NCBI GenBank assembly: GCA_031364845.1
Contig: JANLWX010000028.1
Location: 5,346 to 69,345 of the forward strand
Reading direction: 5' to 3'
Source: Candidatus Eiseniibacteriota bacterium
GTDB taxonomy: Bacteria > Eisenbacteria > RBG-16-71-46
DNA: 64,000 bases
Shown: positions 1 to 64,000 of the stretch, in pieces
Numbering within the stretch: position 1 is the first letter of the stretch
How the letters are laid out: the number at the start of each line of letters is the position of its first letter
Notes under the pieces: generated by a model
The model's input: only the letters and a program-made list of their open reading frames with translations
Told to the model about the DNA's origin: nothing
Database searches by the model: none
Program-made: the position numbers and the translations under genes

Positions 1-93
1 CAACGGCAAGCCAGCCACTTTGAACGCCATTCGAAACCACATTCCCCATCACGGCCGATGAAGGACTCGCGCATCACATCAGGAGGAATGGAA

Positions 94-1995
94 ATGAAAC
101 CGATGAAGCTCACAGGGTGGTTCGCGTGCGCGTTGATCGCGCTCGCGCTGCCCTCATGGTCCCACGCTCAGGCGCCGCGTACCGACGCCATCTGGGCGCG
201 CACCACGACACAGACGATCACGCTCGATGGTGTGCTCGATGAATCTTCATGGGCCAACGCGGAAACCTGGATCGTGCGGTACGGCGTGAACAACGGTGAT
301 CCGGGCAGCGGTTGGAAGGAAGAGGCCGGCAAGATTCCCAAGGACAGCACGTTCGCGACGCTCAAATTCCTCGTGAACGGCAACAAGCTCTATCTGGGTG
401 CCGTGGTGCGCGACAGCTCGATCGGCGGCTCGGCGACCTTCAACCGCCACGACGGGCTGCTGATGGGGATCAAGGATCACCGCGATCCGTTCGCGACGAT
501 CTCGGGTCCGGTCGAGTACCTGTATTCGTGGTGGCACCCCGAAGATCCGAATCCGGAAGCGGTCGGGAAGATGCCGGGCTTCCGCGGCTACTGGAGTTCG
601 CAGAGCGACACGATTCCGCGCACGCCGGAGCAGATCGCGGCGTGGGATGCGGTGACGAAGGTACGTGGTGGCCAGACCAACTCCGATGCGACCAACGACT
701 CGAGCTATGTCGTGGAAATGATGTTCGACGTCGGCGTGATGGGCTACACGCCGACCGCCCCGAATGGCGACATCATCGAATGGAACATCTCGGTCTATGA
801 CAACGACTGGTTCTGGCCGCTGTCGGGCCCCCGCTTCGCCAACAATCGTTCATGGTGGCAGGGGCCGTGGGGCAATCGGATGGAGATGAACGAAGTGCGC
901 ATCCACACGCGGCCGAACGTCACGGTCAGTTCGGGTGCGGTGCCATTCATCGGACCTGAAGTGCGCATCCCGAACAAGAGCGCCCAGCCGACGCCGACGA
1001 TCGACGGTTTCCTCACCGAACCGGTCTGGTCGCAGGCGGTCACGAAGGCGTTCGATCTCCGCTACGGTGACTTCGCCGTGCGCAACACCTATCCCGGTGT
1101 CATGCGCTGGCGCGCCGGCTTCTTCCAGCCGCCGGTCAACGGCGGAACCGCCCCGGTGGTCGATCCGGGCGACGCGACGATCCGGTGGTTCTACAAGGGC
1201 GACTCGCTCTACATCGGCTTCGACGTTCGCGATCAGGTGGTGCAGAGTCCCCCGGCCTTCGATCGCTGGGACGGCTTCATCGTGACGATTCAGGACACCG
1301 CCAAGACCACCGACCGCAATCGCGAGTCGCGCCGGCTCGGGTTCCATGTCGGCCCTACCGGCCTCCCGGTCGCGACCGACTACCTGCCGTTCCTGCGCGA
1401 TACGGCGTTCGCGGCAAAACTCGGACTCAAACTCAAACCCGGGACGACGGTGGACACGCTGGGCGGAAGCCCCGATCAGGGCTACACGGCCGAGTTGATG
1501 GTCAATCTGCGCCGGCTCGGGTTCCCGGCCGGATTGGGGACCAAGCCACTCTACATCGGCATCAACATGCAGGACGGCGACTCGTTCACTCCCTTCACCG
1601 ACAGCTACGGCACGCGGACCTGGTGGGGGCGTGAGTACGAGCACGAATGCTGTCCCGCGAACGCGTATTTCGATCCGCTCTACGTGAACGACGTTGGAGA
1701 CGAGATCGGTGCCGAGGCGAAACTCATCGGCAACTTCCCGAATCCGTTCCGCACCACGACCATGCTGAGGTTCACGCTGGCGGCACCGGCGCGCGTCACG
1801 CTCGAGGTCTATGACCTCCAGGGTCGCCAGGTGGCGAAGCGTGCGCTCGGGCTCCATGCTCCCGGCGTGCGTCAGGCTTCGTTCACGCGATCGGGTCTCG
1901 GCACCGGCATCTACCTGTACCGTGTGAAGCTCACGGATCCGGTGAGTGGCGCTGCGCGGGGCACGATGGCGGGCAAGATGATGGTCTTACAGTAG
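94..1995 (+). CDS. Secreted protein with two CBM9/DOMON-like carbohydrate-binding repeats and a T9SS type-A C-terminal sorting domain
   Basis: ORF 58-1995; AGGAGG at ~80-85 places the likely start at ATG 94 (MKPMKLTGWFACALIALALPSWSHA signal peptide). Repeated 'DG.LDE..W' modules. C-terminus 'FPNPF..TT..F.L......V.L.VYDL.GR.V.....G...YLYRVKL' matches the Por_Secre_tail (TIGR04183) pattern. Confidence 0.75.
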   Translation: MKPMKLTGWFACALIALALPSWSHAQAPRTDAIWARTTTQTITLDGVLDESSWANAETWIVRYGVNNGDPGSGWKEEAGKIPKDSTFATLKFLVNGNKLYLGAVVRDSSIGGSATFNRHDGLLMGIKDHRDPFATISGPVEYLYSWWHPEDPNPEAVGKMPGFRGYWSSQSDTIPRTPEQIAAWDAVTKVRGGQTNSDATNDSSYVVEMMFDVGVMGYTPTAPNGDIIEWNISVYDNDWFWPLSGPRFANNRSWWQGPWGNRMEMNEVRIHTRPNVTVSSGAVPFIGPEVRIPNKSAQPTPTIDGFLTEPVWSQAVTKAFDLRYGDFAVRNTYPGVMRWRAGFFQPPVNGGTAPVVDPGDATIRWFYKGDSLYIGFDVRDQVVQSPPAFDRWDGFIVTIQDTAKTTDRNRESRRLGFHVGPTGLPVATDYLPFLRDTAFAAKLGLKLKPGTTVDTLGGSPDQGYTAELMVNLRRLGFPAGLGTKPLYIGINMQDGDSFTPFTDSYGTRTWWGREYEHECCPANAYFDPLYVNDVGDEIGAEAKLIGNFPNPFRTTTMLRFTLAAPARVTLEVYDLQGRQVAKRALGLHAPGVRQASFTRSGLGTGIYLYRVKLTDPVSGAARGTMAGKMMVLQ

Positions 1996-2072
1996 TCGAG
2001 TCGCGGCGGTGCGGGCCCGTGGGGTCCGCACCCGCCGCATCGACACATCCCACCAAGACCCATACGAGCGCG

Positions 2073-4808
2073 ATGGAACGCCGCACCCTCACGGCCGCGA
2101 CCTGTTTCTGGGGTTCGGTCCTGGCCCTGGCATTGGGTCTCGTCATTTCTGCCGCCCCCCGCGAAGCCGTCGCGGGCACGACCGGCAAGATCACAGGCGC
2201 GGTGGTCGACGGGAAGAAGGTTCCGCTCGTCGGCGTGAACATCGCCATTCCGACTGCGCGGCTCGGGGCGATGACGGACGCGGGCGGGCGCTACGCCATC
2301 TTCAATGTCCCGGCCGGGACGTATGATGTGAAGGTCGCGATGCTCGGCTACCGGGCCACGACCATCACCGGCGTCGTCGTGTCCGCCGACAACACCACCG
2401 TGCTCGACGCCACGCTGCTCGAGGCGCCCATCGCGATGGACGAGGTCGTGGTCAGTGCACGGCGCGCGGTCGTCGATCTCAAGCTCACGAGCAACCTTGC
2501 GACCGTGAGCCGCGAGGAGATCAGCGCGCTGCCGGTGCAGGAGCTGCAGGACATCGTGAACCTCCAGGCGGGAGTGGTGTCCCAGGGCGGGGATCTGCAC
2601 TTTCGCGGCGGACGCGGAGGCGAGGTCCAGTATCAGGTCGACGGCGTCTCCGTGAACAACGCATTCGACAACAAGACGAGTCTGCGGCTCGACCGTTCGC
2701 TGCTCGAAGAGGTCCAGGTGATCAGCGGCACGTTCGATGCCGAGTATGGTCAGGCCATGAGCGGCGTGGTGAACGCGGTGCTGCGGCGCGGGACCGACCA
2801 GTTTCGCTGGGACGCCGAAGCGCTCACCGGCGGATTCGTTTTCGCGGGCGGCGACCGGCGCCAGGCCGAGTTCGACTTCCATCCGGCCGGGCTCCAGAAC
2901 TACCAGGTCAGCGTGAGCGGCCCGCTGGTGGCCAACACGACGTTCCTAATGAATGCGCGGCGCTACCGGTTCGAGGACTACTTCGATGCCACCCGCCGCT
3001 TTCTGCCGTGGCACACGGCGAGCGACGAGCCCGCGGACAAGGTCCTCGCTCCGGACGGAGATGGCCGCCGCGGAAGCCTCGGCTATTCGCGCGAATGGTC
3101 GGGATTGGCCAAGATCACGAACCGCTCGATCAAGAACCTCGAGTTGAACTATCAGGCCGTGATCAACTTCGTGGACAGCCGTCGCGCCGACTTCGCCTAC
3201 CGGCTCAATCCGGATGGATTGCCACGCCAGCGCACCACGTCGATCGCACATGGGCTCGACTGGACCCACACACTGTCCCGGTCCCGGTACTACAACCTGA
3301 GTTTTCGCCACAACTACTTCGACTATAGGGACATGGTCTACGACGACGCGCTCGACCCGCGTTATGATGCCGCCGGCCCTCCGGATCGCGTGCCGGGCTA
3401 CGAGAACGACGCAATCGTCCAGGGAGTCGATCTCGCGCGATTCAAGCAGAACACCGACGCGGTCCTGGTGAAGACGTCGTACGTCGACCAGGTGAGCGAC
3501 GACCAGCAGGTCAAGCTGGGTGCCGAGTTCCAGTGGCCGCGCGTGCGCTTCGGGGCCGACGGCGTGCTCTCCGAAGTGAGCGGCAACGACAGCACGGGAA
3601 CGTTTCTGCAGCGGAAGTTCTACGAGCCGCCGGACTTCCCCGGAATCCAGCTCTACGTTCCCTACATCGCGTCGGGGTACGTGCAGGACGATCTGGAGTG
3701 GAACGATCTGCGCTTGCGCGCCGGCGTGCGCTTCGACTACTTCAACGCGCGCGCCGGAGTGCCGAGTGATCTTGCGAACCCGGCGAACTCGATCTCGGGC
3801 GCACCGCAATCGGACTGGATCGCGACCACGCGCAAGCACTCGATCTCGCCTCGCGTCGGAGTGTCGTACCCCGTGACGAAGGACGCTGCGCTGTTCTTCG
3901 CGTATGGCCACTTTTCTCAGATGCCCGCGATCGGGGAGATCTTCCGCAACTCGGACTACCGCGTGCTCAACGACCTGCAGGCCGGTGATCCTGACTATCG
4001 CGTGATGGGCAATCCCGACATCAAGCCCGAACGCACCGTGCACTATCAGTTCGGCTACAAGCAGGCCGTCACCGACTGGCTCGGCGTCGACGTGAGCACG
4101 TTCTACAAGGACATCCGCGATCTGCTCGGCGTGGAATTCATCTCGACCTACAACGGCGCCGAGTACGCGCGGCTCACGAATGTGGACTTCGGCACGGTTG
4201 CGGGTTTCACCGTCGCCATCGACCAGCGCCGCCGCGGAATTCTGAGCAGCTCGCTCGACTACACATGGCAGCTCGCCCAGGGCAACGCGAGCAACCCGCG
4301 CGAGACGGCGACGCGCGCGGAAGCGGGCGAGGACCCGCGTCCGCGGCAGATCCCGTTCAACTGGGACCAGCGCCATACCGTGAACGCGACGGTCACCGCA
4401 TCGCGCGACAACGACTGGGTCATGAACGCGGTGGTGCGTGCCGCGAGCGGCCAGCCGTACACGCCGACCAGCGAAGTCGGATTCGGATTCGGTCTCGAGG
4501 CGAATTCCGGACGCCGCTCCGCTGCGGTCGCCGTCGACCTTGCGGCCGAGAAGATCTTCCGTTTGCGGGGCGCGGCGGCTGCGGGCTCCTCCGGTTCGGC
4601 AGCTTCGCAAGGACCGAAGATCCGCGCATTCACGCGCGTGTACAACCTGTTCGACGTCCGTTTCTTCAATGGCTACGTGTTCGACACTACCGGCAGCCCG
4701 TACTATGCGCGCGATCCGGCACGCGACGCGGCTCAGCTCGCGAATCCGCTGCGCTTCTACGCGCCACGCCGCATCGAGGTCGGGGTCAGCATGCAGGTGG
4801 GAGGATGA
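2073..4808 (+). CDS. TonB-dependent receptor-like outer-membrane protein (N-terminal carboxypeptidase-regulatory-like domain, plug, beta-barrel)
   Basis: ORF 2019-4808; internal Met MERRTLTAATCFWGSVLALALGLVISA gives a signal peptide. 'GKITGAVVDGKKVPLVGVNIAI..GRYAIFNVPAGTYDVKVAMLGYR' is CarbopepD_reg-like, followed by a plug-like region ('ISALPVQELQDIVNLQAGV') and a long barrel. There is no canonical C-terminal aromatic residue, hence the moderate confidence. Confidence 0.7.
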   Translation: MERRTLTAATCFWGSVLALALGLVISAAPREAVAGTTGKITGAVVDGKKVPLVGVNIAIPTARLGAMTDAGGRYAIFNVPAGTYDVKVAMLGYRATTITGVVVSADNTTVLDATLLEAPIAMDEVVVSARRAVVDLKLTSNLATVSREEISALPVQELQDIVNLQAGVVSQGGDLHFRGGRGGEVQYQVDGVSVNNAFDNKTSLRLDRSLLEEVQVISGTFDAEYGQAMSGVVNAVLRRGTDQFRWDAEALTGGFVFAGGDRRQAEFDFHPAGLQNYQVSVSGPLVANTTFLMNARRYRFEDYFDATRRFLPWHTASDEPADKVLAPDGDGRRGSLGYSREWSGLAKITNRSIKNLELNYQAVINFVDSRRADFAYRLNPDGLPRQRTTSIAHGLDWTHTLSRSRYYNLSFRHNYFDYRDMVYDDALDPRYDAAGPPDRVPGYENDAIVQGVDLARFKQNTDAVLVKTSYVDQVSDDQQVKLGAEFQWPRVRFGADGVLSEVSGNDSTGTFLQRKFYEPPDFPGIQLYVPYIASGYVQDDLEWNDLRLRAGVRFDYFNARAGVPSDLANPANSISGAPQSDWIATTRKHSISPRVGVSYPVTKDAALFFAYGHFSQMPAIGEIFRNSDYRVLNDLQAGDPDYRVMGNPDIKPERTVHYQFGYKQAVTDWLGVDVSTFYKDIRDLLGVEFISTYNGAEYARLTNVDFGTVAGFTVAIDQRRRGILSSSLDYTWQLAQGNASNPRETATRAEAGEDPRPRQIPFNWDQRHTVNATVTASRDNDWVMNAVVRAASGQPYTPTSEVGFGFGLEANSGRRSAAVAVDLAAEKIFRLRGAAAAGSSGSAASQGPKIRAFTRVYNLFDVRFFNGYVFDTTGSPYYARDPARDAAQLANPLRFYAPRRIEVGVSMQVGG

Positions 4809-4810
4809 CG

Positions 4811-7800
4811 ATGCCGTGGAGCACACGCTGCGCCGTGCGCGCGGGGGCGTTCGTGATCGCAGCCTGCTGGGCGGCCCTTTCGCCGGCCACGACAGCGTTC
4901 GCGGCCTCGCCGCCGCCGGCCGAGCGCGGGCGCATCGACGCCGAGCGCTCCGGGATTCACGATGCCAACAACCTGCGCACGCTGTTCTGGAACTTCGGCA
5001 TGGTTGGCGACTATCCGCGCGACCCGGGGAATGTCGATCTGTCGGTGTTCCACTCGGGCGAAGCCCCGAAGGGCAGCGGCATGAACTACTCGGACGGCAT
5101 CACCCCGTTCGTGCTCGCCAAGGTGCGCCAGCCGGGCGGGGCGGACGCGTACATCATGGAGACCGGCTATCGCGAGCGGCAGATCGAAAGCCCCTACACC
5201 AACAACATCATGCGCTTCGAGCCACGGCCGGGATACTTCCAGGCCAGTCCCGACACCAACAAGGGCCGGTCCCCCGCGATCAGCAACGATCCACGGACGT
5301 GGCCGCACTCGTGGCCGGATCGTGTCACCGATCCCGACGATCCGGGGTGGCGCGGCTCCTGGAACGGATACTTCGGCAAGCGTCCGGCGGCGGATCAGGA
5401 GTCGTTCACGGTGATGGACGACAATTTCTACGACGTATGGGAGTCCGCGCCCGACAGCACCGACCCGACGCGTCACGGGCTCGGCCTCAAGGTCGAGGTG
5501 CGCGGATTCCAATGGTCGAACCCGCAGGCCGGCAACGTGATCTTCTGGCACTACGACATCACGAACGAAGGCACGACGACCTACGACGACAACGTGATCT
5601 TCGGTCTCTACATGGACTCGGGCGTCGGCGGTCCCGCGCTGTCGTGCGACGGCGTGTTCGAGTCGGACGACGACAACGCGTTCTTCGACAAGTCGCTCGG
5701 CCTGGACCTCGTCTACACGTGGGACACCTACGGTCATGGCGTCGACCTGGCGAGCCGCTGCAGCGAGACGGGGTACATGGGCTATGCCTACCTCGAGACC
5801 CCGGGCAATCAATTCGACGGGCTGGACAATGATCTCGACGGGGTCGTCGACGAGAAGCGCGACGGCGGCCCCGGTCTGCGCATCGAGGGCCGCGACGCGA
5901 TCCGCGCTTATGTCGAGGCGAATTACGATACGGCGCGCTTCGAGGCGTTCTATGGCTCGCTCGAGACCCGGCCTGCGTATCGCGCGGGCGTGTGGTTCAC
6001 CGGGGACGAGGACATGGACTGGTTCGCGGATCTGTTCGACGTGGGAGCCGACGGCGTGCGCGAGACCGGTGATGCCGGCGAGGGCGACGGCATCCCGACC
6101 GATGGAGAAACGAACTTCGATCGCACCGACCTCAACGAATCCGACCAGATCGGCCTCACCGGGTTCAAGATGAACCGCATCAAGGCGGGTCCCGAAAATC
6201 CCGATCCGCGTGTGGATGGCATCCTGTTCTTCACCAACAGTCAGGATTGGCCGCGGCGGCTCTACGAACACTTCACGAACCCGAATCCGCCCGCGCGCTT
6301 CGACTCCGCGGTCGCCGCGAACTACAACATCGGATTCCTGTTCGCCTCGGGCCCGTTCCGGCTCGAAGCCGGCCGGCGCGAGCGATTCAGCCTGGCACTC
6401 GCCTACGGCAGCGATCTCTCCGAGCTGCGCGAGACGGTGCACACGGTTCAGCAGATCTACAACGCGAACTATCAGTTCGCCGTCCCCCCGACACAGCCGA
6501 CACTCACCGCCGAGGCGGGCGACGGCTACGTGCGGTTGTCGTGGGACGACATCGCCGAGCGCTCGATCGATCCCGTTTCGTTCCTTCAGGACTTCGAAGG
6601 CTACCGGATCTATCGATCGACCGACCCCGAATTCCGCGATCCGCGCGTGCTCACCAGCGGGCGCGGCAATCCGCTGCCGTCGAACGGCAAGCCGATCGTC
6701 CAGTTCGACCTGCGGGACGGCACGCGCGGTTATTCGCGCAAGACGGTGGACGGCGTGTCCTACTTCCTCGGCAACGAGACCGGCATCACCCACACGTGGA
6801 CCGACACCACCGTGACAAACGGGCAGGCGTACTACTACGCGGTCACGGCCTACGACTACGGCTCCGCGGCCGAGGTGCCCGACTCGGTGGCCTACTATCC
6901 CTCGGAGAACGCGATCTCGGTGTCGATCACCCCGCGTGGCGGCCTGATCCTGCCGAAGAACGTCGTGGCGGTCCGTCCGAATCCTCGCGTCAGCGGTTTC
7001 GTCCGGGCCGCCGCCGACAGCGCGACCCAGGTCGCGGGCCGCGGGACGGGAGACGTGCGGGTCGAGGTCGTGAATTCGAATCTCGTGCCTCAGGATCATC
7101 TGTTCAAGATCACGTTCGCCGTGCCCGATTCCGACAGCATTCGCGCGACGTCTTATGCCCTGACCGACAGCAGCACGCACGAGACGTTCTTTCGCAATGG
7201 CCTGGATCTCGACGGGCGCGGCATCGGCCCGGCGGCGACCGGGTTGCTGCCGATCGTGATCAATCCCCTGATGACGACCGTGGATGTCGCCCGTACCGGC
7301 TTCGCAACGGGCAGTCCGACCAATACGCGACTCAAGGCCGCCTATCAGCCGGCGCAATCGCCGAATCTGCGCCGGCCCGGCTATCCCGACGACATTTCGA
7401 TCACGTTCGACAATGTCGTGCGCGACACGGGAATCGCAGTGTTCCCGGTGCCGGCGCGCAACGCGAAGTTCGTGGTCGTCGCGCATGCGCCCGAAGGCGA
7501 CCTGCGGCTCGATTTCCGTTTTCGCGACTCGGACCTCGATGGCACGCTGAGCCGTCCCGACGAGTTCATCGACATCCTCACGTTCGTCAACACCACGGCC
7601 CGCGATTCGCAGATCACCTGGCGCGTGCAACTCGACACGCTCGGTCAGGGCGCGCGCGGACCGATCGTGCCGCCGCGACTCGGCGACCGTTTCGACCTCG
7701 CGCTCTCGCGTCCGCTCAGCGGCGACGATGCGTTCGTGTTCTCGACCACCGCCCAGCGCATCGACCCCGATCGCGCGCAGGCCGACTGGAATCAGAAGCC

Positions 7801-8101
7801 GTACGTGATTCCCAATCCCTACGTGGGTGCCGCGGCGTTCGAGCCGCAGCGCTTCGCGATCTCCGGGCGCGGTGAACGCCGCATGGAGTTCCGCGCGATT
7901 CCGCAGGGTGGCGTGATCCGCATCTACACCGTGCGCGGCGATCTCGTGCAGACGTTGCGGCAGAACGGTTCGCTCGAGGGCTTCGTCGCGTGGAACCTGC
8001 GCACGAAAGACAATATCGACGTGGCTCCGGGTCTCTACGTCTTCCACGTCGACGCGCCGGGATTCGGCGAACACGTCGGCAAGTTCGCGATCATCCGATG
8101 A
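4811..8101 (+). CDS. Large secreted protein with Asp-rich Ca-binding (TSP3-like) repeats and a T9SS type-B-like C-terminal domain
   Basis: Long ORF 4265-8101. GGAGG at 4799-4803 then ATG 4811 (MPWSTRCAVRAGAFVIAACWAALS signal); ATG 4805 also possible. It overlaps the upstream stop. Contains 'DNDLDGVVDE', 'FTGDEDMDWFADLFDVGADGVRETGDAGEGDGIPTDGETNFDRTD'. C-terminus '..IYTVRGDLV..L....AWN......V..GLYVFHV....GKFAIIR' resembles the type-B CTD (TIGR04131). Confidence 0.75.
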   Translation: MPWSTRCAVRAGAFVIAACWAALSPATTAFAASPPPAERGRIDAERSGIHDANNLRTLFWNFGMVGDYPRDPGNVDLSVFHSGEAPKGSGMNYSDGITPFVLAKVRQPGGADAYIMETGYRERQIESPYTNNIMRFEPRPGYFQASPDTNKGRSPAISNDPRTWPHSWPDRVTDPDDPGWRGSWNGYFGKRPAADQESFTVMDDNFYDVWESAPDSTDPTRHGLGLKVEVRGFQWSNPQAGNVIFWHYDITNEGTTTYDDNVIFGLYMDSGVGGPALSCDGVFESDDDNAFFDKSLGLDLVYTWDTYGHGVDLASRCSETGYMGYAYLETPGNQFDGLDNDLDGVVDEKRDGGPGLRIEGRDAIRAYVEANYDTARFEAFYGSLETRPAYRAGVWFTGDEDMDWFADLFDVGADGVRETGDAGEGDGIPTDGETNFDRTDLNESDQIGLTGFKMNRIKAGPENPDPRVDGILFFTNSQDWPRRLYEHFTNPNPPARFDSAVAANYNIGFLFASGPFRLEAGRRERFSLALAYGSDLSELRETVHTVQQIYNANYQFAVPPTQPTLTAEAGDGYVRLSWDDIAERSIDPVSFLQDFEGYRIYRSTDPEFRDPRVLTSGRGNPLPSNGKPIVQFDLRDGTRGYSRKTVDGVSYFLGNETGITHTWTDTTVTNGQAYYYAVTAYDYGSAAEVPDSVAYYPSENAISVSITPRGGLILPKNVVAVRPNPRVSGFVRAAADSATQVAGRGTGDVRVEVVNSNLVPQDHLFKITFAVPDSDSIRATSYALTDSSTHETFFRNGLDLDGRGIGPAATGLLPIVINPLMTTVDVARTGFATGSPTNTRLKAAYQPAQSPNLRRPGYPDDISITFDNVVRDTGIAVFPVPARNAKFVVVAHAPEGDLRLDFRFRDSDLDGTLSRPDEFIDILTFVNTTARDSQITWRVQLDTLGQGARGPIVPPRLGDRFDLALSRPLSGDDAFVFSTTAQRIDPDRAQADWNQKPYVIPNPYVGAAAFEPQRFAISGRGERRMEFRAIPQGGVIRIYTVRGDLVQTLRQNGSLEGFVAWNLRTKDNIDVAPGLYVFHVDAPGFGEHVGKFAIIR

Positions 8102-9129
8102 GCACTCTTCGCAGAGTTCACGCGCGGATCGTCGTTGCACTGTGCGTGAGCGCCGCGCTCGCGACCGCCGTGCCCGCTGCGGCGCAGAGCAAGACCGGGA
8201 CGACCATCGGGGCGTTCCTGCTGATCGAGCCGAGTGCCCGCAGCGCCGGCATGGGCAACACCGGTGTGACGCTCGAAGGACTCGATGCCGCGTACTTCAA
8301 TCCCGCGGCGATCGGACATGCCGAGGGGCGCGCGCTTGCGTTCGGGCACAGCGAATGGTTCGCGGGGATCAAGCACGAGCACGTCGCGGGCGCGCTGCCG
8401 ATCGGCCGGTTCGGCAACGTCTACGCCGCGGTCACGTCGCTCAACTCAGGGGACATCGACGTGCGGACCGTCACGCAGCCGCAGGGAACCGGCGAGCGTT
8501 ACCATGTCTCCGACATCGCGATCGGCCTCGGCTACGGACGCCAGATCACCGACCGTTTCTCGGCCGGGCTCCAGGTGACCTACGTTCAGGAGACGATCTG
8601 GAACACCACGCTCTCGACCGGAACCATGAGCTTCGGCACGCTCTACCAGATCTCGGACAACGGCCTGCGGCTCGGGGCGAGCCTGTTGAACTTCGGTACC
8701 ATGGGCAAATTCTCGGGGCGCGACCTGCGGGTGACCTACGATGGCGACCCGGACCGATTCGGTGACAATGGCCAGCTTCCCGCCGAAATCTTCACCGACG
8801 CCTTCTCCGTGCCGGTGCTGTTCCGGGTCGGAGTCGGGCTTCCGGTGCGGCTCAATCCCGTGACACAGTTGAACCTCGCGCTCGATGCGCTCCATCCCAA
8901 CGACAACACCGAGAGCGTGAGCGCGGGCGCCGAGCTGGCGTATCGCAAGCGGTTCGCGCTGCGGGCGGGATACCAGAAGGCGGGAGAACAGGACTCGGAA
9001 GTCGGATTCACCGCGGGCGGCGGCGTGGGCGGGGCGTACGATGTGTACGTCTACACGCTCGACTACGCATGGGCCGCGCACGGCAGGCTCGGCAGCACCC
9101 ACCGGATCGCGGTGGGATTGACGTTCTGA
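8098..9129 (+). CDS. PorV/PorQ-family outer-membrane beta-barrel protein (T9SS-associated), translationally coupled to the upstream type-B CTD protein
   Basis: ATG 8098 overlaps the upstream stop (ATGA). Signal peptide MSTLRRVHARIVVALCVSAALATAVPAAAQ. Post-signal motif 'GAFLLIEPSARSAGMGNTGVTLEGLDAAYFNPAAIG' fits the ARxxGMGGA...NPA signature of PorV/PorQ-like proteins. The family assignment is from memory of the motif. Confidence 0.65.
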   Translation: MSTLRRVHARIVVALCVSAALATAVPAAAQSKTGTTIGAFLLIEPSARSAGMGNTGVTLEGLDAAYFNPAAIGHAEGRALAFGHSEWFAGIKHEHVAGALPIGRFGNVYAAVTSLNSGDIDVRTVTQPQGTGERYHVSDIAIGLGYGRQITDRFSAGLQVTYVQETIWNTTLSTGTMSFGTLYQISDNGLRLGASLLNFGTMGKFSGRDLRVTYDGDPDRFGDNGQLPAEIFTDAFSVPVLFRVGVGLPVRLNPVTQLNLALDALHPNDNTESVSAGAELAYRKRFALRAGYQKAGEQDSEVGFTAGGGVGGAYDVYVYTLDYAWAAHGRLGSTHRIAVGLTF

Positions 9130-9204
9130 AATGATCTCATCGCGCTTCGCTTACCGGCCGGACGGCCGGGAGACCGCCGGGGCCACATCACTGAAGAGGC
9201 ACCT

Positions 9205-10788
9205 ATGAAACGGCACATACTGTTCCTGAGCGCGCTGCTGATGCTCGGGGCATCGAGCGCGAACGCGATCACCACCGAAGCGCTGTTGGACTCGGTCCAG
9301 CACGCCTCGTTCCGGTACTGCTGGTATCAAGCCAATCCCGCCAATGGTCTGGTCCGCGACCGCAGCCAGTCGGGCTCCCCGGCGAGCACCGCGGCGGTCG
9401 GCTTCGCCCTTTCTGCGATCACGGTTGGAATCGATCACGAGTGGATCACGCGTGAGCAGGGACGCGACCGGGTGAGGACCACGCTCGAGACGCTGTGGAG
9501 CAAGCCGCAAGGCACCGGCGTGAGCGGATTCATCGGGTACAAGGGTCTGTTCTATCACTGGCTCGACATGAACACCGCGCTGAGGATGTGGAACTCGGAA
9601 GTATCCACGATCGACACCGGGCTCCTGTTCGCGGGCATCCTGCAGGCGCGTGAATACTTCACGGGCACCGACACGACGGAGACCCGGATCCGCGCGCTCG
9701 CCGATTCGATCACCTATCGAGCGGACTGGAAGTTCATGCAGAACTCGGGTTCTCCGCTCAAGCATGGGTGGACTCCGGAATCGGGATTCATCGTCTACAA
9801 CTGGACGGGCTACAACGAAGCCATGGTCATGTACGTCATTGCCATGGGATCGCCGACTCATCCGCCCACCAACGGCAGTCCCTGGACGAGTTGGACCAGC
9901 ACCTACTCGTGGCAGACCCACTACGGCCAGTCGTACGTGAACTTCCCGCCGCTGTTCGGCCACCAGTATTCGCACTGCTGGATCGACTTCCGCTACATCA
10001 ACGACGCGTACATGACGAATCGCGGCATCACGTACTTCGAGAACTCGCGCCGCGCCACGCTCGCCCAGCGTTCGTACGCGATCGCGAACCCGAACTTCAA
10101 GATCGGCTACAGCGACAGCCTGTGGGGGCTGACCGCGAGCGACGGCCCCGGCAACTCCTACAACGCGCGCGGCGCGCCGCCCGCGCAGAACGACGATGGA
10201 ACCATCACGCCGACGGCACCGCTGAGTTCGATACCCTTCGCGCCCGAAGCCACGATCCCGGTGATGCACAAGCTGTGGAACACCTATAAGACGCAGTTGT
10301 GGGGGCCTTACGGTTTCCGCGACGCGATGAGTCTCCAGGCGAACCCCGACTGGTTCGACCCCGACTATCTCGGCATCGATCAGGGGCCGATCGTGCTCAT
10401 GATCGAGAACTACCGCAACGGCTCGGTGTGGAATCGCTTCATGCTCAACCCGCAGGTGAAGGCGGGTCTTGCGGCGGCGGGATTCACGCGCACGGTGACC
10501 GGCGTCGAGCAGCCGCTGTTCGACGGCGCGGTCGAGTTGCTCGCGAACGAACCCAATCCGTTCCACGACGCGACCACGCTGCGATTCCGTCTCGGCCGTG
10601 AGAGTCACGTGCGCCTGACGGTGTTCGATGTGGGCGGGCGCGAGGTCGCGCGGGTCGCCGATCGCGTGTTCCCGGCGGGACTCCATCGGGTTCCGCTCGA
10701 AGGCGCGCGCCTGGGCAGCGGCATCTATTACACACGTCTCGAAGGTCAGGGCCGGACCGATGTCCGGAGAATCGTGTTGCTCCACTAG
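9205..10788 (+). CDS. GH144-like (DUF3131/glycoamylase-like) endo-beta-1,2-glucanase candidate with a T9SS type-A CTD
   Basis: Signal MKRHILFLSALLMLGASSANA. 'FRYCWYQANPANGLVRD', 'GFIGYKGLFYHWLDMNT', 'FGHQYSHCWIDFRYINDAYMT', 'FENSRRATLAQRSYAI' and 'YLGIDQGPIVLMIENYRNG' are typical of the GH144/DUF3131 family. C-terminus 'EPNPFHDATTLRF.L......L.VFDVGGREV...........G......G.YYTRL' is CTD-like. Confidence 0.8.
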   Translation: MKRHILFLSALLMLGASSANAITTEALLDSVQHASFRYCWYQANPANGLVRDRSQSGSPASTAAVGFALSAITVGIDHEWITREQGRDRVRTTLETLWSKPQGTGVSGFIGYKGLFYHWLDMNTALRMWNSEVSTIDTGLLFAGILQAREYFTGTDTTETRIRALADSITYRADWKFMQNSGSPLKHGWTPESGFIVYNWTGYNEAMVMYVIAMGSPTHPPTNGSPWTSWTSTYSWQTHYGQSYVNFPPLFGHQYSHCWIDFRYINDAYMTNRGITYFENSRRATLAQRSYAIANPNFKIGYSDSLWGLTASDGPGNSYNARGAPPAQNDDGTITPTAPLSSIPFAPEATIPVMHKLWNTYKTQLWGPYGFRDAMSLQANPDWFDPDYLGIDQGPIVLMIENYRNGSVWNRFMLNPQVKAGLAAAGFTRTVTGVEQPLFDGAVELLANEPNPFHDATTLRFRLGRESHVRLTVFDVGGREVARVADRVFPAGLHRVPLEGARLGSGIYYTRLEGQGRTDVRRIVLLH

Positions 10789-10841
10789 TGTCCGCGGGCC
10801 GCGGCGCGCGAGAACGTTCGAAGAGAGGACAAGGCCGACGC

Positions 10842-13800
10842 ATGCCAAAGATCGAGGCGGCGACCACGCTGCCTCGCGAGGACAACACGACCTCGCGGGG
10901 CAGTCTCGTCGTTTCGCCCGGTGCGATCCTCTCCAACGGGCGGCTCTCGGTTGCGATCACCGGACGCGGCACCGGTTTCACTTCTCACGGCGGGTCCCTG
11001 CTCACGCGCTGGGCCGGCGATCCGGTCGAGGACCGCGACGGCAGCTTCGTCTATCTGCGTGACCTCGACTCGCGTGAGGTGTGGACTGCGGGTACCGAGC
11101 CGCTAGCCGGTGTTCCCGACGCCTACGAATCCACGTGGCGCCCCGGCGTGTTCACGATCGAGCGGCGCGACCACGGCATCGAGACGAAGCTCGAAGTCGC
11201 CGTGATGCCGGACGCCGATGCCGAGGTGCGGCGCGTCACGTTGCGCAATCGCTCGCGTCGCGCGCGGCGCATCGAGATCACGAGCTTCGCGCCGGTCGTG
11301 ATTCACGACGCCGCGGCTGACGCCTCGCATCCGGCGTTCTCACGGTTGTTCGTCCAGACCGAATTCGACTCCTCAACGCGCGCGCTGGTCGTGTCCCGGC
11401 GGCCGCGGCATCCGGACGAGCAGCATCCGTGGCTGGTACACGTGATGACCGGCGCGGGCCGGCTCGAGCACGAAACCGACCGCGACCGCTTCATCGGCCG
11501 CGGCGGCACCACGGCAGCACCGCGCGCGCTTTCGTCGCGCGGGCGGCTTTCGGGAACCACCGGCAACGTGCTCGACCCGATCGTGAGCCTGCGGCGGGTC
11601 GTGAAGCTCGAGCCCGGCGGGATCGCGCACGTGTTCTTTGGGCTGGGTGCGGCGTTCGATCGCGAAGCCGCGCTGGAACTGGCGCGCGTGGTGCAGCGCG
11701 ACGCGGATGCGGCGTTCGACCTCGCGGAGCACGCGGAGGTTGCCCGGCTGGCACTCGCGGGCGTGACGCCCGCACTCGAAGAACGCCGGCAGGCGCTCGC
11801 GGTCGCGACGTTGTACGGGCGGTTCGTGGAATCCGTTGCCGGTAGGGTGGCGGCGGGCACGAAGCCCGTGTCCATCACCGATCAACTCCATGCGGCCGGG
11901 ACCGCGACCCCGTCGCCGAGCGTGAATCGCGTCCGCATCGCCGCGCACGCCACCGCGCACCACAACGGCGTCGCGCGGCTCCCCGCGCAGCGCTCCTCAC
12001 GCGCGACCTCGCGGCGGCGCACCGCGACGCCCGAGCCGCTCCAGTTCTGGAACGGCTACGGCGGGTTTTCGGCCGAAGGCACCGAGTATGTCATCCGACT
12101 CGCCCACCATAAGGAGCTTGGTCTCTCGCTGCCGCCGGCACCGTGGGTCAACGTGCTCGCGAACGAGAGCTTCGGTGCGCTCGTGAGCGAGACCGGCGCG
12201 GGATGCACGTGGAGCCGCAACAGCCGGGAGCATCGCCTGACGACGTGGTCCAACGACCCGCTGCTCGATCCGCACGGCGAGGCGCTCTACCTGCGCGACG
12301 AAGCGAGCGGCGAGTCGTGGTCGCCGCTGCCCGGTCCGCGACCCGCGGCCGCCGATTACGAAATGCGCCACGGTTTCGGCGTGAGCCGCTGCACCCATTC
12401 GAGCCACGGGCTCGAACAGGTGACCGAGATCTTCGTGCCTGCGCGCGAGCCGGTGAAGATCGTGCGCCTGCGGATCACGAATGCATCGGCGGCCCCGAGG
12501 CGCCTCGCGGTGTTCTCGTATCAACGGCTGGTGCTGGGATCGGACACCCGCGATCACGCGCGCACGGTGGAAGTCGAGCAGGACCGTGACTCAGGAATTC
12601 TGCTCGCGCGCAATCCCGCGTCGGGACCCTACGCCGGGGGCATCGCGTTCTCCACGGTCGTCGCATCCGGCGGCGTTTCTGCTTCGCACGTCACGCGCAA
12701 TCGCGAGGCGTTCCTCGGAGTGAACGGCAATCCGTCCGACCCCAGAGCGCTCCACGGTGGCACGCTTCGCGATGTTCCGGCCGGCGGCGATCCGTGTTTC
12801 GCGCGGCAGATCGTGATCGAGATCGCGCCGTCGGCGGTGTTCGAATGCGCGTTCCTGCTCGGCGAGACGATGGATCTGTCGAGCGTGCGCGAACTCGTCG
12901 AGCGCCTGGGCACCGGGGGTGCGATCGAAGCCGCGCTGCTCGCAACCCGCGAAGTGTGGGCCGAGCGCGTCTCGGCGGTCGCGATCCGCACGCCGCGCCC
13001 GGCGATCGATCTGATGGTGAACGGCTGGCTCGCCTACCAGACGCTCGCGTGCCGGCTGTGGGGGCGCACCGCGTTCTACCAGTCGGGCGGAGCGCTCGGG
13101 TTCCGCGACCAGCTCCAGGACGCGGCGTCGCTGCTCATGTGGTCGCCCGGTATTTTGCGCGAGCAGATCCTGACGCACGCCAGCCACCAGTTCGTGGAAG
13201 GCGACGTGCTCCACTGGTGGCACCCGCCCGATGCGCGCGGGATTCGCACGCGCTTCGCCGACGATTTGCTGTGGCTGCCGTGGCTCACCGCCGGATATGT
13301 CACGGCCACCGGCGATGCGGCGGTATTGGACGAGCAGACGCGCTATGTCACTGCCCGCGCACTCGAGGACGGCGAGGACGAAGCATTTCTCGTCCCCGAG
13401 GATTCCGGTGAGAGCGGTGATGTCTACGAGCACTGCTGCCGGGCGATCGACCGATCGCTCGCGACCGGTATCCACGGCCTGCCGCTGTTCGGCACCGGTG
13501 ACTGGAACGACGGCATGAATCGCGTGGGCCGCGAAGGCCGCGGCGAAAGCGTGTGGATGGGCTTCTTCCTCTACACCGTGCTTGGCGAGTTCCTCGCGCT
13601 GTGCGAACGGCGCGCCGACCGCGCGCGGATCGAGCGCTATGTCGCGCATCGTGAACATCTGAAGACCGCGCTCAACGATGCCGGATGGGACGGCGGCTGG
13701 TACCGGCGCGGCTACTACGACGACGGCACCGCGCTCGGCACGAAGGACGGCGACGAGTGCCGCATCGACGCGCTGGCTCAGGCGTGGGCGGTGTTGTCGG

Positions 13801-14483
13801 GCGCGGCACCGAAGGCGCGCGCCCGGCGCGCGATCGACGCGGTGGAGCAACGCCTCGTGAGCGAGCGCCAGCAGTTGATCAAGCTGCTCGATCCGCCGTT
13901 CGAGCACACGCCGCACGATCCCGGCTACATCAAGGGTTACGTGCCCGGCGTGCGCGAGAACGGCGGGCAGTACACGCATGCCGCGCTGTGGGTGGTGCGG
14001 GCGGTCGCCGAACTCGGACGTAACGATCGCGCGGCAGCCCTGCTCGAGATGCTGAGTCCGGTCCGTCACACGCGCACGCGCGCGCAGGCGGATCAGTATC
14101 GTGTGGAGCCGTACGTGATCGCCGCCGACGTGTACGGCGCGGCACCTCACGTCGGACGGGGAGGCTGGACGTGGTACACGGGATCGGCGGGATGGATGCT
14201 GCGGGTCACGCTGGAGTCGGTGCTCGGCGTGAGGCTCGAACAGGGAAGGACGCTCACGATCGCGCCGTGCGTTCCCGATCAGTGGCCGGGCTTCGACGTG
14301 CGCTGGACGGTGCCGGGCGAGTCGACGGTCTACGAGATCGTGGTGCGGAATCCGAAGCGCCGCGCGCGGCGGGTGGTGACGGCCAAGGTGGACGGACAGC
14401 GCGCGGCAGTCGTCCGCGGCGTGGCACGGATTGCGATCGAACACGATCAACGCGCCCATCGCATCGACGTGGTGCTGGGTTGA
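10842..14483 (+). CDS. GH94 glycoside phosphorylase (1,2-beta-oligoglucan phosphorylase / cellobiose-phosphorylase superfamily)
   Basis: ORF 10788-14483, ATG at 10842 (MPKIEAATT). Catalytic-domain motifs 'GWLAYQTLACRLWGRTAFYQSGGALGFRDQLQDAASL', 'GDVLHWWHPPDARGIRTRFADDLLWLPW' and 'GTGDWNDGMNRVGREGRGESVWMGFF' are GH94-like. Confidence 0.8.
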   Translation: MPKIEAATTLPREDNTTSRGSLVVSPGAILSNGRLSVAITGRGTGFTSHGGSLLTRWAGDPVEDRDGSFVYLRDLDSREVWTAGTEPLAGVPDAYESTWRPGVFTIERRDHGIETKLEVAVMPDADAEVRRVTLRNRSRRARRIEITSFAPVVIHDAAADASHPAFSRLFVQTEFDSSTRALVVSRRPRHPDEQHPWLVHVMTGAGRLEHETDRDRFIGRGGTTAAPRALSSRGRLSGTTGNVLDPIVSLRRVVKLEPGGIAHVFFGLGAAFDREAALELARVVQRDADAAFDLAEHAEVARLALAGVTPALEERRQALAVATLYGRFVESVAGRVAAGTKPVSITDQLHAAGTATPSPSVNRVRIAAHATAHHNGVARLPAQRSSRATSRRRTATPEPLQFWNGYGGFSAEGTEYVIRLAHHKELGLSLPPAPWVNVLANESFGALVSETGAGCTWSRNSREHRLTTWSNDPLLDPHGEALYLRDEASGESWSPLPGPRPAAADYEMRHGFGVSRCTHSSHGLEQVTEIFVPAREPVKIVRLRITNASAAPRRLAVFSYQRLVLGSDTRDHARTVEVEQDRDSGILLARNPASGPYAGGIAFSTVVASGGVSASHVTRNREAFLGVNGNPSDPRALHGGTLRDVPAGGDPCFARQIVIEIAPSAVFECAFLLGETMDLSSVRELVERLGTGGAIEAALLATREVWAERVSAVAIRTPRPAIDLMVNGWLAYQTLACRLWGRTAFYQSGGALGFRDQLQDAASLLMWSPGILREQILTHASHQFVEGDVLHWWHPPDARGIRTRFADDLLWLPWLTAGYVTATGDAAVLDEQTRYVTARALEDGEDEAFLVPEDSGESGDVYEHCCRAIDRSLATGIHGLPLFGTGDWNDGMNRVGREGRGESVWMGFFLYTVLGEFLALCERRADRARIERYVAHREHLKTALNDAGWDGGWYRRGYYDDGTALGTKDGDECRIDALAQAWAVLSGAAPKARARRAIDAVEQRLVSERQQLIKLLDPPFEHTPHDPGYIKGYVPGVRENGGQYTHAALWVVRAVAELGRNDRAAALLEMLSPVRHTRTRAQADQYRVEPYVIAADVYGAAPHVGRGGWTWYTGSAGWMLRVTLESVLGVRLEQGRTLTIAPCVPDQWPGFDVRWTVPGESTVYEIVVRNPKRRARRVVTAKVDGQRAAVVRGVARIAIEHDQRAHRIDVVLG

Positions 14484-15934
14484 GATCGATCGTCACGCGG
14501 CCGGCGTGGGTACTGCTCGCGCTGTTCGCGATCGCGACGGCGTCGTGCTCGTCGACCGCAACGCGAGCCGTCGCAACCGCGACCGCACCGCGCCACTCGG
14601 CGCGCGAAACCGCGTTCCTCGACACGCTCGAACACCGCACGTTCCGGTTCTTCTGGGAGCAGAGCGACTCGGTGACCGGCATGGCGCCCGATCGCTGGCC
14701 GACGCGCTCGTTCGTGAGCGTGGGTGCGGTCGGCTTCGCGCTCACCGCGTACCCGATCGGTGCCGAGCGCGGCTGGGTGCCGCGTGCGGCGGCGGTCGAA
14801 CGCACGGCGCGCACGTTGCGCTGGTTCTGGGCCGCGCGCCAGGACACCGCCGCCCAGGGTGCGACCGGCTATCGCGGGTTCTACTACCACTTCCTGCACC
14901 CGACCACCGGCACACGCTTCGAGACGGTCGAACTGTCGACCATGGACACGGCACTGCTGCTCGCGGGGGCGCTGTTCTGCCAGTCGTATTTCGATCGCCC
15001 CGGGCCCGCCGAAGCCGAAGTGCGCGCGCTCGCCGATTCGATCTACCGCCGCGTCGACTGGCGCTGGGCGCAGGTGCGTCCGCCCACGATCGCGCTCGGA
15101 TGGAATCCCGAAGGCGGACACCTGCCGTACGACTGGCGCGGCTACAACGAGACGATGCTGCTGCACATCCTCGCACTCGGATCGCCGACGCACCCGGTCG
15201 GGCCCGACACGTGGCGCTCATACACCAGCGCCTATCGTTTCGGCACCTACCAGGGACAGGAGCATCTCGGTTTCGCGCCGCTGTTCGGACATCAGTACTC
15301 GCACGTGTGGATCGACTTCCGCGGCATCCGCGACAGCGTGATGCGGGCGCACGATCTCGACTACTTCGAGAACTCGCGGCGCGCCACACTCGCGCAGCGC
15401 GCGTACGCGATCGAAAATCCTTCGGGCTGGGCCGGTTATGGCGCGAATCTGTGGGGGCTCACCGCGTGCGATGGTCCGGTCGAGAAGGCGATGACGATCG
15501 ACGGGCGCGCGCGGCAGTTCCACACCTACTGGGCGCGCGGCGCGTCGTTCACCGAGGTGAACGACGACGGAACGCTGTCGCCGACCGCGGCGGGCGGATC
15601 GATTCCGTTCGCGCCCGAGATCGCGATCCCCGCGCTGATGACGATGCGCGAGCGCTTCGGCGCCCACGTGTTCGGCGAGTACGGATTCGTCGACGCGTTC
15701 AACCCCACGCTGCGCGAGGCGATCCCCGTGCAGCACGGCCGCGTCGTGCCGGATGTGGGCTGGTTCGACACCGATTACCTCGGCATCGATCAGGGACCGA
15801 TCCTCGCGATGGCCGAGAATCATCGCACGCAGCTGGTGTGGCGCACACTGCGGAAGAATCCGCACATCGTGCGCGGCCTGCGCGCGGCGGGCTTCACCGG
15901 CGGCTGGCTCGACGGAGCGCCGGTCGCGCGATGA
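14480..15934 (+). CDS. GH144-like (DUF3131) lipoprotein, second paralog
   Basis: Frame of ORF 14171-15934. The only sensible start is TTG 14480 (overlaps the GH94 stop as TTGA), giving MRSIVTRPAWVLLALFAIATASC (lipobox TASC). Shares the 'FGHQYSHVWIDFRGIRD', 'FENSRRATLAQRAYAI' and 'YLGIDQGPILAMAENHR' blocks with 9205-10788. Confidence 0.75.
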   Translation: MRSIVTRPAWVLLALFAIATASCSSTATRAVATATAPRHSARETAFLDTLEHRTFRFFWEQSDSVTGMAPDRWPTRSFVSVGAVGFALTAYPIGAERGWVPRAAAVERTARTLRWFWAARQDTAAQGATGYRGFYYHFLHPTTGTRFETVELSTMDTALLLAGALFCQSYFDRPGPAEAEVRALADSIYRRVDWRWAQVRPPTIALGWNPEGGHLPYDWRGYNETMLLHILALGSPTHPVGPDTWRSYTSAYRFGTYQGQEHLGFAPLFGHQYSHVWIDFRGIRDSVMRAHDLDYFENSRRATLAQRAYAIENPSGWAGYGANLWGLTACDGPVEKAMTIDGRARQFHTYWARGASFTEVNDDGTLSPTAAGGSIPFAPEIAIPALMTMRERFGAHVFGEYGFVDAFNPTLREAIPVQHGRVVPDVGWFDTDYLGIDQGPILAMAENHRTQLVWRTLRKNPHIVRGLRAAGFTGGWLDGAPVAR

Positions 15935-17223
15935 ACTCGCGCCTCAGGGATCTGTGCCTCGCCGCACTGCTCGCCCTCTCCGCCGCCGGCTGCAGCACGG
16001 CGCGCAGCGGCGAGCCGGTCACGCTCCGGTTCTGGGCGATGGGCCGCGAGGGTGAGGTCGTCGAGGAGCTGGTGCGCGACTTCGAGCGCGAGCAGCCCGG
16101 CATTCGCGTCGAGGTGCAGCAAATTCCGTGGGGTGCCGCGCATGAAAAGCTGCTCACATCCCATGTCGGCAACTCCACACCCGACGCGGGGCAGCTCGGC
16201 AACACGTGGATCTCCGAGTTCGTCGCGCTGCGGGCGATCGAGCCGCTCGCCGAATGGGTGCGCGGTTCGGCGGCGGTTCCCGAGAGCGCCTACTTCGCGG
16301 GCATCTGGGACACCAACGTCATCGACGGCACCGCGTACGGGATTCCGTGGTACGTGGACACGCGTCTGCTGTTCTATCGCAAGGACCTGCTCGCGCGCGC
16401 CGGCTACGCCTCGATGCCCGAGACGTGGGACGAGTGGCGCCGCGCGATGGAGGCCGTGAAGAAGCTCGGCGTCGGCCCTTACGCGATCTTCCTGCCGACC
16501 AACGAATACACGCCGTGGATCATCTTCGGCCTCCAGACCGGATCGGCGCTGCTCGCCGAGGACGGCACCCGCGGCGCGTTCTCGTCACCCGAGTACCGCC
16601 GCGCGATGGCGTTCACCATGGACCTGTTCGATCGCGGGCTCGCACCCAAGGTGCCCGGCGCTTCGATCGCCAATCTCTATCAGGAGTTCGAGCGCGGCAC
16701 GTTCGCCATGTACATCTCGGGGCCGTGGCAGCTCGGCGAATTCGCACGCCGCCTGCCGCCGGAAATGCAGTCGGCGTGGGACGTCGCACCGTTGCCCGGC
16801 CCCGATGGGCCCGGCGCCTCGGTCGCCGGCGGATCGAGCCTCGTGATGTTCCGCGGCTCCAGGCACAAGGCCGAAGCGTGGAAGCTGATCGAGTTCCTCT
16901 CGCGCCCCGAGCAGCAGGTGCGTTTCTTCCGGCTCACCGGCGACCTGCCGGCGCGTGTCGAAGCGTGGCGCGACACGGCACTCACCAACGACCGCCGCCT
17001 CGGCGCGTTCGAACGGCAACTGCGCCACGCAGTGTCGACGCCCAAGGTGCCGGAGTGGGAGCAGATCTCGGTCAAGCTCCAGGACCGCGTGGAATCGGTG
17101 GTGCTCGGCGGCACGCTTCCAGACTCGGCACTCGCCGCGCTCGACCGCGACGTCGACCGCATGCTCGAGAAGCGCCGCTGGCTCATGTCGCGGCGCCACG
17201 CCGCCGCCGCGGGGACGCGATGA
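15931..17223 (+). CDS. ABC transporter extracellular sugar-binding lipoprotein (family 1 SBP)
   Basis: ATG 15931 overlaps the upstream stop (ATGA). MNSRLRDLCLAALLALSAAGC lipobox. 'LRFWAMGREGEVVEELVRDFEREQPGIRVEVQQIPWGAAHEKLL' and 'GIPWYVDTRLLFYRKDLL' are typical of oligosaccharide SBPs. Confidence 0.85.
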   Translation: MNSRLRDLCLAALLALSAAGCSTARSGEPVTLRFWAMGREGEVVEELVRDFEREQPGIRVEVQQIPWGAAHEKLLTSHVGNSTPDAGQLGNTWISEFVALRAIEPLAEWVRGSAAVPESAYFAGIWDTNVIDGTAYGIPWYVDTRLLFYRKDLLARAGYASMPETWDEWRRAMEAVKKLGVGPYAIFLPTNEYTPWIIFGLQTGSALLAEDGTRGAFSSPEYRRAMAFTMDLFDRGLAPKVPGASIANLYQEFERGTFAMYISGPWQLGEFARRLPPEMQSAWDVAPLPGPDGPGASVAGGSSLVMFRGSRHKAEAWKLIEFLSRPEQQVRFFRLTGDLPARVEAWRDTALTNDRRLGAFERQLRHAVSTPKVPEWEQISVKLQDRVESVVLGGTLPDSALAALDRDVDRMLEKRRWLMSRRHAAAAGTR

Positions 17224-18119
17224 GTTCCGCCCAGCTCCCCAGCCGCACCCAGTCGCGCGCCGCGTGGTGGTTCCTTGCCCCCGCACTCGGGCTGATCACG
17301 GTGTTCTTCGCGGTGCCGGTCGTGATCGGCCTGTTCCTGAGCCTCACCGACTTCGATCTCTATGCGATCGGCGATCTGTCGAGCGTGCGCTTCCTCGGGC
17401 TCGGCAACTACGGGCAGGTGCTCGCGAATCCGCTGTTCTGGAAGGCGCTCGGCAACACGTTCTTCTACGTGATCGTCGGCGGACCGCTGTCGGTGGTCGC
17501 CTCGCTCGTGGCGGCGCTGCTCGTGAGCTCGCGCCTCGCGCGCTTCCAGGGCTTCTTCCGCTCGGTGTTCTTCGTGCCGGTCGTCACCACGCTGGTCGCG
17601 GTGTCGATCGTGTGGCGCTACCTCTACCATCCGCAGTACGGCCTGATCGACGGACTGCTGCGCGCGATCGGCATCGCGCCGATCGACTGGCTCGGCGATC
17701 CGCACTACGCGATGCCCGCGATCATCGTGCTCGCGGTGTGGAAGAACTTCGGCTACAACATGCTGATCTTCGTCGCCGGCCTGCAGAGCATCCCGGACGA
17801 TCTCTACGAAGCCGCTCGCCTCGACGGCGCCGGCGCGTGGCAGCAGTTCCGCCACATCACGGTGCCGGGACTCGGGCCCACGTTCCTGTTCGTCGGCGTG
17901 ATGACGATGCTCGGCCACTTCCAGTTGTTCTCCGAACCCTACGTGATGACGCAGGGTGGCCCGCTCAAGAGCACGCTGAGCGTGGTGCTGCTCATGTACG
18001 AGGAAGGGTTCCGCTGGTGGCGCATGGGTCTCGCCGCCGCGATCGCGTTCGTGCTGTTCGTGATCATGCTGATCGGAACCATGATCCAGATGCGCCTGCA
18101 GCGTTCGAGGGCCGCATGA
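17220..18119 (+). CDS. ABC sugar transporter permease (MalF/UgpA-like)
   Basis: ATGA overlap at 17220. Six TM segments and an EAA loop 'IPDDLYEAARLDGAGAWQQFRHITVP'. Confidence 0.9.
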   Translation: MSSAQLPSRTQSRAAWWFLAPALGLITVFFAVPVVIGLFLSLTDFDLYAIGDLSSVRFLGLGNYGQVLANPLFWKALGNTFFYVIVGGPLSVVASLVAALLVSSRLARFQGFFRSVFFVPVVTTLVAVSIVWRYLYHPQYGLIDGLLRAIGIAPIDWLGDPHYAMPAIIVLAVWKNFGYNMLIFVAGLQSIPDDLYEAARLDGAGAWQQFRHITVPGLGPTFLFVGVMTMLGHFQLFSEPYVMTQGGPLKSTLSVVLLMYEEGFRWWRMGLAAAIAFVLFVIMLIGTMIQMRLQRSRAA

Positions 18120-18937
18120 AGCGCGCGATGCCGTCCCTGTTCGTCCACGTCGCGCTGGTGATCGGCGCGCTGCTCACGATGACGCCGCTGCTGTGGATGG
18201 TGTCGGCGTCGTTCATGCCGCCGGGCGAGGCGAACACGTTTCCGCCGCGGCTGTTCCCGAGCGTCGCGACCCCCGAGCACTACGTCGCGCTGTTCACGCG
18301 GCTCAACTTGGCGCGCACGCTGATGAACAGCATGATCGTCGCGATCGGCGCGACCGCGATCTCGGTGCTCGTCAACGGGCTCGCGGGCTATGCGTTCGCC
18401 AAGCTGCATTTCGGCGCCCGCGACCGGCTGTTCCGGATCCTGCTCGCGGCACTCGTGATCCCCGGGCAGGTCGGCATGCTGCCTCTGTTCCTGATGCTCC
18501 AGAAGATGGGGCTCGTGAACACGCTGTGGGGCGTGATGATTCCCGGCCTCGCGAGCATCTTCGGAATCTTCATGGTGCGCCAGTACGCGACCAGCATCCC
18601 CGACGAGCTGCTCGACGCGGCGCGCGTCGACGGCGCGAGCGAGTTCCGGATCTACTGGACGATCGTGATGCCGCTGCTGCGCCCGATCCTCGTGACCCTG
18701 GCCGCGTTCACGTTCCTCTCGATGTGGAACGACTTCATGTGGCCGCTGATCATCCTGAGCGACGAGCGCAAGTACACGCTGCCGGTGGCGCTCGCGAATC
18801 TCGTGGGCGAACACGTGCAGGACACCGAGCTCATGATGGCGGGCTCGATGCTGACGGTGCTGCCGGTGCTGATCGTGTTCCTGGTGCTCCAGCGCTGGTA
18901 TCTGCGCGGCGTGATGATGGGGGCGGTCAAGGGATGA
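18116..18937 (+). CDS. ABC sugar transporter permease (MalG/UgpE-like)
   Basis: ATGA overlap at 18116. 'IPDELLDAARVDGASEFRIYWTIVMPLLRP' EAA motif. Confidence 0.9.
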   Translation: MKRAMPSLFVHVALVIGALLTMTPLLWMVSASFMPPGEANTFPPRLFPSVATPEHYVALFTRLNLARTLMNSMIVAIGATAISVLVNGLAGYAFAKLHFGARDRLFRILLAALVIPGQVGMLPLFLMLQKMGLVNTLWGVMIPGLASIFGIFMVRQYATSIPDELLDAARVDGASEFRIYWTIVMPLLRPILVTLAAFTFLSMWNDFMWPLIILSDERKYTLPVALANLVGEHVQDTELMMAGSMLTVLPVLIVFLVLQRWYLRGVMMGAVKG

Positions 18938-21900
18938 ACGCTTGGACTGCGGCCGGCACCGCCGGCCTGTGCAATCGACGCAGGCCGGGGCCGGGCGTCA
19001 GCGCGTCGTTCTTGGCGTTCGTGCTCGTGTCCGTGATCGGAGTTGCAGCCCACGCAGCGCCTCCGGCGCCGCGTGTACATCTGGATGCGTTCGATGACGT
19101 CTCCGCGTGGAGTGCGGTGCCCGCGAGCGGCGTTCAACTGCGGATCGGCTCCGACGCCGGAACCCACGGCCGCGCGATGCGGCTCGATTTCGATTTCGGC
19201 GGGGGCGGCGGCTACGCGGTCGCGCGCCGCGCGATCGCGATCGATCTACCCGCGAACTACCGCTTCCGTTTCGCGGTGCGCGGCGACTGCAAGCCCAACG
19301 ACCTCGAGTTCAAGCTGATCGACGCGAGCGGCGACAACGTGTGGTGGAACAACCGCCGCAACTTCGTGTTCCCGGCCCAGTGGGAAACGCTCACCACGCG
19401 CAAACGCCAGATCGGCTTCGCGTGGGGGCCGAGCAACGCCGAGCTGCGCCACGTCGCGGCGATCGAGATCGCGATCACCGCCGGCAGCGGAGGCAAGGGT
19501 ACGGTGTGGCTCGACGAGTTCACGCTGGAGCCGCTTCCCGTGGCGAGTGCCACTCCGCCGGCGGTTGCGGCCCGCGCATCGTCATCGCGTCCGCGCTCGC
19601 CGGCCGCCGCGGCGGTGGATCGCGACTCCGCGAGCGTGTGGGCGAGCGATGCCGGCGACAGCCGCCCGTGGCTTGCGCTCGATCTGGGAGGAGAGCGCGA
19701 ATTCGGCGGGCTTGTGATCGACTGGGCCGACGGGCGCCATGCGACGGACTACGACGTGGAGGTTTCGGGCGACGGCACCGCATGGCGGCCGCTTCGCGCG
19801 GTGCGCGGCGCCAACGGCGGGCGCGATCACCTGTACCTGCCCGAGTCCGAAGCGCGCGCCCTCCGCGTGCGCGCGACGCGCGCCGTCGCCGCGCGTGGCA
19901 TCGCGATCCGGTCGATCACGGTCGAGCCCCTCGAGTGGTCGGCATCGCTCGGACACTTCTACGAGACGCTGGCCGCGGAAGCGCCGCACGGCAGCTATCC
20001 GCGCGGGCTGTTGCAGGAGCAATCCTATTGGGCGGTGCTCGGCACGGATCGCGGTGAAGTCGAGGAGGCGATGCTGGGCGAAGACGGCATGCTCGAGACG
20101 GGCAAAGCGCAGTACTCGATCGAGCCGTTCCTGCGCGTCAACGATTCGCTCGTGACGTGGGCCGACGTCCAAGCCAGCCACCGCCTCGCGGAAGGCGATC
20201 TGCCGATTCCGACCGTGACGTGGCGTCGCGGCGAGACGGAGTTGTCGGTGACGGCGTTCGCGTTCGACCCGCTGGACGAAACTCCGGCGGCGCTCGCGGG
20301 CCTTGCGCGCAACGGTCTCGGCGTGCTCGCGCGCTACCGCGTGACCCATCAGGGCCAGCGTCCCGCGCGTATCACGCTCTATCTCGCGCTGCGCCCGTTC
20401 CAGGTGAATCCGCTGTCCCAGTTCCTCAACACCGCGGGCGGTGTCGCCACGATCCGAACGCTCGCGCGCGAAGGTGCGGTGGTGCGCGTGAATGGCGATC
20501 GCGGGATCGTCTCCCTCACGCCGCCCGCGCGCTTCGGGGCGGCGGCGTTCGATCACGGCGACATCGTCGAGTTCCTGCGCCGGGGCGGCGTGCCCGCGCG
20601 CGACAGCGTGTCCGATCCCTTTGAGCACGCGTCGGGCGCGCTCGAATACGTGTTCGACATTCCCGCCGGCGGCACGCGCGAAGTGGACGTGTTCATTCCG
20701 TTGCGCGGACGGCCTTCGGCGCCCGCGGTCGTGCCCACGCCCGCGATGGTCGCGCAGGCCGAGGCGGCGAGCGTGAAGCGCTGGGCCGCTCATCGCCGCG
20801 GAATCACGATCGAGGTTCCGCAGGCGGGGGCCGAGGAGATCCGCGCGATGCGCGCGCAACTCGGATGGATCCTGATCAACCGCGACGGTGCGGCGATCCA
20901 GCCGGGATCGCGCTCGTACGAGCGCTCGTGGATCCGCGACGGCTCGCTCACCTCGACCGCACTGCTGCGGCTCGGCCATCCCGAGGTCGTGCGCGAGTTC
21001 ATCACCTGGTTCGCGGGGCATCTCTATCCCGACGGCAAGGTGCCGTGCTGCGTCGATGCGCGCGGCGCCGATCCCGTGCCCGAGCACGACAGCCACGGCG
21101 AGTTCATCTACCTCGTCGCCGAGTACTACCGCTACACCGGCGATCGCGCGCTGATCGAGCAGCAGTGGCCGGCGATCGCGCGCGCGGTCGCGCACATGGA
21201 TTCGCTGCGCCAGACGCGGCGCACCGCGGAATGGCGGGTACCCGCGAAGCGCGAGTTCTTCGGCCTGCTGCCGCCTTCGATCAGCCACGAAGGCTACTCG
21301 GCGAAACCGATGCACTCCTACTGGGACGATTTCTTCGCCCTGCGCGGATTCAAGGACGCGGCGTGGCTGGCGGGAGTGCTCGGACGCCGGTCGCAGCAGA
21401 TCGCGTTCACCGCGATGCGCGATCAGTTCCAGCGCGAACTCGGTGCCTCGATCAAGGCGGCAATGGCGCGCCATCGCATCGACTACATCCCGGGCTGTGC
21501 CGACCTTGGCGACTTCGACGCGACCTCGACCACGATCGCGCTCGCGCCGGCATCCGCCGAAGCGGCGCTGCCGCCGGGGGCACTGGCGCGCACGTTCGAG
21601 AAGTACTGGGAATTCTTCCGCGAGCGGCGCGTGAGCACGACATGGGACGCGTACACACCTTACGAAACGCGCGTCATCGGCAGCATGGTGCGGCTAGGCT
21701 GGCGCGAGCGCGCCGATTCGCTGGCGACCTGGTTCCTGCGTGACCGGCGTCCGCTCGGTTGGCAGCAGTGGGCCGAAGTGGTCGATCGCGAACCGCGCCA
21801 CGTGCGCTTCATCGGCGACATGCCGCATACGTGGGTCGGCTCCGACTTCGTGCGTTCGGTGCTCGACCGCTTTGCCTATGAGCGTGAAGGCGACAGCACG

Positions 21901-22191
21901 CTCGTGATCGGCGCCGGCATTCCGCTCGCATGGACGAAGGACTCCGGCGTGAACGTGAAGGGCCTTCCGACGCCGCACGGGCCGCTGGGTTTCACGATGC
22001 GCGCGCACGGGGACTCGATGGTGGTGACGATCGATGCCGGCGTGCGGGTTCCGCGCGGTGGAATTCTGCTGCGCCCGCCTGCGGCGGGTGCGCCCATGAG
22101 TGCGAGCGTGAACGGCGCCGCGGTGCGTCCGAGCCCTGCAGGGCTCTTGATCCGCAAGCTCCCCGCGCGCGTGGTCATTCGCAGCCGCTGA
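18934..22191 (+). CDS. Large secreted enzyme: two F5/8-type-C (discoidin)-like carbohydrate-binding domains plus a C-terminal (alpha/alpha)6 six-hairpin glycosidase-like domain
   Basis: ATGA overlap at 18934. Signal 'SASFLAFVLVSVIGVAAHA'. Discoidin-like blocks '...GTVWLDEFTLEPL' and 'WLALDLGGEREFGGLVIDWADGRHATDYDVEVSGDGTAWRPL'. The C-terminal half ('SRSYERSWIRDGSLTSTALLRLGHPEVVREFITWFAGHLYPDGKVPCCVD', 'GEFIYLVAEYYRYTGD') resembles GH15/GH63/debranching-type toroid folds. No family could be assigned by eye. Confidence 0.7.
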   Translation: MNAWTAAGTAGLCNRRRPGPGVSASFLAFVLVSVIGVAAHAAPPAPRVHLDAFDDVSAWSAVPASGVQLRIGSDAGTHGRAMRLDFDFGGGGGYAVARRAIAIDLPANYRFRFAVRGDCKPNDLEFKLIDASGDNVWWNNRRNFVFPAQWETLTTRKRQIGFAWGPSNAELRHVAAIEIAITAGSGGKGTVWLDEFTLEPLPVASATPPAVAARASSSRPRSPAAAAVDRDSASVWASDAGDSRPWLALDLGGEREFGGLVIDWADGRHATDYDVEVSGDGTAWRPLRAVRGANGGRDHLYLPESEARALRVRATRAVAARGIAIRSITVEPLEWSASLGHFYETLAAEAPHGSYPRGLLQEQSYWAVLGTDRGEVEEAMLGEDGMLETGKAQYSIEPFLRVNDSLVTWADVQASHRLAEGDLPIPTVTWRRGETELSVTAFAFDPLDETPAALAGLARNGLGVLARYRVTHQGQRPARITLYLALRPFQVNPLSQFLNTAGGVATIRTLAREGAVVRVNGDRGIVSLTPPARFGAAAFDHGDIVEFLRRGGVPARDSVSDPFEHASGALEYVFDIPAGGTREVDVFIPLRGRPSAPAVVPTPAMVAQAEAASVKRWAAHRRGITIEVPQAGAEEIRAMRAQLGWILINRDGAAIQPGSRSYERSWIRDGSLTSTALLRLGHPEVVREFITWFAGHLYPDGKVPCCVDARGADPVPEHDSHGEFIYLVAEYYRYTGDRALIEQQWPAIARAVAHMDSLRQTRRTAEWRVPAKREFFGLLPPSISHEGYSAKPMHSYWDDFFALRGFKDAAWLAGVLGRRSQQIAFTAMRDQFQRELGASIKAAMARHRIDYIPGCADLGDFDATSTTIALAPASAEAALPPGALARTFEKYWEFFRERRVSTTWDAYTPYETRVIGSMVRLGWRERADSLATWFLRDRRPLGWQQWAEVVDREPRHVRFIGDMPHTWVGSDFVRSVLDRFAYEREGDSTLVIGAGIPLAWTKDSGVNVKGLPTPHGPLGFTMRAHGDSMVVTIDAGVRVPRGGILLRPPAAGAPMSASVNGAAVRPSPAGLLIRKLPARVVIRSR

Positions 22192-22195
22192 GTTT

Positions 22196-23590
22196 CTAAC
22201 TGCCGAAAACGGCCCCGGAACCATCCGCCAGCACCGCGCCGTTCGTTCGGATCACCTCGCGGTAATATTCGGCACTCGCCTTCATCGTCCGCGCCTGCGT
22301 CGCCGGATCCACGTGCAGGAGTCCGAAGGTGATGGCGTAGCCGCTCGCCCATTCGAAATTGTCGAGCAGCGACCACGCGAAATAGCCACGCACATCGACG
22401 CCGCGGCGGATCGCCTCGAGTGTCGCGAGCAGGTGTTCGCGGTAATACGACACGCGCTGCGCGTCATCGATGCGGCCGTCTGCCGTCGGCGAGGGATCGT
22501 CGAACGCGCCACCGTTCTCGGTGATGTAGAGCGGGATGTCGCCGTAGCGCTCCTTCACCCAGCACAGCGCGCGCGTGAGGCTCTCGGCGTGCACTTCCCA
22601 GCCGGTCTGCATGTGGCCGGGACCTTCCGTTCTCACCTTGGCCGCGCGCATCGGCCACGTGGCGTCGTCGTGCTTCATGATGCTGCGCGTGTAGTAGTTG
22701 ATCCCGAGGAAGTCGATCGGCTGTCGGATCAAGGCGAAGTCTTCGGCCGGGAACTCGACCCACGCATCGCCGTAGATTTCACGCATGCCGTCGGGCGCGC
22801 GGCCGAGCATCGGGGGATCGAGATACTGCTGGTTCATGTACACATCGGCGCGGGTCGTCGCGGCGAGGTCTTCGGCGCTCTCCGAGGCTGCATCCTTCGG
22901 CTCGAGGTTCACGACCAGGCCGATCTTCTGTTTGCCGATGCCGCGGTAGCGCTGGACCGCGGCACCATGTGCGCGCATCAGGTGGTGCGCGGCGATCGGC
23001 GCTTCGTAGAGGTTGCGATGGCCGGGCGCGTTCACGCCGTAGAGATATCCGCCGTCGACCACCACCCACGGCTCGTTGAGTGTCGCCCACATCGGCACGC
23101 GGTCGCCGAGCGCGCGGAAGCAGACCTCGGCGTAGTCGGCGAACCAGTGCGCGATGTCGGGGTTGAGCCACCCGCCGCGATCGTCGAGTGCCACCGGCAG
23201 GTCCCAATGGAACAGCGTCACGCACGGTTCGATGCCGCGCGTGAGCAACTGGTCGACGAGTCGCGAATAGAAGTCGATGCCCTTGGCGTTCACGCGCCCA
23301 AGTCCTTCGGGAAGGATGCGCGCCCACGCGAGGCTGAAGCGGTAGGAATCGAGTCCGAGCCGCGCCATCCATTCGACGTCCTCGGCGAAGCGGCGGTAGT
23401 GATCGCACGCGAGGTCACCGGTGTCGCCGCCTTTGACGCGCCCGGGTGTGTGCGAGAAGCGGTGCCAGATGTTCATTCCCGCACCGTCGGCGAGCGGTGA
23501 GCCTTCGATCTGGTAGGCGGAGGTCGCAGCGCCCCACAGGAACTTCTCGGGGAATGATGTCGCGCCTCCGGCGGTCGGATTCATCGTCAT
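22196..23590 (-). CDS. GH1 beta-glucosidase
   Basis: ORF 22196-23896 on the minus strand; the R-rich N-terminal extension was rejected. Start at MTMNPTAGGATSFPEKFLWGAATSAYQIEG (GH1 N-terminal signature). 'TLNEPW' acid/base and 'YITENG' nucleophile motifs are present. Confidence 0.9.
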   Translation of the reverse strand: MTMNPTAGGATSFPEKFLWGAATSAYQIEGSPLADGAGMNIWHRFSHTPGRVKGGDTGDLACDHYRRFAEDVEWMARLGLDSYRFSLAWARILPEGLGRVNAKGIDFYSRLVDQLLTRGIEPCVTLFHWDLPVALDDRGGWLNPDIAHWFADYAEVCFRALGDRVPMWATLNEPWVVVDGGYLYGVNAPGHRNLYEAPIAAHHLMRAHGAAVQRYRGIGKQKIGLVVNLEPKDAASESAEDLAATTRADVYMNQQYLDPPMLGRAPDGMREIYGDAWVEFPAEDFALIRQPIDFLGINYYTRSIMKHDDATWPMRAAKVRTEGPGHMQTGWEVHAESLTRALCWVKERYGDIPLYITENGGAFDDPSPTADGRIDDAQRVSYYREHLLATLEAIRRGVDVRGYFAWSLLDNFEWASGYAITFGLLHVDPATQARTMKASAEYYREVIRTNGAVLADGSGAVFGS

Positions 23591-23675
23591 GGTCACGAAC
23601 TTTCGGTGGTGGAACGATAAGGGTGGCGTCCCGCGCGAACGGGAGGGACGCCGCGCATGCGAAGGCCGCCCGCGG

Positions 23676-25364
23676 TCACGGAGTGCCGCCGCCCGGCGTC
23701 GGCGGCAGCGCCATCGCCTGGGCCCGCAGCGCGCGGGCTTCGAAGAAATCGGGGTCGAGCGCGATCGCGCGGTCGACGAGCGTGATCGCGCGTGATGGAT
23801 CGCCGAGCTTGAGCGCGGCGCGGGCAGCGTTCTTGTAGAGGTAGGCCTCGCCCGGAAACGCGCGGATGCCGCGTTCGAGCACCTGCAGCGCTTCACTGGC
23901 CTGGCCGTTGTCGATCAGAGCGACGCCGAGGTTGTTGTAGACATTCGCCTGCGAGGAGTCGAGCGAGATCGACGTCCGCAGACTCGTGACTGCGGCCGGA
24001 TAGACGCGCTGCGAAAGCTGCACCGAAGCCAGATTGTAGTAGGCGCTCGCCGTGAGCTTCGGGTCTTTCGGGTTGTGCCGGATCACTGCGCGATAGAGCG
24101 ACTCCGCGGAGGGGTAGAGACTGTCCGCTTCGTAGAGCCGCCCGAGCCCGGTCAGAGCGCCCGCCTGCGTGGGGTCGAGCACCAGCGCCTGCTGGAACAG
24201 TGCGCGCGCTGCCGCGAGATCGCCCTGTTCCTGCCTCTGAACCGCCTGACTCTGGATCGCGACCGCCTCGGTCTGCTTGCGCGCGGTCTCCGCGCGACGC
24301 TTGGAGGCCGCCGGGCCGTTGAAGATCACGAACATCGAGGCGCCGATCGCGACGGCCGGGCCCGCGAAAAAGAGCCAGCGCTTCGAGCGTGAATCACGCG
24401 AGGCGGCGGTTGCAGTCGGCGTGGCAGACGGCATCGCGGCGGTACGCATAGCGGAGGTTCCCGCCGCGGGTATCACCGCCGTGCGCACTGCCGACGTCGC
24501 GGCGACACTCGCGCCCGCGACACCCGGCTCGAACGCCATGCCGCTTGCGCTCGGGGGTGCGACGCCGGTCATCGCGCTCAACTCGCGCGCTGCGGTCGCG
24601 GCGTCCATGCGCTGCGCGGGATCCTTGGCCAACAGCGCTGCCACGATCGTCTCGACCGCTTCGGGGACGTCGCCGCGCGTTTCCGAAAGCGGCGACGGAT
24701 CTTCGTTCGCGATCGCGAACATCACCGCCATCGCGTTGTCGCCGGGATAGGCACGGCGCCCCGCGAGCATTTCGTAGAGCACGAGCCCGAGCGCGAACAC
24801 GTCGCCTTCGGGGCCGCTCTGACCGCGGATCGCTTCGGGCGCCATGTAGGCCGGCGTGCCGAGGCTGGTGCCGGTCACCGTGAGCTTCGACGCCATGGTC
24901 GCGCGCGCGAGACCGAAGTCCATGATCTTGATCGTGCCGTGCTCGTCGAACATCAAGTTCTCGGGCTTGATGTCGCGATGGCTGGTGCCGCGGCGATGTG
25001 CGTAGCCCAGTGCCGCCGCGACGTCGCGCGCGATCGCGAGCGCGTCGGCAACGGGCAGCGCGCCGTGGTCGATGCGGTCGCGCAGGCTCGAGCCGGTCAG
25101 CAGCTCCATCGCGATGAACGGACGGTCGGCTTCCTGCTCGAACGCGTAGACGGTCGCGATGTGGGGGTGGTTGAGCTCGGCAGCCGACAGCGCCTCGCGC
25201 TCGAAGCGGGTGAGTGCGTCCGCGTCCATGGCGAGTTCGGGAGACAGGAACTTGAGCGCGACGCGGCGGCGCAGCTTGAGGTCCAAGGCTTCGTAGACCT
25301 CACCCATGCCGCCGCGGCCGATCCGGCGCACGATCTCGAAGTGTGAGACTCGGGTGGGCTCCAT
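23676..25364 (-). CDS. Ser/Thr protein kinase with a low-complexity linker, one TM segment and C-terminal TPR repeats
   Basis: Start at MEPTRVSHFEIVRRIGRGGMGEVYEA (glycine loop), 'ALK', 'HRDIKPENLM', 'DFG', 'APE'. TM 'WLFFAGPAVAIGASMFVIFNG'. TPR-like C-terminal end. Confidence 0.85.
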   Translation of the reverse strand: MEPTRVSHFEIVRRIGRGGMGEVYEALDLKLRRRVALKFLSPELAMDADALTRFEREALSAAELNHPHIATVYAFEQEADRPFIAMELLTGSSLRDRIDHGALPVADALAIARDVAAALGYAHRRGTSHRDIKPENLMFDEHGTIKIMDFGLARATMASKLTVTGTSLGTPAYMAPEAIRGQSGPEGDVFALGLVLYEMLAGRRAYPGDNAMAVMFAIANEDPSPLSETRGDVPEAVETIVAALLAKDPAQRMDAATAARELSAMTGVAPPSASGMAFEPGVAGASVAATSAVRTAVIPAAGTSAMRTAAMPSATPTATAASRDSRSKRWLFFAGPAVAIGASMFVIFNGPAASKRRAETARKQTEAVAIQSQAVQRQEQGDLAAARALFQQALVLDPTQAGALTGLGRLYEADSLYPSAESLYRAVIRHNPKDPKLTASAYYNLASVQLSQRVYPAAVTSLRTSISLDSSQANVYNNLGVALIDNGQASEALQVLERGIRAFPGEAYLYKNAARAALKLGDPSRAITLVDRAIALDPDFFEARALRAQAMALPPTPGGGTP

Positions 25365-25516
25365 GAGCGCGCGAAGGTAGCATGCCGCGCACATGCCGCG
25401 CCCGGCCGCGAAGCGGGCGGGTGCAAGGGGAGGCGAGGTGCGTGGGGATTCCCAACGAGGGCCGCGAAGCGGCCGAGTGCACGCGACCGGGCGCGTGAAT
25501 ACTCAAACACCCAGGC

Positions 25517-25546
25517 GCGCGGCGAAAACCCGCCGCGCTTTTATTT
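25517..25546 (+). terminator. Intrinsic-terminator-like hairpin plus T-tract (plus orientation) at the 3' end of minus-strand gene 25541-26497; possibly bidirectional
   Basis: 'gcgcggcg aaaacc cgccgcgc tttta ttt': 8-bp GC stem, 6-nt loop, then TTTTATTT, a rare T-run in this genome. The minus-strand reading has the A-run before the hairpin. Confidence 0.4.
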
Positions 25547-26497
25547 AATCTCCCTCGCCCGCTCCCGCTCCACCTTCGCCCGCTCGGGCAGGCCGATGGT
25601 CTGATACACATTCGCCAGCGCGTCGTGCGGTCCCGGCGACTGCGGTGCGAGCCGCACGAGTTCTTCGAAGGAGCGCGCCGCGTCCGCGTAGAGTCCGCGG
25701 CCCACGAGGTACGAGCCCGCGAGATAACGCCCCGCCTCGCTGTCGTTGCCTGCTGCCTTCTGGATGTCGCCGAGATGGTCACGCACCTGCTCCGCTTCGC
25801 CATCGCTCAGGACGTGGAACGTCGACTGCTCGCGCGCACCCTCGCCCGAGATCGGCCCGGTGTCGGACATCGCGATCACTTCCCACATGTAGTCGGTGCC
25901 GGCCGCGAGCGAATCGGCATCGCCGGGATAGACGAGCGTCGTGTCGGAGACTTCGCGGGACCACACGGTGCCCGCTTCGCTGGTGACCGTCACCTGATAG
26001 CGGCTCGCGCCGCCGATCGAGCTCCATGCGAATCCCGGCCGGCTCGAAAGCACGGCGCTCACACGCGGCTCGATGAGCAGCGACGGGCGCGCTGTGCCGC
26101 GCATGGGCGACAGCGCAACCAGCCCTGCCTGCTTCTTCTCGCTGGTGATGAACTTGGAAACGCGGCTGAAGACTTCGTTCGAAACGCCCGAGCCCGGACC
26201 GATCCGTTTCGCATCGGTCGCCGAGAGTTTGCCGCCCACCGTCATGCTGCTGCCGGCGCTCAGCTCGACGATGTTGCCGTCGCTGAAGAACAGGCTCGCG
26301 GTTCCGCCCGAACCCACGATCACCTTGTCGCCGCGCTCGAGCGGCCGGCCGAGTGACGCCTTTGCCGCTGCACCCTTGGCGACGGCCACGGTGACCGCGC
26401 CCTTCATGGCGACGATGAATGCGACCGGCTCGGCCATGGCGACCGAGGCGGACATGACGGCGGCGGCAACGATGCAGGAGAGGAGGGTGCGGCGCAC
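25541..26497 (-). CDS. Hypothetical secreted protein with a TPR-like C-terminal end
   Basis: ORF 25541-26614. The internal GTG at 26497 is preceded by AAGGAG at ~8 nt and yields the signal peptide VRRTLLSCIVAAAVMSASVAMA. No recognisable family. Confidence 0.55.
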   Translation of the reverse strand: MRRTLLSCIVAAAVMSASVAMAEPVAFIVAMKGAVTVAVAKGAAAKASLGRPLERGDKVIVGSGGTASLFFSDGNIVELSAGSSMTVGGKLSATDAKRIGPGSGVSNEVFSRVSKFITSEKKQAGLVALSPMRGTARPSLLIEPRVSAVLSSRPGFAWSSIGGASRYQVTVTSEAGTVWSREVSDTTLVYPGDADSLAAGTDYMWEVIAMSDTGPISGEGAREQSTFHVLSDGEAEQVRDHLGDIQKAAGNDSEAGRYLAGSYLVGRGLYADAARSFEELVRLAPQSPGPHDALANVYQTIGLPERAKVERERAREIK

Positions 26498-26544
26498 AGG
26501 AAGGTCTCCTTGGGTCACGGCGAAAGATCGGGGCGCACCATTGA

Positions 26545-27381
<837 letters not shown>

Positions 27382-27395
27382 CCCGCACGCCCCGG

Positions 27396-28268
27396 ATTCT
27401 CCTCGCGCTCGCCGCCGTCTATTTCATCTGGGGCTCCACCTACCTCGCGATCCGCTTCGCGCTCGAGTCGCTGCCGCCGCTTTTGATGGCGAGCTCCCGT
27501 TTCACGATCGCCGGCGGCCTCATGCTCGCCGTGCTGATCGCGCGAGGCGTCGAACGTCCGACCCGCGAGCAACTGCGCTCGGCCATGATCGTCGGCGCGA
27601 TGCTGCTGTTCGTCGGCAACGGCTTCGTGTGCTGGTCCCAGCAGCGCGTGCCGTCGGGGATCGCGGCCCTCGTGATTTCCTGTGTTCCGATCTTCATGGC
27701 GGTGATGGACGCCGTGCGACCCGGCGGGCGGCGCCCCGCGCCGTGGGCCCTGCTCGGCATCGCCACCGGATTTGCGGGCCTCGTGCTGCTGATCGGCCCC
27801 GCGCAGGGCATGAGCGCCGTCGACCGCGTGGGTGCGGCGGGCCTGATGATCGGCTCGCTGTCGTGGAGCGCGGGATCGCTGTTCGCGCGCTCGGCGCCGC
27901 TGCCCGCGAATCCGCTGCTCGGGATCGCGATCCAGATGCTGACCGCCGGTGTGCTCTTGATGGTCGCCGGGCTCGCGTTCGGCGAAGGCGCGCGTTTCCA
28001 CATCGATGCCATCACGCCGCGCGCGATCGTGTCCGTGCTCTACCTCGCCGTGTTCGGCTCGATCGTCGCGTTCTCGTGCTACGTGTGGCTGCTCAAGCAC
28101 ACGACCGTGTCGGTCGCATCGACCTACGCGTTCGTGAACCCGATCGTCGCGTTGCTGCTGGGATGGGCGTTCGCCGGCGAGACGCTGGGAGCGCGCACGG
28201 TGGTCGCCGCGGCGGTCGTGATTGCGGGGGTGGCGATGATATGCATCAACCGTCCGAAGGACGGTTGA
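27396..28268 (+). CDS. EamA/DMT-family transporter (10-TM drug/metabolite exporter). Start uncertain: the conserved TM1 is encoded upstream of the first ATG/GTG/TTG
   Basis: The ORF track starts at TTG 27483, but the same frame reads through from directly after the pyrR stop as 'TRTPRILLALAAVYFIWGSTYLAIRFALESLPPLL', the canonical EamA TM1 and motif. There is no ATG/GTG/TTG in that stretch. I placed the start at ATT 27396 as a placeholder. Confidence 0.65.
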   Translation: MLLALAAVYFIWGSTYLAIRFALESLPPLLMASSRFTIAGGLMLAVLIARGVERPTREQLRSAMIVGAMLLFVGNGFVCWSQQRVPSGIAALVISCVPIFMAVMDAVRPGGRRPAPWALLGIATGFAGLVLLIGPAQGMSAVDRVGAAGLMIGSLSWSAGSLFARSAPLPANPLLGIAIQMLTAGVLLMVAGLAFGEGARFHIDAITPRAIVSVLYLAVFGSIVAFSCYVWLLKHTTVSVASTYAFVNPIVALLLGWAFAGETLGARTVVAAAVVIAGVAMICINRPKDG

Positions 28269-28308
28269 AGTAAAGCCAAGACTGCCAACTGTCCTCACGG
28301 ACAGTTGG

Positions 28309-29217
28309 CTATTTATGATAATGCGCATCCTTCTCACCGGCGTTGATCGCCACCGTGAGCAAATTCGTCTTCGGTGGAATCGGGCAATTGTAGTGGTCCG
28401 ACACGGCGCACGCGGGATTGTAGGCGTTGTTGAAGTCGAGCACCCAGCGTCCGTCGGGCAGTGCTTCGGGATCGACGTAGCGACCGACGTCGTAGGTCGT
28501 CTTGCCGGTGGTCGCGTCGCGGAAGAACACGCTCAAGCTCTTCTCGTCGACGCCGGGCTCGAGCAGCCGATTGGCTTCGAGTCGGCAGGGCTTCCCGTTC
28601 ACCTTGAAGTCGAACCAGCCGACCCGCACCGCGCGACGTTCGTTGCCACGCGTGGACTGGATGATCACGGTGTCGGCGGCGGGATTGGGTGTGAGCGCCA
28701 GCTCGTAGCGATACTTGAAGTCGACCGGGAACCACTCGAGCCCTTTGTAGCGGGCGAAGCCCGGGCTCTTCGGGTCGAACACGATGATCGCCGGGAAGCG
28801 CTGATGCGAGAGCCGCAGGGTGAAGCGGCCGACTCCGATCTGGCTCGGCGGCAGTGTGGCTTCCGTGCGCACTTCGTCCTTCACCTTGAAGGTTGCGCCG
28901 GGCTCCGCCGCGACGACGTGGAACGAGTCGCCTTCCACGATCACGCGCAGATGGTGGTTCGAGATCTCGGGATCGTCGATGCGCATGTCGTTGTGCTCGT
29001 CGCGGCCGACGGCCAGCATCGAGCGGTTGCCGAAATCGCGGCGCTGAACGGTCGCCAGATAGGACGTCGGCTTGGCCTTGAGAAACTCGAGAGTCTCCTC
29101 GCGGTCCTTGAGCGCTGCGGCCCGCAAGCTGTCGACCTGGGCAGGCGCGAGTTTGACCGGGGCCGCGGGGACGACACTGGTGGCAGCAACGACGGCGAGG
29201 GCGAGAAGGCTGATCAT
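28309..29217 (-). CDS. DUF1684-domain protein
   Basis: In frame with the 774-aa ORF 28309-30633, but only the last 302 aa look real. Start at MISLLALAVVAATSVVPAAPV. C-terminal 'YDVGRYVDPE...DFNNAYNPACAVSDHYNCPIPPKTNLL' is the DUF1684 signature. Confidence 0.8.
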   Translation of the reverse strand: MISLLALAVVAATSVVPAAPVKLAPAQVDSLRAAALKDREETLEFLKAKPTSYLATVQRRDFGNRSMLAVGRDEHNDMRIDDPEISNHHLRVIVEGDSFHVVAAEPGATFKVKDEVRTEATLPPSQIGVGRFTLRLSHQRFPAIIVFDPKSPGFARYKGLEWFPVDFKYRYELALTPNPAADTVIIQSTRGNERRAVRVGWFDFKVNGKPCRLEANRLLEPGVDEKSLSVFFRDATTGKTTYDVGRYVDPEALPDGRWVLDFNNAYNPACAVSDHYNCPIPPKTNLLTVAINAGEKDAHYHK

Positions 29218-29496
29218 GGGGCGCTTTCGTGGGTTGGGTGCGATGTTTCCGGGAGCTTTCGGGCGCGCGGCCGCGCCAATTATTTGCCGGGAGATGATAC
29301 CGCGCATCTTGCGGGTTGCGAACCCGCCCCCGAGTCCGGTAGCTTCCGCGTCGTCGGGTTGCAGAAGTTCCTTTAACGTGGCTCCGAGAGGCCGCAAAGG
29401 GGGAGTCTGATGAACGCTTCCGTCCTGTTGAATGCCCCGCCGTCCCCAAGCATCGAGGATGCGGGGATTTTTCATGCTCCGGCCGCGCCCCGTGTC

Positions 29497-30459
29497 ATGT
29501 CTTCGCATTTTCTGGGACTCGAGGGCATGCGGCGCGAGTCGATCGTCGAGCTGCTGGACGAAGCGGTGCGTTACCAGACGATGTTGAAGGCGGGCCGCGT
29601 CTCGGCGGAGCTGCGCGGGATGGCGGTGTGCCTCGCGTTCTTCGAGGACTCGACGCGCACGCGCGTGTCGTTCGATCTGGCGGCCCAGCGGCTCGGGGCG
29701 ATGCCGGTCACGCTGTTCCCTTCGGGCTCCTCGATGTCCAAGGGCGAGACGCTGCTCGACACGCTGACGACGGTGGTTTCGATGAACGTCGATCTCGTGG
29801 TCGTGCGCCACCAGTCGCCGGGAGCGCCGGCGTATCTCTCGCGCCATCTCGATGCGGGCGTGATCAACGCCGGCGATGGCGGGCACGAGCATCCGACGCA
29901 GGGGCTGCTCGATCTGCTCACCCTGCGCGAGGCGTGGCGCGGGCGATTCGAGAGCCGCCGCATCGCGATCATCGGCGACATCGCGCACTCGCGAGTGGCG
30001 CGCTCGGCGATCCATGGCCTGAAGGCGATGGGCGCGTCGGTGACCGTGGCCGGCCCTCGCACGCTGATGCCGGCCGGCATCGAAGCACTCGGGTGCACGG
30101 TCGCCGACACGGTCGAGGACGCGATGCGCGGCGCGGACGGCGTGATGGCGCTGCGCATCCAGCGCGAGCGCTGTACCCAGAGCCTGATTCCCTCGGCGGG
30201 CGAATACATGCGCCGGTTCGGCGTGACGGCGGCGCGGGTCGCACTGATGAAGCCGGAAGCCGTCGTGATGCACCCGGGCCCGTTCAATCGCGAGGTCGAG
30301 ATCGCCTCCGACGTGGTGGATGGGGCGCGCTCGGTGATCTGGCGCCAGGTCGAGAACGGCGCCGCGGTGCGGTGCGCGGTGCTGGCGCGCTGCGCGCGGG
30401 CGCGGCGTCCGGAGCGGACCGGGCTGACGTTCGATGTCGGGGAGGAGATCGCGACGTGA
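29497..30459 (+). CDS. pyrB: Aspartate carbamoyltransferase catalytic subunit
   Basis: 'STRTR', 'HPTQ' and 'HPGP' motifs. The N-terminus MSSHFLGLEGMRRESIVELL aligns with known PyrB N-termini, so ATG 29497 was preferred over the upstream Met at 29410. Confidence 0.9.
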   Translation: MSSHFLGLEGMRRESIVELLDEAVRYQTMLKAGRVSAELRGMAVCLAFFEDSTRTRVSFDLAAQRLGAMPVTLFPSGSSMSKGETLLDTLTTVVSMNVDLVVVRHQSPGAPAYLSRHLDAGVINAGDGGHEHPTQGLLDLLTLREAWRGRFESRRIAIIGDIAHSRVARSAIHGLKAMGASVTVAGPRTLMPAGIEALGCTVADTVEDAMRGADGVMALRIQRERCTQSLIPSAGEYMRRFGVTAARVALMKPEAVVMHPGPFNREVEIASDVVDGARSVIWRQVENGAAVRCAVLARCARARRPERTGLTFDVGEEIAT

Positions 30460-31802
30460 ACGCGATTCACATTCGCGACGCGCGCCACTGGCAGACCGGA
30501 GCGCCGTTGGAGCTGATCTGCGCGGGTAGTGTGATCGTCGCCGCCGGCGATGACGCCGCGGCATGGCTCGCCTCGGGCGCCGCGGCTGCGTTCGAGATCG
30601 ACACGCTCGATGCGGCGGGCGCCGTGCTCGCACCGGGGCTCGTCGATGTCCACGTGCATCTGCGCGAGCCTGGTCAGTCGGCGAAGGAGACGATCGCCAC
30701 CGGCACGCGCGCCGCGGCGGCGGGCGGATTCACCAGCATCATGTGCATGCCCAACACGAACCCGGTCGTCGATACGCCGGCCCAGGTGGAATGGGTGCTC
30801 CAGCGTGCGAAGGCCGCGGGCCACTGCCGCGTGCTCCCGATCGCGGCGGTCACCGTGGGCCAAAACGGTGAGCAGCTCACCGAGTTCCTTGCGCTGCGCG
30901 ACGCGGGTGCCGTGGCACTGAGCGACGACGGGCGTCCGGTGATGAGCGCGGCCGTGATGCGCCACGCGCTCGAGTACGCGACCCACGCCGGGCTCGCGAT
31001 CATCTGCCACGAAGAGGACCTCACGCTGCGCGGGGCGGGTCAGATGAACGAAGGCGCGGTCGCCACGCGGCTCGGTTACGCCGGCATTCCGAATGCGGCC
31101 GAGAGCGTGATGGTGCGGCGCGACTGCGATCTCGCGGCGCTGACCGGCGGACGCGCGCACTTCGCGCACCTCTCGTGCGCCGAGTCGCTCGATGGACTGC
31201 GCGACGGCAAGCGCCGCGGGCTCGGGGTGTCGGGCGAAACGTGTCCACACTACTGGACGCTCACGGACGATGCGGTGCCGGAGTTCGGCACGCAGGCCAA
31301 GATGAATCCGCCGCTGCGCACCGAGCGTGATCGCTGTGCGGTGATCGAGGCGATCGTCGACGGGACGCTCGACTGTTTCGCCACCGATCACGCGCCGCAC
31401 ACGGCACTCGAGAAGGACCAGCCGTTCGATGCGGCGCCGAACGGGATCGTCGGGCTCGAAACCGCACTCGCGCTCACGCTCACGCATCTCGTGCGGCCGG
31501 GCCACATCACGCTCACCCGCGCGCTCGAACTGTGGACCGATGCACCGCGGCGCCTGTTCGCGCTGCCGCCGGTCGAGTTGGCCGCGGGATTCCCGGCGGA
31601 TCTGGTGCTGATCGACCCGGACGAAGCGTGGGAGGTCGACCCGGAAGCCTTCGAATCGAAGGGCCGCAGCACGCCGTTCGCGGGCGCGCGAGTGACCGGG
31701 CGGGTGCAGGTGACGATCTGCGAGGGCCGGATCACGCATGCGCGGCCGCAGGCGCGGGCGGGCGGTCTGCGAACGACGATATCCGCGGGGGCGGCGGGCT
31801 GA
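30456..31802 (+). CDS. pyrC: Dihydroorotase
   Basis: GTG 30456 overlaps the pyrB stop (GTGA), with GGGGAGGAG upstream. 'VDVHVHLREPG' metal-binding HxH, 'FATDHAPH'. Confidence 0.9.
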   Translation: MNAIHIRDARHWQTGAPLELICAGSVIVAAGDDAAAWLASGAAAAFEIDTLDAAGAVLAPGLVDVHVHLREPGQSAKETIATGTRAAAAGGFTSIMCMPNTNPVVDTPAQVEWVLQRAKAAGHCRVLPIAAVTVGQNGEQLTEFLALRDAGAVALSDDGRPVMSAAVMRHALEYATHAGLAIICHEEDLTLRGAGQMNEGAVATRLGYAGIPNAAESVMVRRDCDLAALTGGRAHFAHLSCAESLDGLRDGKRRGLGVSGETCPHYWTLTDDAVPEFGTQAKMNPPLRTERDRCAVIEAIVDGTLDCFATDHAPHTALEKDQPFDAAPNGIVGLETALALTLTHLVRPGHITLTRALELWTDAPRRLFALPPVELAAGFPADLVLIDPDEAWEVDPEAFESKGRSTPFAGARVTGRVQVTICEGRITHARPQARAGGLRTTISAGAAG

Positions 31803-32082
31803 GTTTCGCGGTCGCGGCGCCTGCAAATCCTGCCGCGCAAAGATGATGGGGGCCGCCCGGGAACGACGATCTCGCCCGAGATTCGTAGGCGCCGGGAGCC
31901 GGGTGCTACCATGGCCACGCGGGCAGGCGAACAAAACGGGCCGGCCGGGGTATCAGATGTGGCGCTCCGGGCTAAGGCCCGGTGCCGGGCTCGCACACGA
32001 GGTTCAACGCCGCGATGACTTCGAGAAACTCCGGACGCGGCTGCACGTCCTGAACCTGACGGATCACAGGAGAAACCACCCG

Positions 32083-33957
32083 GTGCTGAACCTTCCGCTC
32101 CGGCGCGTGCGCGCGCTGCTGGCGTTCGCGCTGCTCGCCGCCACGGCGTCGTCGTGCGTGTACTACAACACCTTCTATCTGGCGCGGCGCTACTACGACC
32201 GCGGCACCGGCGGCGAGCCCTACACCGTCGACAAGGCGGGCGGCGGACAGGTCCAGGAGTTCGGCCGCTCGATCGAATATTCGAAGAAGGTGCTGTCGCA
32301 GTATCCCAAGTCCAAGTGGGTCGACGACGCCTATCTCCTGTGGGCGCGCTCGCTGCTCGGACAGGACGATCCGCTCCAGACCGTCAAGATGCTCGAAGCC
32401 TTCGACGGCCGCTTTCCGAAGAGTTCGCTGTCCGACGAAGCGCGTTTCTATCTGGGTGTCGCATATCGCCAGGCGCGCAAGTACCGGATCAGCGTGCGCA
32501 CGTTCGACGAGTTCCTCGAGAAGGCGCCCAAGCACGATCTCGCGCCGTACGCGTATCTCGAACGCGCCCGCGCGCTCGTGACGCTCAAGGAACCGGTCGA
32601 AGCCGCGGCCTCGGCGAGCCAGGTGCTCGAGCGATTTCCGAAGAGCAAGCTCGTCGATCGCGCGCGGATCGCGCGCGCCGACGCGCTGTTCGACGCGCAG
32701 CAGTTTCAGGCGGCGCGGCTCGACTATCAGGAACTGGGACGCCGCTCGCTGACCGACGAGGACCGGCTGCGCTATCTGTTGCGCGAGGTCGACTGTCTCG
32801 AAGCCGCACAGCAGTACGACACGGGGCTCGCGCTGCTCAAGGACGCCCTCTCGCACGAGCGCGAGCCGCTTCCGCCCGACACCACCGGCGGCAAGCCGGC
32901 GATCGTCCAGGCCACGCCAGGGTACGACCGTCATGGGCGGCTGCTGACGCGCATGGGCACCGTGCACCTGCGCCAGGGCAATCTCGACGAAGCGCTGTCC
33001 GCGTATCAGCGCGTGGTGCGCAACTATCCACGTGATCCGGTCGCGGCCGAGGCGCAGTACCGCACCGGCTACGCCTACGAGACGCTCGGTGACGACTTCG
33101 AGCGCGCGCGGCAGGAGTATCAGCGAGTGAAGGATCAGAGCGGGCAGGTCGGCTTCGGGCTGCAGGCAATCGACCGCCTGCGCACCCTCGATCGCATCGC
33201 CCAGTTCCGCAGCGCGGGCGGCGACTCCGCCGACCGGCGGGTCGAAGCGGCGTTCCTCACCGCAGAGCAGTATCTGTTCTCGGTCGAGAAGCCCGAGCGC
33301 GCGCTCGAGGAATACAAGAAGATCGCCGAGGAGAACGCGGGCACGCCCGCGGCGGCGAAGGCTCTGAATGCGCAGGCGTGGGTGCTGAGCCGCAAGCTCA
33401 ATCGCGCGGCAGAGGCGGATTCGCTGTTCTGGAACGTGGTGCACAACTTCCCGGCGACCGAAGCGCAACTCGCCGCGCGCGACTATCTCGAGATGTCGGG
33501 CAAATCGGTGCCCTCCGATCTCATCAAGCTGCCGGAGCCGCAGTACGCCGCGATGGACACCGCGATCATGTTGACGCAGCCACCCGACAGTTTGCCGGCG
33601 CTCGGCAAGCAGGTCGATTTCGGGCCCGTCGATTCGCTCGGCCTCAGGCCGTCGCCCGAGCCGATTCCGATGCCGCGCGAGTCGCGGCGGCCCTACGTGC
33701 CGGCCGATTCCGGTCCCGGATTCGCGGGCGACACGCCGGGACACGTCGCACCCGGTTCGACGGTGCGCGCACCCGAGCCGCCGCGCACCGGAGCGCGCAA
33801 GACGACTCCGCCGCCCGGTTCGCCCGCCGATTCGTTGCGGCGTGCGGCGTCGGCGGACTCCGTGCTGCGCAAGGCGGCATCTCCGGACTCCGTCTTGCGT
33901 GTCGCGCCCGTGCCCGTTCATCCGGTTCCCAGCGACTCGACGAGCGGAGACGAATGA
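32083..33957 (+). CDS. TPR-repeat outer-membrane lipoprotein (YbgF/BamD-like repeats) embedded in the pyr operon
   Basis: In frame with ORF 31738-33957. GTG 32083 is preceded by AGGAG at 10 nt and gives MLNLPLRRVRALLAFALLAATASSC (lipobox SSC). Multiple TPR-like helices. Pro/Ser-rich C-terminal tail. Confidence 0.7.
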   Translation: MLNLPLRRVRALLAFALLAATASSCVYYNTFYLARRYYDRGTGGEPYTVDKAGGGQVQEFGRSIEYSKKVLSQYPKSKWVDDAYLLWARSLLGQDDPLQTVKMLEAFDGRFPKSSLSDEARFYLGVAYRQARKYRISVRTFDEFLEKAPKHDLAPYAYLERARALVTLKEPVEAAASASQVLERFPKSKLVDRARIARADALFDAQQFQAARLDYQELGRRSLTDEDRLRYLLREVDCLEAAQQYDTGLALLKDALSHEREPLPPDTTGGKPAIVQATPGYDRHGRLLTRMGTVHLRQGNLDEALSAYQRVVRNYPRDPVAAEAQYRTGYAYETLGDDFERARQEYQRVKDQSGQVGFGLQAIDRLRTLDRIAQFRSAGGDSADRRVEAAFLTAEQYLFSVEKPERALEEYKKIAEENAGTPAAAKALNAQAWVLSRKLNRAAEADSLFWNVVHNFPATEAQLAARDYLEMSGKSVPSDLIKLPEPQYAAMDTAIMLTQPPDSLPALGKQVDFGPVDSLGLRPSPEPIPMPRESRRPYVPADSGPGFAGDTPGHVAPGSTVRAPEPPRTGARKTTPPPGSPADSLRRAASADSVLRKAASPDSVLRVAPVPVHPVPSDSTSGDE

Positions 33958-34856
33958 TGGCGACGGCCGCACTCGCGACTTCGTGGCGTCAGGCGACGGC
34001 CAGCGTTGCCGGTCAGGTGGAATACGGCGACGGGCACTGGTGGCTGGACCTCGATGTGCCCGCGCCATTCGAGCAGCCGGTGCCCGGGCAGTTCGTCCAA
34101 CTCCTGCTCGACGGAACCGAGACGGGATCGCTGCTGCCGCGCCCGATGAGTGTCGCCGGTGCCGCACCGATCGACGACGGATGGCGTGTGAGTTTCCTGT
34201 ACGCGCCGGTCGGGCAGGGCACGCGATCGCTCGCGCGACTGCGGGCGGGTGACCGCGTTGAAGCTCTGGGACCGTTGGGGCACGGGTTTCCGCTGGAGGC
34301 CCCGGGCACACCCGTGTTGATCGCGGGCGGACGTGGCGTGGCGCCGATGTTGTTCGCGGCGGATGTGCTGGCGCGTCAATCCGCCGCGGGGCCTCATCCG
34401 CGGCGGAGTCAGTTCGTGTTCGGAGCCCGGAGTGCGCAACAGCTCGTGGGCCTGGACGATGCGCGCGAGCGGCTGCAGCGCGCCGGTGGCGCGCTGTATA
34501 CGTGCACGGACGATGGGAGTCATGGGATGCATGGCAATGTATTGCAACTTCTCGCGAGAGAAGTTGCAGGCTTCGCCTCTCCGGTGGTGATCCACGCCTG
34601 CGGTCCGCACGGCATGCTGCGCGCGATCGCCGAGTGGGCGATCGCGCATGATGTACGCGCGCATCTGGCGATGGAGTCGGTCATGGCATGCGGCACCGGT
34701 GTGTGCCGCGGCTGCCCGCTGCCGCGCAGTGCGTCGGGTCGAAAAGCATGGACCAGTGCGATGCCGTCCCTGTTCGGCAACGCCGAGCACGCGATGTGCT
34801 GCACTGAAGGCCCGGTGTTCGAGGCGCGCGAACTCGACTGGGAGCACGTCGTTTGA
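33954..34856 (+). CDS. pyrK: Dihydroorotate dehydrogenase electron-transfer subunit (FAD/NAD-binding, 2Fe-2S)
   Basis: ATGA overlap with the upstream gene. 'LIAGGRGVAPM', C-terminal cluster 'CGTGVCRGC'. Confidence 0.85.
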   Translation: MMATAALATSWRQATASVAGQVEYGDGHWWLDLDVPAPFEQPVPGQFVQLLLDGTETGSLLPRPMSVAGAAPIDDGWRVSFLYAPVGQGTRSLARLRAGDRVEALGPLGHGFPLEAPGTPVLIAGGRGVAPMLFAADVLARQSAAGPHPRRSQFVFGARSAQQLVGLDDARERLQRAGGALYTCTDDGSHGMHGNVLQLLAREVAGFASPVVIHACGPHGMLRAIAEWAIAHDVRAHLAMESVMACGTGVCRGCPLPRSASGRKAWTSAMPSLFGNAEHAMCCTEGPVFEARELDWEHVV

Positions 34857-35944
34857 TGAACGCGATCGACGTGTCGATCGCGATTGGCGAGCTTCGGCTC
34901 GCCAATCCCATAATGGTGGCCTCCGGCACGTTCGGCTACGGCGACGAATACGCGCATGTCGTCGATCCGCGCACGCTCGGTGCTGTCGTGACCAAGACCG
35001 TGACGCTCAAACCGCGCGCGGGGAATCCGCCGACCCGGATCGCTGAGACCGCGGCGGGAATGCTGAATTCGATCGGACTCGAAAACGTCGGGCTGCAGAA
35101 GTTCCGCGCCGAGAAAGTGCCGAAGCTCGCGGGGCTCGGTGCGACGATCATCGCTTCGATCGGCGGGGATACGGCGTCGCACCTGGAGCGGTTGCTGTCC
35201 GCGCTCGCCGATGAATCGGCGATCGCAGGATTTGAAGTGAACTTCTCGTGCCCCAACGTTGCCAAAGGCGGAGCGCGTTACTGGACCGTGCCGCGGCGAC
35301 TCACGACCACGATGCGCCGCCTGCGCGCGATCACGAATAAGCCGCTGATCGCGAAGCTCTCGCCCGACGTGACCGCGATCTCGGAACTGGCGCGCGCATG
35401 CGAAGCCGGCGGTGCCGATGCACTGACCGCGACGAACACGTTCGTCGGCATGGCCGTTGATCTCTCGACCGGACGCTCCAAGTTGAACCGCGCGACCGGC
35501 GGGCTGTCGGGGCCCGCGGTGAAACCGTTGGCGCTCGCGCGCTGTTATGAGTGCGTGCAGGCCGTGCGGATTCCCGTGATCGGGTCCGGTGGGATCGTCA
35601 CCGGGCGCGATGTGCTCGAATTTCTGGCGGTCGGCGCCGCCGCGGTGCAGGTCGGGACGGCGTCGTTCCTGCGTCCGCGGGCTTCGGTCGATATCCTGGC
35701 CGAAATGCGAAGCATCTTGGCCGCCGCGGGGGCCGAGTCGATCGAAGCATGGCGTGAGCAGTTGATCGCGCGCGGCGCCGGACTGGCGCACGGGCTCGGA
35801 CCGTCGTTGGTTCAGCGGGCGGGGACGGCGGTGCGATCGGAATCGCGCGCCGATTCAAGTAACGGCGCGCACGCCACGAGTGGTGGTGAGCCCCGCGAGA
35901 TAGCGACGAGCGGCGCAAAGGCGGGAGAGTCCGAGCGCGGGTAG
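34856..35944 (+). CDS. pyrD: Dihydroorotate dehydrogenase catalytic subunit (class 1B)
   Basis: 'NPIMVASGTFGYGDEY', 'GLENVG', 'NFSCPN', 'GSGGIVTGRDVLEFLAVGA'. Start overlaps the pyrK stop. Low-complexity C-terminal tail. Confidence 0.9.
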   Translation: MNAIDVSIAIGELRLANPIMVASGTFGYGDEYAHVVDPRTLGAVVTKTVTLKPRAGNPPTRIAETAAGMLNSIGLENVGLQKFRAEKVPKLAGLGATIIASIGGDTASHLERLLSALADESAIAGFEVNFSCPNVAKGGARYWTVPRRLTTTMRRLRAITNKPLIAKLSPDVTAISELARACEAGGADALTATNTFVGMAVDLSTGRSKLNRATGGLSGPAVKPLALARCYECVQAVRIPVIGSGGIVTGRDVLEFLAVGAAAVQVGTASFLRPRASVDILAEMRSILAAAGAESIEAWREQLIARGAGLAHGLGPSLVQRAGTAVRSESRADSSNGAHATSGGEPREIATSGAKAGESERG

Positions 35945-36210
35945 CGCGACGGTCCGCGCGGCCAGTCGCCGCGTTGGGCCGCCGGACCGTGTCGCCCGCG
36001 ACCCCCCACAGGACGCAATTTAGTTGTTGACGGCTTCGCGAGCGCATCTTCGACAAACCCACCACGGCCTCCCATTCCGCGTCGCAATGCCCGGAGTTCC
36101 CGCGTTCGCGCGCTCAAGTCTTTCGATCGCGAAAAGTTCTCGCGACGCGTGCCGTGATGCAGCCTGCGTCGATCTCCGAGCGTCGAAAACCTGCAATGTA
36201 GAATCAACGC

Positions 36211-37452
36211 GTGTTCATCGCCCCCGCGACCGGATGCTTTGTCGTCACGCGCGGAGGGATCATGAGCAGGTACTTGCTTTGCCATCGGACCCATCAGGTT
36301 GTGCTTCAAGGTCTCGCGACGCTCGTCGCTCGAGGCTGCACGCACACGGCGGACCTCGTCGCCCACATTGGTGAAGTCGACAGCCGCAGGCTCTTCCTGC
36401 CGGCGGCACATCCTTCGATGTTCTCCTACTGTGTGAACGTGCTGCACTTCTCGGAGCAGGCGGCGTACAAGCGCATTCGTGTCGCGCGCATGGCGCGCAG
36501 GTTTCCCGCAATCTTCGACGCGCTCGCTGAGGGCCGCGTGCATCTGAGCGGCTTGTTCCTGCTCAAGGCATACATGTCCCGCCGCAACGCGGCGGAGCTT
36601 CTCGCGGCGGTGACGCACAAGAGTTGTCGTGAGATCGAGAAGGTTCTGGCGGAGCGATATCCGAAGGAGGACGTGGCGACGAGAGTGCGGGCTTTGCCGA
36701 ATTCGCGGGTGGTCGCGGCGGCACCTGTTGCCGGTCCGGATGCGGCCATCGTCGCGGAAACTCAAGAGCAACTGTCCGCGCGGACAGTCGCATCTTCGGT
36801 CCGCAGGACCGAAGAATGGGTGTCGCCTGGGGCTGACGCGAGTGCTGTTAAGGAGCCCGTCGCTGGGCTCGGACTGCTGACAGGCGAAGATTCTTCCGTC
36901 CTTCGGACCGAAGGGCGAAAGCCCGCGAAAGTCCAACCTCTCGCCCCGAAGCGCTACGCGCTTCAGTTGACGATGAGCCAGGAGCTGCACGACAAGCTGC
37001 GCCATGCGCAGGCGTTGCTCTCGCACACGTCGCCCTCAGGCGACGTGGCAGCCGTGCTCGAGCGCGCACTCGATCTGCTGATCACGAAGCTCGAGAAGAC
37101 GAAGTATGCAGCGACCGAGAACCCGCGCGCCATCAAAGCGAGCACCAGCGGAAAACCGCGACAGATCCCTGCCCACGTCAGAAGGGCCGTCCGCAAGCGC
37201 GACGGAGATCAGTGCACGTTCGTGAGCGACGACGGCCAGCGCTGTCCCGAGCGGCACTTTCTCGAATTCGATCACGTCAAACCCGTCTGCCGCGGTGGCG
37301 AAACCACGGCGGATGGCTTGCGCCTGAGATGCCGCGCGCACAATCATTACGAAGCGGAGAGATTACTTGGCGTTCTCTTCATGCAGCGCAAGCTGCATGA
37401 AGCACGGAGTCCACATCCGGTTCAAGAGCACGCAAGAGGAGTTCTTCCATGA
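36211..37452 (+). CDS. HNH endonuclease-domain protein (C-terminal HNH; N-terminal DUF222-like region), compositionally atypical
   Basis: C-terminal 'RRAVRKRDGDQCTFVSDDGQRCPERHFLEFDHVKPVCRGGETTADGLRLRCRAHNHYEAE' is a classic HNH. Start is GTG 36211 or ATG 36262 (GGAGGG upstream). GC and GC3 are visibly lower than the neighbours. The stop overlaps the pyrF start (ATGA). Confidence 0.75.
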   Translation: MFIAPATGCFVVTRGGIMSRYLLCHRTHQVVLQGLATLVARGCTHTADLVAHIGEVDSRRLFLPAAHPSMFSYCVNVLHFSEQAAYKRIRVARMARRFPAIFDALAEGRVHLSGLFLLKAYMSRRNAAELLAAVTHKSCREIEKVLAERYPKEDVATRVRALPNSRVVAAAPVAGPDAAIVAETQEQLSARTVASSVRRTEEWVSPGADASAVKEPVAGLGLLTGEDSSVLRTEGRKPAKVQPLAPKRYALQLTMSQELHDKLRHAQALLSHTSPSGDVAAVLERALDLLITKLEKTKYAATENPRAIKASTSGKPRQIPAHVRRAVRKRDGDQCTFVSDDGQRCPERHFLEFDHVKPVCRGGETTADGLRLRCRAHNHYEAERLLGVLFMQRKLHEARSPHPVQEHARGVLP

Positions 37453-38210
37453 ATAACCAAGAACCCTCCGCGCCTATCGGCGCGGGGCATGAAATTGCGA
37501 TCGCGTTCGACGTCGAAACGCTCGACCAGGCGCTCGCGCTCGATGAGCAACTCGGCGAGGGGCCGGAGTACGCGAAGGTCGGCCTGCAGCTGTTCACTTC
37601 AGCGGGCCCCGATGCGGTGCTCGCGCTGGTCGCGCGTCGTCGCCGTGTGTTCCTCGATCTCAAGCTGCACGACATCCCGAATACCGTGAGCGGAGCCGCT
37701 GCGGCCGCGGCACGGCTCGGTGTGCATCTGCTCACCGTTCACGCGGCGGGCGGGGAGGACATGATGCGCGCCGCGGTCGACGGTGTCGCGCGCGCCGGTG
37801 GTGAGACGCGCGTGGTCGCGGTCACGCTGCTGACGAGTCTCGATCCCGCGGCGATGCCGCCGGGATTCCCACGGCCCTTCGTGCTCGCGGAAGTGCAGGC
37901 CGAGATGCTCGCGGCGACCGAGCGCGCGGGGGCGCACGGAATCGTGTGCTCGGCGGCCGATCTTCCGGCGTTGCGCGAGCGGCATCCGGCGCCGTTCTAC
38001 TCCGTGACACCGGGCATCCGCCCCGCGGGCGGCGGTGTGCAGGATCAGAAGCGCGTCGCGACCATCACCGATGCGATCTCAGCAGGCGCCAGCCTGCTGG
38101 TGCTCGGCCGCGCGATCACTGCGGCGACCGATCCGCGCGCGGCGCTTGAAGAGGCGCGGAGTGAACGGGATCGGGCGTTGTCGGGAGTGCGTTCTTCGCA
38201 GCACGCGTAG
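37449..38210 (+). CDS. pyrF: Orotidine 5'-phosphate decarboxylase
   Basis: 'VFLDLKLHDIPNTV', 'LLTVHA', 'LLVLGRAI'. Confidence 0.9.
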   Translation: MNNQEPSAPIGAGHEIAIAFDVETLDQALALDEQLGEGPEYAKVGLQLFTSAGPDAVLALVARRRRVFLDLKLHDIPNTVSGAAAAAARLGVHLLTVHAAGGEDMMRAAVDGVARAGGETRVVAVTLLTSLDPAAMPPGFPRPFVLAEVQAEMLAATERAGAHGIVCSAADLPALRERHPAPFYSVTPGIRPAGGGVQDQKRVATITDAISAGASLLVLGRAITAATDPRAALEEARSERDRALSGVRSSQHA

Positions 38211-38229
38211 TTCGAACGGAGTTCGAACT
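38209..38229 (+). terminator. Hairpin overlapping the pyrF stop codon
   Basis: 'agttcgaac gga gttcgaact': 9-bp stem built from two copies of the palindrome GTTCGAAC. No U-tract. Confidence 0.25.
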
Positions 38230-38423
38230 GACGTCCGCCCATGGGCCCGGGTCGTTTCGAATGATGCCGCGTGACCACGATGCCGCGTGTCATTGGGGAA
38301 TCCCGCCCGGCCCCGCTCCCCGGTCGCGTCGCTTCGCGACGCGACTGGACCGGTCCTTGCGCTGTCCCTCCCCGAACACTCACGCAGTTCGTGTCTCAGG
38401 ACGGGAGCGAAAGCGAGAAACGC

Positions 38424-39740
38424 ATGCGCAGGCTACTCATAGCCGCTTTGGTCGTCAGCAGTGCAATTCCCACGGTCGATGCAATCGGCCAGACATCGAG
38501 CGCAAGACGCATGGCCATGGGCGGTGCTTCGCTCGGGGGCGATGCGGCCAATGTTGCCTACCGGGCGGTGCCGAAGGCGAAGGGGCGGTCGTCGGGTTTC
38601 ACACTCCCGATCGGTATCGCGGCGGTGGCCGCGAATCCGCCGTCGTTCGATCCGGATGATCCGGAGTTCAACATCTTCGAGATCGCAAACCTGGTTCAGA
38701 ATCCACCGTGGAATCTGCAGCTGGGATCGGTCGAGGCGCCTTCGAACGATGTCGTGATCGACATCGGCCGCGATCATCTCGCGGTCGACCTCGGTGACAT
38801 CCGCTCGTATCTGCCGGGCACCGGCGCGCGCATCTCGGCGATGCAGTCGTCGCCGGGACTGTCGCTCGGGTTCGGTCCGTGGTTCGCGGGGGTTGCGGTC
38901 GTCGCTCAGTACGAGAACAACCTGCACCTGAACGAGCCGCTGCGGCTGGCGCTCGAGGACGCGGCGCCGTTCCTGCCGCAGACCGAGTACGCGGTGATCG
39001 ACAGTGGGCAGGGCCAGGCGGTCGCAGAGATCCAGACCGGTGCCGCGATCCCGCTGATGGTCAATGGGAAGAATCCGCGCGAGAAGGGCGGCATGGGTCT
39101 GTACGGCGGTGTGCGCGTTTCGCTGCTGCGCGGGCTTGCCTACGGTGACATGCGCAACGTCGCGGCGTTCGCGACGGCGGACACGTTGTTCGGCAGCACG
39201 CCGGTGGTGCTCGACTACACGGGCGACTTCCGCGATGCAGGTCCTGCGGGCGGTGGCTGGGGACAGGCGTTCGACGTCGGCGCGGTGCTGGTGGCGGGCG
39301 GATTCGAAATGGGCGTCGGCGTGAATCACATTGGCGCCAAGGTCCAGTGGAACGGGCGCGAGCAGCGCACGGTGCGCGACAGCGTGACCGGTGAATACAA
39401 CGCGCAGGTGGTGAACGACGATGTGTCGTTCTCGACCTCGCTGCCGATCGTTCTGACCGCGAACGTCACGCGCCCGATCGCGGGCGTGCTGCTCGCCGCG
39501 GACGTGACGCATTCGGATGGCGTGACCCAGGGACATGTCGGCCTCGAGCGCTGGATCGGTCCGATCGCGCTGCGTGCCGGTGGACGCATCGACGAATCGA
39601 AGGCGCTCCAGGGCGCGGCCGGACTCGGCACGCGTCTGGGCCCTGTCGGTCTCGATGCCGCCGTCGCGAGCCATGGCCAGAGCTTCGGAGCCGCCGAACG
39701 CGGACTCGAGCTGGCTGTCGGACTTTCCTTCTACCACTGA
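38424..39740 (+). CDS. Outer-membrane beta-barrel protein, PorV/PorQ-like (second copy)
   Basis: Start MRRLLIAALVVSSAIPTVDA (signal). Post-signal 'SSARRMAMGGASLGGDAANVAYRA' shares the ARxxxMGGA motif with 8098-9129. Gly/Ala-rich alternating pattern typical of a barrel. Confidence 0.55.
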   Translation: MRRLLIAALVVSSAIPTVDAIGQTSSARRMAMGGASLGGDAANVAYRAVPKAKGRSSGFTLPIGIAAVAANPPSFDPDDPEFNIFEIANLVQNPPWNLQLGSVEAPSNDVVIDIGRDHLAVDLGDIRSYLPGTGARISAMQSSPGLSLGFGPWFAGVAVVAQYENNLHLNEPLRLALEDAAPFLPQTEYAVIDSGQGQAVAEIQTGAAIPLMVNGKNPREKGGMGLYGGVRVSLLRGLAYGDMRNVAAFATADTLFGSTPVVLDYTGDFRDAGPAGGGWGQAFDVGAVLVAGGFEMGVGVNHIGAKVQWNGREQRTVRDSVTGEYNAQVVNDDVSFSTSLPIVLTANVTRPIAGVLLAADVTHSDGVTQGHVGLERWIGPIALRAGGRIDESKALQGAAGLGTRLGPVGLDAAVASHGQSFGAAERGLELAVGLSFYH

Positions 39741-39753
39741 CCGGAGGCCGCAC

Positions 39754-40359
39754 ATGCGACTCATGAATGGCTATGTGAAAATGCGAGCCGCGCGCCCGGC
39801 TTCGATGTTGATTGCCGCCGTGGTGGCTCTGATGGCGCTGCCCGCATGCGGGCAGCGCAACGTGGTGCTCAACGTCGACGTGCTGAGCTACATGGACGCC
39901 ACCGAAACCGAATTCAATTTCGGTCCGGTGCCCGCACTTCCCGGTGGATTCACGACCGGCGAGCAGTCGGTGGTTCCGGAAGCCGACATCAATCTGGTCG
40001 GCAACTTCGCGGACATCGCCGACATCCACACGGTGAACCTCCGCATCGCGATCGCCTCCGAGAGCTACTCGGGTGACGGCGCGGACACCCTGCGCTTCTA
40101 CCTGAGCGAGCCCGGCACCGATCCCCGCACCACACCCGTCGTGATGACGGTGCCGCTCACGCTCACCGCTTCGGTCGCGGACACCACGGTGACCGAGATC
40201 ACCGGGGACGAGCGAGTGCTGGGGCTGTTCTCGAGCCAGGCGATGAAGCTCGCGATCACGACCTCGCTGCGGGGGCCGAGCAACGGCGACGCGCTCTCGG
40301 GGCGGGTGACGATCACCGGGATCGATGCGACGGTGATTGCGGGACGGAAAGCGCTATAA
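39754..40359 (+). CDS. Hypothetical lipoprotein
   Basis: GGAGG 6 nt upstream of ATG 39754. 'AAVVALMALPACG' lipobox. No recognisable family. Confidence 0.6.
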   Translation: MRLMNGYVKMRAARPASMLIAAVVALMALPACGQRNVVLNVDVLSYMDATETEFNFGPVPALPGGFTTGEQSVVPEADINLVGNFADIADIHTVNLRIAIASESYSGDGADTLRFYLSEPGTDPRTTPVVMTVPLTLTASVADTTVTEITGDERVLGLFSSQAMKLAITTSLRGPSNGDALSGRVTITGIDATVIAGRKAL

Positions 40360-40363
40360 CACT

Positions 40364-40386
40364 GCGGGTGCGTAGCACCCGCAGTA
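40364..40386 (+). terminator. 10-bp stem hairpin immediately after the lipoprotein gene stop
   Basis: 'ctgcgggtgc gta gcacccgcag', 4 nt after the stop at 40359. No U-tract. Confidence 0.3.
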
Positions 40387-40475
40387 CGGGGGCAAGCCTG
40401 TCGGGGGAAGATTTCCCCTCGCCGGGCCTGCCCGCTTCTTGACATCTATACCCTCCCGGCCCTACCCCTCGTGGA

Positions 40476-41072
40476 ATGAACCCCGAGCCGCGGCGTAAAG
40501 AACCTGTGGAGCCGGGCGACGAGACCGCACTCGTGGTCGCGGCGCAGGGTGGCGATGAGAGCGCGTTCGCGGAGATCGTGCGGCGCTATCAGCGTTCGGT
40601 GTACCGGGTTGCCTATGGCCTCACGCGCAGTCCGAGCGATGCGGACGACCTCGCGCAGGAGACGTTCGTGAGGGCGTGGCAGGCGTTCGGGCGCTTCCGG
40701 GCGGGCGAACCGCTGCATCCGTGGCTGAGCCGGATCTGCGTGAACCTCGCGTACTCGCTGTTTCGCCATCGCAAGCGACGGCCGGAGACTTCGATCGAGC
40801 CGCTCGTCGAGGCGGGCCAGCAATGGGCGGCAGTCGACGATCCCGAAGCCGAGGCGGCCGAACGCGAGAGTTCGTCGCAGCTCGAGGCGGCGCTCGCGGA
40901 GTTGTCGAGCGAGCATCAGGCGGTGCTCGTGTTGAGGGCGGTGGAAGATTTGTCGTATGACCAGATCGCGCAGACGCTCGGCGTGCCGATCGGAACCGTG
41001 ATGTCACGCCTGTCGCGCGCACGCGCCGAACTCAAGGCACGCCTCAAGGCGCGCACCGGGGAGAACGAATGA
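40476..41072 (+). CDS. ECF (group IV) sigma-70 factor
   Basis: Region 2 'SAFAEIVRRYQRSVYRVAYGLTRSPSDADDLAQETFVRAW'; region 4 'LSYDQIAQTLGVPIGTVMSRLSRAR'. Confidence 0.9.
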   Translation: MNPEPRRKEPVEPGDETALVVAAQGGDESAFAEIVRRYQRSVYRVAYGLTRSPSDADDLAQETFVRAWQAFGRFRAGEPLHPWLSRICVNLAYSLFRHRKRRPETSIEPLVEAGQQWAAVDDPEAEAAERESSSQLEAALAELSSEHQAVLVLRAVEDLSYDQIAQTLGVPIGTVMSRLSRARAELKARLKARTGENE

Positions 41073-42637
41073 AGCACCTCGACGAATCCGAACTCAGCGC
41101 GCTGCTGGACCGCGCGCTCGAGGATCGTGAACGGATGGAAGCCGACCGCCACCTCGCGCAGTGCGCGGAGTGCCGCGAGGCGTTCGCCGTGCTCGAGGCG
41201 CAGGACCGAGAGATCGCCACGCTATTGAAGCACGATCCGGGCGAGGCGTATTTCGCGACGTTCGCGAACCGCGTTCACGAACGCATCCGCGGTGAGGGCG
41301 TGGCGATCGATGATGTGTCCGAGTTGCCCGACAACGTGGTTCCCGTGGCGGCGCGCCGCGCGATCCCGCCTGCGCCCGAATCCCTGCTCGAGCGGCTCGG
41401 CCGCTGGTTCAGCGGACCCCGCCTCGCTTGGGCGGGGGCGGCGGTCGCCATGATCGTGGGTGCCGGTGTGGTGTTCCTCGTCGGCGACGAGAAGCCGGTG
41501 CGCACCATCGAAGACCGCACGATCGCCGCGCGCGCGCGACAGGTCGCGGAGCCCGCGCCGACCACGGCCGCCCCGTCGGCGCCCGAGGCGGCACGTGAGC
41601 TTGCCCCGCCACCTTCGACGGGCGCCCGTGAGAACGCGGCCTCCGACATGCGAGCTCTGGATACGCCGCCGATGGCGGGACTTCAGGCGCAGAAGTCTGA
41701 AGTCGCCGAAGAAGAACATTCTGCCGCGACCGATGAAGCGGCGTCATCGTCCGTCGCGAAAGCTTCCGCACCGCCTTCGGCGGCGCGGGTGATGGGACGC
41801 TCGCGCGAGGTGCGCCGCGAACAGGGCGAAGACGTTCCGGTTCAGGATGCGCGCGCGGCGGCGCCGGTCGCGCCGCCCACCGCCGGCAATCGCGCGGATG
41901 CTCAAGCATCGAAGATCCAGCGCATCAAGGAGCAGGCGCGCGCGATCGCGGGCGGAGCGCTCGAGTCGAAGAAGAAGCCGGGGGAAGTGACGTCGTTCGC
42001 CGCGCCGCCCGGCAGCACCGCGCTGGGACTGGAGCAGCCGGGTGCCGTGCGCGTGTGTGGAACCGTGCGCGATGCGAGCGGGCGCGCGATCTCGGGCGCT
42101 CGCGTCGCGGTCGCGGATCTCGGCACCAGCACGAACACGGGTGCGACCGGAAGCTTCTGCCTCGCGGTGCCTCCTGGAGAGCACACGGTGAGCGTGATGG
42201 CGGTCGGCTTCCGCGAAGTGCGCCGCTCGTTCCGCGTGGGCGCGGAAGCGGGCAATCAGGACTTCACGCTGACCGCGGTGTCGGTGCTGGGCGAAGCGGG
42301 CGGCGAAGCGGACGCCCCGTGGCCTCCGGCCGCCCGCGAGATCGCCGCTGCCGCCGAGCGCGCGAGCCGCGAAGCCGCGCGCCTGAACACCGCAGAAGCC
42401 CACGACCAGGCGGCCGCGCGCTGGCAGCAGGTCACGGAGTCGGTGAAGGTCGGCGCACCCGCGATTTCCGCGCGCCGTCATCTCGCCGATGCGCGCTATC
42501 GCGCGTGGCAACTCGATCCGTCCGCATCGCGCGAAGCGTCAGCGATGTCGGCGATCTCGTCCTACCTCGCCGCGGGCCCCGGCAGCGCCGAGCGCGAACG
42601 CGCGCAACGCCGCCTCGAAGAACTCCAGCGCCGCTAG
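41069..42637 (+). CDS. Anti-sigma factor (zf-HC2 'HLAQCAEC' N-terminus, one TM) with an extracytoplasmic carboxypeptidase-regulatory-like domain
   Basis: ATGA overlap with the sigma gene. 'HLAQCAECREAF', TM 'LAWAGAAVAMIVGAGVVFLV', 'VRVCGTVRDASGRAISGARVAVADLGTSTNTGATGSFCLAVPPGEHTVSVMAVGFREVRRSF'. Confidence 0.8.
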   Translation: MKHLDESELSALLDRALEDRERMEADRHLAQCAECREAFAVLEAQDREIATLLKHDPGEAYFATFANRVHERIRGEGVAIDDVSELPDNVVPVAARRAIPPAPESLLERLGRWFSGPRLAWAGAAVAMIVGAGVVFLVGDEKPVRTIEDRTIAARARQVAEPAPTTAAPSAPEAARELAPPPSTGARENAASDMRALDTPPMAGLQAQKSEVAEEEHSAATDEAASSSVAKASAPPSAARVMGRSREVRREQGEDVPVQDARAAAPVAPPTAGNRADAQASKIQRIKEQARAIAGGALESKKKPGEVTSFAAPPGSTALGLEQPGAVRVCGTVRDASGRAISGARVAVADLGTSTNTGATGSFCLAVPPGEHTVSVMAVGFREVRRSFRVGAEAGNQDFTLTAVSVLGEAGGEADAPWPPAAREIAAAAERASREAARLNTAEAHDQAAARWQQVTESVKVGAPAISARRHLADARYRAWQLDPSASREASAMSAISSYLAAGPGSAERERAQRRLEELQRR

Positions 42638-42752
42638 GCCAACTCCGAGCGGTTTCACGATTTCGCTTGTCAGGCACGGTGCCGATCGGCCACCTTCGGC
42701 GGGCTTCCCACTCCCCGAACAGGCCGTCAGTCCCTAGCGAGGGTCAGGATCC

Positions 42753-44732
42753 GTGGCCACCGAGATCGTTACGCCCCCCGAGTTGAAGCAAACCCCCGAA
42801 GAGATCGAGCGTCACTGGTTCGAGAACGTCTACGCCGGTGACCGCATGCCGCAGCTCACCCCGCGCGCCCTGATCATGGGGATGATGCTGGGTGCCGTGA
42901 TGTCGCTGTCGAACGTGTACGTCGGTCTCAAGGCGGGATGGGGGCTCGGGGTGGCGATCACCTCCAGCATCCTCGCGTTCGCGGCGTTCTCGACCATGCA
43001 CAAGCTGTTTCCCAAGCAATTTCCCGAGTTCAGCATCCTCGAGAACAACGCGATGGCGTCGTGCGCTTCGGCTGCCGGTTACATGACCGGTGCCGGGCTC
43101 GTGAACGCGATCCCCGCGCTGATGATGCTGCAGCCCGACGCGGTTCCCAGCATGTGGGTGCTGATGGTGTGGATCGGCGTGATCTCGTGGCTCGGGGTGT
43201 TCCTCGCGGTGCCCGCCAAGCGCCAGATGATCAACATCGAGCAGCTCAAGTTCCCCTCGGGGATCGCCGCAGCGACCACGCTGCGCACACTTCACAATGA
43301 AGGCGGGGGAGCGGCGGCCCGCCAGGCTCGCTCGCTCGGGTTCTCGGTCTTGTTCGGCGCGATCATCACGTGGTGCCGCGACGCTGAGTTCTCATGGTTG
43401 AATATCGTGAGGTGGGGCGAGAGTGGTTTCGGGTTCACGAAATTCGCAGCCCCCGCAACCTGGCCGTCGTGGCTCACGGCGGTCGTGTCGTGGATCCGGT
43501 ATCCCCATGTTCCCGCGACGTGGCTTCCGGGAGATTGGCTTCCGGGATGGTGGCACATCGGCAAGTACCGCATGCGCCAGGATCTCACCCTCGCCTTCGA
43601 AGGCTCGCTGCTGTTCGTGGCCGCGGGTGCGATCATGGGAATGCGCCAAGCGTGGAGCCTGTTGCTCGGCACCGTGATCAACTTCGGCATTCTCGCCCCG
43701 ATGATGATGGACGCTGGAGTGATTCCTGATGCCGGCGGCAGCGCGCTGCGGCGCATCTCGAGCTGGAGCCTGTGGATCGGCGTTCCGATGATGGTGACCT
43801 CGGGCCTGCTGCTGTTCATCGTGCAGTGGAAGACCGTGGCGCGCGCGTTCAGCACCATCACGAAGATCTTCGTGAAGCGCCACCCCGCCGGGGCCGAAGA
43901 TCCAATGGACCGGATCGAAGTGCCGGGCTCGTGGTTCATCGGCGGTATGGTCGTGCTCGGAACGGCGACCGTGATTCTCGGGGAGCTGTTCTTCCACATC
44001 CACTGGTGGATGGGCATCATCGCGGTGCTGATGACGTTCCTGCTGGTGGTGGTCGCGGGGCGCGCGACCGGCGAGACCGACATCACGCCGACCGGTCCGC
44101 TCAGCAAGATCACGCAACTCACTTTCGGAGCACTCGCCCCCGGCAACATCACCACGAATCTCATGACCGCGAACATCACGGCCGGCGCGTGCAGCCACGC
44201 CGGCGATCTGTTGACCGATCTCAAGAGCGGCTATCTGCTCGGCGCCAAGCCGCGCCAGCAATTCGTCGCCCAGTTCTTCGGCGTGCTGATCGGCACGATT
44301 GTCGTGGTGCCCGTGTTCTTCGTCCTGATCCCGAACGCTTCGGTCCTCGGCACCGACCAGTGGCCCGCACCGGCCGCCCAGGTGTGGCGCGGAGTGGCCG
44401 AGTTGCTCGCGAAAGGCGTGGGGGCGCTCCATCCGACCGCGCGCGTCGGGCTTTTGATCGGCGCGCTCGCCGGCATCGTGCTCGCGCTGCTCGAGCTGCG
44501 ATTCCCGAAGCAGAAGAAGTGGATCCCGTCGCCGACCGGGCTCGGGCTCGCGTTCACGATCACCGCCTACTACTCGATCTCGATGTTCATCGGCGCGCTG
44601 CTCGCGGCGGCGATCATGCGGATGAACAAGAAGGCCGGCGAGGAGTACATCGTGCCGGTGGCTTCGGGGATCATTGCCGGCGAGAGCCTGATGGGTGTTG
44701 CGATCGCGCTGCTCTTCATCCTGGTGCCCTAA
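42753..44732 (+). CDS. OPT-family oligopeptide transporter
   Basis: GTG 42753 is the first start after an in-frame TAG; ATG 42846 is an alternative. About 16 TM segments; 'LTPRALIMGMMLGAVMSLSNVYVGLKAGWG' is an OPT signature. Confidence 0.85.
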   Translation: MATEIVTPPELKQTPEEIERHWFENVYAGDRMPQLTPRALIMGMMLGAVMSLSNVYVGLKAGWGLGVAITSSILAFAAFSTMHKLFPKQFPEFSILENNAMASCASAAGYMTGAGLVNAIPALMMLQPDAVPSMWVLMVWIGVISWLGVFLAVPAKRQMINIEQLKFPSGIAAATTLRTLHNEGGGAAARQARSLGFSVLFGAIITWCRDAEFSWLNIVRWGESGFGFTKFAAPATWPSWLTAVVSWIRYPHVPATWLPGDWLPGWWHIGKYRMRQDLTLAFEGSLLFVAAGAIMGMRQAWSLLLGTVINFGILAPMMMDAGVIPDAGGSALRRISSWSLWIGVPMMVTSGLLLFIVQWKTVARAFSTITKIFVKRHPAGAEDPMDRIEVPGSWFIGGMVVLGTATVILGELFFHIHWWMGIIAVLMTFLLVVVAGRATGETDITPTGPLSKITQLTFGALAPGNITTNLMTANITAGACSHAGDLLTDLKSGYLLGAKPRQQFVAQFFGVLIGTIVVVPVFFVLIPNASVLGTDQWPAPAAQVWRGVAELLAKGVGALHPTARVGLLIGALAGIVLALLELRFPKQKKWIPSPTGLGLAFTITAYYSISMFIGALLAAAIMRMNKKAGEEYIVPVASGIIAGESLMGVAIALLFILVP

Positions 44733-44813
44733 CCGCGGCGCCCGCGAAGCGGGCGTCGCAGGCCTTCCTGCGATCATGGCGAAGGCGTTTCCCTCCAACT
44801 CCGACCCCCCAAC

Positions 44814-44849
44814 GCAACGCGCCGGGCGAAAATCCGCCCGGCGCGTTGC
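44814..44849 (+). terminator. Perfect 15-bp GC-rich hairpin ~80 nt downstream of the OPT transporter stop (U-tract-less terminator or REP-like element)
   Basis: 'gcaacgcgccgggcg aaaatc cgcccggcgcgttgc': the arms are exact reverse complements. Confidence 0.35.
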
Positions 44850-44944
44850 ATGTCAACTCCATGCCCGAACGGGCCGATGACTCCGGATATCCCCCATAGG
44901 CGGGGATACCGAGTTTCGAGCCCGTTTTCGCATGGAGGTGTCGG

Positions 44945-46246
44945 TTGAGAACGCACGCCCAGCCCCCCGTTGTTCGCCCGTCACGCTCCGCCATGGTCGC
45001 GCTGTGCGTGCTCGCGTGCATCACGGCGGCGGTGCCCGCGTTCGCGGCGAAGAAGAAGAGCGCCGCGGCTGATCCGACGCCCGGGAACATCTCCATGGCC
45101 TCGGTGCCGTCGCGCGGTGACGACGGGGCGCTCCCCGATCTCGATCCCGCGGAGCAGGCGCTATGGCAGCGGCTGTGTTTCCGCGTCGAGGACGCCTTCG
45201 ACAGCACCCGCGGCGGATTCGTGAGCAAGAACGGCATCCTCGACGAGAGCGCAATCGACGTCGCGTTCCTGCTCGGACCGCGCGATCGCCAGGATCGCTG
45301 GAACGGCTACGGCGTGTACACGACCCAGTGGATGCTCGGCCTCGAAGACAGCATCGGCGGCGGGTTCTTCATGCGCCATGAAGTCGTCGCGGGCGGCGGG
45401 CAGTTCGAGCGGCCGACGCTGATCAACGCGCGGCGTCTCGAGAACCTGATCGATGCGTGGGAGCGCACCAACGACACGCGCTACTGGGTGTCGGCGGTGC
45501 GGCTGCTCGAATTCGCCGAGCGCAACGTCGTCGATGGGCGCGGTGGATTCACCTCCGATCCGGTCGGGGACCAGGATCTGGTGCCGCAGGTGAACGGTGT
45601 CGCGATCCGCGCGTGGCTCAAGTGGTGGGCCGCCGGGCGCGATCCCAAGCGCCGCGACTTCGCGCTGCGCAGCATCGACCGCTTGTGGCAGAGCGCGTGG
45701 AGCGACAGCGCCGGATTTCTGCGCGCGAATTCGTTCGGCGAGCCGATCGCATGGCCGCAGCTGAGCGATCAGACCGAGATGGGCCGCGCGCTGGTCATGA
45801 GCGCACAGCTCGCCGGACGCCGTGGCGATCTCGAGCGCGCGAAGAAGGTCGCCGACCTGATGCTCGCGAACTTCGCCGACGATCGCGGCACGTTCCGCTC
45901 GGAAGCCATGGGCCGCCCGGGCAGGCTGCGGCGCGCTCCGGGCCGCGTGCCGCGCGAGAACGCGCGCGCGGCCCTGTTCCTGTGCGAGTTGGCGCACGTC
46001 GCGCGCGCTCCGAAATACTTCGAAGCCGCGCGGTGCGTGTGGCGCGCCTATGCCAAGGATCTCGAGAAGACCAAGCTCGAAGCCGCCGACTGGGTGCTCG
46101 CGATGGACGCGGCGATCTCGCCCGTGTTCCCCAGGCGCCCCTCCGAGACCGCGAAGCCCGCGGACAAGGCCAAGTCGCCGCGCACCAACGGCAAGACGCG
46201 CATGCGTTCTCCGGAGACGAAGATCGGAGCGAGCGGGCAGCGCTGA
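44945..46246 (+). CDS. Hypothetical secreted protein ((alpha/alpha)6 / N-acylglucosamine-epimerase-like). Its 3' end lies inside the left direct repeat of the downstream island
   Basis: TTG 44945 with GGAGG 6 nt upstream; signal '..MVALCVLACITAAVPAFA'. 433 aa, no family assigned. Confidence 0.6.
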   Translation: MRTHAQPPVVRPSRSAMVALCVLACITAAVPAFAAKKKSAAADPTPGNISMASVPSRGDDGALPDLDPAEQALWQRLCFRVEDAFDSTRGGFVSKNGILDESAIDVAFLLGPRDRQDRWNGYGVYTTQWMLGLEDSIGGGFFMRHEVVAGGGQFERPTLINARRLENLIDAWERTNDTRYWVSAVRLLEFAERNVVDGRGGFTSDPVGDQDLVPQVNGVAIRAWLKWWAAGRDPKRRDFALRSIDRLWQSAWSDSAGFLRANSFGEPIAWPQLSDQTEMGRALVMSAQLAGRRGDLERAKKVADLMLANFADDRGTFRSEAMGRPGRLRRAPGRVPRENARAALFLCELAHVARAPKYFEAARCVWRAYAKDLEKTKLEAADWVLAMDAAISPVFPRRPSETAKPADKAKSPRTNGKTRMRSPETKIGASGQR

Positions 46247-46283
46247 ACTTCGCGCCATCGGCGCGAACTCTTGTGCGATCGAA
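46193..46283. repeat. Left copy of a ~90-bp imperfect direct repeat (3' end of gene 44945-46246 plus ~35 bp downstream)
   Basis: 'aagacgcgcatgcgttctccggagacgaagatcggagcgagcgggcagcgctgaacttcgcgccatcggcgcgaactcttgtgcgatcg' is ~80% identical to 51102-51192, including a 30-bp core 'cagcgctgaacttc[g/t]cgccatcggcgcgaa'. Confidence 0.65.
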
Positions 46284-46465
46284 GACCCGAGGGAGCGCGG
46301 ATATTTGATCAGTCCGCGCTCCGAGGTGTCCCTGACTGCGAGCCCGGGCTCTATATGTGCTCAGCCGCCAACATGCCTTCAATGGCTCCCACCTCCGCAA
46401 CACCATGCTCCCACCGAAGTGAAGATAGAACTTCACGCCCCTCGTGTTTTCTGATTGCAAATAAA

Positions 46466-46477
46466 GGGGGGGGGGGG
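46466..46477. repeat. Homopolymeric G12 tract (candidate slipped-strand phase-variation site)
   Basis: 'ataaaGGGGGGGGGGGGcgtaacg', ~50 bp upstream of GTG 46529 at the 5' edge of the island gene array. Confidence 0.85.
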
Positions 46478-46528
46478 CGTAACGTGGTGCGCGGCTAGTG
46501 TGAAACACACACTGCCCTACCATCTGGT

Positions 46529-46843
46529 TTGGTGGAGGAGCCCTCCGTGGAACGCGAGGTCGCAACGTCCAGCGAGCACAGACACGTCACGTTCTCATTG
46601 GAATCAGCGCTCGAAGCTGCCCAGCCGGGTGCTACCATCGACATCCCTGCGGGCGAGTACTACGCGAAACCTGGCGGGTGGCTCATTACGAAGAGCATCA
46701 CGCTCCTCGGGCAGGCGACAGCGGGCGGCGCACTTGGAGTGACGGTTCTAACTAAAGGCGCGCCTGCGTTTGTGATCGCCCCGGGAACTACTGACGTGAT
46801 CGTCATGAGCGTCTCATTTGCGGACTGCTCGCCGCCGGCCTGA
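46529..46843 (+). pseudogene. Right-handed beta-helix (pectate-lyase-fold) N-terminal fragment, 104 codons; likely a gene remnant or small domain protein
   Basis: 'ALEAAQPGATIDIPAGEYYAKPGGWLITKSITLLGQ' carries the same 'PG.TI.IP.G.Y....L.I.....I.G' module found twice in 47878-50439, but the ORF stops after 104 aa. Confidence 0.3.
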
Positions 46844-46936
46844 GCTGCTTCTACCTGCGATCGCATCAAGGCAGTGGGCGCCGGTCGCGTGTTCTATGAC
46901 TTGCAATCAAATCGATCCATCCAAGCGAGGTGCATC

Positions 46937-47839
46937 ATGCTCCGCACGCTTCTTTCGAGTCTCGTTCTGTATGCCACTCTGGTCGGAGCCCCCGCGTCGG
47001 CGCTTACGATCAACGTCGACGGCCTCGGTCCCGAAGGCGGCTATGGTGCGGCGCGCCGCGTGCCCCAGACATGCAACACTTCGGCGGGCAACAACCCCTC
47101 AGGTGGCGACAACCGTCACGCGATGGGGTCCGAGCTGAACGTCAGCGCTGCGGCCATCCTCAACGCGACGGTGTATGCGATGTATACGGGAAACCTCCAG
47201 AGCAACTTCACCAACCTCGAAGTATTCATCGACTGCATCGCCGGCGGCCAGAACACGTTGCGGGGCGACAACGCCATGGTTCCGCTCAATGGATTGAACC
47301 GCATGGCAGGTTTGACGTTCGATGCGGACTTTGAACCGGACTACTACATCACCATGAACTGCGGGGACTCGGCGGGAACTTACAGGTTCTCCGGACACTT
47401 CGTTACCCTGCCGACCTCAGGCGGAGGTGTCAGCACATACCTAGGGTCTACAGATGCAGCAATCACCGGGAGCGGTAATTCGCTCGGCATTCAGTTCGCG
47501 ATTCAGAATGGCAATGCTTCGGGCGTAGTTGCTGGATGCAGTCCGGCAGTCCTCTTGAACAATACTAGTCCGACTGGCGTCGAGATCGGCGTGCCACTTT
47601 CCGCAATCGGCAATCCCGGCGGATGCATCAAGGTGTGCGCGTTTATCAACCGACCCGCGCACGACTTCATCTTCAATCAGTTTATGGAGCCGCTTCCCGC
47701 GGGATCATGTGATCTCGGCGATCCCTCCACCGTATCCCTCGCGTCGATCGCGGGAGACCAGTTCTATGTGGCCTGCGAGGAACCGCCCACGCCCGCCGTG
47801 CGCGCCACTTGGGGCAAGGTAAAGGTGCTGTACAGGTAG
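46937..47839 (+). CDS. Hypothetical secreted protein (island cargo)
   Basis: Start MLRTLLSSLVLYATLVGAPASA (signal) with GAGG upstream. Gly/Asn/Ser-rich, several Cys, no family assigned. Lower GC. Confidence 0.6.
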   Translation: MLRTLLSSLVLYATLVGAPASALTINVDGLGPEGGYGAARRVPQTCNTSAGNNPSGGDNRHAMGSELNVSAAAILNATVYAMYTGNLQSNFTNLEVFIDCIAGGQNTLRGDNAMVPLNGLNRMAGLTFDADFEPDYYITMNCGDSAGTYRFSGHFVTLPTSGGGVSTYLGSTDAAITGSGNSLGIQFAIQNGNASGVVAGCSPAVLLNNTSPTGVEIGVPLSAIGNPGGCIKVCAFINRPAHDFIFNQFMEPLPAGSCDLGDPSTVSLASIAGDQFYVACEEPPTPAVRATWGKVKVLYR

Positions 47840-47877
47840 CCTCAGAGGTCAGGTCTTGTGGATCGAGGGGGATTTTC

Positions 47878-50439
47878 ATGGCCGTGAATCTGACGTGGAA
47901 GGATGTCTCGCAGTCGCCGTACAGCGGCTCGATCGAGAAGGCGATCAATGGCCAGGCGAGTCCATTCATCGCCCCCGTGCAGCCTGGTGACACGATCTAT
48001 GTCCCCGGCGGGAACTACAACATCGCGAACCCACTGCTCATCAACCAACCCAACGTCAGGATTGTTGGCGATGGCATGGACAAGACCAACATCATTTGCC
48101 CGTCCGGGTCATCGATTGCGGTATTCGATGTCACGGAGTCGTTCGCGACCCTTGAGGGATTCACGATCACGCAGGCCGATGCCGTCACCTCGGGGACCGG
48201 GGTGGGTGTGAGGATCGGTTCCAGCGCCACGTACATCCAGCAGACTACCCTCAGGCACATCAAGATCAAGTTCATGCCAAGCTACGCGCTATTCATTCCT
48301 GGCGGGTCCGAAGGGTTCTCGAACCAGCCCGTGAATGAGACCGTGATCGAGAACGCCATCTTGCACAACTCCCAGTCGGACGCCATCGTGTTCATCGGAA
48401 AAGGCAGTACGCTCGCCAATTTCAGAAACTGCAACATCAGCGCATACCACGTTCCCGGGGTATTGGCGGTCCAGATCATGAATGCGTCGCACATCACTTT
48501 CGATTCGTGTGAGGGCAATCCGGCGCCTGACAAGTATTGGCTGGACTTTGAGGTAGATCCGAACGACGCCGCCCCCACATCTGGCGGAGAGGCGCTTTCC
48601 ATCATTAACTGCGACTTGGAAGTTAATCGTGAAGAACCCGGAGCTGTGCGGCATTCCAGCTATTTCATTCACGCGAAGCGCGTGTCACATGTCTTGATTC
48701 AGAGCACGCTACTGTATTGGGCGCAGAAGGGTGTCTGGCTGGAAGAATGTAACAACGCCATTGTCCAGGCCAATGTGTTCATCGACATACGCGCGAATGG
48801 TAATACGGGCGCAAATCCTGCGGCATCGTCCTTGACGCTCACAGCATGCAAGGACACAGCGATCATCGGTTCGTGTTGGCAGAACACGGACTATAACACT
48901 GACTGGATTCCGGATGGCACGGTCACGGGCGAGAGACTCCCGTTGCCTTTCGAAGAGCTGAGCGGCACGACGGGGACGACGGTTTTGGAGCAGGGTGTCG
49001 CGCTACTCCCGACCTATGGTGCCGTGGCGTCCAGTTTGCCCAACAACGTAAAGACGGGGCTGCTGCACCCTGGCATGCTGGCTTACGATCTTAAGCGTCG
49101 CCTGCAATCGTGGGACGGCGCGAAGTGGGTGAGGGCGGTCACGGGCTACGAGCTCTTCATCGCGACCGACTACGCGGACATCCAGCTCGCCGTCGATGCG
49201 GCCAGCGCCGCGGCTACGGGCGGGGTTGTCTATGTCCCGGGGGCGACTTACAACGAGTCCTCGACGCCGAAGTACAGCGGCAATCTGATCGTGAACGCAC
49301 CGGGCAAGACGATTCGAATCATCGGCGACGGAGCGGGGAGCACAATTCTGCAGGCACCGTCGACAGGCCCCAACAACGACAAACCGATGCTGAGTCTTCG
49401 GTCCGATGACATCGCGATTGAAGGCATGACGTTCGATGGCTTCAATCAGGTCAGCACCGCCGCGGGCATCGTCATCGGTAACGCAGGTCAGGCAGTGTTC
49501 CGTCCACGTATGACCGACGTGACCGTAAGGAACAGTGCGGGATGGTCGATCTATGCACTCGGTTCGGAGGCCGCGGCGAGCTCCCACTACGGCCTGTTCG
49601 AACGCGTGCGCTGCACGGGCAATCGGAGCGCTGCCACCGGAGGCGTGTGGCTGGCGGTCGGGTGCTCGACCCACGTGTTCCGGGACTGCGTCGTGGAACA
49701 GTTCAAGGGCTACGGGGTGTTCATGGACCAAGTTGACGGTGCCGCACTGCTCGAGTGCCGGATCTTCGATGCCAGCGATGACACGCAGCCCTACTTGGGA
49801 CTGAACAACTCCCTGAACATCATCGTCACCGCGCTCAAGTGCCGAAACCAGGCACCTCCGACGCAAACGCAGAATGAGCGCTTCATCAAACTCACCGGCG
49901 AGAATCGCAGCATCAGCATCATTGCGCCGAAGCTCTATCGGGACCAGACCTCGAACCCGAACGGAAGCGATGTCAATAGCGGTGGGGGGATCGCTCGCTC
50001 CGTCATGATCCTGAGTCCTGAGATGAGGGTGCAAGGAGCCGCGACGGGAACAGACCACATCAAGATCGGGAGTTCATCGGAGTGCTTCATCATCGGCGGC
50101 GTGGTCTCGGCCTCCGGGGCCGCTACCCCATTTCCGGTCATGGAGATCGAGAGCCCGGCATCCCGCTTTGCGGTCGCGGGTCGGGCAACGATCGACTTCG
50201 GCAATGGGGCGCAGTCGGCGACCGTGAGCGTGTCCGATCTCCGCGTTGCCACGAACTCTCGAATCATGGCCGCGATGGCCTATGCCCCAACGCTGAATCG
50301 CGACCTGGACGAATTGGAGATGGACCACTTTGAAGTGCACGCGGGCAATGTCACCAACGGCGTGGGATTTGAGATCGTGGCCGACTGTCTGACAGGCTAT
50401 GGGCACGGCACTTACTTCGTCGATTACATCAGGAGCTGA
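47878..50439 (+). CDS. Tandem right-handed beta-helix protein (pectin-lyase-fold / tailspike- or polysaccharide-depolymerase-like), 853 aa, no signal peptide
   Basis: GAGGGGG then ATG 47878. Two paralogous halves: 'IAPVQPGDTIYVPGGNYNIANPLLINQPNVRIVGDGMDKTNIICPSGSS' and 'AAATGGVVYVPGATYNESSTPKYSGNLIVNAPGKTIRIIGDGAGSTILQAPS'. Repeated 'N..I..N.F.D' turns. Confidence 0.7.
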   Translation: MAVNLTWKDVSQSPYSGSIEKAINGQASPFIAPVQPGDTIYVPGGNYNIANPLLINQPNVRIVGDGMDKTNIICPSGSSIAVFDVTESFATLEGFTITQADAVTSGTGVGVRIGSSATYIQQTTLRHIKIKFMPSYALFIPGGSEGFSNQPVNETVIENAILHNSQSDAIVFIGKGSTLANFRNCNISAYHVPGVLAVQIMNASHITFDSCEGNPAPDKYWLDFEVDPNDAAPTSGGEALSIINCDLEVNREEPGAVRHSSYFIHAKRVSHVLIQSTLLYWAQKGVWLEECNNAIVQANVFIDIRANGNTGANPAASSLTLTACKDTAIIGSCWQNTDYNTDWIPDGTVTGERLPLPFEELSGTTGTTVLEQGVALLPTYGAVASSLPNNVKTGLLHPGMLAYDLKRRLQSWDGAKWVRAVTGYELFIATDYADIQLAVDAASAAATGGVVYVPGATYNESSTPKYSGNLIVNAPGKTIRIIGDGAGSTILQAPSTGPNNDKPMLSLRSDDIAIEGMTFDGFNQVSTAAGIVIGNAGQAVFRPRMTDVTVRNSAGWSIYALGSEAAASSHYGLFERVRCTGNRSAATGGVWLAVGCSTHVFRDCVVEQFKGYGVFMDQVDGAALLECRIFDASDDTQPYLGLNNSLNIIVTALKCRNQAPPTQTQNERFIKLTGENRSISIIAPKLYRDQTSNPNGSDVNSGGGIARSVMILSPEMRVQGAATGTDHIKIGSSSECFIIGGVVSASGAATPFPVMEIESPASRFAVAGRATIDFGNGAQSATVSVSDLRVATNSRIMAAMAYAPTLNRDLDELEMDHFEVHAGNVTNGVGFEIVADCLTGYGHGTYFVDYIRS

Positions 50440-50440
50440 C

Positions 50441-51070
50441 ATGGCGATCATCAAGTCCGGAGCGACTACCGACCAACTCACGGTTGACCCTACCAGCAAG
50501 GCGGCCCGCGTCACGCTGTATGACCCAGCGGGACGGTCACTGGCGGCGGAATCCAAGGCAACCTACTTCGCCGCCGGCACGTTCACGCCGCCGGCGACCC
50601 CTACGGATATGGTGACGATCTTCGGTAGCGCAACGCGGACGGTGCGTGTTGTGGCGTTCATCATCACCACCACGAACACCGCAGCCGGATCTCAACAGTT
50701 TTCATTAATCAAGCGCACGACTGCGAATTCTGGCGGCACGCTTGTCGCGGCGACTGCCGTGACCGCGGATGTTGCCGATAGCGCTGCGACAGCCACCGTG
50801 GGTCACTACACTGCCAACCCCTCCGGGCTGGGCGCTGCGGCTGGAACCATCAATATCAGGCGCGCCGCCTCGCCTGCAGCGGTGCCGGCGAGTTTCGCGG
50901 GCGTCGTGCGGGATGCGGGTGTGGACATGCTTGACGTTGGAGCCAATACGTCGCTCAACAAGATCGCAGTGTTGAACGGCACGGGACAGGGATTGTGCCT
51001 CAACTTCGGAGGCGCGGCATTAGTTGCAGGGCAGACGCATGCGTACCAAGTCGTTTGGACTGAGGAATAG
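50441..51070 (+). CDS. Hypothetical protein (Ala/Thr-rich), coupled to the beta-helix gene
   Basis: AGGAG 5 nt upstream of ATG 50441, 2 nt after the upstream stop. 210 aa, no family assigned. Confidence 0.5.
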   Translation: MAIIKSGATTDQLTVDPTSKAARVTLYDPAGRSLAAESKATYFAAGTFTPPATPTDMVTIFGSATRTVRVVAFIITTTNTAAGSQQFSLIKRTTANSGGTLVAATAVTADVADSAATATVGHYTANPSGLGAAAGTINIRRAASPAAVPASFAGVVRDAGVDMLDVGANTSLNKIAVLNGTGQGLCLNFGGAALVAGQTHAYQVVWTEE

Positions 51071-51101
51071 AGCAGACGATTGCTTGTCCGGACCAAAACA
51101 C

Positions 51102-51192
51102 AAGGCGCGCATGAGCGCCCCGGAGACGAGATCGGAGCCAGAGGCCAGCGCTGAACTTCTCGCCATCGGCGCGAAGCGGTGTGCGACGCGCG
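51102..51192. repeat. Right copy of the ~90-bp direct repeat (degenerate duplicate of the gene 44945-46246 3' end)
   Basis: 'aaggcgcgcatgagcgccccggagacgagatcggagccagaggccagcgctgaacttctcgccatcggcgcgaagcggtgtgcgacgcg'. It would translate as ..SAPETRSEPEASAELLAIGAKR, against ..RSPETKIGASGQR* at the left copy. Confidence 0.65.
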
Positions 51193-51358
51193 AGCGCAGG
51201 GAAACGGCCACACGGACCCTCACCCTGCGCTCCTTGCATGCGGCGGACCGGCTATCGTCAACGACCCCGCGCCCGCCCCGCCCGTTGACCGCGCCCCGCC
51301 AAAACTCCTACCGTAGCGCTTCGTGTTCCACCCCACGCGTCCCTTCGAGGAATTCCCC

Positions 51359-52312
51359 ATGCGCCGAGTTCTCGTGACCGGAGTCACCGGTTTTGCCGGC
51401 AGCCATCTGGTCGATTACATGCTCACGCGCGGCGACTGCGAGATCTATGGGACGCAGCGGTGGCGCAGCCGCACGGAGAACATCGAACACGTGCGCGACA
51501 AGATCTCGCTGATCGAGTGCGACCTGCGCGATGCCTCGTCCACGCGCGACATGCTCGAAAAGGTGCGGCCGGATTTCATCTTTCACCTGGCGGCGCAGTC
51601 GTTCGTGCCGACGTCGTGGAATGCGCCGAGCGAATCGCTGACCACCAACGTGATCGGTCAGGTGAACATCTTCGAGGCGGTGCGCCGCATCGGCCTGCCG
51701 TGCCGCATCCAGCTTGCGTGCTCGAGCGAAGAATACGGGATGGTGTTTCCGGACGAGACGCCGATCAAGGAAACCAATCCCCTGCGGCCTTTGTCGCCGT
51801 ACGCGGTCAGCAAGGTCGCGCAGGACATGCTCGGCTACCAGTACTGGATGTCGTGGAAGCTCGACAGCGTGCGCACGCGCGGCTTCAATCATGAAGGCCC
51901 GCGGCGCGGGCCGGTGTTCGTGGCGTCGGACTTCGCGAAGCAGATCGCCGACATCGAGAAGGGCCTGCGCCCGCCGGTGGTCCACGTCGGCAATCTCGAT
52001 GCGCTGCGCGACTTCACCGATGTGCGTGACATGGTGCGCGGCTACTGGCTGGCGCTCGAGAAGTGCGAGCCGGGCGAGGTCTACAACATCTGCAGCGGCA
52101 AGGCGTGGAAGATCGGCGACATGCTCGAGCATTTGCTGGGGTTGTCGAAGGTGAAGATCGAAGTACGCCAGGATCCCGCGCGCCTGCGCCCGAGCGACGT
52201 GCCGATTCTGCTCGGCGACTACTCCAAGTTCGCGAAAGCGACGGGCTGGGCGCCGACGATTCCGTTCGAGCAGACGCTCGCCGACATGCTGGAGTACTGG
52301 CGGAATCGATAG
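51359..52312 (+). CDS. NAD-dependent epimerase/dehydratase, GDP-6-deoxy-D-mannose reductase (Rmd)-like
   Basis: 'VLVTGVTGFAGSHLVDYML', 'FHLAAQSFVPTSW', 'SSEEYG', 'SPYAVSKVA' (YxxxK). Confidence 0.8.
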   Translation: MRRVLVTGVTGFAGSHLVDYMLTRGDCEIYGTQRWRSRTENIEHVRDKISLIECDLRDASSTRDMLEKVRPDFIFHLAAQSFVPTSWNAPSESLTTNVIGQVNIFEAVRRIGLPCRIQLACSSEEYGMVFPDETPIKETNPLRPLSPYAVSKVAQDMLGYQYWMSWKLDSVRTRGFNHEGPRRGPVFVASDFAKQIADIEKGLRPPVVHVGNLDALRDFTDVRDMVRGYWLALEKCEPGEVYNICSGKAWKIGDMLEHLLGLSKVKIEVRQDPARLRPSDVPILLGDYSKFAKATGWAPTIPFEQTLADMLEYWRNR

Positions 52313-52313
52313 G

Positions 52314-53276
52314 ATGAGCATGTTCGAACTCCGGGGCGCCGCGGTCCTCGTCACCGGTGCCGGCGGCTTCGCCGGTCCTCATGCGGTGCGCGCGCTCGCC
52401 GAGCGTGGCGCGCGGATCTTCGGCACCGGCGGGCCCGAGCCGCGCGGGGTTTCGCTCGCGGGCTGGTTCGACTCCGATCTGCGCGATCCCGAAAGCCTGA
52501 TGACTGCGGTCGCCTCCGCGAAACCGGACGCTGTGCTGCATCTCGCCGGGCAGAGCAGTGCCGCGCGCTCGTTCGAACATCCGACCGAGACGTTTCACGT
52601 CAACGCACTCGGAAGCTGGTTTGTGCTCGAAGCGTTGCGCGTCCATGCGCCGCGCGCACGGGTACTGATGGTGACGAGCGGCGAGATCTACGGTCCGCAC
52701 GCCGAGGGCACGCGGATCGCCGAAGACGGCGCGGTCCGCCCGGTGAGTCCTTACGGATTGTCGAAGGCGGCTGCCGACGCGTTCGGAGCGATCGCGGCGG
52801 AGCGCGGGCAGGACGTCGTGCGCGCGCGATCGTTCGGTCACACAGGGCCAGGTCAGGAAGCGCGCTTCGTGATCCCCTCGATGGCGAGTCAGATCGCCGA
52901 GATCGAAACCGGATCACGCGCCCCGCGGCTTGCGGTCGGGAATCTCGAAGTCACGCGCGACATCTCGGACGTCCGCGACGTGGCGCGCGCGTACGTCGCG
53001 TTGATCGAGCGTGGGATCGCGGGGAAGGCCTACAATGTGTGCACGGGCGTCGGCGTGCGGCTGACCGACGTGGTGGCGCGGCTTGCGGCCCTCGCGCGGA
53101 TCCCGGTCATGGTCGAGGTCGATCCGGCGCGCCTGCGGCCCGCCGACGTGCCGTACCTGGTCGGCGACCCTTCGGCGATCGCCCTCGACACGGGGTGGGC
53201 CTGCGAAATCCCTCTCGAACAGACGCTCGCCGATGTGCTGGCGGAGTCGCGTTCGCGCGCGGCTCCCAGCGCCTGA
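52314..53276 (+). CDS. NAD-dependent epimerase/dehydratase (Rmd/GDP-4-keto-6-deoxyhexose reductase-like paralog)
   Basis: 'VLVTGAGGFAGPHAV', 'LHLAGQSSAARSF', 'SGEIYG', 'SPYGLSKAA'. Begins 2 nt after the upstream stop. Confidence 0.8.
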   Translation: MSMFELRGAAVLVTGAGGFAGPHAVRALAERGARIFGTGGPEPRGVSLAGWFDSDLRDPESLMTAVASAKPDAVLHLAGQSSAARSFEHPTETFHVNALGSWFVLEALRVHAPRARVLMVTSGEIYGPHAEGTRIAEDGAVRPVSPYGLSKAAADAFGAIAAERGQDVVRARSFGHTGPGQEARFVIPSMASQIAEIETGSRAPRLAVGNLEVTRDISDVRDVARAYVALIERGIAGKAYNVCTGVGVRLTDVVARLAALARIPVMVEVDPARLRPADVPYLVGDPSAIALDTGWACEIPLEQTLADVLAESRSRAAPSA

Positions 53277-53396
53277 ACGGGTACCGGCGCCCACCGCGGC
53301 GCGAGCCGGTGCGATTGCCGTTCGGCCTCCCGAAGTCACAATGGGCCGGGGCGAATTTCCCACTCGTGCCCGGCAACGGATCGGTCGATCACCCCC

Positions 53397-54911
53397 TTGG
53401 GCTGGGCTCGGCTCAGGGGATTGACCGCCTCACGGTCAAGCCTCTACTCTGACTCGCCCGTTTTCCCGCATCAAACTCGATCCACCTCGCGCGGCTGGCG
53501 TCTCGCCCCGCGTCCGCGAAAGGGCACTCTTCTGTACTCGATCACTGTAGTAGGGACCGGCTACGTCGGCCTCGTGACCGGCGCTTGCCTCGCCGATTTC
53601 GGCAATCATGTGATCTGTGTCGACGCCGATGCCGCCAAGATCGAACGCCTCCGCAACCTCGAACTTCCGTTCTTCGAGCCCGGGCTGCCCGAGCTGGTCG
53701 AGCGCAATGTCGTGGAAGGACGTCTCAGCTTCAGCAGCGACCTGAAGAGCGCGCTCAAGGGATCCAAGGTCGTCTTCATCACCGTCGGCACGCCGCCGCG
53801 GGCCGATGGGTCGGCGGACACCAGCGCGATCTACGCGGTCGCGAAGACCGTGGCTCAGAACCTCGACGGCTACAAGCTCGTGGTGCAGAAGAGCACCGCT
53901 CCCGTAGGAACCGCGCGCAGCCTGTACGGCTGGATGCGCAAGTACGCCAAGCGCGGCGCCGAGTTCGATGTCGCTTCGAATCCGGAATTCCTGCGCGAAG
54001 GCTCGGCGATCGAGACGTTCATGCGTCCCGACCGCGTCGTGATCGGCGCCGAATCGAAGAAGGCCGAAGAAGTCCTGCGCAAGATCCACGATCCGCTGTT
54101 CCTGATCGAGACGCCGATGGTGGTGACCACGCTCGAGACGGCGGAGCTGATCAAGTACTCGTCCAACTGCTTCCTCGCGACCAAGATCTCGTTCATCAAC
54201 GAGATCGCGAACCTGTGCGAAGCACTCGGCGCCGACGTGCAGATGGTGGCGAAGGGTCTCGGCATGGACCGCCGCATCGGCTCCAAGTTCCTGCACGCGG
54301 GCCCCGGCTACGGCGGCTCATGCTTCCCGAAGGACACGCACGCGCTGTCGGCGTTCGCGCGCGATGCGGGCGTGAAGTCGGGCATCGTGGATGCCGTGAT
54401 CCAGGCGAACGAGCACCAGATGAAGCTCATGGTCGACAAGATCTGCGCTTCGATCGGTGCACCGCGCGGCAAGACGGTCGGAGTGCTGGGGCTCGCGTTC
54501 AAGCCCAACACCGACGACCTGCGCGAAGCGCCGGCACTCGAGATCATCGCGGGCTTGAAGCGCCGCGGGGTCAAGGTGCGCGCGTTCGATCCGGTTTCGA
54601 TGCCGGGCGCAAAGAAGCTTCCGGGCATGCGCGGCGTGGAATTCGCCGAAGATGCCTATCAGTGCGCGAAGGGCGCGAGCGCCGTTGCCATCATCACCGA
54701 GTGGAACGAGTTCCGGAACATGGATCTCTCGCGTCTCAAGCGCGTGATGAAGAAGCCGGTGCTGTGCGATCTGCGCAATCTCTACGATCCCAAGGAAGTC
54801 GAAGCGGCGGGCTGGACCCATGTCGGTGTCGGCCGCGGGCGCGCGGATGCGAAGAAGACCCGCGCCAGGCGCCGTCCTGCCGTGCGTCGCGCCGCGCGCA
54901 AGGCGTCCTGA
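53397..54911 (+). CDS. ugd: UDP-glucose 6-dehydrogenase (N-terminal boundary uncertain)
   Basis: 'ITVVGTGYVGLVTGACLADFG' Rossmann, 'GGSCFPKD' catalytic Cys, 'GLAFKPNTDDLREAP'. The first in-frame ATG (53397) lies 45 codons upstream of the usual Ugd start and there is no ATG/GTG near ITVVG. Basic C-terminal tail. Confidence 0.8.
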   Translation: MGWARLRGLTASRSSLYSDSPVFPHQTRSTSRGWRLAPRPRKGTLLYSITVVGTGYVGLVTGACLADFGNHVICVDADAAKIERLRNLELPFFEPGLPELVERNVVEGRLSFSSDLKSALKGSKVVFITVGTPPRADGSADTSAIYAVAKTVAQNLDGYKLVVQKSTAPVGTARSLYGWMRKYAKRGAEFDVASNPEFLREGSAIETFMRPDRVVIGAESKKAEEVLRKIHDPLFLIETPMVVTTLETAELIKYSSNCFLATKISFINEIANLCEALGADVQMVAKGLGMDRRIGSKFLHAGPGYGGSCFPKDTHALSAFARDAGVKSGIVDAVIQANEHQMKLMVDKICASIGAPRGKTVGVLGLAFKPNTDDLREAPALEIIAGLKRRGVKVRAFDPVSMPGAKKLPGMRGVEFAEDAYQCAKGASAVAIITEWNEFRNMDLSRLKRVMKKPVLCDLRNLYDPKEVEAAGWTHVGVGRGRADAKKTRARRRPAVRRAARKAS

Positions 54912-55366
54912 TGATCGAGGGCGTTCGCATCAAGCGGCTCAAGGTGATCCCCGATGAACGGGGATTGCTCATGGAAATGCTGCGCGACGACGACGACATC
55001 TACCAGCGGTTCGGGCAGGTGTACCTGTCGGTCGTGAACCCCGGCGTGGTCAAGGGCTGGCACTTTCACAAGCGCCAGACCGATCACTTCGTGTTCGTAA
55101 AGGGCATGGCGAAGGTCGTGCTCGTGGACACGCGTGATTCGAGCCCGACCAAGGGCGAGGTCAACGAGTACTTCATGGGCGAGCACAATCCCATCCTGCT
55201 CGTGATCCCGCCGTTCGTGCTCCACGGGATGAAGGGCATCGGAACCGAGCCCGCGTATCTCGTCAACACGCCGACCGAGCACTACAACTACGACGAGCCC
55301 GACGAGTTCCGCGTTCCGGCCCATGATCCGAGCGTTCCGTACGACTGGAGCCGGAAAGATGGCTGA
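54911..55366 (+). CDS. RmlC-like cupin (dTDP-4-dehydrorhamnose 3,5-epimerase family)
   Basis: TGATG overlap with ugd. 'VKGWHFHKRQTDHFVFVKGMAKVVLVDTRDSSPTKGEV' matches the RmlC-type His/Lys active-site pattern. 151 aa. Confidence 0.7.
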   Translation: MIEGVRIKRLKVIPDERGLLMEMLRDDDDIYQRFGQVYLSVVNPGVVKGWHFHKRQTDHFVFVKGMAKVVLVDTRDSSPTKGEVNEYFMGEHNPILLVIPPFVLHGMKGIGTEPAYLVNTPTEHYNYDEPDEFRVPAHDPSVPYDWSRKDG

Positions 55367-56411
55367 GCCGGCGTCGCTCGACGGCAGCCGTGTGCTCGTG
55401 ACCGGTGGGGCGGGGTTCATCGGCTCGAACTTCGTCCACCAGTTCCTCAAGCAGCAGCCCAAGAGCCACATCGTGGTGCTCGACGCGCTGACCTATGCCG
55501 GCCGACGCGAGAACCTCGACGGCATCCCGGAGCGGTCGCTGACGTTCGTCCATGGCGACATCCGCGATCCAAAGGCGGTCGCTCAGGCGATGGCCGGCTG
55601 CGACTACGTGCTCAACTTCGCCGCAGAGTCGCATGTCGACCGCTCGATCGAGACTCCGGGCGACTTCATACAGACCGACGTCTACGGCGTGTTCGTACTG
55701 GCCGAGGAGGCGCGCCGCCAAAAGATAAGCCGTTTCGTCCAGGTCTCGACCGACGAGGTGTACGGCGAAGTGCTCGAAGGGCATTCGACCGAGGACTGGG
55801 CGCTCCATCCGCGCAGCCCCTACGCCGCGAGCAAGGCGGGTGGCGACCGGCTGGCATTCGCCTACTGGGCGACGTACGGATTGCCGGTGGTCGTGACGCG
55901 CTGCTCCAACAACTACGGCCCGCGCCAGTATCCGGAAAAGCTGGTGCCGCTGTTCATCACCAACGCGATCGACGACGAGCCGCTTCCCGTGTATGGTAAC
56001 GGGCTGAATACTCGCGATTGGCTCCATGTGGATGACCATTGCGCGGCGATCGCCACGTTGCTGAAGCACCCGGGCATCGAGGGCGAGACGTTCAACATCG
56101 GCGCTCAGCATGAGTTGGACGTGCTCACGATCACCGGAACCATCCTCGAACTGCTCGGCAAACCTCCCACGCTGATTCGCTACGTCGAAGACCGGCCCGG
56201 TCATGACCGGCGTTATGCGGTCGACTCCTCGAAGCTGACCCGCGCCACGGGTTGGAAGCCGGCGATCGACTTTGCCTCCGGCATCCGGCAGACCGTGGAG
56301 TGGTTCCAGCGCAATGAAGCGTGGTGGCGGCCGATCAAAGAAGGCGACTTCCGCCAGTACTACGAGCGGATGTACGGCCAGCGCAAGGTGCTCAAAGAGG
56401 TGAAGGCATGA
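55359..56411 (+). CDS. rfbB: dTDP-glucose 4,6-dehydratase
   Basis: 'VLVTGGAGFIGSNFV', 'DIRD', 'SPYAASKAGGD', 'TRCSNNYGPRQYPEKLVPLFI', 'VYGNGLNTRDWLHVDDHCAAI'. Confidence 0.9.
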   Translation: MAEPASLDGSRVLVTGGAGFIGSNFVHQFLKQQPKSHIVVLDALTYAGRRENLDGIPERSLTFVHGDIRDPKAVAQAMAGCDYVLNFAAESHVDRSIETPGDFIQTDVYGVFVLAEEARRQKISRFVQVSTDEVYGEVLEGHSTEDWALHPRSPYAASKAGGDRLAFAYWATYGLPVVVTRCSNNYGPRQYPEKLVPLFITNAIDDEPLPVYGNGLNTRDWLHVDDHCAAIATLLKHPGIEGETFNIGAQHELDVLTITGTILELLGKPPTLIRYVEDRPGHDRRYAVDSSKLTRATGWKPAIDFASGIRQTVEWFQRNEAWWRPIKEGDFRQYYERMYGQRKVLKEVKA

Positions 56412-58036
56412 CATTCCGGTGGTACGGGTTGTTGGTGGTCGCGTTGCTGACTCTGGGATTCGTCCCCGCAGTGCAGGCGCAGGAAGAAGAAGTGCCGGTC
56501 GAGACTATGAAAGCCCCCACTTCCGACACCCCGTCCTCCAAGGAATCCGACGCCGCTCGCACGCGTGATCAGCTGAGGCGAGCGGTCGCATCGAACCCGC
56601 AGCTCGAATTGCCGGGTGCCGTCGATCCCGAACAGTACCGGGTCGGACCGGGAGATATCCTCCAGGTGAGCGTGTGGGGTGGGCTTTCGCGCAACATGAC
56701 GATCGAGGTCGGCCCCGAAGGCACCGTCCAGCTGCCGACCGCGGGCACGATGAAGATCGACGGCATGCTGCTGAAGCAGGTCCGTTCCGAGATCATCGCC
56801 CGCCTGCGTTCCGAGTTTCGTGGTCTGAGCATCGATGTGCGGCTGCTGCGTCCGCGCCGCTTCGTCGCCTATGTCACGGGACAGGTCGAAGCGCCCGGCT
56901 CGGTTCCGGCGAGTGGCGCGAGCCGCGTCGCGGACATCGTTCTGCTGACCGAACCGCTCAAGAATGCATCGCTGCGAAACATCGAGGTGATCCACCGCGA
57001 CGGAACCCGCGAAGTCGCCGACCTCGAGTTGTTCCTGCGTACGGCGAGTCAGAGTCTCAATCCATGGGTGCGTGATGGCGATGTGCTCAACGTAGGGTCG
57101 GCTTCCAAATGGGTGCACGTCCAGGGCGCGGTTTCGCGGCCGGGCCGCTACGAACTCGGACCGAACGACAGCCTTCGCACGCTGCTCCAGCTCGGTGGCG
57201 GCACCGTGCCCGCCGCGGACCTGTCCCGTGCTCTGCTGGTTCGGTGGCTCGACAGCGTGAGATCCGAATCGACATGGGTCAACGTGGAGGAAGTGCGTGC
57301 CGGATCGTTCAACCCACGGCTGAGCAATGGCGACCGTTTCTACGTCTACTTCATCCCGCAGTACGAGGTACTGAACGAAGCCACCGTGTTGGGTGAAGTG
57401 ATGCGCCCAGGCATTTATCCGATTCAGGAAGGCCGCGACCGGATCACCGACGTCGTTCGCGCCGCGGGCGGCTTCCTGCCCGGCGCCGACCTTGCTTCGA
57501 TCCGCGTGCGCCGCGAGAATCGGCGCGTGCAGGAGGACTCCGAGCTCGAGCGGCTGCTGCGGTTGTCGCGCCGCGATCTGACCAACTCCGAGTACGAAGT
57601 GCTCCAGACCAAGCTCGCCGGCCGACGAACCGAATACCGTATCGACTGGGCGCGCGTTCAGAGAGAGCCGGACCTCGATCTGCTGCTGCTCGGCGGCGAC
57701 ATCATTCAGGTCGACCGGGTGATCAACTCGATTCGCGTCGACGGCCAGGTCCGCCGCCCGGGCATTCTGGCGTACCGGCCCGGTCTCGGTCTCGAGGACT
57801 ACGTGAAAGCGTCCGGGGGCTTCTCCGAACGGGCGTGGCGGAACAAGATCCGCGTGACCCGCTCGGTGACGGGCCAGACGTTCCTCGCCAAGGACGTGTC
57901 GCAACTCGATCCGGGCGATCTCATATGGGTTCCCGAGAAGGCCGACGTGACGTTCTGGGATCAGACCCGCACCGTGCTCACCGCCGCCGCCCAGGTGGCG
58001 ACTGTGATCCTGGCCTTCAACTCGGTGAACCGTTGA
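56408..58036 (+). CDS. Polysaccharide export protein (Wza-like; PES/SLBB domains)
   Basis: ATGA overlap. Signal MTFRWYGLLVVALLTLGFVPAVQAQ. 'YRVGPGDILQVSVWG' polysaccharide-export motif and several 'GDII.V' SLBB repeats. Confidence 0.8.
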   Translation: MTFRWYGLLVVALLTLGFVPAVQAQEEEVPVETMKAPTSDTPSSKESDAARTRDQLRRAVASNPQLELPGAVDPEQYRVGPGDILQVSVWGGLSRNMTIEVGPEGTVQLPTAGTMKIDGMLLKQVRSEIIARLRSEFRGLSIDVRLLRPRRFVAYVTGQVEAPGSVPASGASRVADIVLLTEPLKNASLRNIEVIHRDGTREVADLELFLRTASQSLNPWVRDGDVLNVGSASKWVHVQGAVSRPGRYELGPNDSLRTLLQLGGGTVPAADLSRALLVRWLDSVRSESTWVNVEEVRAGSFNPRLSNGDRFYVYFIPQYEVLNEATVLGEVMRPGIYPIQEGRDRITDVVRAAGGFLPGADLASIRVRRENRRVQEDSELERLLRLSRRDLTNSEYEVLQTKLAGRRTEYRIDWARVQREPDLDLLLLGGDIIQVDRVINSIRVDGQVRRPGILAYRPGLGLEDYVKASGGFSERAWRNKIRVTRSVTGQTFLAKDVSQLDPGDLIWVPEKADVTFWDQTRTVLTAAAQVATVILAFNSVNR

Positions 58037-59118
58037 TGACATCCGCCCCCGAAACACCCCGCCGCGAGTTCGATATTGCTGAGTTCGTCGGCCGGCTGTG
58101 GGCCGAGCGTGTGCGCATGATCGCCGCCATGCTGATCGCAGGCCTGGTCACGCTCGCGATCGCGTTCATGCTTCCGAAGTGGTATCGCGCGACCGCCGTC
58201 ATCCTGCCGCCCGATGACGCGGATCTGTTCTCCAATCTGAGCATGGCGACCAAGGCGCTCACCAAGTTCCCGGCGTTCGGCGCGCTCGGCGATTACTTCA
58301 CGCCCGCGGACATCTTCAAGGCGACGCTCAAGAGCCGGTCCCTTCAGGAAGCCGTCGTCGACAAGTACAACCTGCAAAAGGTGTACAAGCTCAAGAGTCG
58401 CGAGAAGACGCTCAAGGAACTCAAGCGCAACTACGAGATCAAGCTGTCCCCGGACGGAACCATCTCGGTGGCGGTCGACGACCGCGATCCCAAGCGCGCC
58501 GCGGAAATGGCGAATTACTTCCTGACGACGCTCGATCATTTCAACATCGAAACGCGCAACACGCGGGCCCGGCGCACGCGCCAGTTTCTCGAGCAGCGCG
58601 TCCACGAGACCGACTCGCTGCTGCGCCTGAGCGAGGTCTCACTCCGGAAGTATCAGGAAGTGCGCCACACGGTGGTCCCGACTACCGCTTCCGCCGCGGA
58701 CGTTCAGGCAGCAGCGGAGATCATGGGCCGCAAGATCGCGCTCGAAGTCCAGATCAACGTGCTGCGCACCTATCTGCGCGAGGACAACGACGAGATCCGC
58801 CAGGCCCGTACCGAACTCGAAGCGTTGAAAAGCCGCATCGGAACAATGCCGGCCGTGATGGGCGATGTGACGCGTCTAGTGCGCGACCAGAAGATCCAGG
58901 AGCAGGTGTTCGTCCTGCTCACGGCGGAGCTGGAGCAGGCTCGCATTCGCGAACTGATGGACACCCCGACGGTCCAGATTCTGGACCCCGCAATTCCGCC
59001 GGAGCGTCATGAACGTCCGAAGCGCGCGACGCTGGCCATCATCGCCTCGCTTCTCACGTTCGTCGGGTGCGTCGTGTATTTCGCCGTCCAGGGTCCGCGC
59101 CGCCTGCCCACCGAGTAG
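58036..59118 (+). CDS. Polysaccharide co-polymerase / chain-length determinant (Wzz/GumC-like, no kinase domain)
   Basis: TGATG overlap. N-terminal TM 'MIAAMLIAGLVTLAIAFML', long coiled-coil periplasmic region, C-terminal TM 'LAIIASLLTFVGCVVYFAV'. Confidence 0.7.
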   Translation: MTSAPETPRREFDIAEFVGRLWAERVRMIAAMLIAGLVTLAIAFMLPKWYRATAVILPPDDADLFSNLSMATKALTKFPAFGALGDYFTPADIFKATLKSRSLQEAVVDKYNLQKVYKLKSREKTLKELKRNYEIKLSPDGTISVAVDDRDPKRAAEMANYFLTTLDHFNIETRNTRARRTRQFLEQRVHETDSLLRLSEVSLRKYQEVRHTVVPTTASAADVQAAAEIMGRKIALEVQINVLRTYLREDNDEIRQARTELEALKSRIGTMPAVMGDVTRLVRDQKIQEQVFVLLTAELEQARIRELMDTPTVQILDPAIPPERHERPKRATLAIIASLLTFVGCVVYFAVQGPRRLPTE

Positions 59119-59273
59119 GGGCTTCGCGATGCGGGATCCGATTGCGAACGTGTTCAGCTACACCCGAGCGCCTTCCCGAGCACGACGCAGCGAGGCGCAC
59201 GGCGCTTCGGCGCTCGGCGCTTCCCCGCGTAAGAAGGCGTGCGCAAGCTCCCGGGCGCGATGAGGTGCTTGAT

Positions 59274-60614
59274 CTAGCCGGACCCGGCGGCGGCGCGCGA
59301 ACGCGCCTCGGCGCGTCCGAGATATACACCCATGATCCAGTAGAACAGCGCGCTGTACTGAAGGCCCGTGAACGTCGGCTCGAACATGAGATTGAGCATC
59401 GCGATCCCGAACGTGAGCTGCATCGCGCGGCCCTCGAGCTGGCTGACCGGATTTCGTTCGATCTTGGTGATCCGCATCCACAGCATCACGAGGAACGTGA
59501 TCCACAGGATGAGCCCCATCGCCCCCAGTTCACTGGTGAGGACGAGCCAGTAATTGTGCGGATCCTCCTCGTACAGCCGGTCGAGATACCCGAAGCCTTG
59601 ATTGAGCCCCATGCCGAGCGGCCAGTGATCGGTGATTCGCACCCAGGCGACCTTCCAGTACCAGAGACGCACGACGACGCTCAACATGTCCTCGGTGCTC
59701 GTGAAGCGGTCCAGCAACAGCTTGGCACCAGGCCCGGTGAGCAGCAGCGAAATCATGGTCAGAGCCGAAAGCGTCGCCATCCACGGTTTGATCCGCGACC
59801 GGAAGATCGCGAACAGCGAAACGGCGAGCACCAGCAGCGCTCCGCCGCGCGAGGCCGCGATCGTCACGACGCTCGCCGTGAAGGGAATCGAAGCCCATCC
59901 CACGAGGCGGTAGAGCTTGCGGCGCCCCGACATCGCCATGTGGATCCCGGTCGGCAGCATCAGGGAGAGCAGTGCCGCGATATAGTTCGCAGCGCCCCAG
60001 CCGAGGTCGGTGGAACTGCGGCGCAGTTTGTGGGAGGCGATCATTTCGATGCCGCCCTGGCTCATGGCGCGGGCGATGATTGCGATGGACAGGGCACACG
60101 CACCGGCCGGCACGCCCAGGAGCAGCAGGTCTGAATTGACGAAACGGGTCATGCGCCACGCGGTCCACAGCGCGAGGCCGCACATCGCGATCTTGCGCAC
60201 GCCGAACATCCACCACCATGTGTCCCGGCACCAGAAGAACGTGAACGCCGCCCATGCCACGAGCAGCCAGAACACGACTTCGAGCGCGTCGAGGCGTGAC
60301 AGCCACCGCGCGCGGGTCCGCCATCCGATCACGATCAACGTGACTGCGCACACGAAGATCAGGACCTCGTAGGCGAACACCTTGGCGAATTGAGGCAGGA
60401 TCACCAACACCGGCATCATTGCGATCATGATTCCCGGCCAGCGCCAGAACAGTACCCCGAGCGTCATGAGCAGCAGCGTCACGAGTGTGGCCACCTTCAC
60501 CACGCCAGGTGCTGCCAGCAGCAGGACGACGAGCCCGACCGCGACCGCCGGGATGGCCCAGAACGGCGGCATCGATCTGCTCCCGGCCGGGTGACCGCCC
60601 ATCGTCATGCTCAC
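59274..60614 (-). CDS. O-antigen ligase / Wzy-family polymerase (polytopic membrane protein)
   Basis: About 11 TM segments with a large periplasmic loop 'IAASRGGALLVLAVSLFAIF' (Wzy_C-like). The alternative start MPPFWAIPAV at 60572 cannot be excluded. Confidence 0.75.
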   Translation of the reverse strand: MSMTMGGHPAGSRSMPPFWAIPAVAVGLVVLLLAAPGVVKVATLVTLLLMTLGVLFWRWPGIMIAMMPVLVILPQFAKVFAYEVLIFVCAVTLIVIGWRTRARWLSRLDALEVVFWLLVAWAAFTFFWCRDTWWWMFGVRKIAMCGLALWTAWRMTRFVNSDLLLLGVPAGACALSIAIIARAMSQGGIEMIASHKLRRSSTDLGWGAANYIAALLSLMLPTGIHMAMSGRRKLYRLVGWASIPFTASVVTIAASRGGALLVLAVSLFAIFRSRIKPWMATLSALTMISLLLTGPGAKLLLDRFTSTEDMLSVVVRLWYWKVAWVRITDHWPLGMGLNQGFGYLDRLYEEDPHNYWLVLTSELGAMGLILWITFLVMLWMRITKIERNPVSQLEGRAMQLTFGIAMLNLMFEPTFTGLQYSALFYWIMGVYLGRAEARSRAAAGSG

Positions 60615-60645
60615 GGCGCGAGTCCTGTCTGACCACGGTTGCCGC

Positions 60646-61674
60646 TCATCGGATGTGCTCGAGTGCGGCGAGGCCGAAGGGCGCCGGCAGCGGTCGCACC
60701 GGAACCGGACTCGTGAGGCGTCCGGTGCGGCGCAGCGCCGAGCGGCGGCGCAGGCTGTGCATCAGGCCGCGCAGGGCTGGCGCGAACACATGGTGATGCT
60801 CGCGAAACAACGCCATGCACGCGCTCGCGACTTCGTGGCGCCCGCCGCGCCGCAGCTTCGCCCAGTTGCCGAGCAGGTAGCCGCCGACGTGCGCCCGCGT
60901 GTAGCGCGTGAGGCCGCGCTGTTCGAGCACCCCGGCATGGGTCATGAAGTGGTCGGTGTATTCGCGGATGTGGCGCAGGTCACGCGTGATCTTCTCGTTC
61001 TCCTGCTCGGCATGCATCAGCACTTCGCATCCCATCACATCGAGGATCGCGAGAGAGGAGCTGCGCAGCATGTCGAGATACAGTTTCACGTCGGCGCCGA
61101 ACCCGAGCGACTCGTCCATTCCATGGGACGCGCGCGCGATCGCGGTGCGCAGCAGCATGCCCGAGGGATAGTTGAACGGGTTCGTGTAGAAGGTCGACAA
61201 CGCCCACAGCGCCGCCGCGATCGCGTCCCCGCGGGCGTAGATGCCGGCCGGCAGGTTGCTGCCGAGCGGGAACGTGGTCCCGCGCCTCTCATCGATCGCG
61301 CGGCCGCGCGAAGAGACGATCCCTAAGTCCGGATCCTGATCGAGCAGCCGGCGCGCGGGGGCGATGAAGCCGTCGAGCAACACGTCGTCCGAGCACAGCG
61401 TCATGACGTAGCGCCCGCGCGCAAGCATGATGCAACGGTTGAAATTGCCGAACAGGCCGAGATTGCGCTCGTTGCGCACGAGGCGGAGCCGCGGGTCGTG
61501 GTAGGAGTTCAGCACCTCCCACGTGCGGTCGGTCGAGGCATTGTCGACGACCAGAATTTCGAGATCGGACCCGGGCTGGCGCAGTGCCGATTCGAGCGCC
61601 TTCCGAACCAGCACCTCCCGGTTGAACACCGGGATGCCGATCGTGATCGCCGGTTCGATGGCCCGTGTCTCCAT
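60646..61674 (-). CDS. Family-2 glycosyltransferase
   Basis: Real part of ORF 60646-62481. Start METRAIEPAITIGIPVFNREVLVRKALESAL. 'LEILVVDNASTD' and 'CSDDVLL' (DxD). Confidence 0.85.
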   Translation of the reverse strand: METRAIEPAITIGIPVFNREVLVRKALESALRQPGSDLEILVVDNASTDRTWEVLNSYHDPRLRLVRNERNLGLFGNFNRCIMLARGRYVMTLCSDDVLLDGFIAPARRLLDQDPDLGIVSSRGRAIDERRGTTFPLGSNLPAGIYARGDAIAAALWALSTFYTNPFNYPSGMLLRTAIARASHGMDESLGFGADVKLYLDMLRSSSLAILDVMGCEVLMHAEQENEKITRDLRHIREYTDHFMTHAGVLEQRGLTRYTRAHVGGYLLGNWAKLRRGGRHEVASACMALFREHHHVFAPALRGLMHSLRRRSALRRTGRLTSPVPVRPLPAPFGLAALEHIR

Positions 61675-61706
61675 GGTGGCCGAGTTCGTCTCGCGAGCTT
61701 CTTCGA

Positions 61707-62624
61707 TCACGCGACGACGGTGCGCCGGCGCGATTCGATCGTGTCCGCGAGCCCCGATCGGAGGTCGTAGTGCGGCGACCAGCCGGTGCCCTGGACCAGT
61801 TTGCGCGTGTTGGCGCAGATGAACGGCGGATCGGTCGGATTGTCGGGGCGCGCACCGAACTTCAGGAGTGATTCCCGATCGAGCAGCCCGGCGATGGTGG
61901 TGACGATCTCGCGCACCGTGACGGGCTGGCCGGAGCCGATGTTGACGATGCCGGTCAGTTCGCTGGTCGCGGCCGCTGCGATCGCCGAACCGACGTCGGC
62001 GACATGCAGGAAGTCTCGCACCTGCATGCCGCGCGTGAGCCCCGCCTCTTCGCCGCGCAGCAGCGTGTCGATCACGTACGGCACGAGCCGGCGCGCATCC
62101 TCGTGGGGACCGTACTGGTAGAATGGCCGCACCCAGCAGAACGAGACGCCGCGCGCGCGGGCGATCTGCTCGCACATCAGACGCGCGGAGGACTTGGCGG
62201 CTGCGTAGAGGCTCGCCGGCTTGTTCGGCGTGGTCTCCGACAGCCAGCCGAAGTCGAAGTCGTATTCGAAGCACGTGCCGACGTAGACCACGCGCTTCAC
62301 CCCGGCATCGGCGAGGGCATGCGTCAGGGCCGCGGTGCCGATCACGCACGAGAGGTTCTCGACCGCTTCGAGATACTTGCCCGGCACCGCGTACCACGCC
62401 GAGTGGACCACCATTTCCACACCCGAGCACAGCGCTTCGAGTTGCGAGGCGGACGCGGCGAACACATCGCAGGTCACCCACTCGATGCGGCCATCGACAT
62501 CCGCGAGGCGCTCGCGATTCGCGCCCGCGCGTTCCGAGGCGCGCACGACGTGACCCTGCGCGAGCAGCGCGCGCACGATCTGGGAGCCGATGAATCCGGT
62601 CGCGCCGGTGACGAGCACCTTCAT
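61707..62624 (-). CDS. NAD-dependent epimerase/dehydratase
   Basis: Start MKVLVTGATGFIGSQIVRALL (internal Met of ORF 61707-62681). 'SLYAAAKSS' YxxxK. Confidence 0.8.
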   Translation of the reverse strand: MKVLVTGATGFIGSQIVRALLAQGHVVRASERAGANRERLADVDGRIEWVTCDVFAASASQLEALCSGVEMVVHSAWYAVPGKYLEAVENLSCVIGTAALTHALADAGVKRVVYVGTCFEYDFDFGWLSETTPNKPASLYAAAKSSARLMCEQIARARGVSFCWVRPFYQYGPHEDARRLVPYVIDTLLRGEEAGLTRGMQVRDFLHVADVGSAIAAAATSELTGIVNIGSGQPVTVREIVTTIAGLLDRESLLKFGARPDNPTDPPFICANTRKLVQGTGWSPHYDLRSGLADTIESRRRTVVA

Positions 62625-62661
62625 GAGCGCCCCCCGATCGCGGGCTCGGAGCCGTTTGCGA

Positions 62662-63192
62662 TCATGGCTGGAAGTCCGCATGGACGAGATCCTTCGGCGA
62701 CAGGATCGGGTCCGCGATCGGCCACGTGATGTTGAAAGCCGGATCGTTCCAGCGCACGCCGCGCTCGGCGTTCGGCGTGTAGAACTCGGTCACCAGGTAC
62801 AGCACCTCGCTGTCGTCCGTGAGCGCCTGATATCCGTGCGCGAAGCCTTCGGGGACATAGAAGGTCTTGCGGTTGGCCGCGCTCAGCTCGATGCCGAACC
62901 ACTTCAGATAGGTCGGCGAATCCTTGCGGATGTCGACGATCACGTCGTAGATCGCGCCGGTGATGCAGCGCACCATTTTGACCTCGGCGTGCGGCGGCAC
63001 CTGATAGTGCATCCCGCGCAACGTGCCCTTCTTGAAGTTGTAGGACGTGTTCGCCTGGGTGATGACGTTCTTGAGCCCGTGCTGCGCGAGTTCGTTCTGA
63101 CAGAACGCGCGCGCGAAGAAGCCCCGCTCGTCGTTGCGCGGCTCGAGTTCGATCACGAACGCGCCGCGGAGCGGTGTCTCGGTGAAGATCAT
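62662..63192 (-). CDS. rfbC: dTDP-4-dehydrorhamnose 3,5-epimerase
   Basis: 'RGFFARAF', 'LRGMHYQVPPHAEVKMVRCITGAIYDVIVDIRKDSPTY', 'FYVPEGFAHGY'. Confidence 0.9.
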   Translation of the reverse strand: MIFTETPLRGAFVIELEPRNDERGFFARAFCQNELAQHGLKNVITQANTSYNFKKGTLRGMHYQVPPHAEVKMVRCITGAIYDVIVDIRKDSPTYLKWFGIELSAANRKTFYVPEGFAHGYQALTDDSEVLYLVTEFYTPNAERGVRWNDPAFNITWPIADPILSPKDLVHADFQP

Positions 63193-63232
63193 CGGGACTC
63201 CTCGTCGTGGGGGGTGCGCGGGTGCCGGCGGG

Positions 63233-64000
63233 CTACCGCATCCAGATCAGTTCGTCGGTGACCTTGCGCTCCTGGATCAGGTGCAGCAGCTGCTTCAGGC
63301 GCGTGAACTCGCGTCCGTCGAAGCGGGCATAGTCGAGTTCGAAACGCTTGAATGCCTCGTAGAGCTCGACGATGCCCTGGTCGACCGACCACTGCGGCTC
63401 GAACTCGGGCAGTCGCTCGCGCACCTTGGCGAAGCTCACATTGTAGTTGCGCGCGTCGGCCGACACGCCCTCGGCGAATGTCACCGTGCTGCCCGGAACC
63501 ACGCGCGCGACCGACTCGGCGATGTTGCGCACCTGCCAGTTGTCCTGCTCGCGGCCGATGTTGAAGGCTTCGCAATGGACCCGCTCGCGCGGCACCGACA
63601 GCGCGGCGATCACGGCCCGGCTCATGTCCTGGATGTGGACCAGCGGGCGCCACGCGCGGCCGTCGCTCATGAGGGTGACCTTGCCGGTGGTGACCGCCCA
63701 TGCGACCAGGTTGTTGACGACCAGATCGACGCGCAGACGCGGCGAGTAGCCGTAGGCGGTGCCGTTGCGCAGGAACGTGGGAGAGAAGCGGTCGTCGGCC
63801 AGCGCGGCGAGCGCCTGCTCGGTCTGAACCTTGGAGCGCGCGTAGGCCGTGAGCGGGTTCATCGGCGATTGCTCGTCGAGCTGTCCGCCTTCGCTCGATC
63901 CGTAGATGCTGCACGACGAGGCGAATACGAAGCGCTGGATCCCGGCTTCCTTCGCGAGCGTGGCCAGATGGATCGACGCTTTGAGATTGATGTCGTCGGT
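63233..64000 (-). CDS. NAD-dependent epimerase/dehydratase, 5'-partial (start lies beyond the window end)
   Basis: ORF 63233-63862 opens at 'AYARSK', the catalytic YxxxK of an extended SDR that normally sits ~150 residues in. The frame stays open to the window end. Confidence 0.7.
   Translation of the reverse strand, partial: TDDINLKASIHLATLAKEAGIQRFVFASSCSIYGSSEGGQLDEQSPMNPLTAYARSKVQTEQALAALADDRFSPTFLRNGTAYGYSPRLRVDLVVNNLVAWAVTTGKVTLMSDGRAWRPLVHIQDMSRAVIAALSVPRERVHCEAFNIGREQDNWQVRNIAESVARVVPGSTVTFAEGVSADARNYNVSFAKVRERLPEFEPQWSVDQGIVELYEAFKRFELDYARFDGREFTRLKQLLHLIQERKVTDELIWMR

What the first reader, a model, noticed from the sequence alone, without database searches (positions are those of the whole stretch)
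94..10788. Type-A and type-B T9SS-style C-terminal sorting domains plus a translationally coupled PorV/PorQ-like OMP in a high-GC genome
Three secreted proteins end in T9SS CTD-like tails. Two are type-A-like ('NPF..TT..F.L......L.VYD..GR.V'; genes 94-1995 and 9205-10788) and one is type-B-like ('..IYT.RGDLV....AWN....V..GLYVF.V....GKFAIIR'; gene 4811-8101). The type-B protein is followed by an ATGA-overlapping OMP gene (8098-9129) with the PorV/PorQ-like 'ARSAGMGNTG...YFNPAAIG' N-terminal motif. This mirrors the Bacteroidota rule that type-B cargo genes are paired with a dedicated OM partner (SprF/PorP). A second such OMP (38424-39740) also exists. Finding the cargo/partner arrangement in a ~70% GC lineage supports a functional T9SS outside Bacteroidota, and links a glycan-degrading enzyme (GH144) to T9SS export.
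Basis: partly seen in the sequence, partly recalled or inferred. Interest (0 to 1): 0.6.

Follow-up and report, generated by a model that had tools for sequence, protein, structure and literature searches.

The report
Transporter, surface protein, PorV-like anchor cassette
A sugar-polymer (beta-1,2-glucan) utilisation operon is built around an undescribed three-gene outer-membrane cassette: a TonB-dependent transporter, a large uncharacterised surface protein and a PorV-like barrel. The same cassette recurs across many phyla related to Bacteroidota and may be their alternative to the well-known SusC/SusD system.

Summary

**Confirmed**
- The genes and the ATGA overlap at 8098-8101 are real.
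- Two tails (genes 94-1995 and 9205-10788) pass the T9SS type-A model TIGR04183: 30.0 and 23.7 bits against a cut-off of 23.
- Gene 8098-9129 is a PorV/PorQ-family barrel: 176.6 bits against 90.

**Not confirmed**
- The "type-B" tail of gene 4811-8101 is not type B. It gets no TIGR04131 or CHU_C hit.
- Across 25 diverse relatives this tail matches the retained CTDs of PorZ and PorU (25/25) and type A (21/25).
- The partner barrel is not PorP/SprF.
- The "second OMP" (38424-39740) is not supported.

**What is there**
- The region is a beta-1,2-glucan utilisation operon.
- Its outer-membrane core is a cassette of three genes: a TonB-dependent transporter, a 1,096-aa protein with no Pfam or NCBIfam model, and a PorV/PorQ-family barrel.
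- The cassette recurs in this order, tightly spaced, in about 60 loci. Their record titles name Ignavibacteria, Calditrichia, Marinimicrobia, KSB1, Krumholzibacteriia and Rhodothermales.
- It sits beside varied CAZymes that mostly carry type-A CTDs.

**Best reading (inferred)**
The large protein is a T9SS-delivered surface partner of the transporter. It is held on its own PorV-like barrel by an uncleaved CTD, giving a SusD-independent PUL core.

No T9SS core genes lie in the window. The rest of the genome could not be tested.

The parts
94..1995 (+). Gene A: secreted 633-aa protein with a signal peptide, a weak CBM9-like region and a type-A T9SS CTD (residues ~548-612, nt ~1735-1992). Probably a surface glycan-binding protein.
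   Evidence: TIGR04183 30.0 bits vs cut-off 23, 34.7 on the isolated tail. CBM9_1 E = 0.005. In distant cassettes 12 of 45 upstream genes carry CBM9_1 (best 1.8e-18) and 26 of 45 carry Por_Secre_tail.
2073..4808 (+). Gene B: TonB-dependent transporter with an N-terminal CarboxypepD_reg domain, a plug and a 22-strand-type barrel. It is not a SusC/RagA member by score.
   Evidence: PF00593 87 bits, Plug 41.5, CarbopepD_reg_2 56.9. TIGR04056 gives only 57.6 vs 368. A homologue lies upstream of C in nearly all related loci. The B-to-C gap has a median of 7 nt under a start-choice rule that favours small gaps.
4811..8101 (+). Gene C (alternative start 4805): 1,096-aa secreted protein of an unannotated family. 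Signal peptide; conserved N-terminal beta-rich region with DxDxDG acidic motifs (~34-560); FN3-like domain (~561-710); variable beta-sandwich region (~711-995); highly conserved CTD (~996-1096, nt 7799-8098).
   Evidence: No Pfam hit at E <= 1 and no NCBIfam hit near any cut-off. 3,290 representative clusters at E <= 1e-3. AF2 model pLDDT 85.7, pTM 0.80. Foldseek: PorZ 5m11 E = 4.4e-6, GH94 phosphorylases prob 1.00. Tails match the PorZ and PorU CTDs in 25/25, type A in 21/25 and type B in 0/25. Conservation profile.
8098..9129 (+). Gene D: 343-aa PorV/PorQ-family (FadL-like) outer-membrane barrel. Its start overlaps C's stop (ATGA).
   Evidence: NF033709 176.6 bits vs 90. PorQ equivalog 86 vs 220 and PorV equivalog 61.8 vs 250, both below cut-off. 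PorV 6h3i_F E = 2.3e-6. 56/56 cassette homologues hit NF033709. D follows C directly in 57 of 61 loci, median gap 13 nt.
9205..10788 (+). Gene E: GH144 endo-beta-1,2-glucanase with a type-A T9SS CTD (residues ~450-524).
   Evidence: PF10091 261 bits. 8xul E = 5e-110 and 5gzh E = 5.9e-55. TIGR04183 23.7 bits vs cut-off 23, marginal; 28.3 on the isolated tail.
10842..14483 (+). Gene F (alternative GTG start 10788): GH94-type phosphorylase. It resembles the C-terminal domain of cyclic beta-1,2-glucan synthase.
   Evidence: PF06165 and PF17167. 8rf9 and 8rf0 E ~2e-246.
14492..15934 (+). Second GH144, without a CTD and with a lipoprotein-like N-terminus. The start is approximate.
   Evidence: PF10091 272.9 bits. 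Translation shown.
15931..18937 (+). ABC sugar importer: solute-binding lipoprotein 15931-17223 and permeases 17220-18119 and 18116-18937. All junctions are 4-nt overlaps by coordinates.
   Evidence: Translations and coordinates. Not scanned against Pfam in the window. The syntenic SBP_bac_1 and two BPD_transp_1 genes in L003 are annotated.
18934..22191 (+). F5/8 type C (discoidin) plus six-hairpin glycosidase-like protein.
   Evidence: PF00754 58.2 bits; Bac_rhamnosid6H weak. The same gene is present in L003.
22196..23896 (-). GH1 beta-glucosidase, convergent with the operon.
   Evidence: PF00232 513 bits. GH1 also lies next to the cassette in L002.

Best explanation
Positions 94-22191 hold one plus-strand operon for the use of beta-1,2-glucan.

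**Proposed flow through the operon**
- Extracellular enzymes and binders are exported by a type IX secretion pathway through type-A CTDs. These are gene A and the GH144 gene E.
- Oligosaccharides cross the outer membrane through the TonB-dependent transporter B.
- They are trimmed in the periplasm by the second GH144.
- They are imported by the ABC system.
- In the cytoplasm they are phosphorolysed or hydrolysed by GH94 and GH1.

**The new part: the B-C-D core**
- C is a ~1,100-aa secreted protein of an unannotated but very large family.
- Its C-terminal domain is a type-A-class CTD that most resembles those of PorZ and PorU. Those are the two T9SS proteins whose CTDs are not cleaved but stay bound to the PorQ and PorV barrels.
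- D is a PorV/PorQ-family barrel encoded immediately after C.

**Proposed mechanism**
- C is exported by the T9SS.
- Its uncleaved CTD docks on its cognate barrel D.
- This holds C on the cell surface next to transporter B.
- The conserved N-terminal region of C works with the transporter.
- The variable middle region, which is a beta-sandwich here and a Reg_prop propeller in some relatives, binds the glycan.
- Functionally this would be a SusD/SGBP-like partner built from T9SS parts.

**What is shown and what is inferred**
- Shown: gene content, family assignments, CTD class, cross-phylum conservation of the B-C-D order and spacing, and the variety of CAZymes around it.
- Inferred: export by the T9SS, CTD retention on D, physical association with B, and glycan binding.
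For: **Family assignments**
- D is PorV/PorQ family: 176.6 bits vs 90; PorV 6h3i E = 2.3e-6.
- All 56 cassette D homologues hit NF033709, with PorQ the next best model.

**CTD class of C**
- The window tail hits the PorZ C-terminus at E = 1.9e-4.
- Of 25 diverse tails, 25 hit PorZ (best 4e-8), 25 hit PorU (best 5.5e-6), 21 hit TIGR04183 and 0 hit type B.
- A family profile searched against PDB finds only the PorU CTD.
- Foldseek places PorZ 5m11 among the top hits of both models.

**The CTD is the most conserved part of C**
- Among relatives below 50% identity it is 49% identical, with entropy 1.04.
- The middle region is 20-24% identical.
- That fits a fixed protein partner rather than a disposable signal.

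**Conserved cassette**
- The 80 loci were retrieved with C alone.
- Homologues of B and D flank C in nearly all loci with enough flank.
- D follows C directly in 57 of 61 loci, with a median gap of 13 nt.
- The B-to-C gap has a median of 7 nt.

**Generic role in glycan use**
- Neighbouring genes of distant cassettes carry Por_Secre_tail in 26/45 (upstream) and 36/67 (downstream).
- They also carry CBM9, CBM20, GH3, GH9, GH16, GH43, GH66, GH94 and alpha-amylase domains.
- Two cassettes occur in one MAG (L035 and L042).

**The variable region of C**
- It holds Reg_prop propeller repeats in 6 of 28 long relatives.
- From my own knowledge, this repeat type is found in PorZ and in glycan-sensing hybrid two-component sensors.

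**Literature**
- The PorU and PorZ CTDs stay bound to PorV and PorQ, and cognate PorV-like barrels are proposed to protect CTDs from cleavage (PMC10202324).
- A FadL-like barrel, BamG, serves as a platform for surface proteins (PMC12578637).
- The Rhodothermus marinus alginate PUL lists a TonB receptor, a T9SS type-A sorting-domain protein and a PorV/PorQ family protein, in that order (PMC9530828).

**Substrate of this locus**
- GH144 and GH94 matches.
Against: - No T9SS core gene (SprA/Sov, PorK/L/M/N, PorU, PorZ) was found in the 64-kb window. The genome could not be searched.
- The window copy of C does not itself reach any TIGR04183 hit. Its PorZ and PorU matches are far below those models' whole-protein cut-offs, because only the CTD aligns.
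- No direct evidence exists for C-D or C-B contact. No complex prediction could be run.
- The N-terminal fold assignment is weak: TM-scores are at most 0.23 for the GH94 supersandwich hits.
- The most conserved part of C besides the CTD is the N-terminal region with invariant acidic residues. That could equally be a catalytic or a structural calcium-binding site.
- Taxon labels come from MAG record titles, and some are visibly unreliable.
- The 4-nt overlap is common throughout this operon. It adds nothing beyond operon membership.
Confidence: 0.55

Rival explanations
1. C and D form a locus-dedicated T9SS attachment module, like PorZ-PorQ. Their job would be to receive and retain the CTD-bearing enzymes and binders of the same locus (A, E and their equivalents) beside the transporter. 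C itself would not bind the glycan or cap the transporter.
For: The best structural and profile matches of C are PorZ and PorU. Some family members carry Reg_prop propellers in the variable region. More than half of the flanking genes carry type-A CTDs.
Against: The PorZ and PorU similarity is confined to the CTD and generic Ig/FN3 strings (TM <= 0.12). No Cys or His is invariant across 117 members, so a C25-type sortase is excluded. The module is multiplied per genome and tied to a transporter, which a general sorting function would not need.
Confidence: 0.2
2. One reading: C is a type-B CTD cargo, and D is its PorP/SprF-like dedicated partner, as for SprB-SprF.
For: Cargo and barrel genes are adjacent and overlapping. 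The tail ends in ...GKFAIIR, which superficially resembles type-B endings.
Against: There is no TIGR04131 hit at E <= 10 and no CHU_C hit. 0 of 25 tails hit type B while 21 of 25 hit type A. D hits PorV/PorQ models only and gives no PorP_SprF hit at E <= 1.
Confidence: 0.03
3. C is an enzyme, for example a new glycoside hydrolase, lyase or transglycosylase. It would use the invariant acidic residues of its N-terminal region, and D would be merely a FadL-type channel that happens to be co-transcribed.
For: There are many invariant Asp, Glu and Trp residues in residues 160-450. Foldseek gives prob 1.00 hits to GH94 phosphorylases and a dextran dextrinase.
Against: The cassette sits next to CAZymes for at least six chemically different glycans: starch, cellulose, laminarin, dextran, xylan/arabinan and beta-1,2-glucan. 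One conserved catalytic site is unlikely to serve them all. The acidic residues lie in DxDxDG-type motifs typical of calcium sites. The GH94 similarity, given C's largely beta-strand N-terminal region, probably concerns the non-catalytic supersandwich, with TM <= 0.23. The extreme conservation of the CTD is left unexplained.
Confidence: 0.1
4. The arrangement is ordinary. It would be an unremarkable TonB-dependent receptor operon with two hypothetical outer-membrane proteins, with no link to T9SS function; the CTD-like tails would be Ig-like (FlgD-like) folds used for something else in lineages that lack a T9SS.
For: No T9SS core genes are in the window. FlgD_ig also hits these tails weakly. 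Published surveys restrict the T9SS and its CTDs to Bacteroidota (PMC10202324, and Abby et al. 2016 as cited in PMC5837995).
Against: The tails reach the curated TIGR04183 cut-off. The cassette also occurs in loci whose record titles name Rhodothermales and Balneola; by my own knowledge these are Bacteroidota with a T9SS. BLAST evidence for a T9SS in Ignavibacteriae, Chlorobi and Fibrobacteres is reported (PMC5837995). PorV/PorQ-family scores are strong in all 56 D homologues.
Confidence: 0.12

Closest known systems
PorZ-PorQ and PorU-PorV pairs of the Porphyromonas gingivalis T9SS attachment complex
   Same: A secreted protein has a type-A-class CTD that is not removed and that docks on a PorV/PorQ-family 14-strand barrel (PMC10202324). 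C's tail matches the PorZ and PorU CTDs best. D scores best with the PorQ model after the family model. Some C relatives carry Reg_prop propeller repeats; by my own knowledge PorZ has the same repeat type.
   Different: C has no C25 peptidase domain and no invariant Cys or His. In this window it has no propellers. It has a ~530-aa conserved N-terminal region unknown in PorU or PorZ. The pair is co-transcribed with a TonB-dependent transporter, is multiplied per genome and is embedded in glycan-utilisation loci. D is below the PorV and PorQ equivalog cut-offs.
Type-B CTD cargo with PorP/SprF-family partner (SprB-SprF; PG1035-PorP)
   Same: The logic is the same: the cargo gene is clustered with a dedicated outer-membrane barrel that is thought to anchor it, and the CTD is not cleaved (PMC10202324).
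   Different: The CTD family differs: type-A class, not TIGR04131/PF13585. The barrel family differs: PorV/PorQ, not PF11751.
SusC/SusD core of Bacteroidota polysaccharide utilisation loci
   Same: A TonB-dependent transporter with an N-terminal CarboxypepD_reg domain is encoded next to a surface partner. The unit is repeated in a genome and surrounded by substrate-specific CAZymes and binding proteins.
   Different: B fails the SusC/RagA model (57.6 vs 368). C has no SusD-like (TPR) fold or Pfam hit, and it is not a lipoprotein. Surface localisation would come from the T9SS plus a barrel anchor rather than from lipoprotein export. A third gene (D) is obligatory.
BamG-BamH of the Bacteroidota BAM complex
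   Same: A FadL/PorV-like 14-strand barrel is used as an attachment platform for a surface-exposed protein (PMC12578637). 13 of 56 D homologues also hit the BamG model weakly.
   Different: BamH is a lipoprotein wedged into the barrel by its N-terminus. Here the proposed contact is a C-terminal CTD. The context is nutrient uptake, not OMP assembly.
Rhodothermus marinus alginate PUL (tonB - hypA - hypB)
   Same: [quoted passage not shown]
   Different: hypA is only 2,181 nt. Its homology to C was not checked here, because the sequence is not held. The authors list the three genes by annotation in the figure legend; the passages I read attach no function to them.

Membership tests
T9SS type-A CTD (TIGR04183 / PF18962) | The C-terminal ~70-80 aa domain scores above the curated cut-off. 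| tested here: met
   Gene A 30.0 bits and gene E 23.7 bits vs cut-off 23. E clears the cut-off by only 0.7 bits. Isolated tails give 34.7 and 28.3. Both are below Pfam PF18962's gathering score: 19.4 and 17.5 vs 27.
T9SS type-A CTD (TIGR04183 / PF18962) | The same test, for the tail of gene C. | tested here: inconclusive
   The window tail has no TIGR04183 hit at E <= 10. However, 21 of 25 diverse family tails hit it at E <= 1 (best 1.8e-5), and 25 of 25 hit the CTD portions of the PorZ and PorU models.
T9SS type-B CTD (TIGR04131 / PF13585 CHU_C) | The C-terminal domain matches the type-B model. | tested here: not met
   No TIGR04131 hit at E <= 10 on the isolated tail. No CHU_C hit at E <= 1 on full-length C. 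0 of 25 family tails hit it.
PorV/PorQ family (NF033709) | The full-length barrel scores above the family cut-off. | tested here: met
   Gene D 176.6 bits vs 90, covering 36-343 of 343. 56/56 cassette homologues hit it. PorV 6h3i_F E = 2.3e-6.
PorV (NF033710) or PorQ (NF033711) equivalogs | The score is above the equivalog cut-off. | tested here: not met
   PorQ 86 vs 220; PorV 61.8 vs 250; PorV2 40.1 vs 325.
PorP/SprF (PF11751) | A match to the PorP_SprF model. | tested here: not met
   The Pfam scan of D at E <= 1 returned only PorV (19.6 bits) and Toluene_X.
SusC/RagA TonB-linked OMP (TIGR04056) | The full-length score is above the cut-off. | tested here: not met
   Gene B 57.6 vs 368.25, and only the N-terminal residues 39-161 align. 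The generic TonB-dependent receptor domains are met: PF00593 87 bits and Plug 41.5.
SusD-like | A SusD/RagB Pfam domain or a TPR-like helical fold, plus a lipoprotein signal. | tested here: not met
   C has no Pfam hit at E <= 1. The AF2 model is largely beta-strand. The signal peptide shows no lipobox cysteine.
PorU sortase (NF033707 / Peptidase C25) | A gingipain-like catalytic domain with a Cys/His dyad. | tested here: not met
   Only positions ~1027-1075 of the model (its CTD) align, E = 0.086. No invariant Cys or His in 117 sequences.
PorZ (NF052228) | Two beta-propellers plus a CTD, with a score above 260. | tested here: not met
   14.3 bits, CTD only. No propeller in the window copy. 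Reg_prop repeats occur in 6 of 28 long relatives.
GH144 endo-beta-1,2-glucanase | Homology to the PF10091 catalytic domain and to characterised members. | tested here: met
   PF10091 261 bits. 5gzh E = 5.9e-55 and 8xul E = 5.1e-110. Catalytic residues were not checked.
Functional T9SS | Core genes sprA/sov, porK/L/M/N (gldK-N) and porU/porZ/porV are present in the same genome. | not testable with these tools
   None were found among the 40 window ORFs scanned with Pfam.

The most novel reading that the evidence does not exclude
B-C-D would be a previously unrecognised type of outer-membrane glycan-import machine. It would be the ancestral or alternative PUL core of the FCB superphylum outside Bacteroidia. 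A T9SS-exported ~1,100-aa protein, held by its uncleaved CTD on a dedicated PorV-like barrel, would play the SusD/SGBP role for a TonB-dependent transporter. This would directly couple type IX secretion to nutrient uptake.
Probability: 0.45. Interest if true: 0.85.

Novelty: new variant of a known kind. Interest (0 to 1): 0.7.

Why it matters
**Why the cassette matters**
- PULs are defined by SusC/SusD pairs, so automated PUL detection misses lineages without SusD.
- A conserved transporter / CTD-protein / PorV-like-barrel cassette would give a marker for PUL-like loci in many lineages. By record title these are Ignavibacteria, Calditrichia, Marinimicrobia, KSB1, Eisenbacteria, Krumholzibacteriia and Rhodothermales.
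- From my own knowledge, these groups are abundant in soils, sediments and the ocean and are important for carbon turnover.

**New roles it would assign**
- PorV/PorQ-family barrels would gain a role as dedicated anchors.
- Non-cleaved type-A CTDs would gain a role outside the core T9SS.

**A large unannotated family**
- The C family has 3,290 representative clusters at 50% identity.
- It has no Pfam or NCBIfam model.

**It is testable**
- Candidate cultured carriers are Rhodothermus marinus, Melioribacter roseus, Ignavibacterium album and Caldithrix abyssi.
- Their carrier status is inferred only from family- or genus-level MAG titles and, for R. marinus, from a published locus map (PMC9530828).

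**The original finding taken alone is modest**
- Type-A CTDs and PorV-family genes in FCB candidate phyla are already visible in database annotations.

Tried and rejected
1. **Type-B CTD for gene C.** Rejected.
2. **PorP/SprF identity for D.** Rejected.
3. **The "second PorV-like OMP" at 38424-39740.**
   - No Pfam or NCBIfam hit.
   - Only a C-terminal BLASTP match and hhalign probability 57%.
   - Left as a remote beta-barrel at best.
4. **C as a divergent PorU sortase.** Rejected: there is no peptidase domain and no invariant Cys or His.
5. **First AF2 model from 32 close homologues.** The N-terminal 560 residues were unusable, with mean pLDDT 58.6. It was replaced by a 117-sequence alignment, giving pLDDT 85.7.
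7. **Sequence and profile searches of C against PDB.** They gave only an FN3 fragment and the PorU CTD.
8. **Source contig and organism.** They could not be recovered.
   - The exact-protein look-up of P0001 failed.
   - Only a 2.9-kb Logan contig carries D.
9. **Promoter and terminator scan.** Uninformative.
10. **Literature searches.**
    - Nothing was found for the trio, for a T9SS in Eisenbacteria, or for SusD-less PULs in Ignavibacteria.
    - The one exception is the uninterpreted R. marinus map.
11. **The ATGA overlap as evidence of a special C-D link.** Rejected, because 4-nt overlaps are common across the operon. The evidence that counts is cross-phylum adjacency.

Full report
**1. 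The observation**

- The window is GC-rich: 59-71% in 2-kb windows.
- ORFs exist at the stated positions.
  - Gene A is 94-1995.
  - Gene B is 2073-4808.
  - Gene C is 4811-8101, with an in-frame ATG at 4805 that overlaps B's stop.
  - Gene D is 8098-9129; its ATG overlaps C's TGA in the sequence ATGA.
  - Gene E is 9205-10788.
- All five begin with plausible signal peptides, as read from the translations.
- Two tails pass the curated type-A model TIGR04183: 30.0 bits (A) and 23.7 bits (E, marginal) against a cut-off of 23.
  - On the isolated tails the scores are 34.7 and 28.3.
  - Both are below Pfam PF18962's gathering score.
- D is a PorV/PorQ-family barrel.
  - NF033709 gives 176.6 bits against 90.
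  - It is below the PorQ, PorV and PorV2 equivalog cut-offs.
  - It matches Flavobacterium johnsoniae PorV (6h3i_F) at E = 2.3e-6.
- E is a GH144.

**2. What is not confirmed**

- C's tail is not type B.
  - It has no TIGR04131 hit even at E <= 10 on the isolated 100-aa tail.
  - It has no CHU_C hit.
  - The tail instead matches the last ~65 positions of the PorZ model (E = 1.9e-4) and weakly those of PorU and FlgD.
- I cut the last 105 residues from 25 family members that are only 36-70% identical to the window tail. Each was scanned alone.
  - 25/25 hit the PorZ C-terminus (best 4e-8).
  - 25/25 hit the PorU C-terminus (best 5.5e-6).
  - 21/25 hit TIGR04183 (best 1.8e-5).
  - None hit type B.
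- A family profile searched against all PDB sequences finds only the PorU CTD and an FN3 fragment.
- D gives no PorP_SprF hit.
- The "second OMP" (38424-39740) has no Pfam or NCBIfam hit.
  - It resembles D only over its C-terminal ~150 residues: BLASTP 26% identity and hhalign probability 57%.

**3. What the locus is**

Scanning the remaining ORFs with Pfam, reading 15.9-18.9 kb and matching to PDB shows a single plus-strand operon for beta-1,2-glucan:

| Gene | Coordinates | Assignment |
|---|---|---|
| A | 94-1995 | CBM9-like protein with CTD |
| B | 2073-4808 | TonB-dependent transporter with CarboxypepD_reg and plug |
| C | 4811-8101 | Unannotated 1,096-aa protein with CTD |
| D | 8098-9129 | PorV/PorQ-family barrel |
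| E | 9205-10788 | GH144 with CTD |
| F | 10842-14483 | GH94 phosphorylase |
| - | ~14492-15934 | Second GH144, without CTD |
| - | 15931-18937 | ABC binding protein and two permeases |
| - | 18934-22191 | Discoidin / six-hairpin protein |
| - | 22196-23896 (minus strand) | Convergent GH1 |

- F resembles the C-terminal domain of cyclic beta-1,2-glucan synthase (8rf9, E ~2e-246).
- The ABC genes were identified from their translations and from synteny with L003. They were not scanned against Pfam.
- The same gene set, with a LacI regulator, surrounds C homologues on other contigs.
- No SprA, PorK/L/M/N, PorU or PorZ family was hit in the scanned window ORFs.

**4. Gene C is the surprise**

- It has no Pfam hit at E <= 1 and no NCBIfam hit near any cut-off.
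- The family is nevertheless very large.
  - 2,727 proteins at E <= 1e-5 appear in the word-indexed search. The top 120 are 64-84% identical over the full length, and all are labelled "hypothetical".
  - In the exhaustive search of 50%-identity representatives there are 3,290 clusters at E <= 1e-3 and 525 at E <= 1e-30. Lengths run from ~1,000 to 1,600 aa.
- The named close hits are mostly "Candidatus Eisenbacteria" MAGs. That is my inference for the origin of the window. The source record itself could not be recovered.

**5. Conservation of the neighbourhood**

- I scanned one genome per species with an alignment of 26 diverse C homologues. Nothing from B or D was used. This returned 80 loci.
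- Their record titles name Krumholzibacteriia, Calditrichia, Ignavibacteria/Melioribacteraceae, Rhodothermales/Balneola, Marinimicrobia, KSB1, Stahlbacteria and assorted "Bacteroidetes" MAGs.
- tblastn with the window's proteins shows a B homologue upstream and a D homologue downstream of C in nearly every locus with enough flank. A few loci have the order B-D-C (L034, L040, L057).
- D follows C directly in 57 of the 61 loci where both ends are visible.
  - The median gap is 13 nt.
  - 42 gaps are <= 30 nt.
  - 9 are overlaps.
- The B-to-C gap has a median of 7 nt. The start-choice rule I used favours small gaps.
- All 56 extracted D homologues hit NF033709, with PorQ the next best model.
- 4-nt overlaps occur at several other junctions of the window's operon. 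The cross-phylum adjacency carries the weight, not the overlap.

**6. The cassette is generic, not specific to beta-1,2-glucan**

I took the nearest same-strand ORFs around the cassettes in the distant loci L014-L083 and scanned them with Pfam.

- Upstream ORFs (45):
  - 26 carry Por_Secre_tail.
  - 12 carry CBM9_1.
  - Others carry alpha-amylase, GH43, CBM6, CBM4_9, FG-GAP or peptidase M28 domains.
- Downstream ORFs (67):
  - 36 carry Por_Secre_tail.
  - 9 carry CBM20.
  - 4 carry GH3.
  - 3 each carry GH66, GH94 and GH16.
  - 2 each carry GH9 and alpha-amylase.
- One MAG contributes two cassettes (L035 and L042).
- B-C-D, often preceded by an A-like CBM9/CTD protein, therefore behaves like the constant core of variable PUL-like loci whose enzymes are T9SS-type cargo.

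**7. Anatomy of C**

- With a 117-sequence alignment, AlphaFold2 gives mean pLDDT 85.7 and pTM 0.80.
- The model shows:
  - a signal helix;
  - a large, largely beta-strand N-terminal region with three helical inserts (~34-560);
  - an FN3-like domain (~561-710);
  - two beta-sandwich domains (~711-995);
  - a CTD sandwich (~996-1096).
- Foldseek against PDB returns three kinds of hit.
  - FN3/Ig strings.
  - PorZ (5m11, E = 4.4e-6, prob 0.96).
  - GH94 phosphorylases and a dextran dextrinase (8ho7, 6ggy, 9ju0) at prob 1.00 but TM <= 0.23. I read these as a supersandwich-like N-terminal fold. This assignment is weak.
- Invariant residues across 117 sequences are mostly Asp, Glu, Gly, Trp and Pro, many in DxDxDG-type motifs. 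No Cys, His or Ser is invariant. That excludes a PorU-type peptidase.
- Among relatives below 50% identity, the CTD is the most conserved region: 49% identity, entropy 1.04. The 711-995 region is the least conserved: 20-24%, entropy ~2.1.
- In long relatives the variable region holds Reg_prop propeller repeats in 6 of 28. From my own knowledge, this repeat type builds PorZ and the glycan-sensing domains of hybrid two-component sensors.

**8. Mechanism**

- Established knowledge from a T9SS review (PMC10202324):
  - PorU and PorZ are T9SS substrates whose CTDs are not cleaved.
  - The PorU CTD stays bound to PorV and the PorZ CTD to PorQ.
  - The authors speculate that cognate PorV-like barrels protect CTDs from cleavage.
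  - Type-B cargo is similarly anchored by PorP/SprF proteins.
- A FadL-like barrel serving as a platform for surface proteins also has a precedent in BamG (PMC12578637).
- My best explanation has three parts:
  - C is exported by the T9SS.
  - C is held on D by its conserved, uncleaved CTD.
  - C acts at the surface together with transporter B, with the variable middle region binding the glycan. This is a SusD/SGBP-like function built from T9SS parts.
- The family assignments, CTD class, synteny and CAZyme context are shown. Export, retention on D, contact with B and glycan binding are inferred.
- The main rival is that C-D is a locus-specific attachment station for the neighbouring CTD enzymes. 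The data do not exclude it.

**9. Comparison with what is known, and novelty**

- The arrangement shares logic with PorZ-PorQ and PorU-PorV, with type-B cargo plus PorP/SprF, and with SusC/SusD. It fails the membership tests for each of the specific families (see the table).
- I found no paper that describes the trio.
- The only trace is a locus map of the Rhodothermus marinus alginate PUL. [quoted passage not shown] I could not check that hypA is a C homologue.
- Reviews still describe CTD proteins as restricted to Bacteroidota (PMC10202324). One paper notes BLAST evidence for a T9SS in Chlorobi, Fibrobacteres and Ignavibacteriae (PMC5837995).
- I rate this a new variant of known kinds (PUL core; CTD-barrel anchoring), not a categorically new system.

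**10. Verdict**

It mis-assigned both families and missed the transporter link.
- The original claim alone is of modest interest.
- The conserved, unannotated B-C-D cassette behind it is of considerable interest, and it can be tested in cultured organisms.
- The key uncertainties are the absence of any T9SS core gene in the window and the lack of any direct evidence for the proposed contacts.

Noticed in passing
window 4805-4808, 8098-8101, 15931-15934, 17220-17223, 18116-18119, 18934-18937: Four-base start/stop overlaps recur at six gene junctions of the same operon. At B/C it applies only if the alternative start 4805 is used. ATGA was read directly at B/C and C/D; the other four are 4-nt overlaps by coordinates. 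Translational coupling looks like a general habit of this operon, not a special mark of the C/D pair.
   Followed up: yes
window 38424-39740 (+): Signal-peptide-bearing ORF ending in ...GLSFYH, with no Pfam or NCBIfam hit. It has only a remote C-terminal similarity to the PorV/PorQ-family barrel (hhalign probability 57%). It lies between pyrF (37449-38210) and an ECF sigma/anti-sigma pair, and is probably an unrelated or very divergent outer-membrane barrel.
   Followed up: partly
window 40476-42637 (+): An ECF sigma factor (40476-41072) is followed by an anti-sigma-like protein with a zf-HC2 motif and a CarboxypepD_reg domain (41069-42637). The same N-terminal domain type starts the transporter B.
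   Followed up: no
window 46000-50500: A patch of lower GC (0.59-0.61 against ~0.68 around it) contains an 876-aa right-handed beta-helix, pectate-lyase-like protein (47809-50439). It could be horizontally acquired.
   Followed up: no
window 51300-64000: An exopolysaccharide/O-antigen-type cluster. It holds several NAD-dependent epimerases/dehydratases, a UDP-glucose dehydrogenase (53397-54911), a Wza-like Poly_export+SLBB protein (56321-58036), a Wzy_C O-antigen-ligase-like protein (59274-60614, minus strand) and dTDP-4-dehydrorhamnose 3,5-epimerase (62662-63192, minus strand).
   Followed up: no
window 23676-25394 (-) and 28309-30633 (-): A Ser/Thr protein kinase fused to TPR repeats, and an FHA-domain protein fused to DUF1684, lie just downstream of the glucan operon. 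An overlapping 787-aa ORF (29571-31934, minus strand) has no hits and may be spurious.
   Followed up: no
loci L014-L083, genes flanking the B-C-D cassette: SurA-like PPIC-type peptidyl-prolyl isomerase genes sit next to the cassette in 12 of 112 neighbouring ORFs: 7 upstream and 5 downstream. From my own knowledge, a PPIase co-purifies with the SprA-PorV translocon in F. johnsoniae, and PPIases are parts of the Bacteroidota BAM dome (PMC12578637). A chaperone role for cassette assembly is possible.
   Followed up: no
proteins P0149, P0205, P0242 and other 1,200-1,600-aa relatives of gene C: Long family members carry inserted Reg_prop (two-component regulator propeller) repeats in the region that is variable in the family (6 of 28 scanned). 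The middle of the protein is evidently a swappable module.
   Followed up: partly
loci L034, L040, L057 (also L019, L025): A minority of loci have the order transporter - PorV-like barrel - C, or have C and D separated by several kb. The three genes stay linked, but the order is not absolutely fixed.
   Followed up: no
one search hit list (P0006, P0073): Some close homologues are labelled Candidatus Limnocylindria (Chloroflexota) or Saccharimonadaceae (Patescibacteria). This is implausible for outer-membrane proteins and is probably due to MAG binning or labelling errors.
   Followed up: no

Follow-up and report, generated by a model that had tools for sequence, protein, structure and literature searches.

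A conserved gene cluster for predicted beta-1,2-glucan scavenging in Candidatus Eiseniibacteriota includes a large secreted putative enzyme from an uncharacterised family

Positions 58–23590 of the window, the 64,000-nucleotide stretch of Candidatus Eiseniibacteriota DNA that was analysed, very probably encode a 12-gene, approximately 23.5-kb system for scavenging beta-1,2-glucans. Homology and gene neighbourhood are the basis of all functional assignments. In many Proteobacteria, beta-1,2-glucans act as factors in symbiosis, virulence, and osmoprotection, and, to our knowledge, little is known about their recycling in soil and water. The cluster is well conserved and includes one large secreted enzyme from an uncharacterised family. 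It is of an already described kind, since an equivalent cluster and pathway were proposed earlier for Ignavibacterium album (PMC8861115). An earlier note on this DNA described a beta-1,2-glucan utilisation locus starting at position 9205. All eight genes that it listed at 9205–23590 are present with the content given there, and utilisation of beta-1,2-glucan is supported by homology and synteny. However, the type of the GH94 enzyme, the boundary of the locus, and the description of the giant protein had to be corrected. The start of the locus lies about 9 kb earlier, because the genes at 58–9129 are syntenic with it across phyla.

Two genes on the forward strand encode homologs of GH144 endo-beta-1,2-glucanases. 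The product of the first (9205–10788) is secreted and carries a type A sorting domain of T9SS that only narrowly exceeds the cutoff of TIGR04183 (23.7 against 23 bits). The second (14480–15934) encodes an XcSGL-like, lipoprotein-like paralog, with 45% identity to the first, whose N-terminus contains the lipobox-like signal AIATASC. The proteins match PF10091, which is also matched by characterised GH144 glucanases, with 261 and 273.5 bits, respectively, relative to a curated cutoff of 27. Their nearest solved structures are those of XcSGL (8xul; E 5.1e-110 for the exported and 1.7e-166 for the lipoprotein-like protein) and CpSGL (5gzh), both shown biochemically to be beta-1,2-glucanases (PMC12102758), and the family assignment of the earlier note thus stands. 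Residues conserved in the clan are E205, F251, and Y319 in the exported protein and E224, F269, and Y350 in its paralog, the latter from an alignment to 8xul, which bears the mutation E239Q. The homology supports a predicted specificity of both proteins for beta-1,2-glucan.

The gene between the two glucanases (10842–14483, forward strand) encodes a predicted cytoplasmic GH94 phosphorylase of 1213 residues, which matches PF06165 and PF17167 with 465 and 397 bits. Its reading frame also opens at GTG 10788; an exact look-up showed that the gene calls of the source record use ATG 10842, upstream of which is the sequence GAGAGGA. The protein matches the beta-1,2-glucan phosphorylase domain of cyclic glucan synthase (Cgs; 8rf9) with 823.7 bits, in contrast to about 250–260 bits for cellobiose or chitobiose phosphorylases, which argues against a cellobiose- or chitobiose-specific enzyme. 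The analogy to Listeria SOGP drawn in the earlier note does not hold in detail, as LpSOGP (5h3z) scores only 24.7 bits (E 3.7e-05), below the cellobiose phosphorylases. An assignment as SOGP of the Lin1839/LpSOGP or Listeria/Lachnoclostridium type was rejected on that score.

Residues 46–295 of the phosphorylase align to Cgs 1542–1795 (subdomain GP1) and residues 417–1180 to Cgs 2024–2780 (GP2–GP3), in collinear order. The predicted active-site aspartates of Cgs, D2393 and D2528 (PMC10901819, PMC11842490), are both conserved as D774 and D908 in the motifs FRDQ 772–775 and GDWNDG 904–909 (numbered from the GTG). The alignment supports the prediction that the protein corresponds to the chain-trimming phosphorylase domain of Cgs in free-standing form. 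Unlike Cgs, it is soluble and lacks the glycosyltransferase and cyclase as well as any membrane portion. Where Cgs has a Rossmann-like insert separating GP1 from GP2, the phosphorylase has a segment of approximately 120 residues without alignment to Cgs. Its context is catabolic, whereas that of Cgs is biosynthetic. No characterised stand-alone GH94 enzyme of the Cgs type was found in the literature searched, and the available text on the I. album homolog calls its phosphorolytic role only "expected" (PMC8861115).

The last gene of the cluster (22196–23590, reverse strand) encodes a predicted cytoplasmic GH1 beta-glucosidase, which exceeds the cutoff of the equivalog model TIGR03356 (563.9 against 478.5 bits). 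It is convergent with the gene of the giant protein, and the two stop codons are 4 nucleotides apart. The motifs NEP 172–174 and ITENG 356–360 contain the acid/base E173 and the nucleophile E358. Its best solved match is 6jfp (E 2.2e-194), and the 477-residue GH1 entries 9j3w and 9j41, presumably SGR_2426, match with about E 1e-122. A GH1 enzyme that prefers sophorose is known from a beta-1,2-glucan cluster (PMC12369401).

The importer genes follow the second glucanase on the forward strand. The first (15931–17223) encodes a solute-binding lipoprotein (SBP_bac_1) with the lipobox LSAAGC. Its best solved relative is 3uor (E 9e-130), for which the PDB molecule name gives no ligand, and the second is Lin1841 (5ysb; E 4.8e-70), followed by a protein with a different ligand (E 2.4e-42). 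Lin1841 binds beta-1,2-gluco-oligosaccharides. The binding protein is thus closest to Lin1841 among ligand-defined proteins, which supports its prediction as a binder of the same oligosaccharides. Two ABC permeases (17220–18119 and 18116–18937; both PF00528, BPD_transp_1) come next, the first with 57–78% identity to its counterparts in related loci.

The earlier note reported no ATPase gene in the locus, and the 64-kb window indeed contains none: the LSGGQ motif is absent, the sole Walker A pattern, at 40432, has no LSGGQ partner, and a tblastn search with a MalK gene from a related locus gave no match. The permeases may borrow a MalK/MsiK-type ATPase from elsewhere, as the earlier note presumed, which is plausible because a MalK-type gene is located nearby in 23 related loci. 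Forty related loci have a linked regulator of the LacI family; none was found in the window. Regulation and energisation of the system are therefore unaccounted for locally.

Four genes precede the exported glucanase, all on the forward strand. The first (58–1995) encodes a secreted 645-residue protein with a faint CBM9-like region (CBM9_1, E 0.005) and, at its C-terminus, a type A sorting domain of T9SS (TIGR04183, 29.9 bits, cutoff 23); it is probably a surface glycan-binding protein, judging from these domains. Homologs with 45–60% identity occur in 14 related loci and come after LacI wherever genes were called (L003, L004, and L087). The second gene (2019–4808, start codon uncertain) encodes a TonB-dependent outer-membrane receptor with an N-terminal CarboxypepD_reg domain (PF00593, PF07715, PF13715), of which only the N-terminal 120 residues match the SusC/RagA model TIGR04056. 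The receptor is syntenic in L010, L011, L021, L030, L032, L059, L064, L074, and L086–L088.

The third upstream gene (4805–8101) encodes a secreted protein of 1098 residues without a match in Pfam. It has more than 3000 homologs, the best 120 of which are 64–84% identical, and some are located at the same kind of locus (L001, L006–L008, L015, and L086–L088). Its AlphaFold2 model (pLDDT 65) contains tandem beta-sandwiches in the C-terminal half, whereas the N-terminal half is without a model. The fourth gene (8098–9129) encodes an outer-membrane beta-barrel of the PorV/PorQ family (NF033709, 176.6 bits against a cutoff of 90). Its counterpart is immediately 5' of the sorting-domain-tagged GH144 gene in L001, L006–L008, and L015, and a short fragment occupies the equivalent position at the edge of L005.

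No SusD-family Pfam match was found in the 645-residue protein, the 1098-residue protein, or the PorV-like protein, and the cluster does not classify as a SusC/SusD-type polysaccharide utilisation locus (PUL). It shares with the PULs of Bacteroidota a co-directional TonB-dependent receptor, surface or secreted glycan-active proteins, periplasmic enzymes, and a regulator. However, the window has the 1098-residue protein and the PorV/PorQ-family barrel in place of SusD, and uptake through the inner membrane is by an ABC importer.

The gene order is conserved among related loci from GTDB species genomes of many phyla. A permease is directly 5' of the giant-protein homolog in 61 of 66 loci, and the series GH144, binding protein, permease, permease lies within 5.2 kb 5' of it in 36 of 49. 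Among the 29 fully flanked related loci, 26 contain GH94 or GH1 and 20 contain GH1. L001 and L007 represent a variant with GH35. The gene order of L087 is that of the window, with LacI in front, from the 645-residue protein onward to the first permease, where L087 ends.

The five four-nucleotide overlaps reported in the earlier note, TTGA at 14480 and ATGA at 15931, 17220, 18116, and 18934, are present. The lipoprotein-like glucanase starts with the TTG of the first, also in the gene calls of the source record. At the four equivalent junctions, the related loci offer an in-frame NTGA overlap in 33 of 44, 39 of 52, 34 of 43, and 48 of 62 cases, indicating that the overlaps are conserved. Such overlaps are an ordinary operon feature: the window contains at least five more, at 4805 (receptor and 1098-residue protein, ATGA), 8098 (1098-residue protein and PorV-like protein, ATGA), 37449, 41069, and 56408. 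The overlaps from the phosphorylase to the giant protein and from the receptor to the PorV-like protein are compatible with co-translation of equimolar partners. With ATG 10842 as the start of the phosphorylase, as in the source record, it is separated from the exported glucanase by a gap of 53 nucleotides without overlap. Scans for promoters and terminators yielded no signal above the chance level, so the claim of a single operon is based on spacing and strand.

Signal peptides or lipoboxes are present in the 645-residue protein, the 1098-residue protein, the PorV-like protein, both glucanases, the binding protein, and the giant protein, and none was found in the phosphorylase and the GH1 enzyme. 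Cyclic or linear beta-1,2-glucans, periplasmic and secreted, that are produced by other bacteria would be the substrates. At the cell surface, the T9SS-exported GH144 enzyme would cleave the polymer, while the 645- and 1098-residue proteins and the PorV/PorQ-family barrel probably retain substrate or cargo. Fragments would pass the outer membrane through the TonB-dependent receptor and be trimmed in the periplasm by the lipoprotein-like GH144 paralog. The secreted giant protein would add a further glycosidic step there, most likely as a hydrolase; this step of the pathway is a placeholder. The Lin1841-type binding protein and the two permeases, energised by a MalK/MsiK-type ATPase encoded elsewhere, would import the oligosaccharides. 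In the cytoplasm, the GH94 enzyme may free glucose 1-phosphate from the non-reducing end and the GH1 beta-glucosidase may cleave the leftover sophorose.

The giant protein (18934–22191, forward strand) is a secreted, enzyme-like protein of 1085 residues with an F5/8 type C domain and a weak six-hairpin match. Its AlphaFold2 model is confident (pLDDT 91, pTM 0.90) and contains, in order, a CBM11-like sandwich with a structural match to 1v0a, a discoidin/CBM32 domain, a beta-supersandwich, an (alpha/alpha)6 barrel, and a C-terminal sandwich. The discoidin and (alpha/alpha)6 parts named in the earlier note are thus seen, but the protein is a recognisable member of no family. Among solved folds, it best matches GH94, GH15, and GH116, with 10–13% identity and TM-scores of 0.45–0.55. 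In hhalign, the protein aligns to a GH94 profile over 521 columns with a probability of 96% (E 4.7e-9; controls 2% or less). Membership in GH94 was nevertheless rejected, as neither PF06165 nor PF17167 matches and the acid motif DWND is not conserved. In the same alignment, DWND corresponds to the loop LPPSISHEG, and GGQYTH, which we take to be the site of the phosphate-binding histidine in GH94, corresponds to AYTPYE. GH15 was rejected (TIGR01577, 25.8 bits against a cutoff of 820.7, residues 661–755 only); an approximate sequence of the Aspergillus niger glucoamylase gave 0.3% in hhalign. GH78 was also rejected (Bac_rhamnosid6H, 19.8 bits against 24.5). The giant protein is a remote relative of GH94 in no described family.

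The barrel is the most conserved region of the giant protein. Its invariant acidic and aromatic residues are concentrated in the motifs WIRD669, E717-x-D719, SISHE786GY, YWD798D799, TPYE911, WAE948, and GD962xPH. There are more than 2335 homologs and 2514 cluster representatives, and the family occurs in at least 599 species genomes. The protein is most likely a hydrolase on a GH94-like scaffold of supersandwich and (alpha/alpha)6 barrel, with two domains of carbohydrate-binding type. It is possible, though tentative, that it founds a new family of glycoside hydrolases or transglycosylases, a secreted hydrolytic offshoot of the GH94 scaffold with a step in beta-1,2-glucan degradation that no known enzyme performs, and that together with the 1098-residue protein, the PorV/PorQ barrel, and the receptor it defines a SusD-less, T9SS-linked type of locus. 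If this type holds, it would be common to Gemmatimonadota, Eisenbacteria, Krumholzibacteriota, Acidobacteriota, and some Proteobacteria.

GH144 and beta-glucosidase together leave a pentasaccharide (bioRxiv 10.1101/2025.04.21.649730). Candidate steps for the giant protein are degradation of this pentasaccharide, opening of the alpha-1,6 closure in alpha-1,6-cyclised beta-1,2-glucans, and stripping of branches or substituents off osmoregulated periplasmic glucans. It is unlikely that the protein is instead a non-enzymatic glycan-binding or scaffold protein, in the periplasm or at the surface, that feeds the binding protein and whose barrel is a catalytically dead relic. The two CBM-type domains, the lack of DWND conservation in the alignment, and the failure of every catalytic-family model to reach its cutoff would fit such a role, but the invariant motifs of the barrel and the 43–60% conservation of homologs over 1000 residues across phyla are typical of an enzyme.

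Alternatively, the locus could act on a beta-glucan with other linkages, for example cellodextrins, laminarin, or mixed-linkage glucan. GH94 and GH1 are well-known families of cellobiose pathways and could be a cellobiose or laminaribiose phosphorylase and a cellobiase, the PF10091 proteins could be generic glucanases, as the Pfam name is still "putative glucoamylase", and the CBM11-like domain of the giant protein resembles a module that binds beta-1,4/1,3-glucan (1v0a). However, this is quite improbable: activity of the GH144 enzymes assayed in the cited literature is confined to beta-1,2-glucans or their oligosaccharides, XcSGL is inactive on CM-cellulose, on barley glucan, and on the further polysaccharides tried (PMC12102758), the phosphorylase scores far higher against the Cgs domain (823.7 bits) than against cellobiose phosphorylases (about 259 bits), and the binding protein groups with Lin1841. 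It is very improbable that the locus builds or remodels the periplasmic beta-1,2-glucans of its own cell, with GH94 acting synthetically from glucose 1-phosphate and GH144 and the giant protein as processing or cyclising transglycosylases comparable to GH186 OpgD and Cgs GH189. In favour of this reading, the phosphorylase originates from one domain of a biosynthetic enzyme, GH144 and the GH189 cyclisation domain form one clan (PMC10834661, PMC12102758), and the giant protein is periplasmic and of unassigned activity. Against it, the transporter requires a binding protein and therefore belongs to the importer type, T9SS exports one of the two GH144 proteins, the locus is linked to a TonB-dependent receptor and, in the 40 related loci, to a LacI repressor, the cluster also encodes a cytoplasmic beta-glucosidase, and a scan of the 12 genes revealed no glycosyltransferase.

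The cluster has counterparts among systems already described. According to the available text, the SGL cluster of I. album (IALB_1177-1187 region; Kobayashi et al. 2022, PMC8861115) encodes, as here, two GH144 enzymes and a GH94 enzyme homologous to the phosphorylase domain at the C-terminus of Cgs, and its transport genes comprise a TonB-dependent transporter and an ABC importer whose binding protein is of the Lin1841 type. Its proposed pathway runs from an extracellular cut through outer-membrane uptake, a periplasmic cut, and ABC import to phosphorolysis. It differs in the GH35 beta-1,2-glucosyltransferase IaSGT, which the window lacks, and its discussion reports no beta-glucosidase, in contrast to the GH1 enzyme of the window; the same text mentions no discoidin/(alpha/alpha)6 protein, PorV-like gene, or 1100-residue protein. 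The lin1839-1841 cluster of Listeria innocua (SOGP, GH3 beta-glucosidase, and Sopn-binding protein) has the same order of ABC import, GH94, and beta-glucosidase, and its binding protein Lin1841 is homologous to that of the window. However, it has neither an endo-glucanase nor an outer-membrane module, its beta-glucosidase belongs to GH3 instead of GH1, and its GH94 enzyme is from a different subgroup. The Streptomyces griseus cluster SGR_2422-2427 shares a beta-1,2-glucanase, a Lin1841-type ABC importer, and a GH1 enzyme (SGR_2426), but the glucanase is GH193 rather than GH144, and GH94 and a relative of the giant protein are lacking (PMC12369401).

The complete, conserved catabolic route appears to be widespread in poorly cultured phyla. 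The free-standing Cgs-type phosphorylase may be useful for beta-1,2-glucan synthesis, and the conserved outer-surface protein of about 1100 residues is worth testing. The main lead is the large uncharacterised enzyme family of the giant protein, which is almost obligatorily linked to GH144 and the importer. Cultured carriers exist, namely Steroidobacter flavus CGMCC 1.10759 and Duganella sp. 1224 (L075 and L077), so that biochemistry and genetics are feasible.

The gene block at 9205–23590 contains every gene that the earlier note had claimed for it, as judged from direct translation and from gene assignment by Pfam and NCBIfam. The block begins on the forward strand with g1 (9205–10788), the product of which matches PF10091, the Pfam model matched by characterised GH144 glucanases, with 261 bits and carries a T9SS type A sorting domain scoring just above the cutoff. 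It is followed on the same strand by g2 (10842–14483), encoding a GH94 protein with supersandwich and catalytic domains; g3 (14480–15934), whose product also matches PF10091, has a lipoprotein-like signal, and is 45% identical to that of g1; g4 (15931–17223), encoding a family-1 solute-binding lipoprotein; the permease genes g5 (17220–18119) and g6 (18116–18937); and g7 (18934–22191), encoding a giant protein of 1085 aa with an F5/8 type C domain. The GH1 beta-glucosidase gene g8 (22196–23590, reverse strand), which passes the equivalog cutoff, is convergent. The stop codons of g7 and g8 are 4 nt apart (window 22189–22198), leaving no space for an intergenic terminator.

The five 4-bp overlaps described previously were all seen when the junctions were read directly: TTGA at 14480 and ATGA at 15931, 17220, 18116, and 18934. 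An exact look-up of the gene calls in the source record gave TTG 14480 as the start of g3 and ATG 10842 as that of g2, and GTG 10788 was rejected as a g2 start. The g1–g2 junction is therefore a 53-nt gap, within which the sequence GAGAGGA is located. Promoter and terminator scans of window 1–27000 returned nothing above shuffled expectation. At the four corresponding junctions of related loci, an in-frame NTGA overlap is available in 33 of 44, 39 of 52, 34 of 43, and 48 of 62 cases (75–79%), and the NTGA overlaps are a conserved feature of the operon. Among overlapping genes of bacterial operons, an overlap of 4 bp is the most frequent class, and at least five more are present in the same window (4805, 8098, 37449, 41069, and 56408). 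The overlaps are compatible with translational coupling, yet unremarkable.

The assignment of g1 and g3 to GH144 is upheld by their nearest solved structures, which are those of proven beta-1,2-glucanases: XcSGL (XCC2207, 8xul; E 1.7e-166 to g3 and 5.1e-110 to g1), followed by CpSGL. XcSGL is specific for beta-1,2-glucan (PMC12102758). For the genomic neighbours of XCC2207, the literature search returned no publication. The proposed likeness of g2 to the Listeria SOGP has to be abandoned: LpSOGP gives only 24.7 bits, compared with approximately 259 bits for cellobiose phosphorylases, which rules out a GH94 of the Listeria/Lachnoclostridium SOGP type. The nearest solved relative of g2 is the phosphorylase domain of cyclic glucan synthase (Cgs), both predicted active-site aspartates of which, D2393 (FRDQ) and D2528 (DWND), are kept in g2. 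Cgs has a Rossmann-like insert, whereas g2 instead has a segment of about 120 residues that cannot be aligned to Cgs. No paper on a characterised free-standing Cgs-type GH94 was found in the literature search.

The best solved relative of the binding protein g4 is 3uor from Xanthomonas citri (E 9e-130), the PDB name of which gives no ligand. The second best is Listeria Lin1841 (E 4.8e-70), a beta-1,2-gluco-oligosaccharide-binding protein, and the following match reaches only 2.4e-42. The g8 protein is a standard GH1 enzyme with both catalytic glutamates present, and a sophorose-preferring GH1 is known from a beta-1,2-glucan cluster (PMC12369401). The gene immediately upstream of g8, separated from it by 85 nt and likewise on the reverse strand (23676–25394), encodes a Ser/Thr protein kinase that has TPR repeats at its C-terminus. 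The pairing also occurs in the related locus L005, there with a 4-bp overlap, and is absent from most other related loci.

The left boundary of the locus, previously placed at 9205, does not hold, because four co-directional syntenic genes extend upstream to position 58. They are gA (58–1995), the product of which combines a CBM9-like region with a T9SS sorting domain; a TonB-dependent receptor gene (2019–4808); a gene here called big (4805–8101), for a secreted protein of 1098 aa with no Pfam domain; and a gene for a PorV/PorQ-family outer-membrane barrel (8098–9129; NF033709, 176.6 bits with a cutoff of 90), all on the forward strand. The big gene overlaps both of its neighbours, with ATGA at each junction. 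Homologs of the upstream genes flank the same enzymes in many related loci, and the three contexts fetched through big homologs again contained GH144, GH94, ABC genes, and g7. Locus L087, which ends at the first permease, has the gene order of the window from LacI and gA up to that point. The big protein has more than 3000 homologs, the best 120 of which are 64–84% identical to it. Its N-terminal half contains many invariant Asp, Gly, and Asn residues and was left unmodelled in the poor AlphaFold2 model of the protein (pLDDT 65); a Foldseek search with this model gave only tandem Ig/FN3-like matches with TM of about 0.1, which are uninformative. A literature search found no paper on big. The barrel gene lies within a glycan-utilisation cluster, near big and the genes of the T9SS sorting-domain proteins gA and g1; the C-terminus of big is only weakly CTD-like. 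This setting suggests that the barrel may shuttle or anchor specifically the proteins secreted by the cluster itself.

The neighbourhood of g7 homologs was surveyed in GTDB species genomes, counting loci with enough flanking sequence. In 61 of 66 loci, the gene immediately preceding the g7 homolog encodes the permease; in 36 of 49, the full GH144–SBP–permease–permease block is located at most 5.2 kb upstream; and of the 29 loci that extend for 9 kb to either side, 26 contain GH94 or GH1. The GH94 proteins of related loci have two forms, the long Cgs type and one of about 810 aa. In L001 (17266–19635) and L007 (18834–21197), a GH35 gene and the short GH94 replace the long one; GH35 is the family of the Ignavibacterium album beta-1,2-glucosyltransferase. 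The stretch fetched for L001 is without GH1. Linked genes for a regulator of the LacI family were seen in 40 related loci and for a MalK-type ATPase in 23, and the window has neither. The earlier statement that the locus lacks an ATPase gene extends to the whole 64-kb window, where there is no LSGGQ motif, the sole Walker A pattern match (40432) is without an LSGGQ partner, and a search with a MalK gene from a related locus detected no relative.

The g7 protein has more than 2335 homologs, labelled without exception hypothetical or "discoidin domain-containing", and its catalytic part alone retrieved 2514 cluster representatives. At least 599 species genomes encode a relative, including those of Gemmatimonadota, Eisenbacteria, Krumholzibacteriota, Acidobacteriota, Binatia, and Chloroflexota (Limnocylindria); Steroidobacter flavus and a Duganella sp. 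are cultured carriers. No Pfam or NCBIfam model attains its cutoff on g7, and the literature search found no paper on the family. An exact look-up of g7 on its source contig returned no record. The confident AlphaFold2 model (pLDDT 91, pTM 0.90) contains, from the N- to the C-terminus, a CBM11-like sandwich, a discoidin/CBM32 domain, a beta-supersandwich, an (alpha/alpha)6 barrel, and a C-terminal sandwich. Its best fold matches among solved structures are GH94 phosphorylases, a GH15 dextran dextrinase, GH116, GH78, and GH65, with 10–13% identity and TM of about 0.45–0.55, and g7 is therefore without a close solved relative. Whole-family and barrel-only profiles matched only CBM32 domains and sub-threshold six-hairpin fragments among solved structures (MmpH, E 0.005; GDE and GH78, above 0.02).

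A GH15 identity, considered from a resemblance in motifs (WxRD, WEE-like, and DxxW), was dropped, as hhalign against a glucoamylase sequence gave a probability of 0.3%. The GH144 and GH1 control profiles gave 2% and 0.1%. In contrast, residues 340–1085 aligned to the GH94 module with 96% probability (E 4.7e-9, 521 columns) in this profile–profile comparison. The GH94 FRD motif is opposite WIRD669, the DWND acid motif is opposite the invariant loop SISHE786GY, and GGQYTH, presumably the site of the phosphate-binding histidine, is opposite TPYE911, in a remote alignment that may be shifted locally. The g7 protein is probably secreted, because all ten homologs with inspected sequences start with a signal peptide or lipobox. 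We infer that g7 is a secreted enzyme of an undescribed family, and a hydrolase is likelier than a phosphorylase. According to a recent preprint (bioRxiv 10.1101/2025.04.21.649730), a "non-degradable glucopentaose" remains when alpha-1,6-cyclised beta-1,2-glucans are digested by GH144 and beta-glucosidase, and hence at least one catabolic step is still without an enzyme. This step is a lead for g7, not evidence.

The reading of the locus as one for beta-1,2-glucan utilisation is supported by homology and synteny, with the GH94 type and the left boundary corrected. Most likely, T9SS-exported g1 would cleave the glucan at the surface, the products would pass the outer membrane by TonB-dependent uptake, and lipoprotein g3 and g7 would trim them in the periplasm. 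Import would proceed via the Lin1841-type ABC system with an ATPase encoded elsewhere, followed by cytoplasmic phosphorolysis by the Cgs-type g2 and hydrolysis of sophorose by g8; homology and synteny underlie each step. Essentially the same pathway was proposed earlier for the SGL cluster of I. album, which likewise has two GH144 genes, a TonB-dependent transporter, a Lin1841-type importer, and a GH94 described as a "homolog of the C-terminal SOGP domain of CGS" (PMC8861115). The locus is therefore a further example of a kind already known. The literature search found no paper on it in Gemmatimonadota. It is of interest mainly for its outer-membrane module, which is conserved, and for g7, the family of which is uncharacterised.

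Across the whole window (1–64000), neither a tRNA gene nor, at the gathering threshold, any Rfam family is present. The GC content of window 46000–51000 is 0.59–0.61, compared with about 0.67 elsewhere, and a right-handed beta-helix protein of 876 aa is encoded there (47809–50439). Downstream of the beta-helix gene comes one resembling GDP-mannose 4,6-dehydratase (51323–52312), and the region may be an island for surface polysaccharide.

Follow-up and report, generated by a model that had tools for sequence, protein, structure and literature searches.

The window, a 64,000-nucleotide stretch of contig JANLWX010000028.1 from a Candidatus Eiseniibacteriota bacterium, carries a run of seven genes chained by overlaps of 1–4 nt (Table 1). 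The first codes for a GH144-type β-1,2-glucanase homolog with a signal peptide and a T9SS C-terminal sorting domain (a weak Por_Secre_tail match). The following GH94 phosphorylase is closest in the PDB to the phosphorylase domain of cyclic β-1,2-glucan synthase (E=2e-246) and, showing no obvious signal peptide, is presumed to be cytoplasmic. A second GH144-type enzyme starts at a TTG overlapping the GH94 stop codon and is succeeded by a solute-binding protein (SBP) matching PDB 3uor (E=9e-130) and the sophoro-oligosaccharide binder Lin1841 (E=4.8e-70), and by two ABC permeases, each overlapping its neighbor by 4 nt. The terminal gene, the subject of this analysis, shares an ATGA between its start and the TGA stop of the preceding permease, and the end of a convergent GH1 gene lies 4 nt downstream. 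Its position and length are exactly those of the original prediction, which had also correctly described it as the last gene of a coupled operon, placed after the SBP and permeases and before the convergent GH1. It is a real gene, with 2335 homologs at identities of up to 86%.

Table 1. Genes of the operon and parts of the operon-terminal protein; positions are counted from the first nucleotide of the window.
Feature	Position	Strand	Evidence
GH144-type (PF10091) β-1,2-glucanase homolog, first gene of the operon	9205..10788	+	Pfam E=1e-77
GH94 phosphorylase, two supersandwich domains	10788..14483	+	Pfam; PDB match
Second GH144-type enzyme, lipoprotein (lipobox ATAS↓C)	14480..15934	+	Pfam E=2.5e-81
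Solute-binding lipoprotein (SBP), Lin1841 homolog	15931..17223	+	Pfam; PDB
Two ABC permeases (17220-18119 and 18116-18937)	17220..18937	+	Pfam BPD_transp_1
Operon-terminal gene, 1085 aa	18934..22191	+	ORF, translation, homologs, AF2 model
Signal peptide, aa 1-45, predicted cleavage after AHA	18934..19068	+	read from sequence; pLDDT <50 for aa 1-40
Domain 1, aa 46-204, all-β jelly-roll, weakly CBM11-like	19069..19545	+	DSSP all-β; weak HMM signals
Domain 2, aa 212-331, F5/8 type C (discoidin, CBM32)	19567..19926	+	PF00754
β-sandwich before barrel, aa 340-590	19951..20703	+	DSSP; Foldseek
Helical linker, aa 603-648	20740..20877	+	model helices 603-621 and 630-648
(α/α)6 barrel, aa 650-980, presumed catalytic domain	20881..21873	+	model, Foldseek, conservation, weak six-hairpin matches
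C-terminal β-sandwich, aa 981-1085	21874..22188	+	DSSP; hhalign to GH94 C-terminal domain
GH1 β-glucosidase, convergent, no signal peptide	22196..23590	-	Pfam E=7e-154; PDB

The N-terminus of the terminal protein, as read by eye, is Sec-like, with a basic stretch, a hydrophobic core and an AHA↓AP site. Signal-like N-termini are present in all but four of 37 aligned homologs, ending right before a conserved VDxFE strand, while the exceptions (P0053, P0065, P0094 and P0107) are apparently truncated or use an alternative start codon. This agrees with the earlier description of the protein as secreted; it is probably periplasmic. Pfam finds no Por_Secre_tail at its C-terminus.

The AlphaFold (AF2) model (pLDDT 90.1, pTM 0.88) has six parts: a CBM11-like jelly-roll and a discoidin (CBM32) are followed by a β-sandwich, then by a helical linker, the (α/α)6 barrel and, at the C-terminus, a further β-sandwich. 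Of the two discoidin modules originally proposed, only domain 2 is retained, as it matches PF00754 (aa 213–325, E=9e-16) and, in profile searches of the PDB, the CBM32 modules of Paenibacillus glucanase/chitosanase (E=2e-13). The discoidin assignment of domain 1 is not supported: it is a β-sheet domain with no discoidin match by any HMM, and it yields only weak signals of the CBM11, CBM70 and CBM4_9 type (Pfam CBM_11 in 7/18 members, best E=2.7e-5; PDB profile matches to CBM70 at E=0.014 and to CBM11 at E=0.2). The C-terminal (α/α)6 domain recognized from the sequence is recovered by both the model and Foldseek, but the β-sandwiches on either side of it, the first spanning about 250 aa, had been overlooked. 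This first β-sandwich gave no match in a Pfam search; it precedes the barrel as in GH15, GH94, GH116 and GH78 enzymes, and full-length Foldseek alignments of the protein to GH94, GH15 and GH116 extend over 800–1100 columns.

The barrel is the most conserved part of the protein. In the 37-sequence alignment its acidic residues D669, E717, D719, E786, D798, D799, D860, D862, E948 and D962 are invariant or at least 90% conserved, alongside several conserved arginines and histidines, and the same ten acids are kept in a divergent sister subfamily (seen in a 33%-identical Methylosinus homolog). On the model, the conserved residues gather in the segments linking successive barrel helices or at the ends of these segments, and we take this side to be the putative catalytic face. 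The two N-terminal modules of carbohydrate-binding type and the translational coupling to the ABC permeases could also suggest a non-catalytic glycan-binding protein or scaffold that supplies the transporter with captured β-1,2-glucan; such a role is highly improbable given the concentration of conservation in the barrel with its inter-helix acids, the retention of barrel and β-sandwich in the sister subfamily (957 aa, cytoplasmic, found in Hyphomicrobiales), which lacks domain 1, and the presence of a dedicated binding protein in the operon.

Across 80 loci from species-representative genomes (with denominators varying by feature), a permease lies directly upstream of the gene in 62/67 and the order SBP-permease-permease-terminal gene is seen in 52/57, spanning many phyla. 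In 47 of 52 loci a GH144 gene occurs no more than 10 kb upstream, and in 32 of 36 a GH94 or GH1 gene is nearby (GH1 counted alone, 25/36), with most loci holding two GH144 enzymes together with GH94 and GH1 or GH3. On a Croceibacterium plasmid the order is TBDR-GH3-TBDR-GH144-homolog, with a 4-nt overlap and the transporter lost; in a Binatia MAG the homolog is paired with GH94 amid housekeeping genes, GH144 being lost; and a further homolog sits in a Xanthomonas GH144 cluster. The sister subfamily adjoins an LpSOGP-type SOGP in three of the five loci examined; the displayed flanks of these loci contain no called GH144-type gene, and a GH3 is close by in two loci. No rhamnose genes were found in the neighborhoods, which are all β-1,2-glucan-related. 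The link to β-1,2-glucan is thus much stronger than a single operon would suggest, and the specificity of the partners supports the initial proposal of a candidate family tied to this polymer.

Searches of Pfam, NCBIfam and PDB sequences assign the catalytic half to no described family, with sequence and profile searches against the PDB giving nothing better than E=0.008; the protein hence remains unplaced, as first proposed. Its family comprises 987 clusters (50% identity, E≤1e-30), with at least 599 confirmed homologs in species-representative genomes of many phyla. Apart from one homolog that JGI names as GH78-like (rhamnosidase), every source name seen is non-functional, reading "hypothetical protein", "discoidin domain-containing protein" or "F5/8 type C domain". 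Every Foldseek neighbor is a glycosidase or a glycoside phosphorylase and belongs to the β-sandwich plus (α/α)6 class, and the modeled barrel is of this class, which includes GH78, GH94, GH15 and GH116, at 10–16% identity. Kinship with the β-1,2-glucanase clan (GH144/162/189/192-194) was considered and rejected: hhalign against GH144 yields nothing (probability 1.4%) and no structure of that clan is in the Foldseek top 50.

For the barrel alone, GH78 structures rank first in Foldseek (E=1.4e-10, TM about 0.6), the GH78 model Bac_rhamnosid6H is weakly matched in 33/37 members (best E=5.7e-8, significant in a few homologs), a Bacteroides GH78 matches locally at RG-DPV-xH, and the JGI name of one homolog agrees. 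Nevertheless, with 19.8 bits the window protein stays below the gathering cut-off of this model (24.5); Bac_rhamnosid_N, Bac_rhamnosid and Bac_rhamnosid_C are all unmatched; identity to GH78 structures is 11–16%; aa 663, the acid position presumed from the offset, can be E, A, S, D or R; and the neighborhoods lack a rhamnose context. It is therefore very unlikely that the protein is a divergent GH78-type α-L-rhamnosidase, or another unrelated exo-glycosidase merely traveling with the operon, and the confident match to GH63 or GH78 that the original prediction had named as counter-evidence did not emerge for this protein.

In hhalign, the protein aligns with the GH94 catalytic profile over 372 columns (E=3e-4, probability 40%), placing the GH94 catalytic DWND loop on an invariant LLPPSISHEG...YWDD loop. 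This near-full-length profile alignment is obtained with GH94 alone, and GH94 phosphorylases are the best full-length Foldseek matches (E=1e-16). Together with the cytoplasmic sister subfamily, the conserved arginines and histidines, and the precedent of transglycosylases hidden in β-1,2-glucan clusters, such as the GH35 IaSGT (PMC8861115), this could point to a glycoside phosphorylase or transglycosylase acting on sophoro-oligosaccharides. We consider this improbable, as the DWND motif is missing, GH94 Pfam models are unmatched, the operon already has a bona fide GH94, and secretion, as seen for the protein and its subfamily, is uncommon among phosphorylases. Secretion and the conserved carboxylates where a base could sit make hydrolysis more likely than phosphorolysis.

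The protein hence has good support as a candidate for a new family of glycoside hydrolases linked to the catabolism of β-1,2-glucan. With a probability of about 0.5, we propose that it is a secreted founder or member of an undescribed six-hairpin family dedicated to this pathway, its hydrolase activity and substrate being deduced from fold and context. The T9SS-secreted and lipoprotein GH144 enzymes would first cut the glucan. The terminal protein, anchored on the glycan by its two N-terminal modules, would then hydrolyze glucosidic bonds in the glucan (possibly long or cyclic chains) or its fragments, the resulting sophoro-oligosaccharides being passed by the Lin1841-like binding protein to the ABC permeases. 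The cytoplasmic GH94 phosphorylase and GH1 β-glucosidase would complete breakdown. The first and last steps follow the model of Kobayashi et al. for an Ignavibacterium cluster (PMC8861115). By analogy with GH94, GH15 and GH65, we infer a single-displacement (inverting) mechanism, in which E786, D798 or D799, from the loop preceding barrel helix six, would act as general acid and E948 or D962, from the final inter-helix loop, as base. These residue assignments are provisional and not secure, since loop mappings disagree: the GH15 acid motif falls on different loops by hhalign (insignificant) and by eye.

The bond that is cut could be other than β-1,2: the GH144 pair, GH94 and GH1/GH3 present at most loci are already enough to degrade chains made purely of β-1,2 bonds, and the conservation of an additional enzyme is therefore a hint of another linkage. 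Many structural neighbors of the barrel (GH78, GH15, GH95, GH125, GH63, GH133, MmpH) act on α-linked sugars, many as inverting α-glycosidases; an NCBIfam GH15-type model matches aa 661–755 (E=3.8e-6); and Y662-x3-W666-x-R668-D669 is spaced exactly as GH15 region 1, which we take to be Y48-x3-W52-x-R54-D55 in Aspergillus glucoamylase numbering. A GH144 endo-glucanase with a β-glucosidase leaves a "non-degradable glucopentaose" from α-1,6-cyclized β-1,2-glucans (bioRxiv 10.1101/2025.04.21.649730), implying a step missing from the known repertoire (PMC11842490), and the Xanthomonas homolog comes from a genus making such glucans. Thus, we tentatively entertain a second, less probable possibility, namely that the protein cuts a non-β-1,2 bond of natural β-1,2-glucans, rendering fragments degradable by GH144, SOGP and β-glucosidase. 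The best candidate would be the single α-1,6 linkage by which glucans of the Xanthomonas, Ralstonia and Cereibacter type are cyclized. The β-1,6 branches on periplasmic glucans of the E. coli type would be a less likely target, a variant weakened by the ability of BtBGL alone to strip side chains from such glucans (bioRxiv 10.1101/2025.04.21.649730). However, the profile-profile comparison with GH15 is insignificant (probability 0.3%), the motif may reflect chance or barrel pseudo-symmetry, and the near-universal presence of the gene in the loci, even with only an SOGP partner nearby, better fits a core β-1,2 role. The conserved operon position and the lack of a described family suggest that the protein, and its homologs across these genomes, probably perform an undescribed step in β-1,2-glucan breakdown.

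Among characterized enzymes, GH78 (Dictyoglomus 6i60, Aspergillus Rha-2 8iwf, SaRha78A 3w5m) best matches the barrel plus C-terminal β-sandwich (E=1e-10 to 1e-8, TM about 0.6) and is likewise multi-domain with β-domains on both sides of the barrel, differing in the points given above. The GH94 enzymes (1,2-β-oligoglucan phosphorylase and the cyclic β-1,2-glucan synthase phosphorylase domain) share the order of β-sandwich, linker, barrel and C-terminal β-domain and the metabolic pathway, but only 10–12% identity. GH15 (glucoamylase, glucodextranase, dextran dextrinase, isomaltose glucohydrolase) shares the β-sandwich and barrel (E=1e-15 to 1e-11) and the YxxxWxRD spacing, whereas Pfam GH15 is faint and in 13/37 members only, and its WEE acid motif is not unambiguously matched. 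The retaining β-glycosidases of GH116/GH52 (TxGH116, a β-glucosidase, and ExoMA2) have the same two-domain fold class (E=1e-15 to 1e-12) at about 12% identity, with none of the other Pfam glycosidase models matched by the protein or the members examined. Finally, although the enzymes of clan GH-S (GH144, GH162, GH189, GH192-194; Nakajima et al. 2025, PMC12102758) are reported to comprise one barrel with no β-sandwich ahead of it, except for the multi-domain PgSGL4, they resemble the protein in being secreted (α/α)6 barrels with the same presumed substrate, and, in the case of GH144, are encoded in the same operons.

The gene closing the β-1,2-glucan operon appears to represent an undescribed family of putative six-hairpin glycosidases in a polysaccharide utilization operon, within a pathway under active study. 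The ORF is a genuine gene: it is present as originally predicted, with a product of 1085 aa, its codon third-position GC of 0.85 is like that of its neighbors, and 2335 homologs were recovered at E≤1e-3 with identities of up to 86%. The N-terminus (MNAW...RRRPGPGVSASFLAFVLVSVIGVAAHA/APPAP) reads as a Sec-like signal peptide by inspection, and a signal-like segment that stops immediately ahead of the first conserved β-strand (VDxFE) can likewise be seen in most of 37 aligned homologs. Secretion via T9SS was ruled out for the target since it lacks a Por_Secre_tail match, unlike the GH144-type enzyme encoded at 9205-10788.

The operon (9205-22191, +) comprises seven genes joined by start/stop overlaps of 1-4 nt (TAGTG, TTGA and then four times ATGA), the last of which joins the target's ATG to the TGA stop of the permease gene before it. 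The predicted order of a solute-binding protein (SBP), permeases, the target and a convergent GH1 was borne out. The window co-locates the genes by which a β-1,2-glucan locus is recognized, namely GH144, a GH94 of the 1,2-β-oligoglucan phosphorylase (SOGP) type, a Lin1841-type SBP and a β-glucosidase. The two GH144 paralogs differ in targeting, one bearing a T9SS sorting domain and the other a lipobox. The operon contains no gene for an ABC ATPase, a promoter and terminator scan 5′ of it found nothing, and an Rfam search of the window gave no matches. Upstream, an ORF at 4805-8101 (+; 1098 aa) with a signal-peptide-like N-terminus, a coding-type GC3 of 0.82 and no Pfam match shares an ATGA overlap with the stop of the TonB-dependent receptor gene; its product might bind glycans at the surface as a partner of that receptor in the same system. 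It is followed by a weak PorV-like ORF at 7990-9129. On the minus strand, a gene for a Ser/Thr kinase with TPR repeats (23676-25394, -) lies directly 5′ of the GH1 gene; the two are paired again in locus L003, which is 60% identical, and may be coupled in their regulation.

Genes of the β-1,2-glucan locus, and domains and conserved clusters of the 1085-aa target (nucleotide positions in the window; residues in the protein)
Feature	Position	Strand	Remarks
TonB-dependent receptor	2019-4808		upstream of the operon
GH144-type enzyme	9205-10788	+	signal peptide and T9SS C-terminal sorting domain
GH94	10788-14483	+	closest PDB match: phosphorylase domain of cyclic β-1,2-glucan synthase, E=2e-246
Second GH144-type enzyme	14480-15934	+	lipoprotein (lipobox)
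SBP	15931-17223	+	lipoprotein; match to sophoro-oligosaccharide binder Lin1841, E=4.8e-70
Permease	17220-18119	+	
Permease	18116-18937	+	
Target	18934-22191	+	
GH1, cytoplasmic	22196-23590		convergent on the operon
Domain 1	aa 46-204		all-β jelly-roll (AlphaFold2 model)
Domain 2	aa 212-331		discoidin (AlphaFold2 model)
β-sandwich	aa 340-590		AlphaFold2 model
Helical linker	aa 603-648		AlphaFold2 model
(α/α)6 barrel	aa 650-980		AlphaFold2 model
C-terminal β-sandwich	aa 981-1085		AlphaFold2 model
Conserved cluster	P657-D669		QPGSRSYxRSWIRDG
Conserved cluster	G701-D719		GKVPCCVDxRGxDPVPEHD
Conserved cluster	L779-D799		LPPSISHEGYSAKPMHSYWDD
Conserved cluster	G854-T866		GCADLGDFDATST
Conserved cluster	W904-R913		
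Conserved cluster	W946-W967		WAEVV...GDxPHTW

The tie of the target to the β-1,2-glucan locus holds across related genomes. Using tblastn of the window proteins against 80 genome loci, together with gene-called contigs, and counting the loci with enough flank, we observed a permease immediately 5′ of the target on the same strand in 62/67, the order SBP-permease-permease-target in 52/57, GH144 within 10 kb upstream in 47/52, and GH94 or GH1 nearby in 32/36. The link persists where parts of the locus are absent: on a Croceibacterium plasmid without the ABC system, the GH144 gene shares a 4-nt overlap with the target beside TonB-dependent receptors and a GH3, and a Binatia MAG has the target paired with a GH94 amid housekeeping genes. 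In Xanthomonas sacchari the order is LacI, TonB-dependent receptor, GH144, SBP and two permeases, followed by a frameshifted homolog. In strain R1 (NZ_CP010410.1) this homolog (locus L086, 8829-11854) is spread over three reading frames and absent from the gene list, being either a pseudogene or the result of an assembly error; the replicon itself is labeled a plasmid, yet carries edd, pgl, glk and zwf.

A sister subfamily from Hyphomicrobiales (957 aa, 31-33% identical) is devoid of both signal peptide and domain 1. In 3/5 of its loci examined it adjoins an LpSOGP-type phosphorylase, with a GH3 close by in two of those; gene calling across the flanks displayed yielded no GH144-type gene. A SbmA/BacA-like ABC transporter lies close to the sister-subfamily gene (L085, 4960-11418; L089 and L090, 5647-16118), and these loci encode a GH15 in L085 (Methylosinus) versus a GH3 in L089 and L090. 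This gene set could serve to process imported β-1,2-glucan in the cytoplasm.

The AlphaFold2 model of the target, built with the 37 homologs (mean pLDDT 90.1, pTM 0.88), contains the C-terminal (α/α)6 domain of the original prediction and, flanking it, two β-sandwiches which that prediction had overlooked. Only one of the two discoidins claimed there stood: Pfam recovers a single CBM32/F5/8 type C module at aa 213-325 (PF00754, 58.6 bits versus a cut-off of 28.2, E=9e-16), the nearest solved relatives of which in the PDB search are CBM32 modules. Domain 1 was rejected as a second discoidin, its weak signals being of the CBM11/CBM70 type: the CBM11 model PF03425 scores 17.2 bits, under the cut-off of 27, weak CBM11 matches occur in 7/18 members (best E=2.7e-5), and PDB comparisons yield CBM70 at E=0.014 and CBM11 at E=0.2.

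The original proposal of a new β-1,2-glucan-active family was to fall if a confident HMM match put the barrel in an established family of unrelated specificity, such as GH63 or GH78; no match of that kind was obtained, the GH78 six-hairpin model PF17389 (Bac_rhamnosid6H, Pfam) scoring 19.8 bits against a gathering cut-off of 24.5. Across the 37 homologs this model matches 33, mostly weakly and in few cases significantly (best E=5.7e-8), and the GH78 β-domains Bac_rhamnosid_N, Bac_rhamnosid and Bac_rhamnosid_C match none of them at E≤1. Of the conserved catalytic Glu acid and Glu base of GH78, the acid would, by offset from short PDB alignments, fall at about aa 663, which is variable among the homologs; a pattern search of the DNA collected for comparison returned no GH78 reference gene. 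That the target is a divergent GH78 rhamnosidase is considered very improbable. GDE_C (Pfam) is faint in the target and matches 12/37 homologs, while Glyco_hydro_15 (PF00723, Pfam) is similarly faint (13/37, best E=0.016); as all three models describe six-hairpin glycosidase families, the signal is one at the superfamily level. The GH15-type NCBIfam model TIGR01577 gives a partial match at aa 661-755 (E=3.8e-6), far under the family cut-off. GH15 membership was rejected by hhalign against a purpose-built profile of 23 GH15 sequences (probability 0.3%, E=0.19, 22 columns). For GH144, there was no Pfam match to PF10091 in the target, and hhalign against a profile of up to 61 sequences gave a probability of 1.4% over 41 columns. 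Searches of PDB sequences with the protein, the full-length profile and the catalytic-half profile reached at best E=0.008 (MmpH). The Pfam, NCBIfam, PDB and hhalign runs gave no confident match that would place the catalytic half in a described family, an outcome that had been deemed plausible beforehand.

Structure comparison with Foldseek against the PDB places the full-length model nearest to GH94 phosphorylases (1e-16), GH15 dextran dextrinase and glucodextranase, GH116, GH78 and GH52, all at 8-13% identity. The barrel alone (pLDDT 84.6) retrieves GH78 best (1.4e-10), then GH116, MmpH, GH95, GH125, GH94, GH15, GH63 and GH133. The β-1,2-glucanase clan GH-S comprises GH144, GH162, GH189 and GH192-194 (PMC12102758) and has a conserved Glu/Phe/Tyr triad (E239, F286 and Y367 in XcSGL); none of its structures is among the best 50 matches of either model. 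The target is of the β-sandwich plus six-hairpin fold class and outside every family compared here.

Residues that are invariant or at least 90% conserved sit, by alignment and model, within the six stretches that connect consecutive barrel helices or at the ends of these stretches, and the face carrying them is taken, following the example of other (α/α)6 glycosidases, to be the catalytic one. D669, E717, D719, E786, D798, D799, D860, D862, E948 and D962 are retained in the divergent Methylosinus homolog; D713 and E911 are not. That the protein is a non-catalytic binder we regard as most unlikely. Phosphorylase or transglycosylase chemistry is an improbable alternative, if a little less so. 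In profile comparison, hhalign against the GH94 catalytic profile gives a probability of 39.7% (E=3e-4, 372 columns), and the GH94 catalytic and supersandwich Pfam models match neither the target nor the 37 homologs. In that alignment the GH94 DWND loop falls on the target loop LLPPSISHEG...YWDD, and the DWND motif, which we take to be catalytic in line with a W488F mutant structure entry, was not found in the aligned LLPPSISHEG stretch. The general acid of GH94, GH65 and GH15 sits on the loop equivalent to the DWND loop; for this reason our best guess would be E786 or D798/D799 as the acid, with E948 or D962 as the base of an inverting reaction.

A further resemblance is to GH15, in that Y662-x3-W666-x-R668-D669 has the spacing of its region 1 (Y-x3-W-x-R-D), all four residues being invariant or at least 90% conserved. 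The GH15 motif is seen as DYF(F/Y)xWxRDS and comes into register with the target solely in an insignificant single-sequence hhalign alignment. The conserved W797-D798-D799 and E948 are candidates for the GH15-type acid (W-E-E) and the base before the last helix. Two hhalign runs, neither significant, place the WEE motif on different target loops, and as the GH15 profile match was statistically rejected, the by-eye mapping of WDD to WEE serves as a lead only. The roles of individual barrel residues are hypotheses.

The most economical reading is that the target is a secreted glycoside hydrolase acting on β-1,2-glucan or its fragments ahead of ABC import, to which we give a probability of about 0.5. 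Against it, most loci already encode two GH144 enzymes, which suggests that a different bond is cut. One such bond might be the α-1,6 linkage of α-1,6-cyclized β-1,2-glucans; many of the structural neighbors of the barrel are inverting α-glycosidases, and digestion of these glucans with CpSGL plus BtBGL stops at a non-degradable glucopentaose (bioRxiv 10.1101/2025.04.21.649730). The family might then be the missing hydrolase of the ring-closing bond, or of the glucopentaose resistant to GH144 and β-glucosidase; it would be new, with an inverting site like that of GH15. This would explain why loci with the complete β-1,2 machinery always carry an extra enzyme, and we regard it as a possible but rather doubtful alternative. 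Loci without a nearby GH144 point to a genuine β-1,2 activity, which may extend to opening rings, given that SOGP and β-glucosidases both require chains with a free end.

The family has many members, distributed over numerous phyla. A search with the catalytic-half profile recovered 3236 representatives of 50% identity clusters at E≤1e-3 and 987 at E≤1e-30, the best 150 of the 3236 all being true members, while a one-genome-per-species scan gave at least 600 pattern matches, of which at least 599 are confirmed homologs. Among the matches listed, carriers belong to Gemmatimonadota, Eisenbacteria, Krumholzibacteria, Acidobacteriota, Binatia, Kryptoniota and Proteobacteria, and include the cultured Steroidobacter flavus and Duganella sp. 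1224. One homolog, P0218 (1292 aa), has a C-terminal dienelactone-hydrolase/esterase-type domain (residues about 1160-1290), which could hint at acylated (e.g., succinylated) glucan substrates or be a gene-call fusion. Another, P0121 (1868 aa), combines a partial and a complete copy in tandem, with two discoidin and two barrel matches, and may reflect duplication or mis-assembly. The source names encountered among the homologs are not functional ones, being "discoidin domain-containing protein", "F5/8 type C domain" and "hypothetical protein", and no characterized member was found in the papers searched or among solved structures; GH195, per the same literature search, concerns sulfated mannan.

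β-1,2-glucans are periplasmic and secreted bacterial glucans with roles in symbiosis, virulence and osmoregulation, and the enzymes degrading them have been discovered family by family since 2014. The α-1,6-cyclized forms act as virulence factors in Xanthomonas and its relatives. A family of this size, almost always in a β-1,2-glucan operon, would, if a true new GH family, add a step to the accepted pathway from GH144 via ABC import to SOGP and β-glucosidase, and might offer a tool enzyme for analyzing or making β-1,2-glucans. Should it open α-1,6-cyclized glucans, it would fill the documented gap left by the non-degradable pentasaccharide and be usable against a Xanthomonas virulence factor. 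The question is directly testable with orthologs from the cultured Steroidobacter flavus, Duganella sp. 1224 and Croceibacterium sp.

In one related locus a GH35 gene lies near the target (L001, 17266-19635), which recalls the Ignavibacterium album cluster of the β-1,2-glucosyltransferase IaSGT. The operon in the window has the makeup of the β-1,2-glucan clusters reported by the Nakajima group (PMC8861115; PMC12369401), whose published enzyme repertoire holds nothing resembling the target (PMC11842490).
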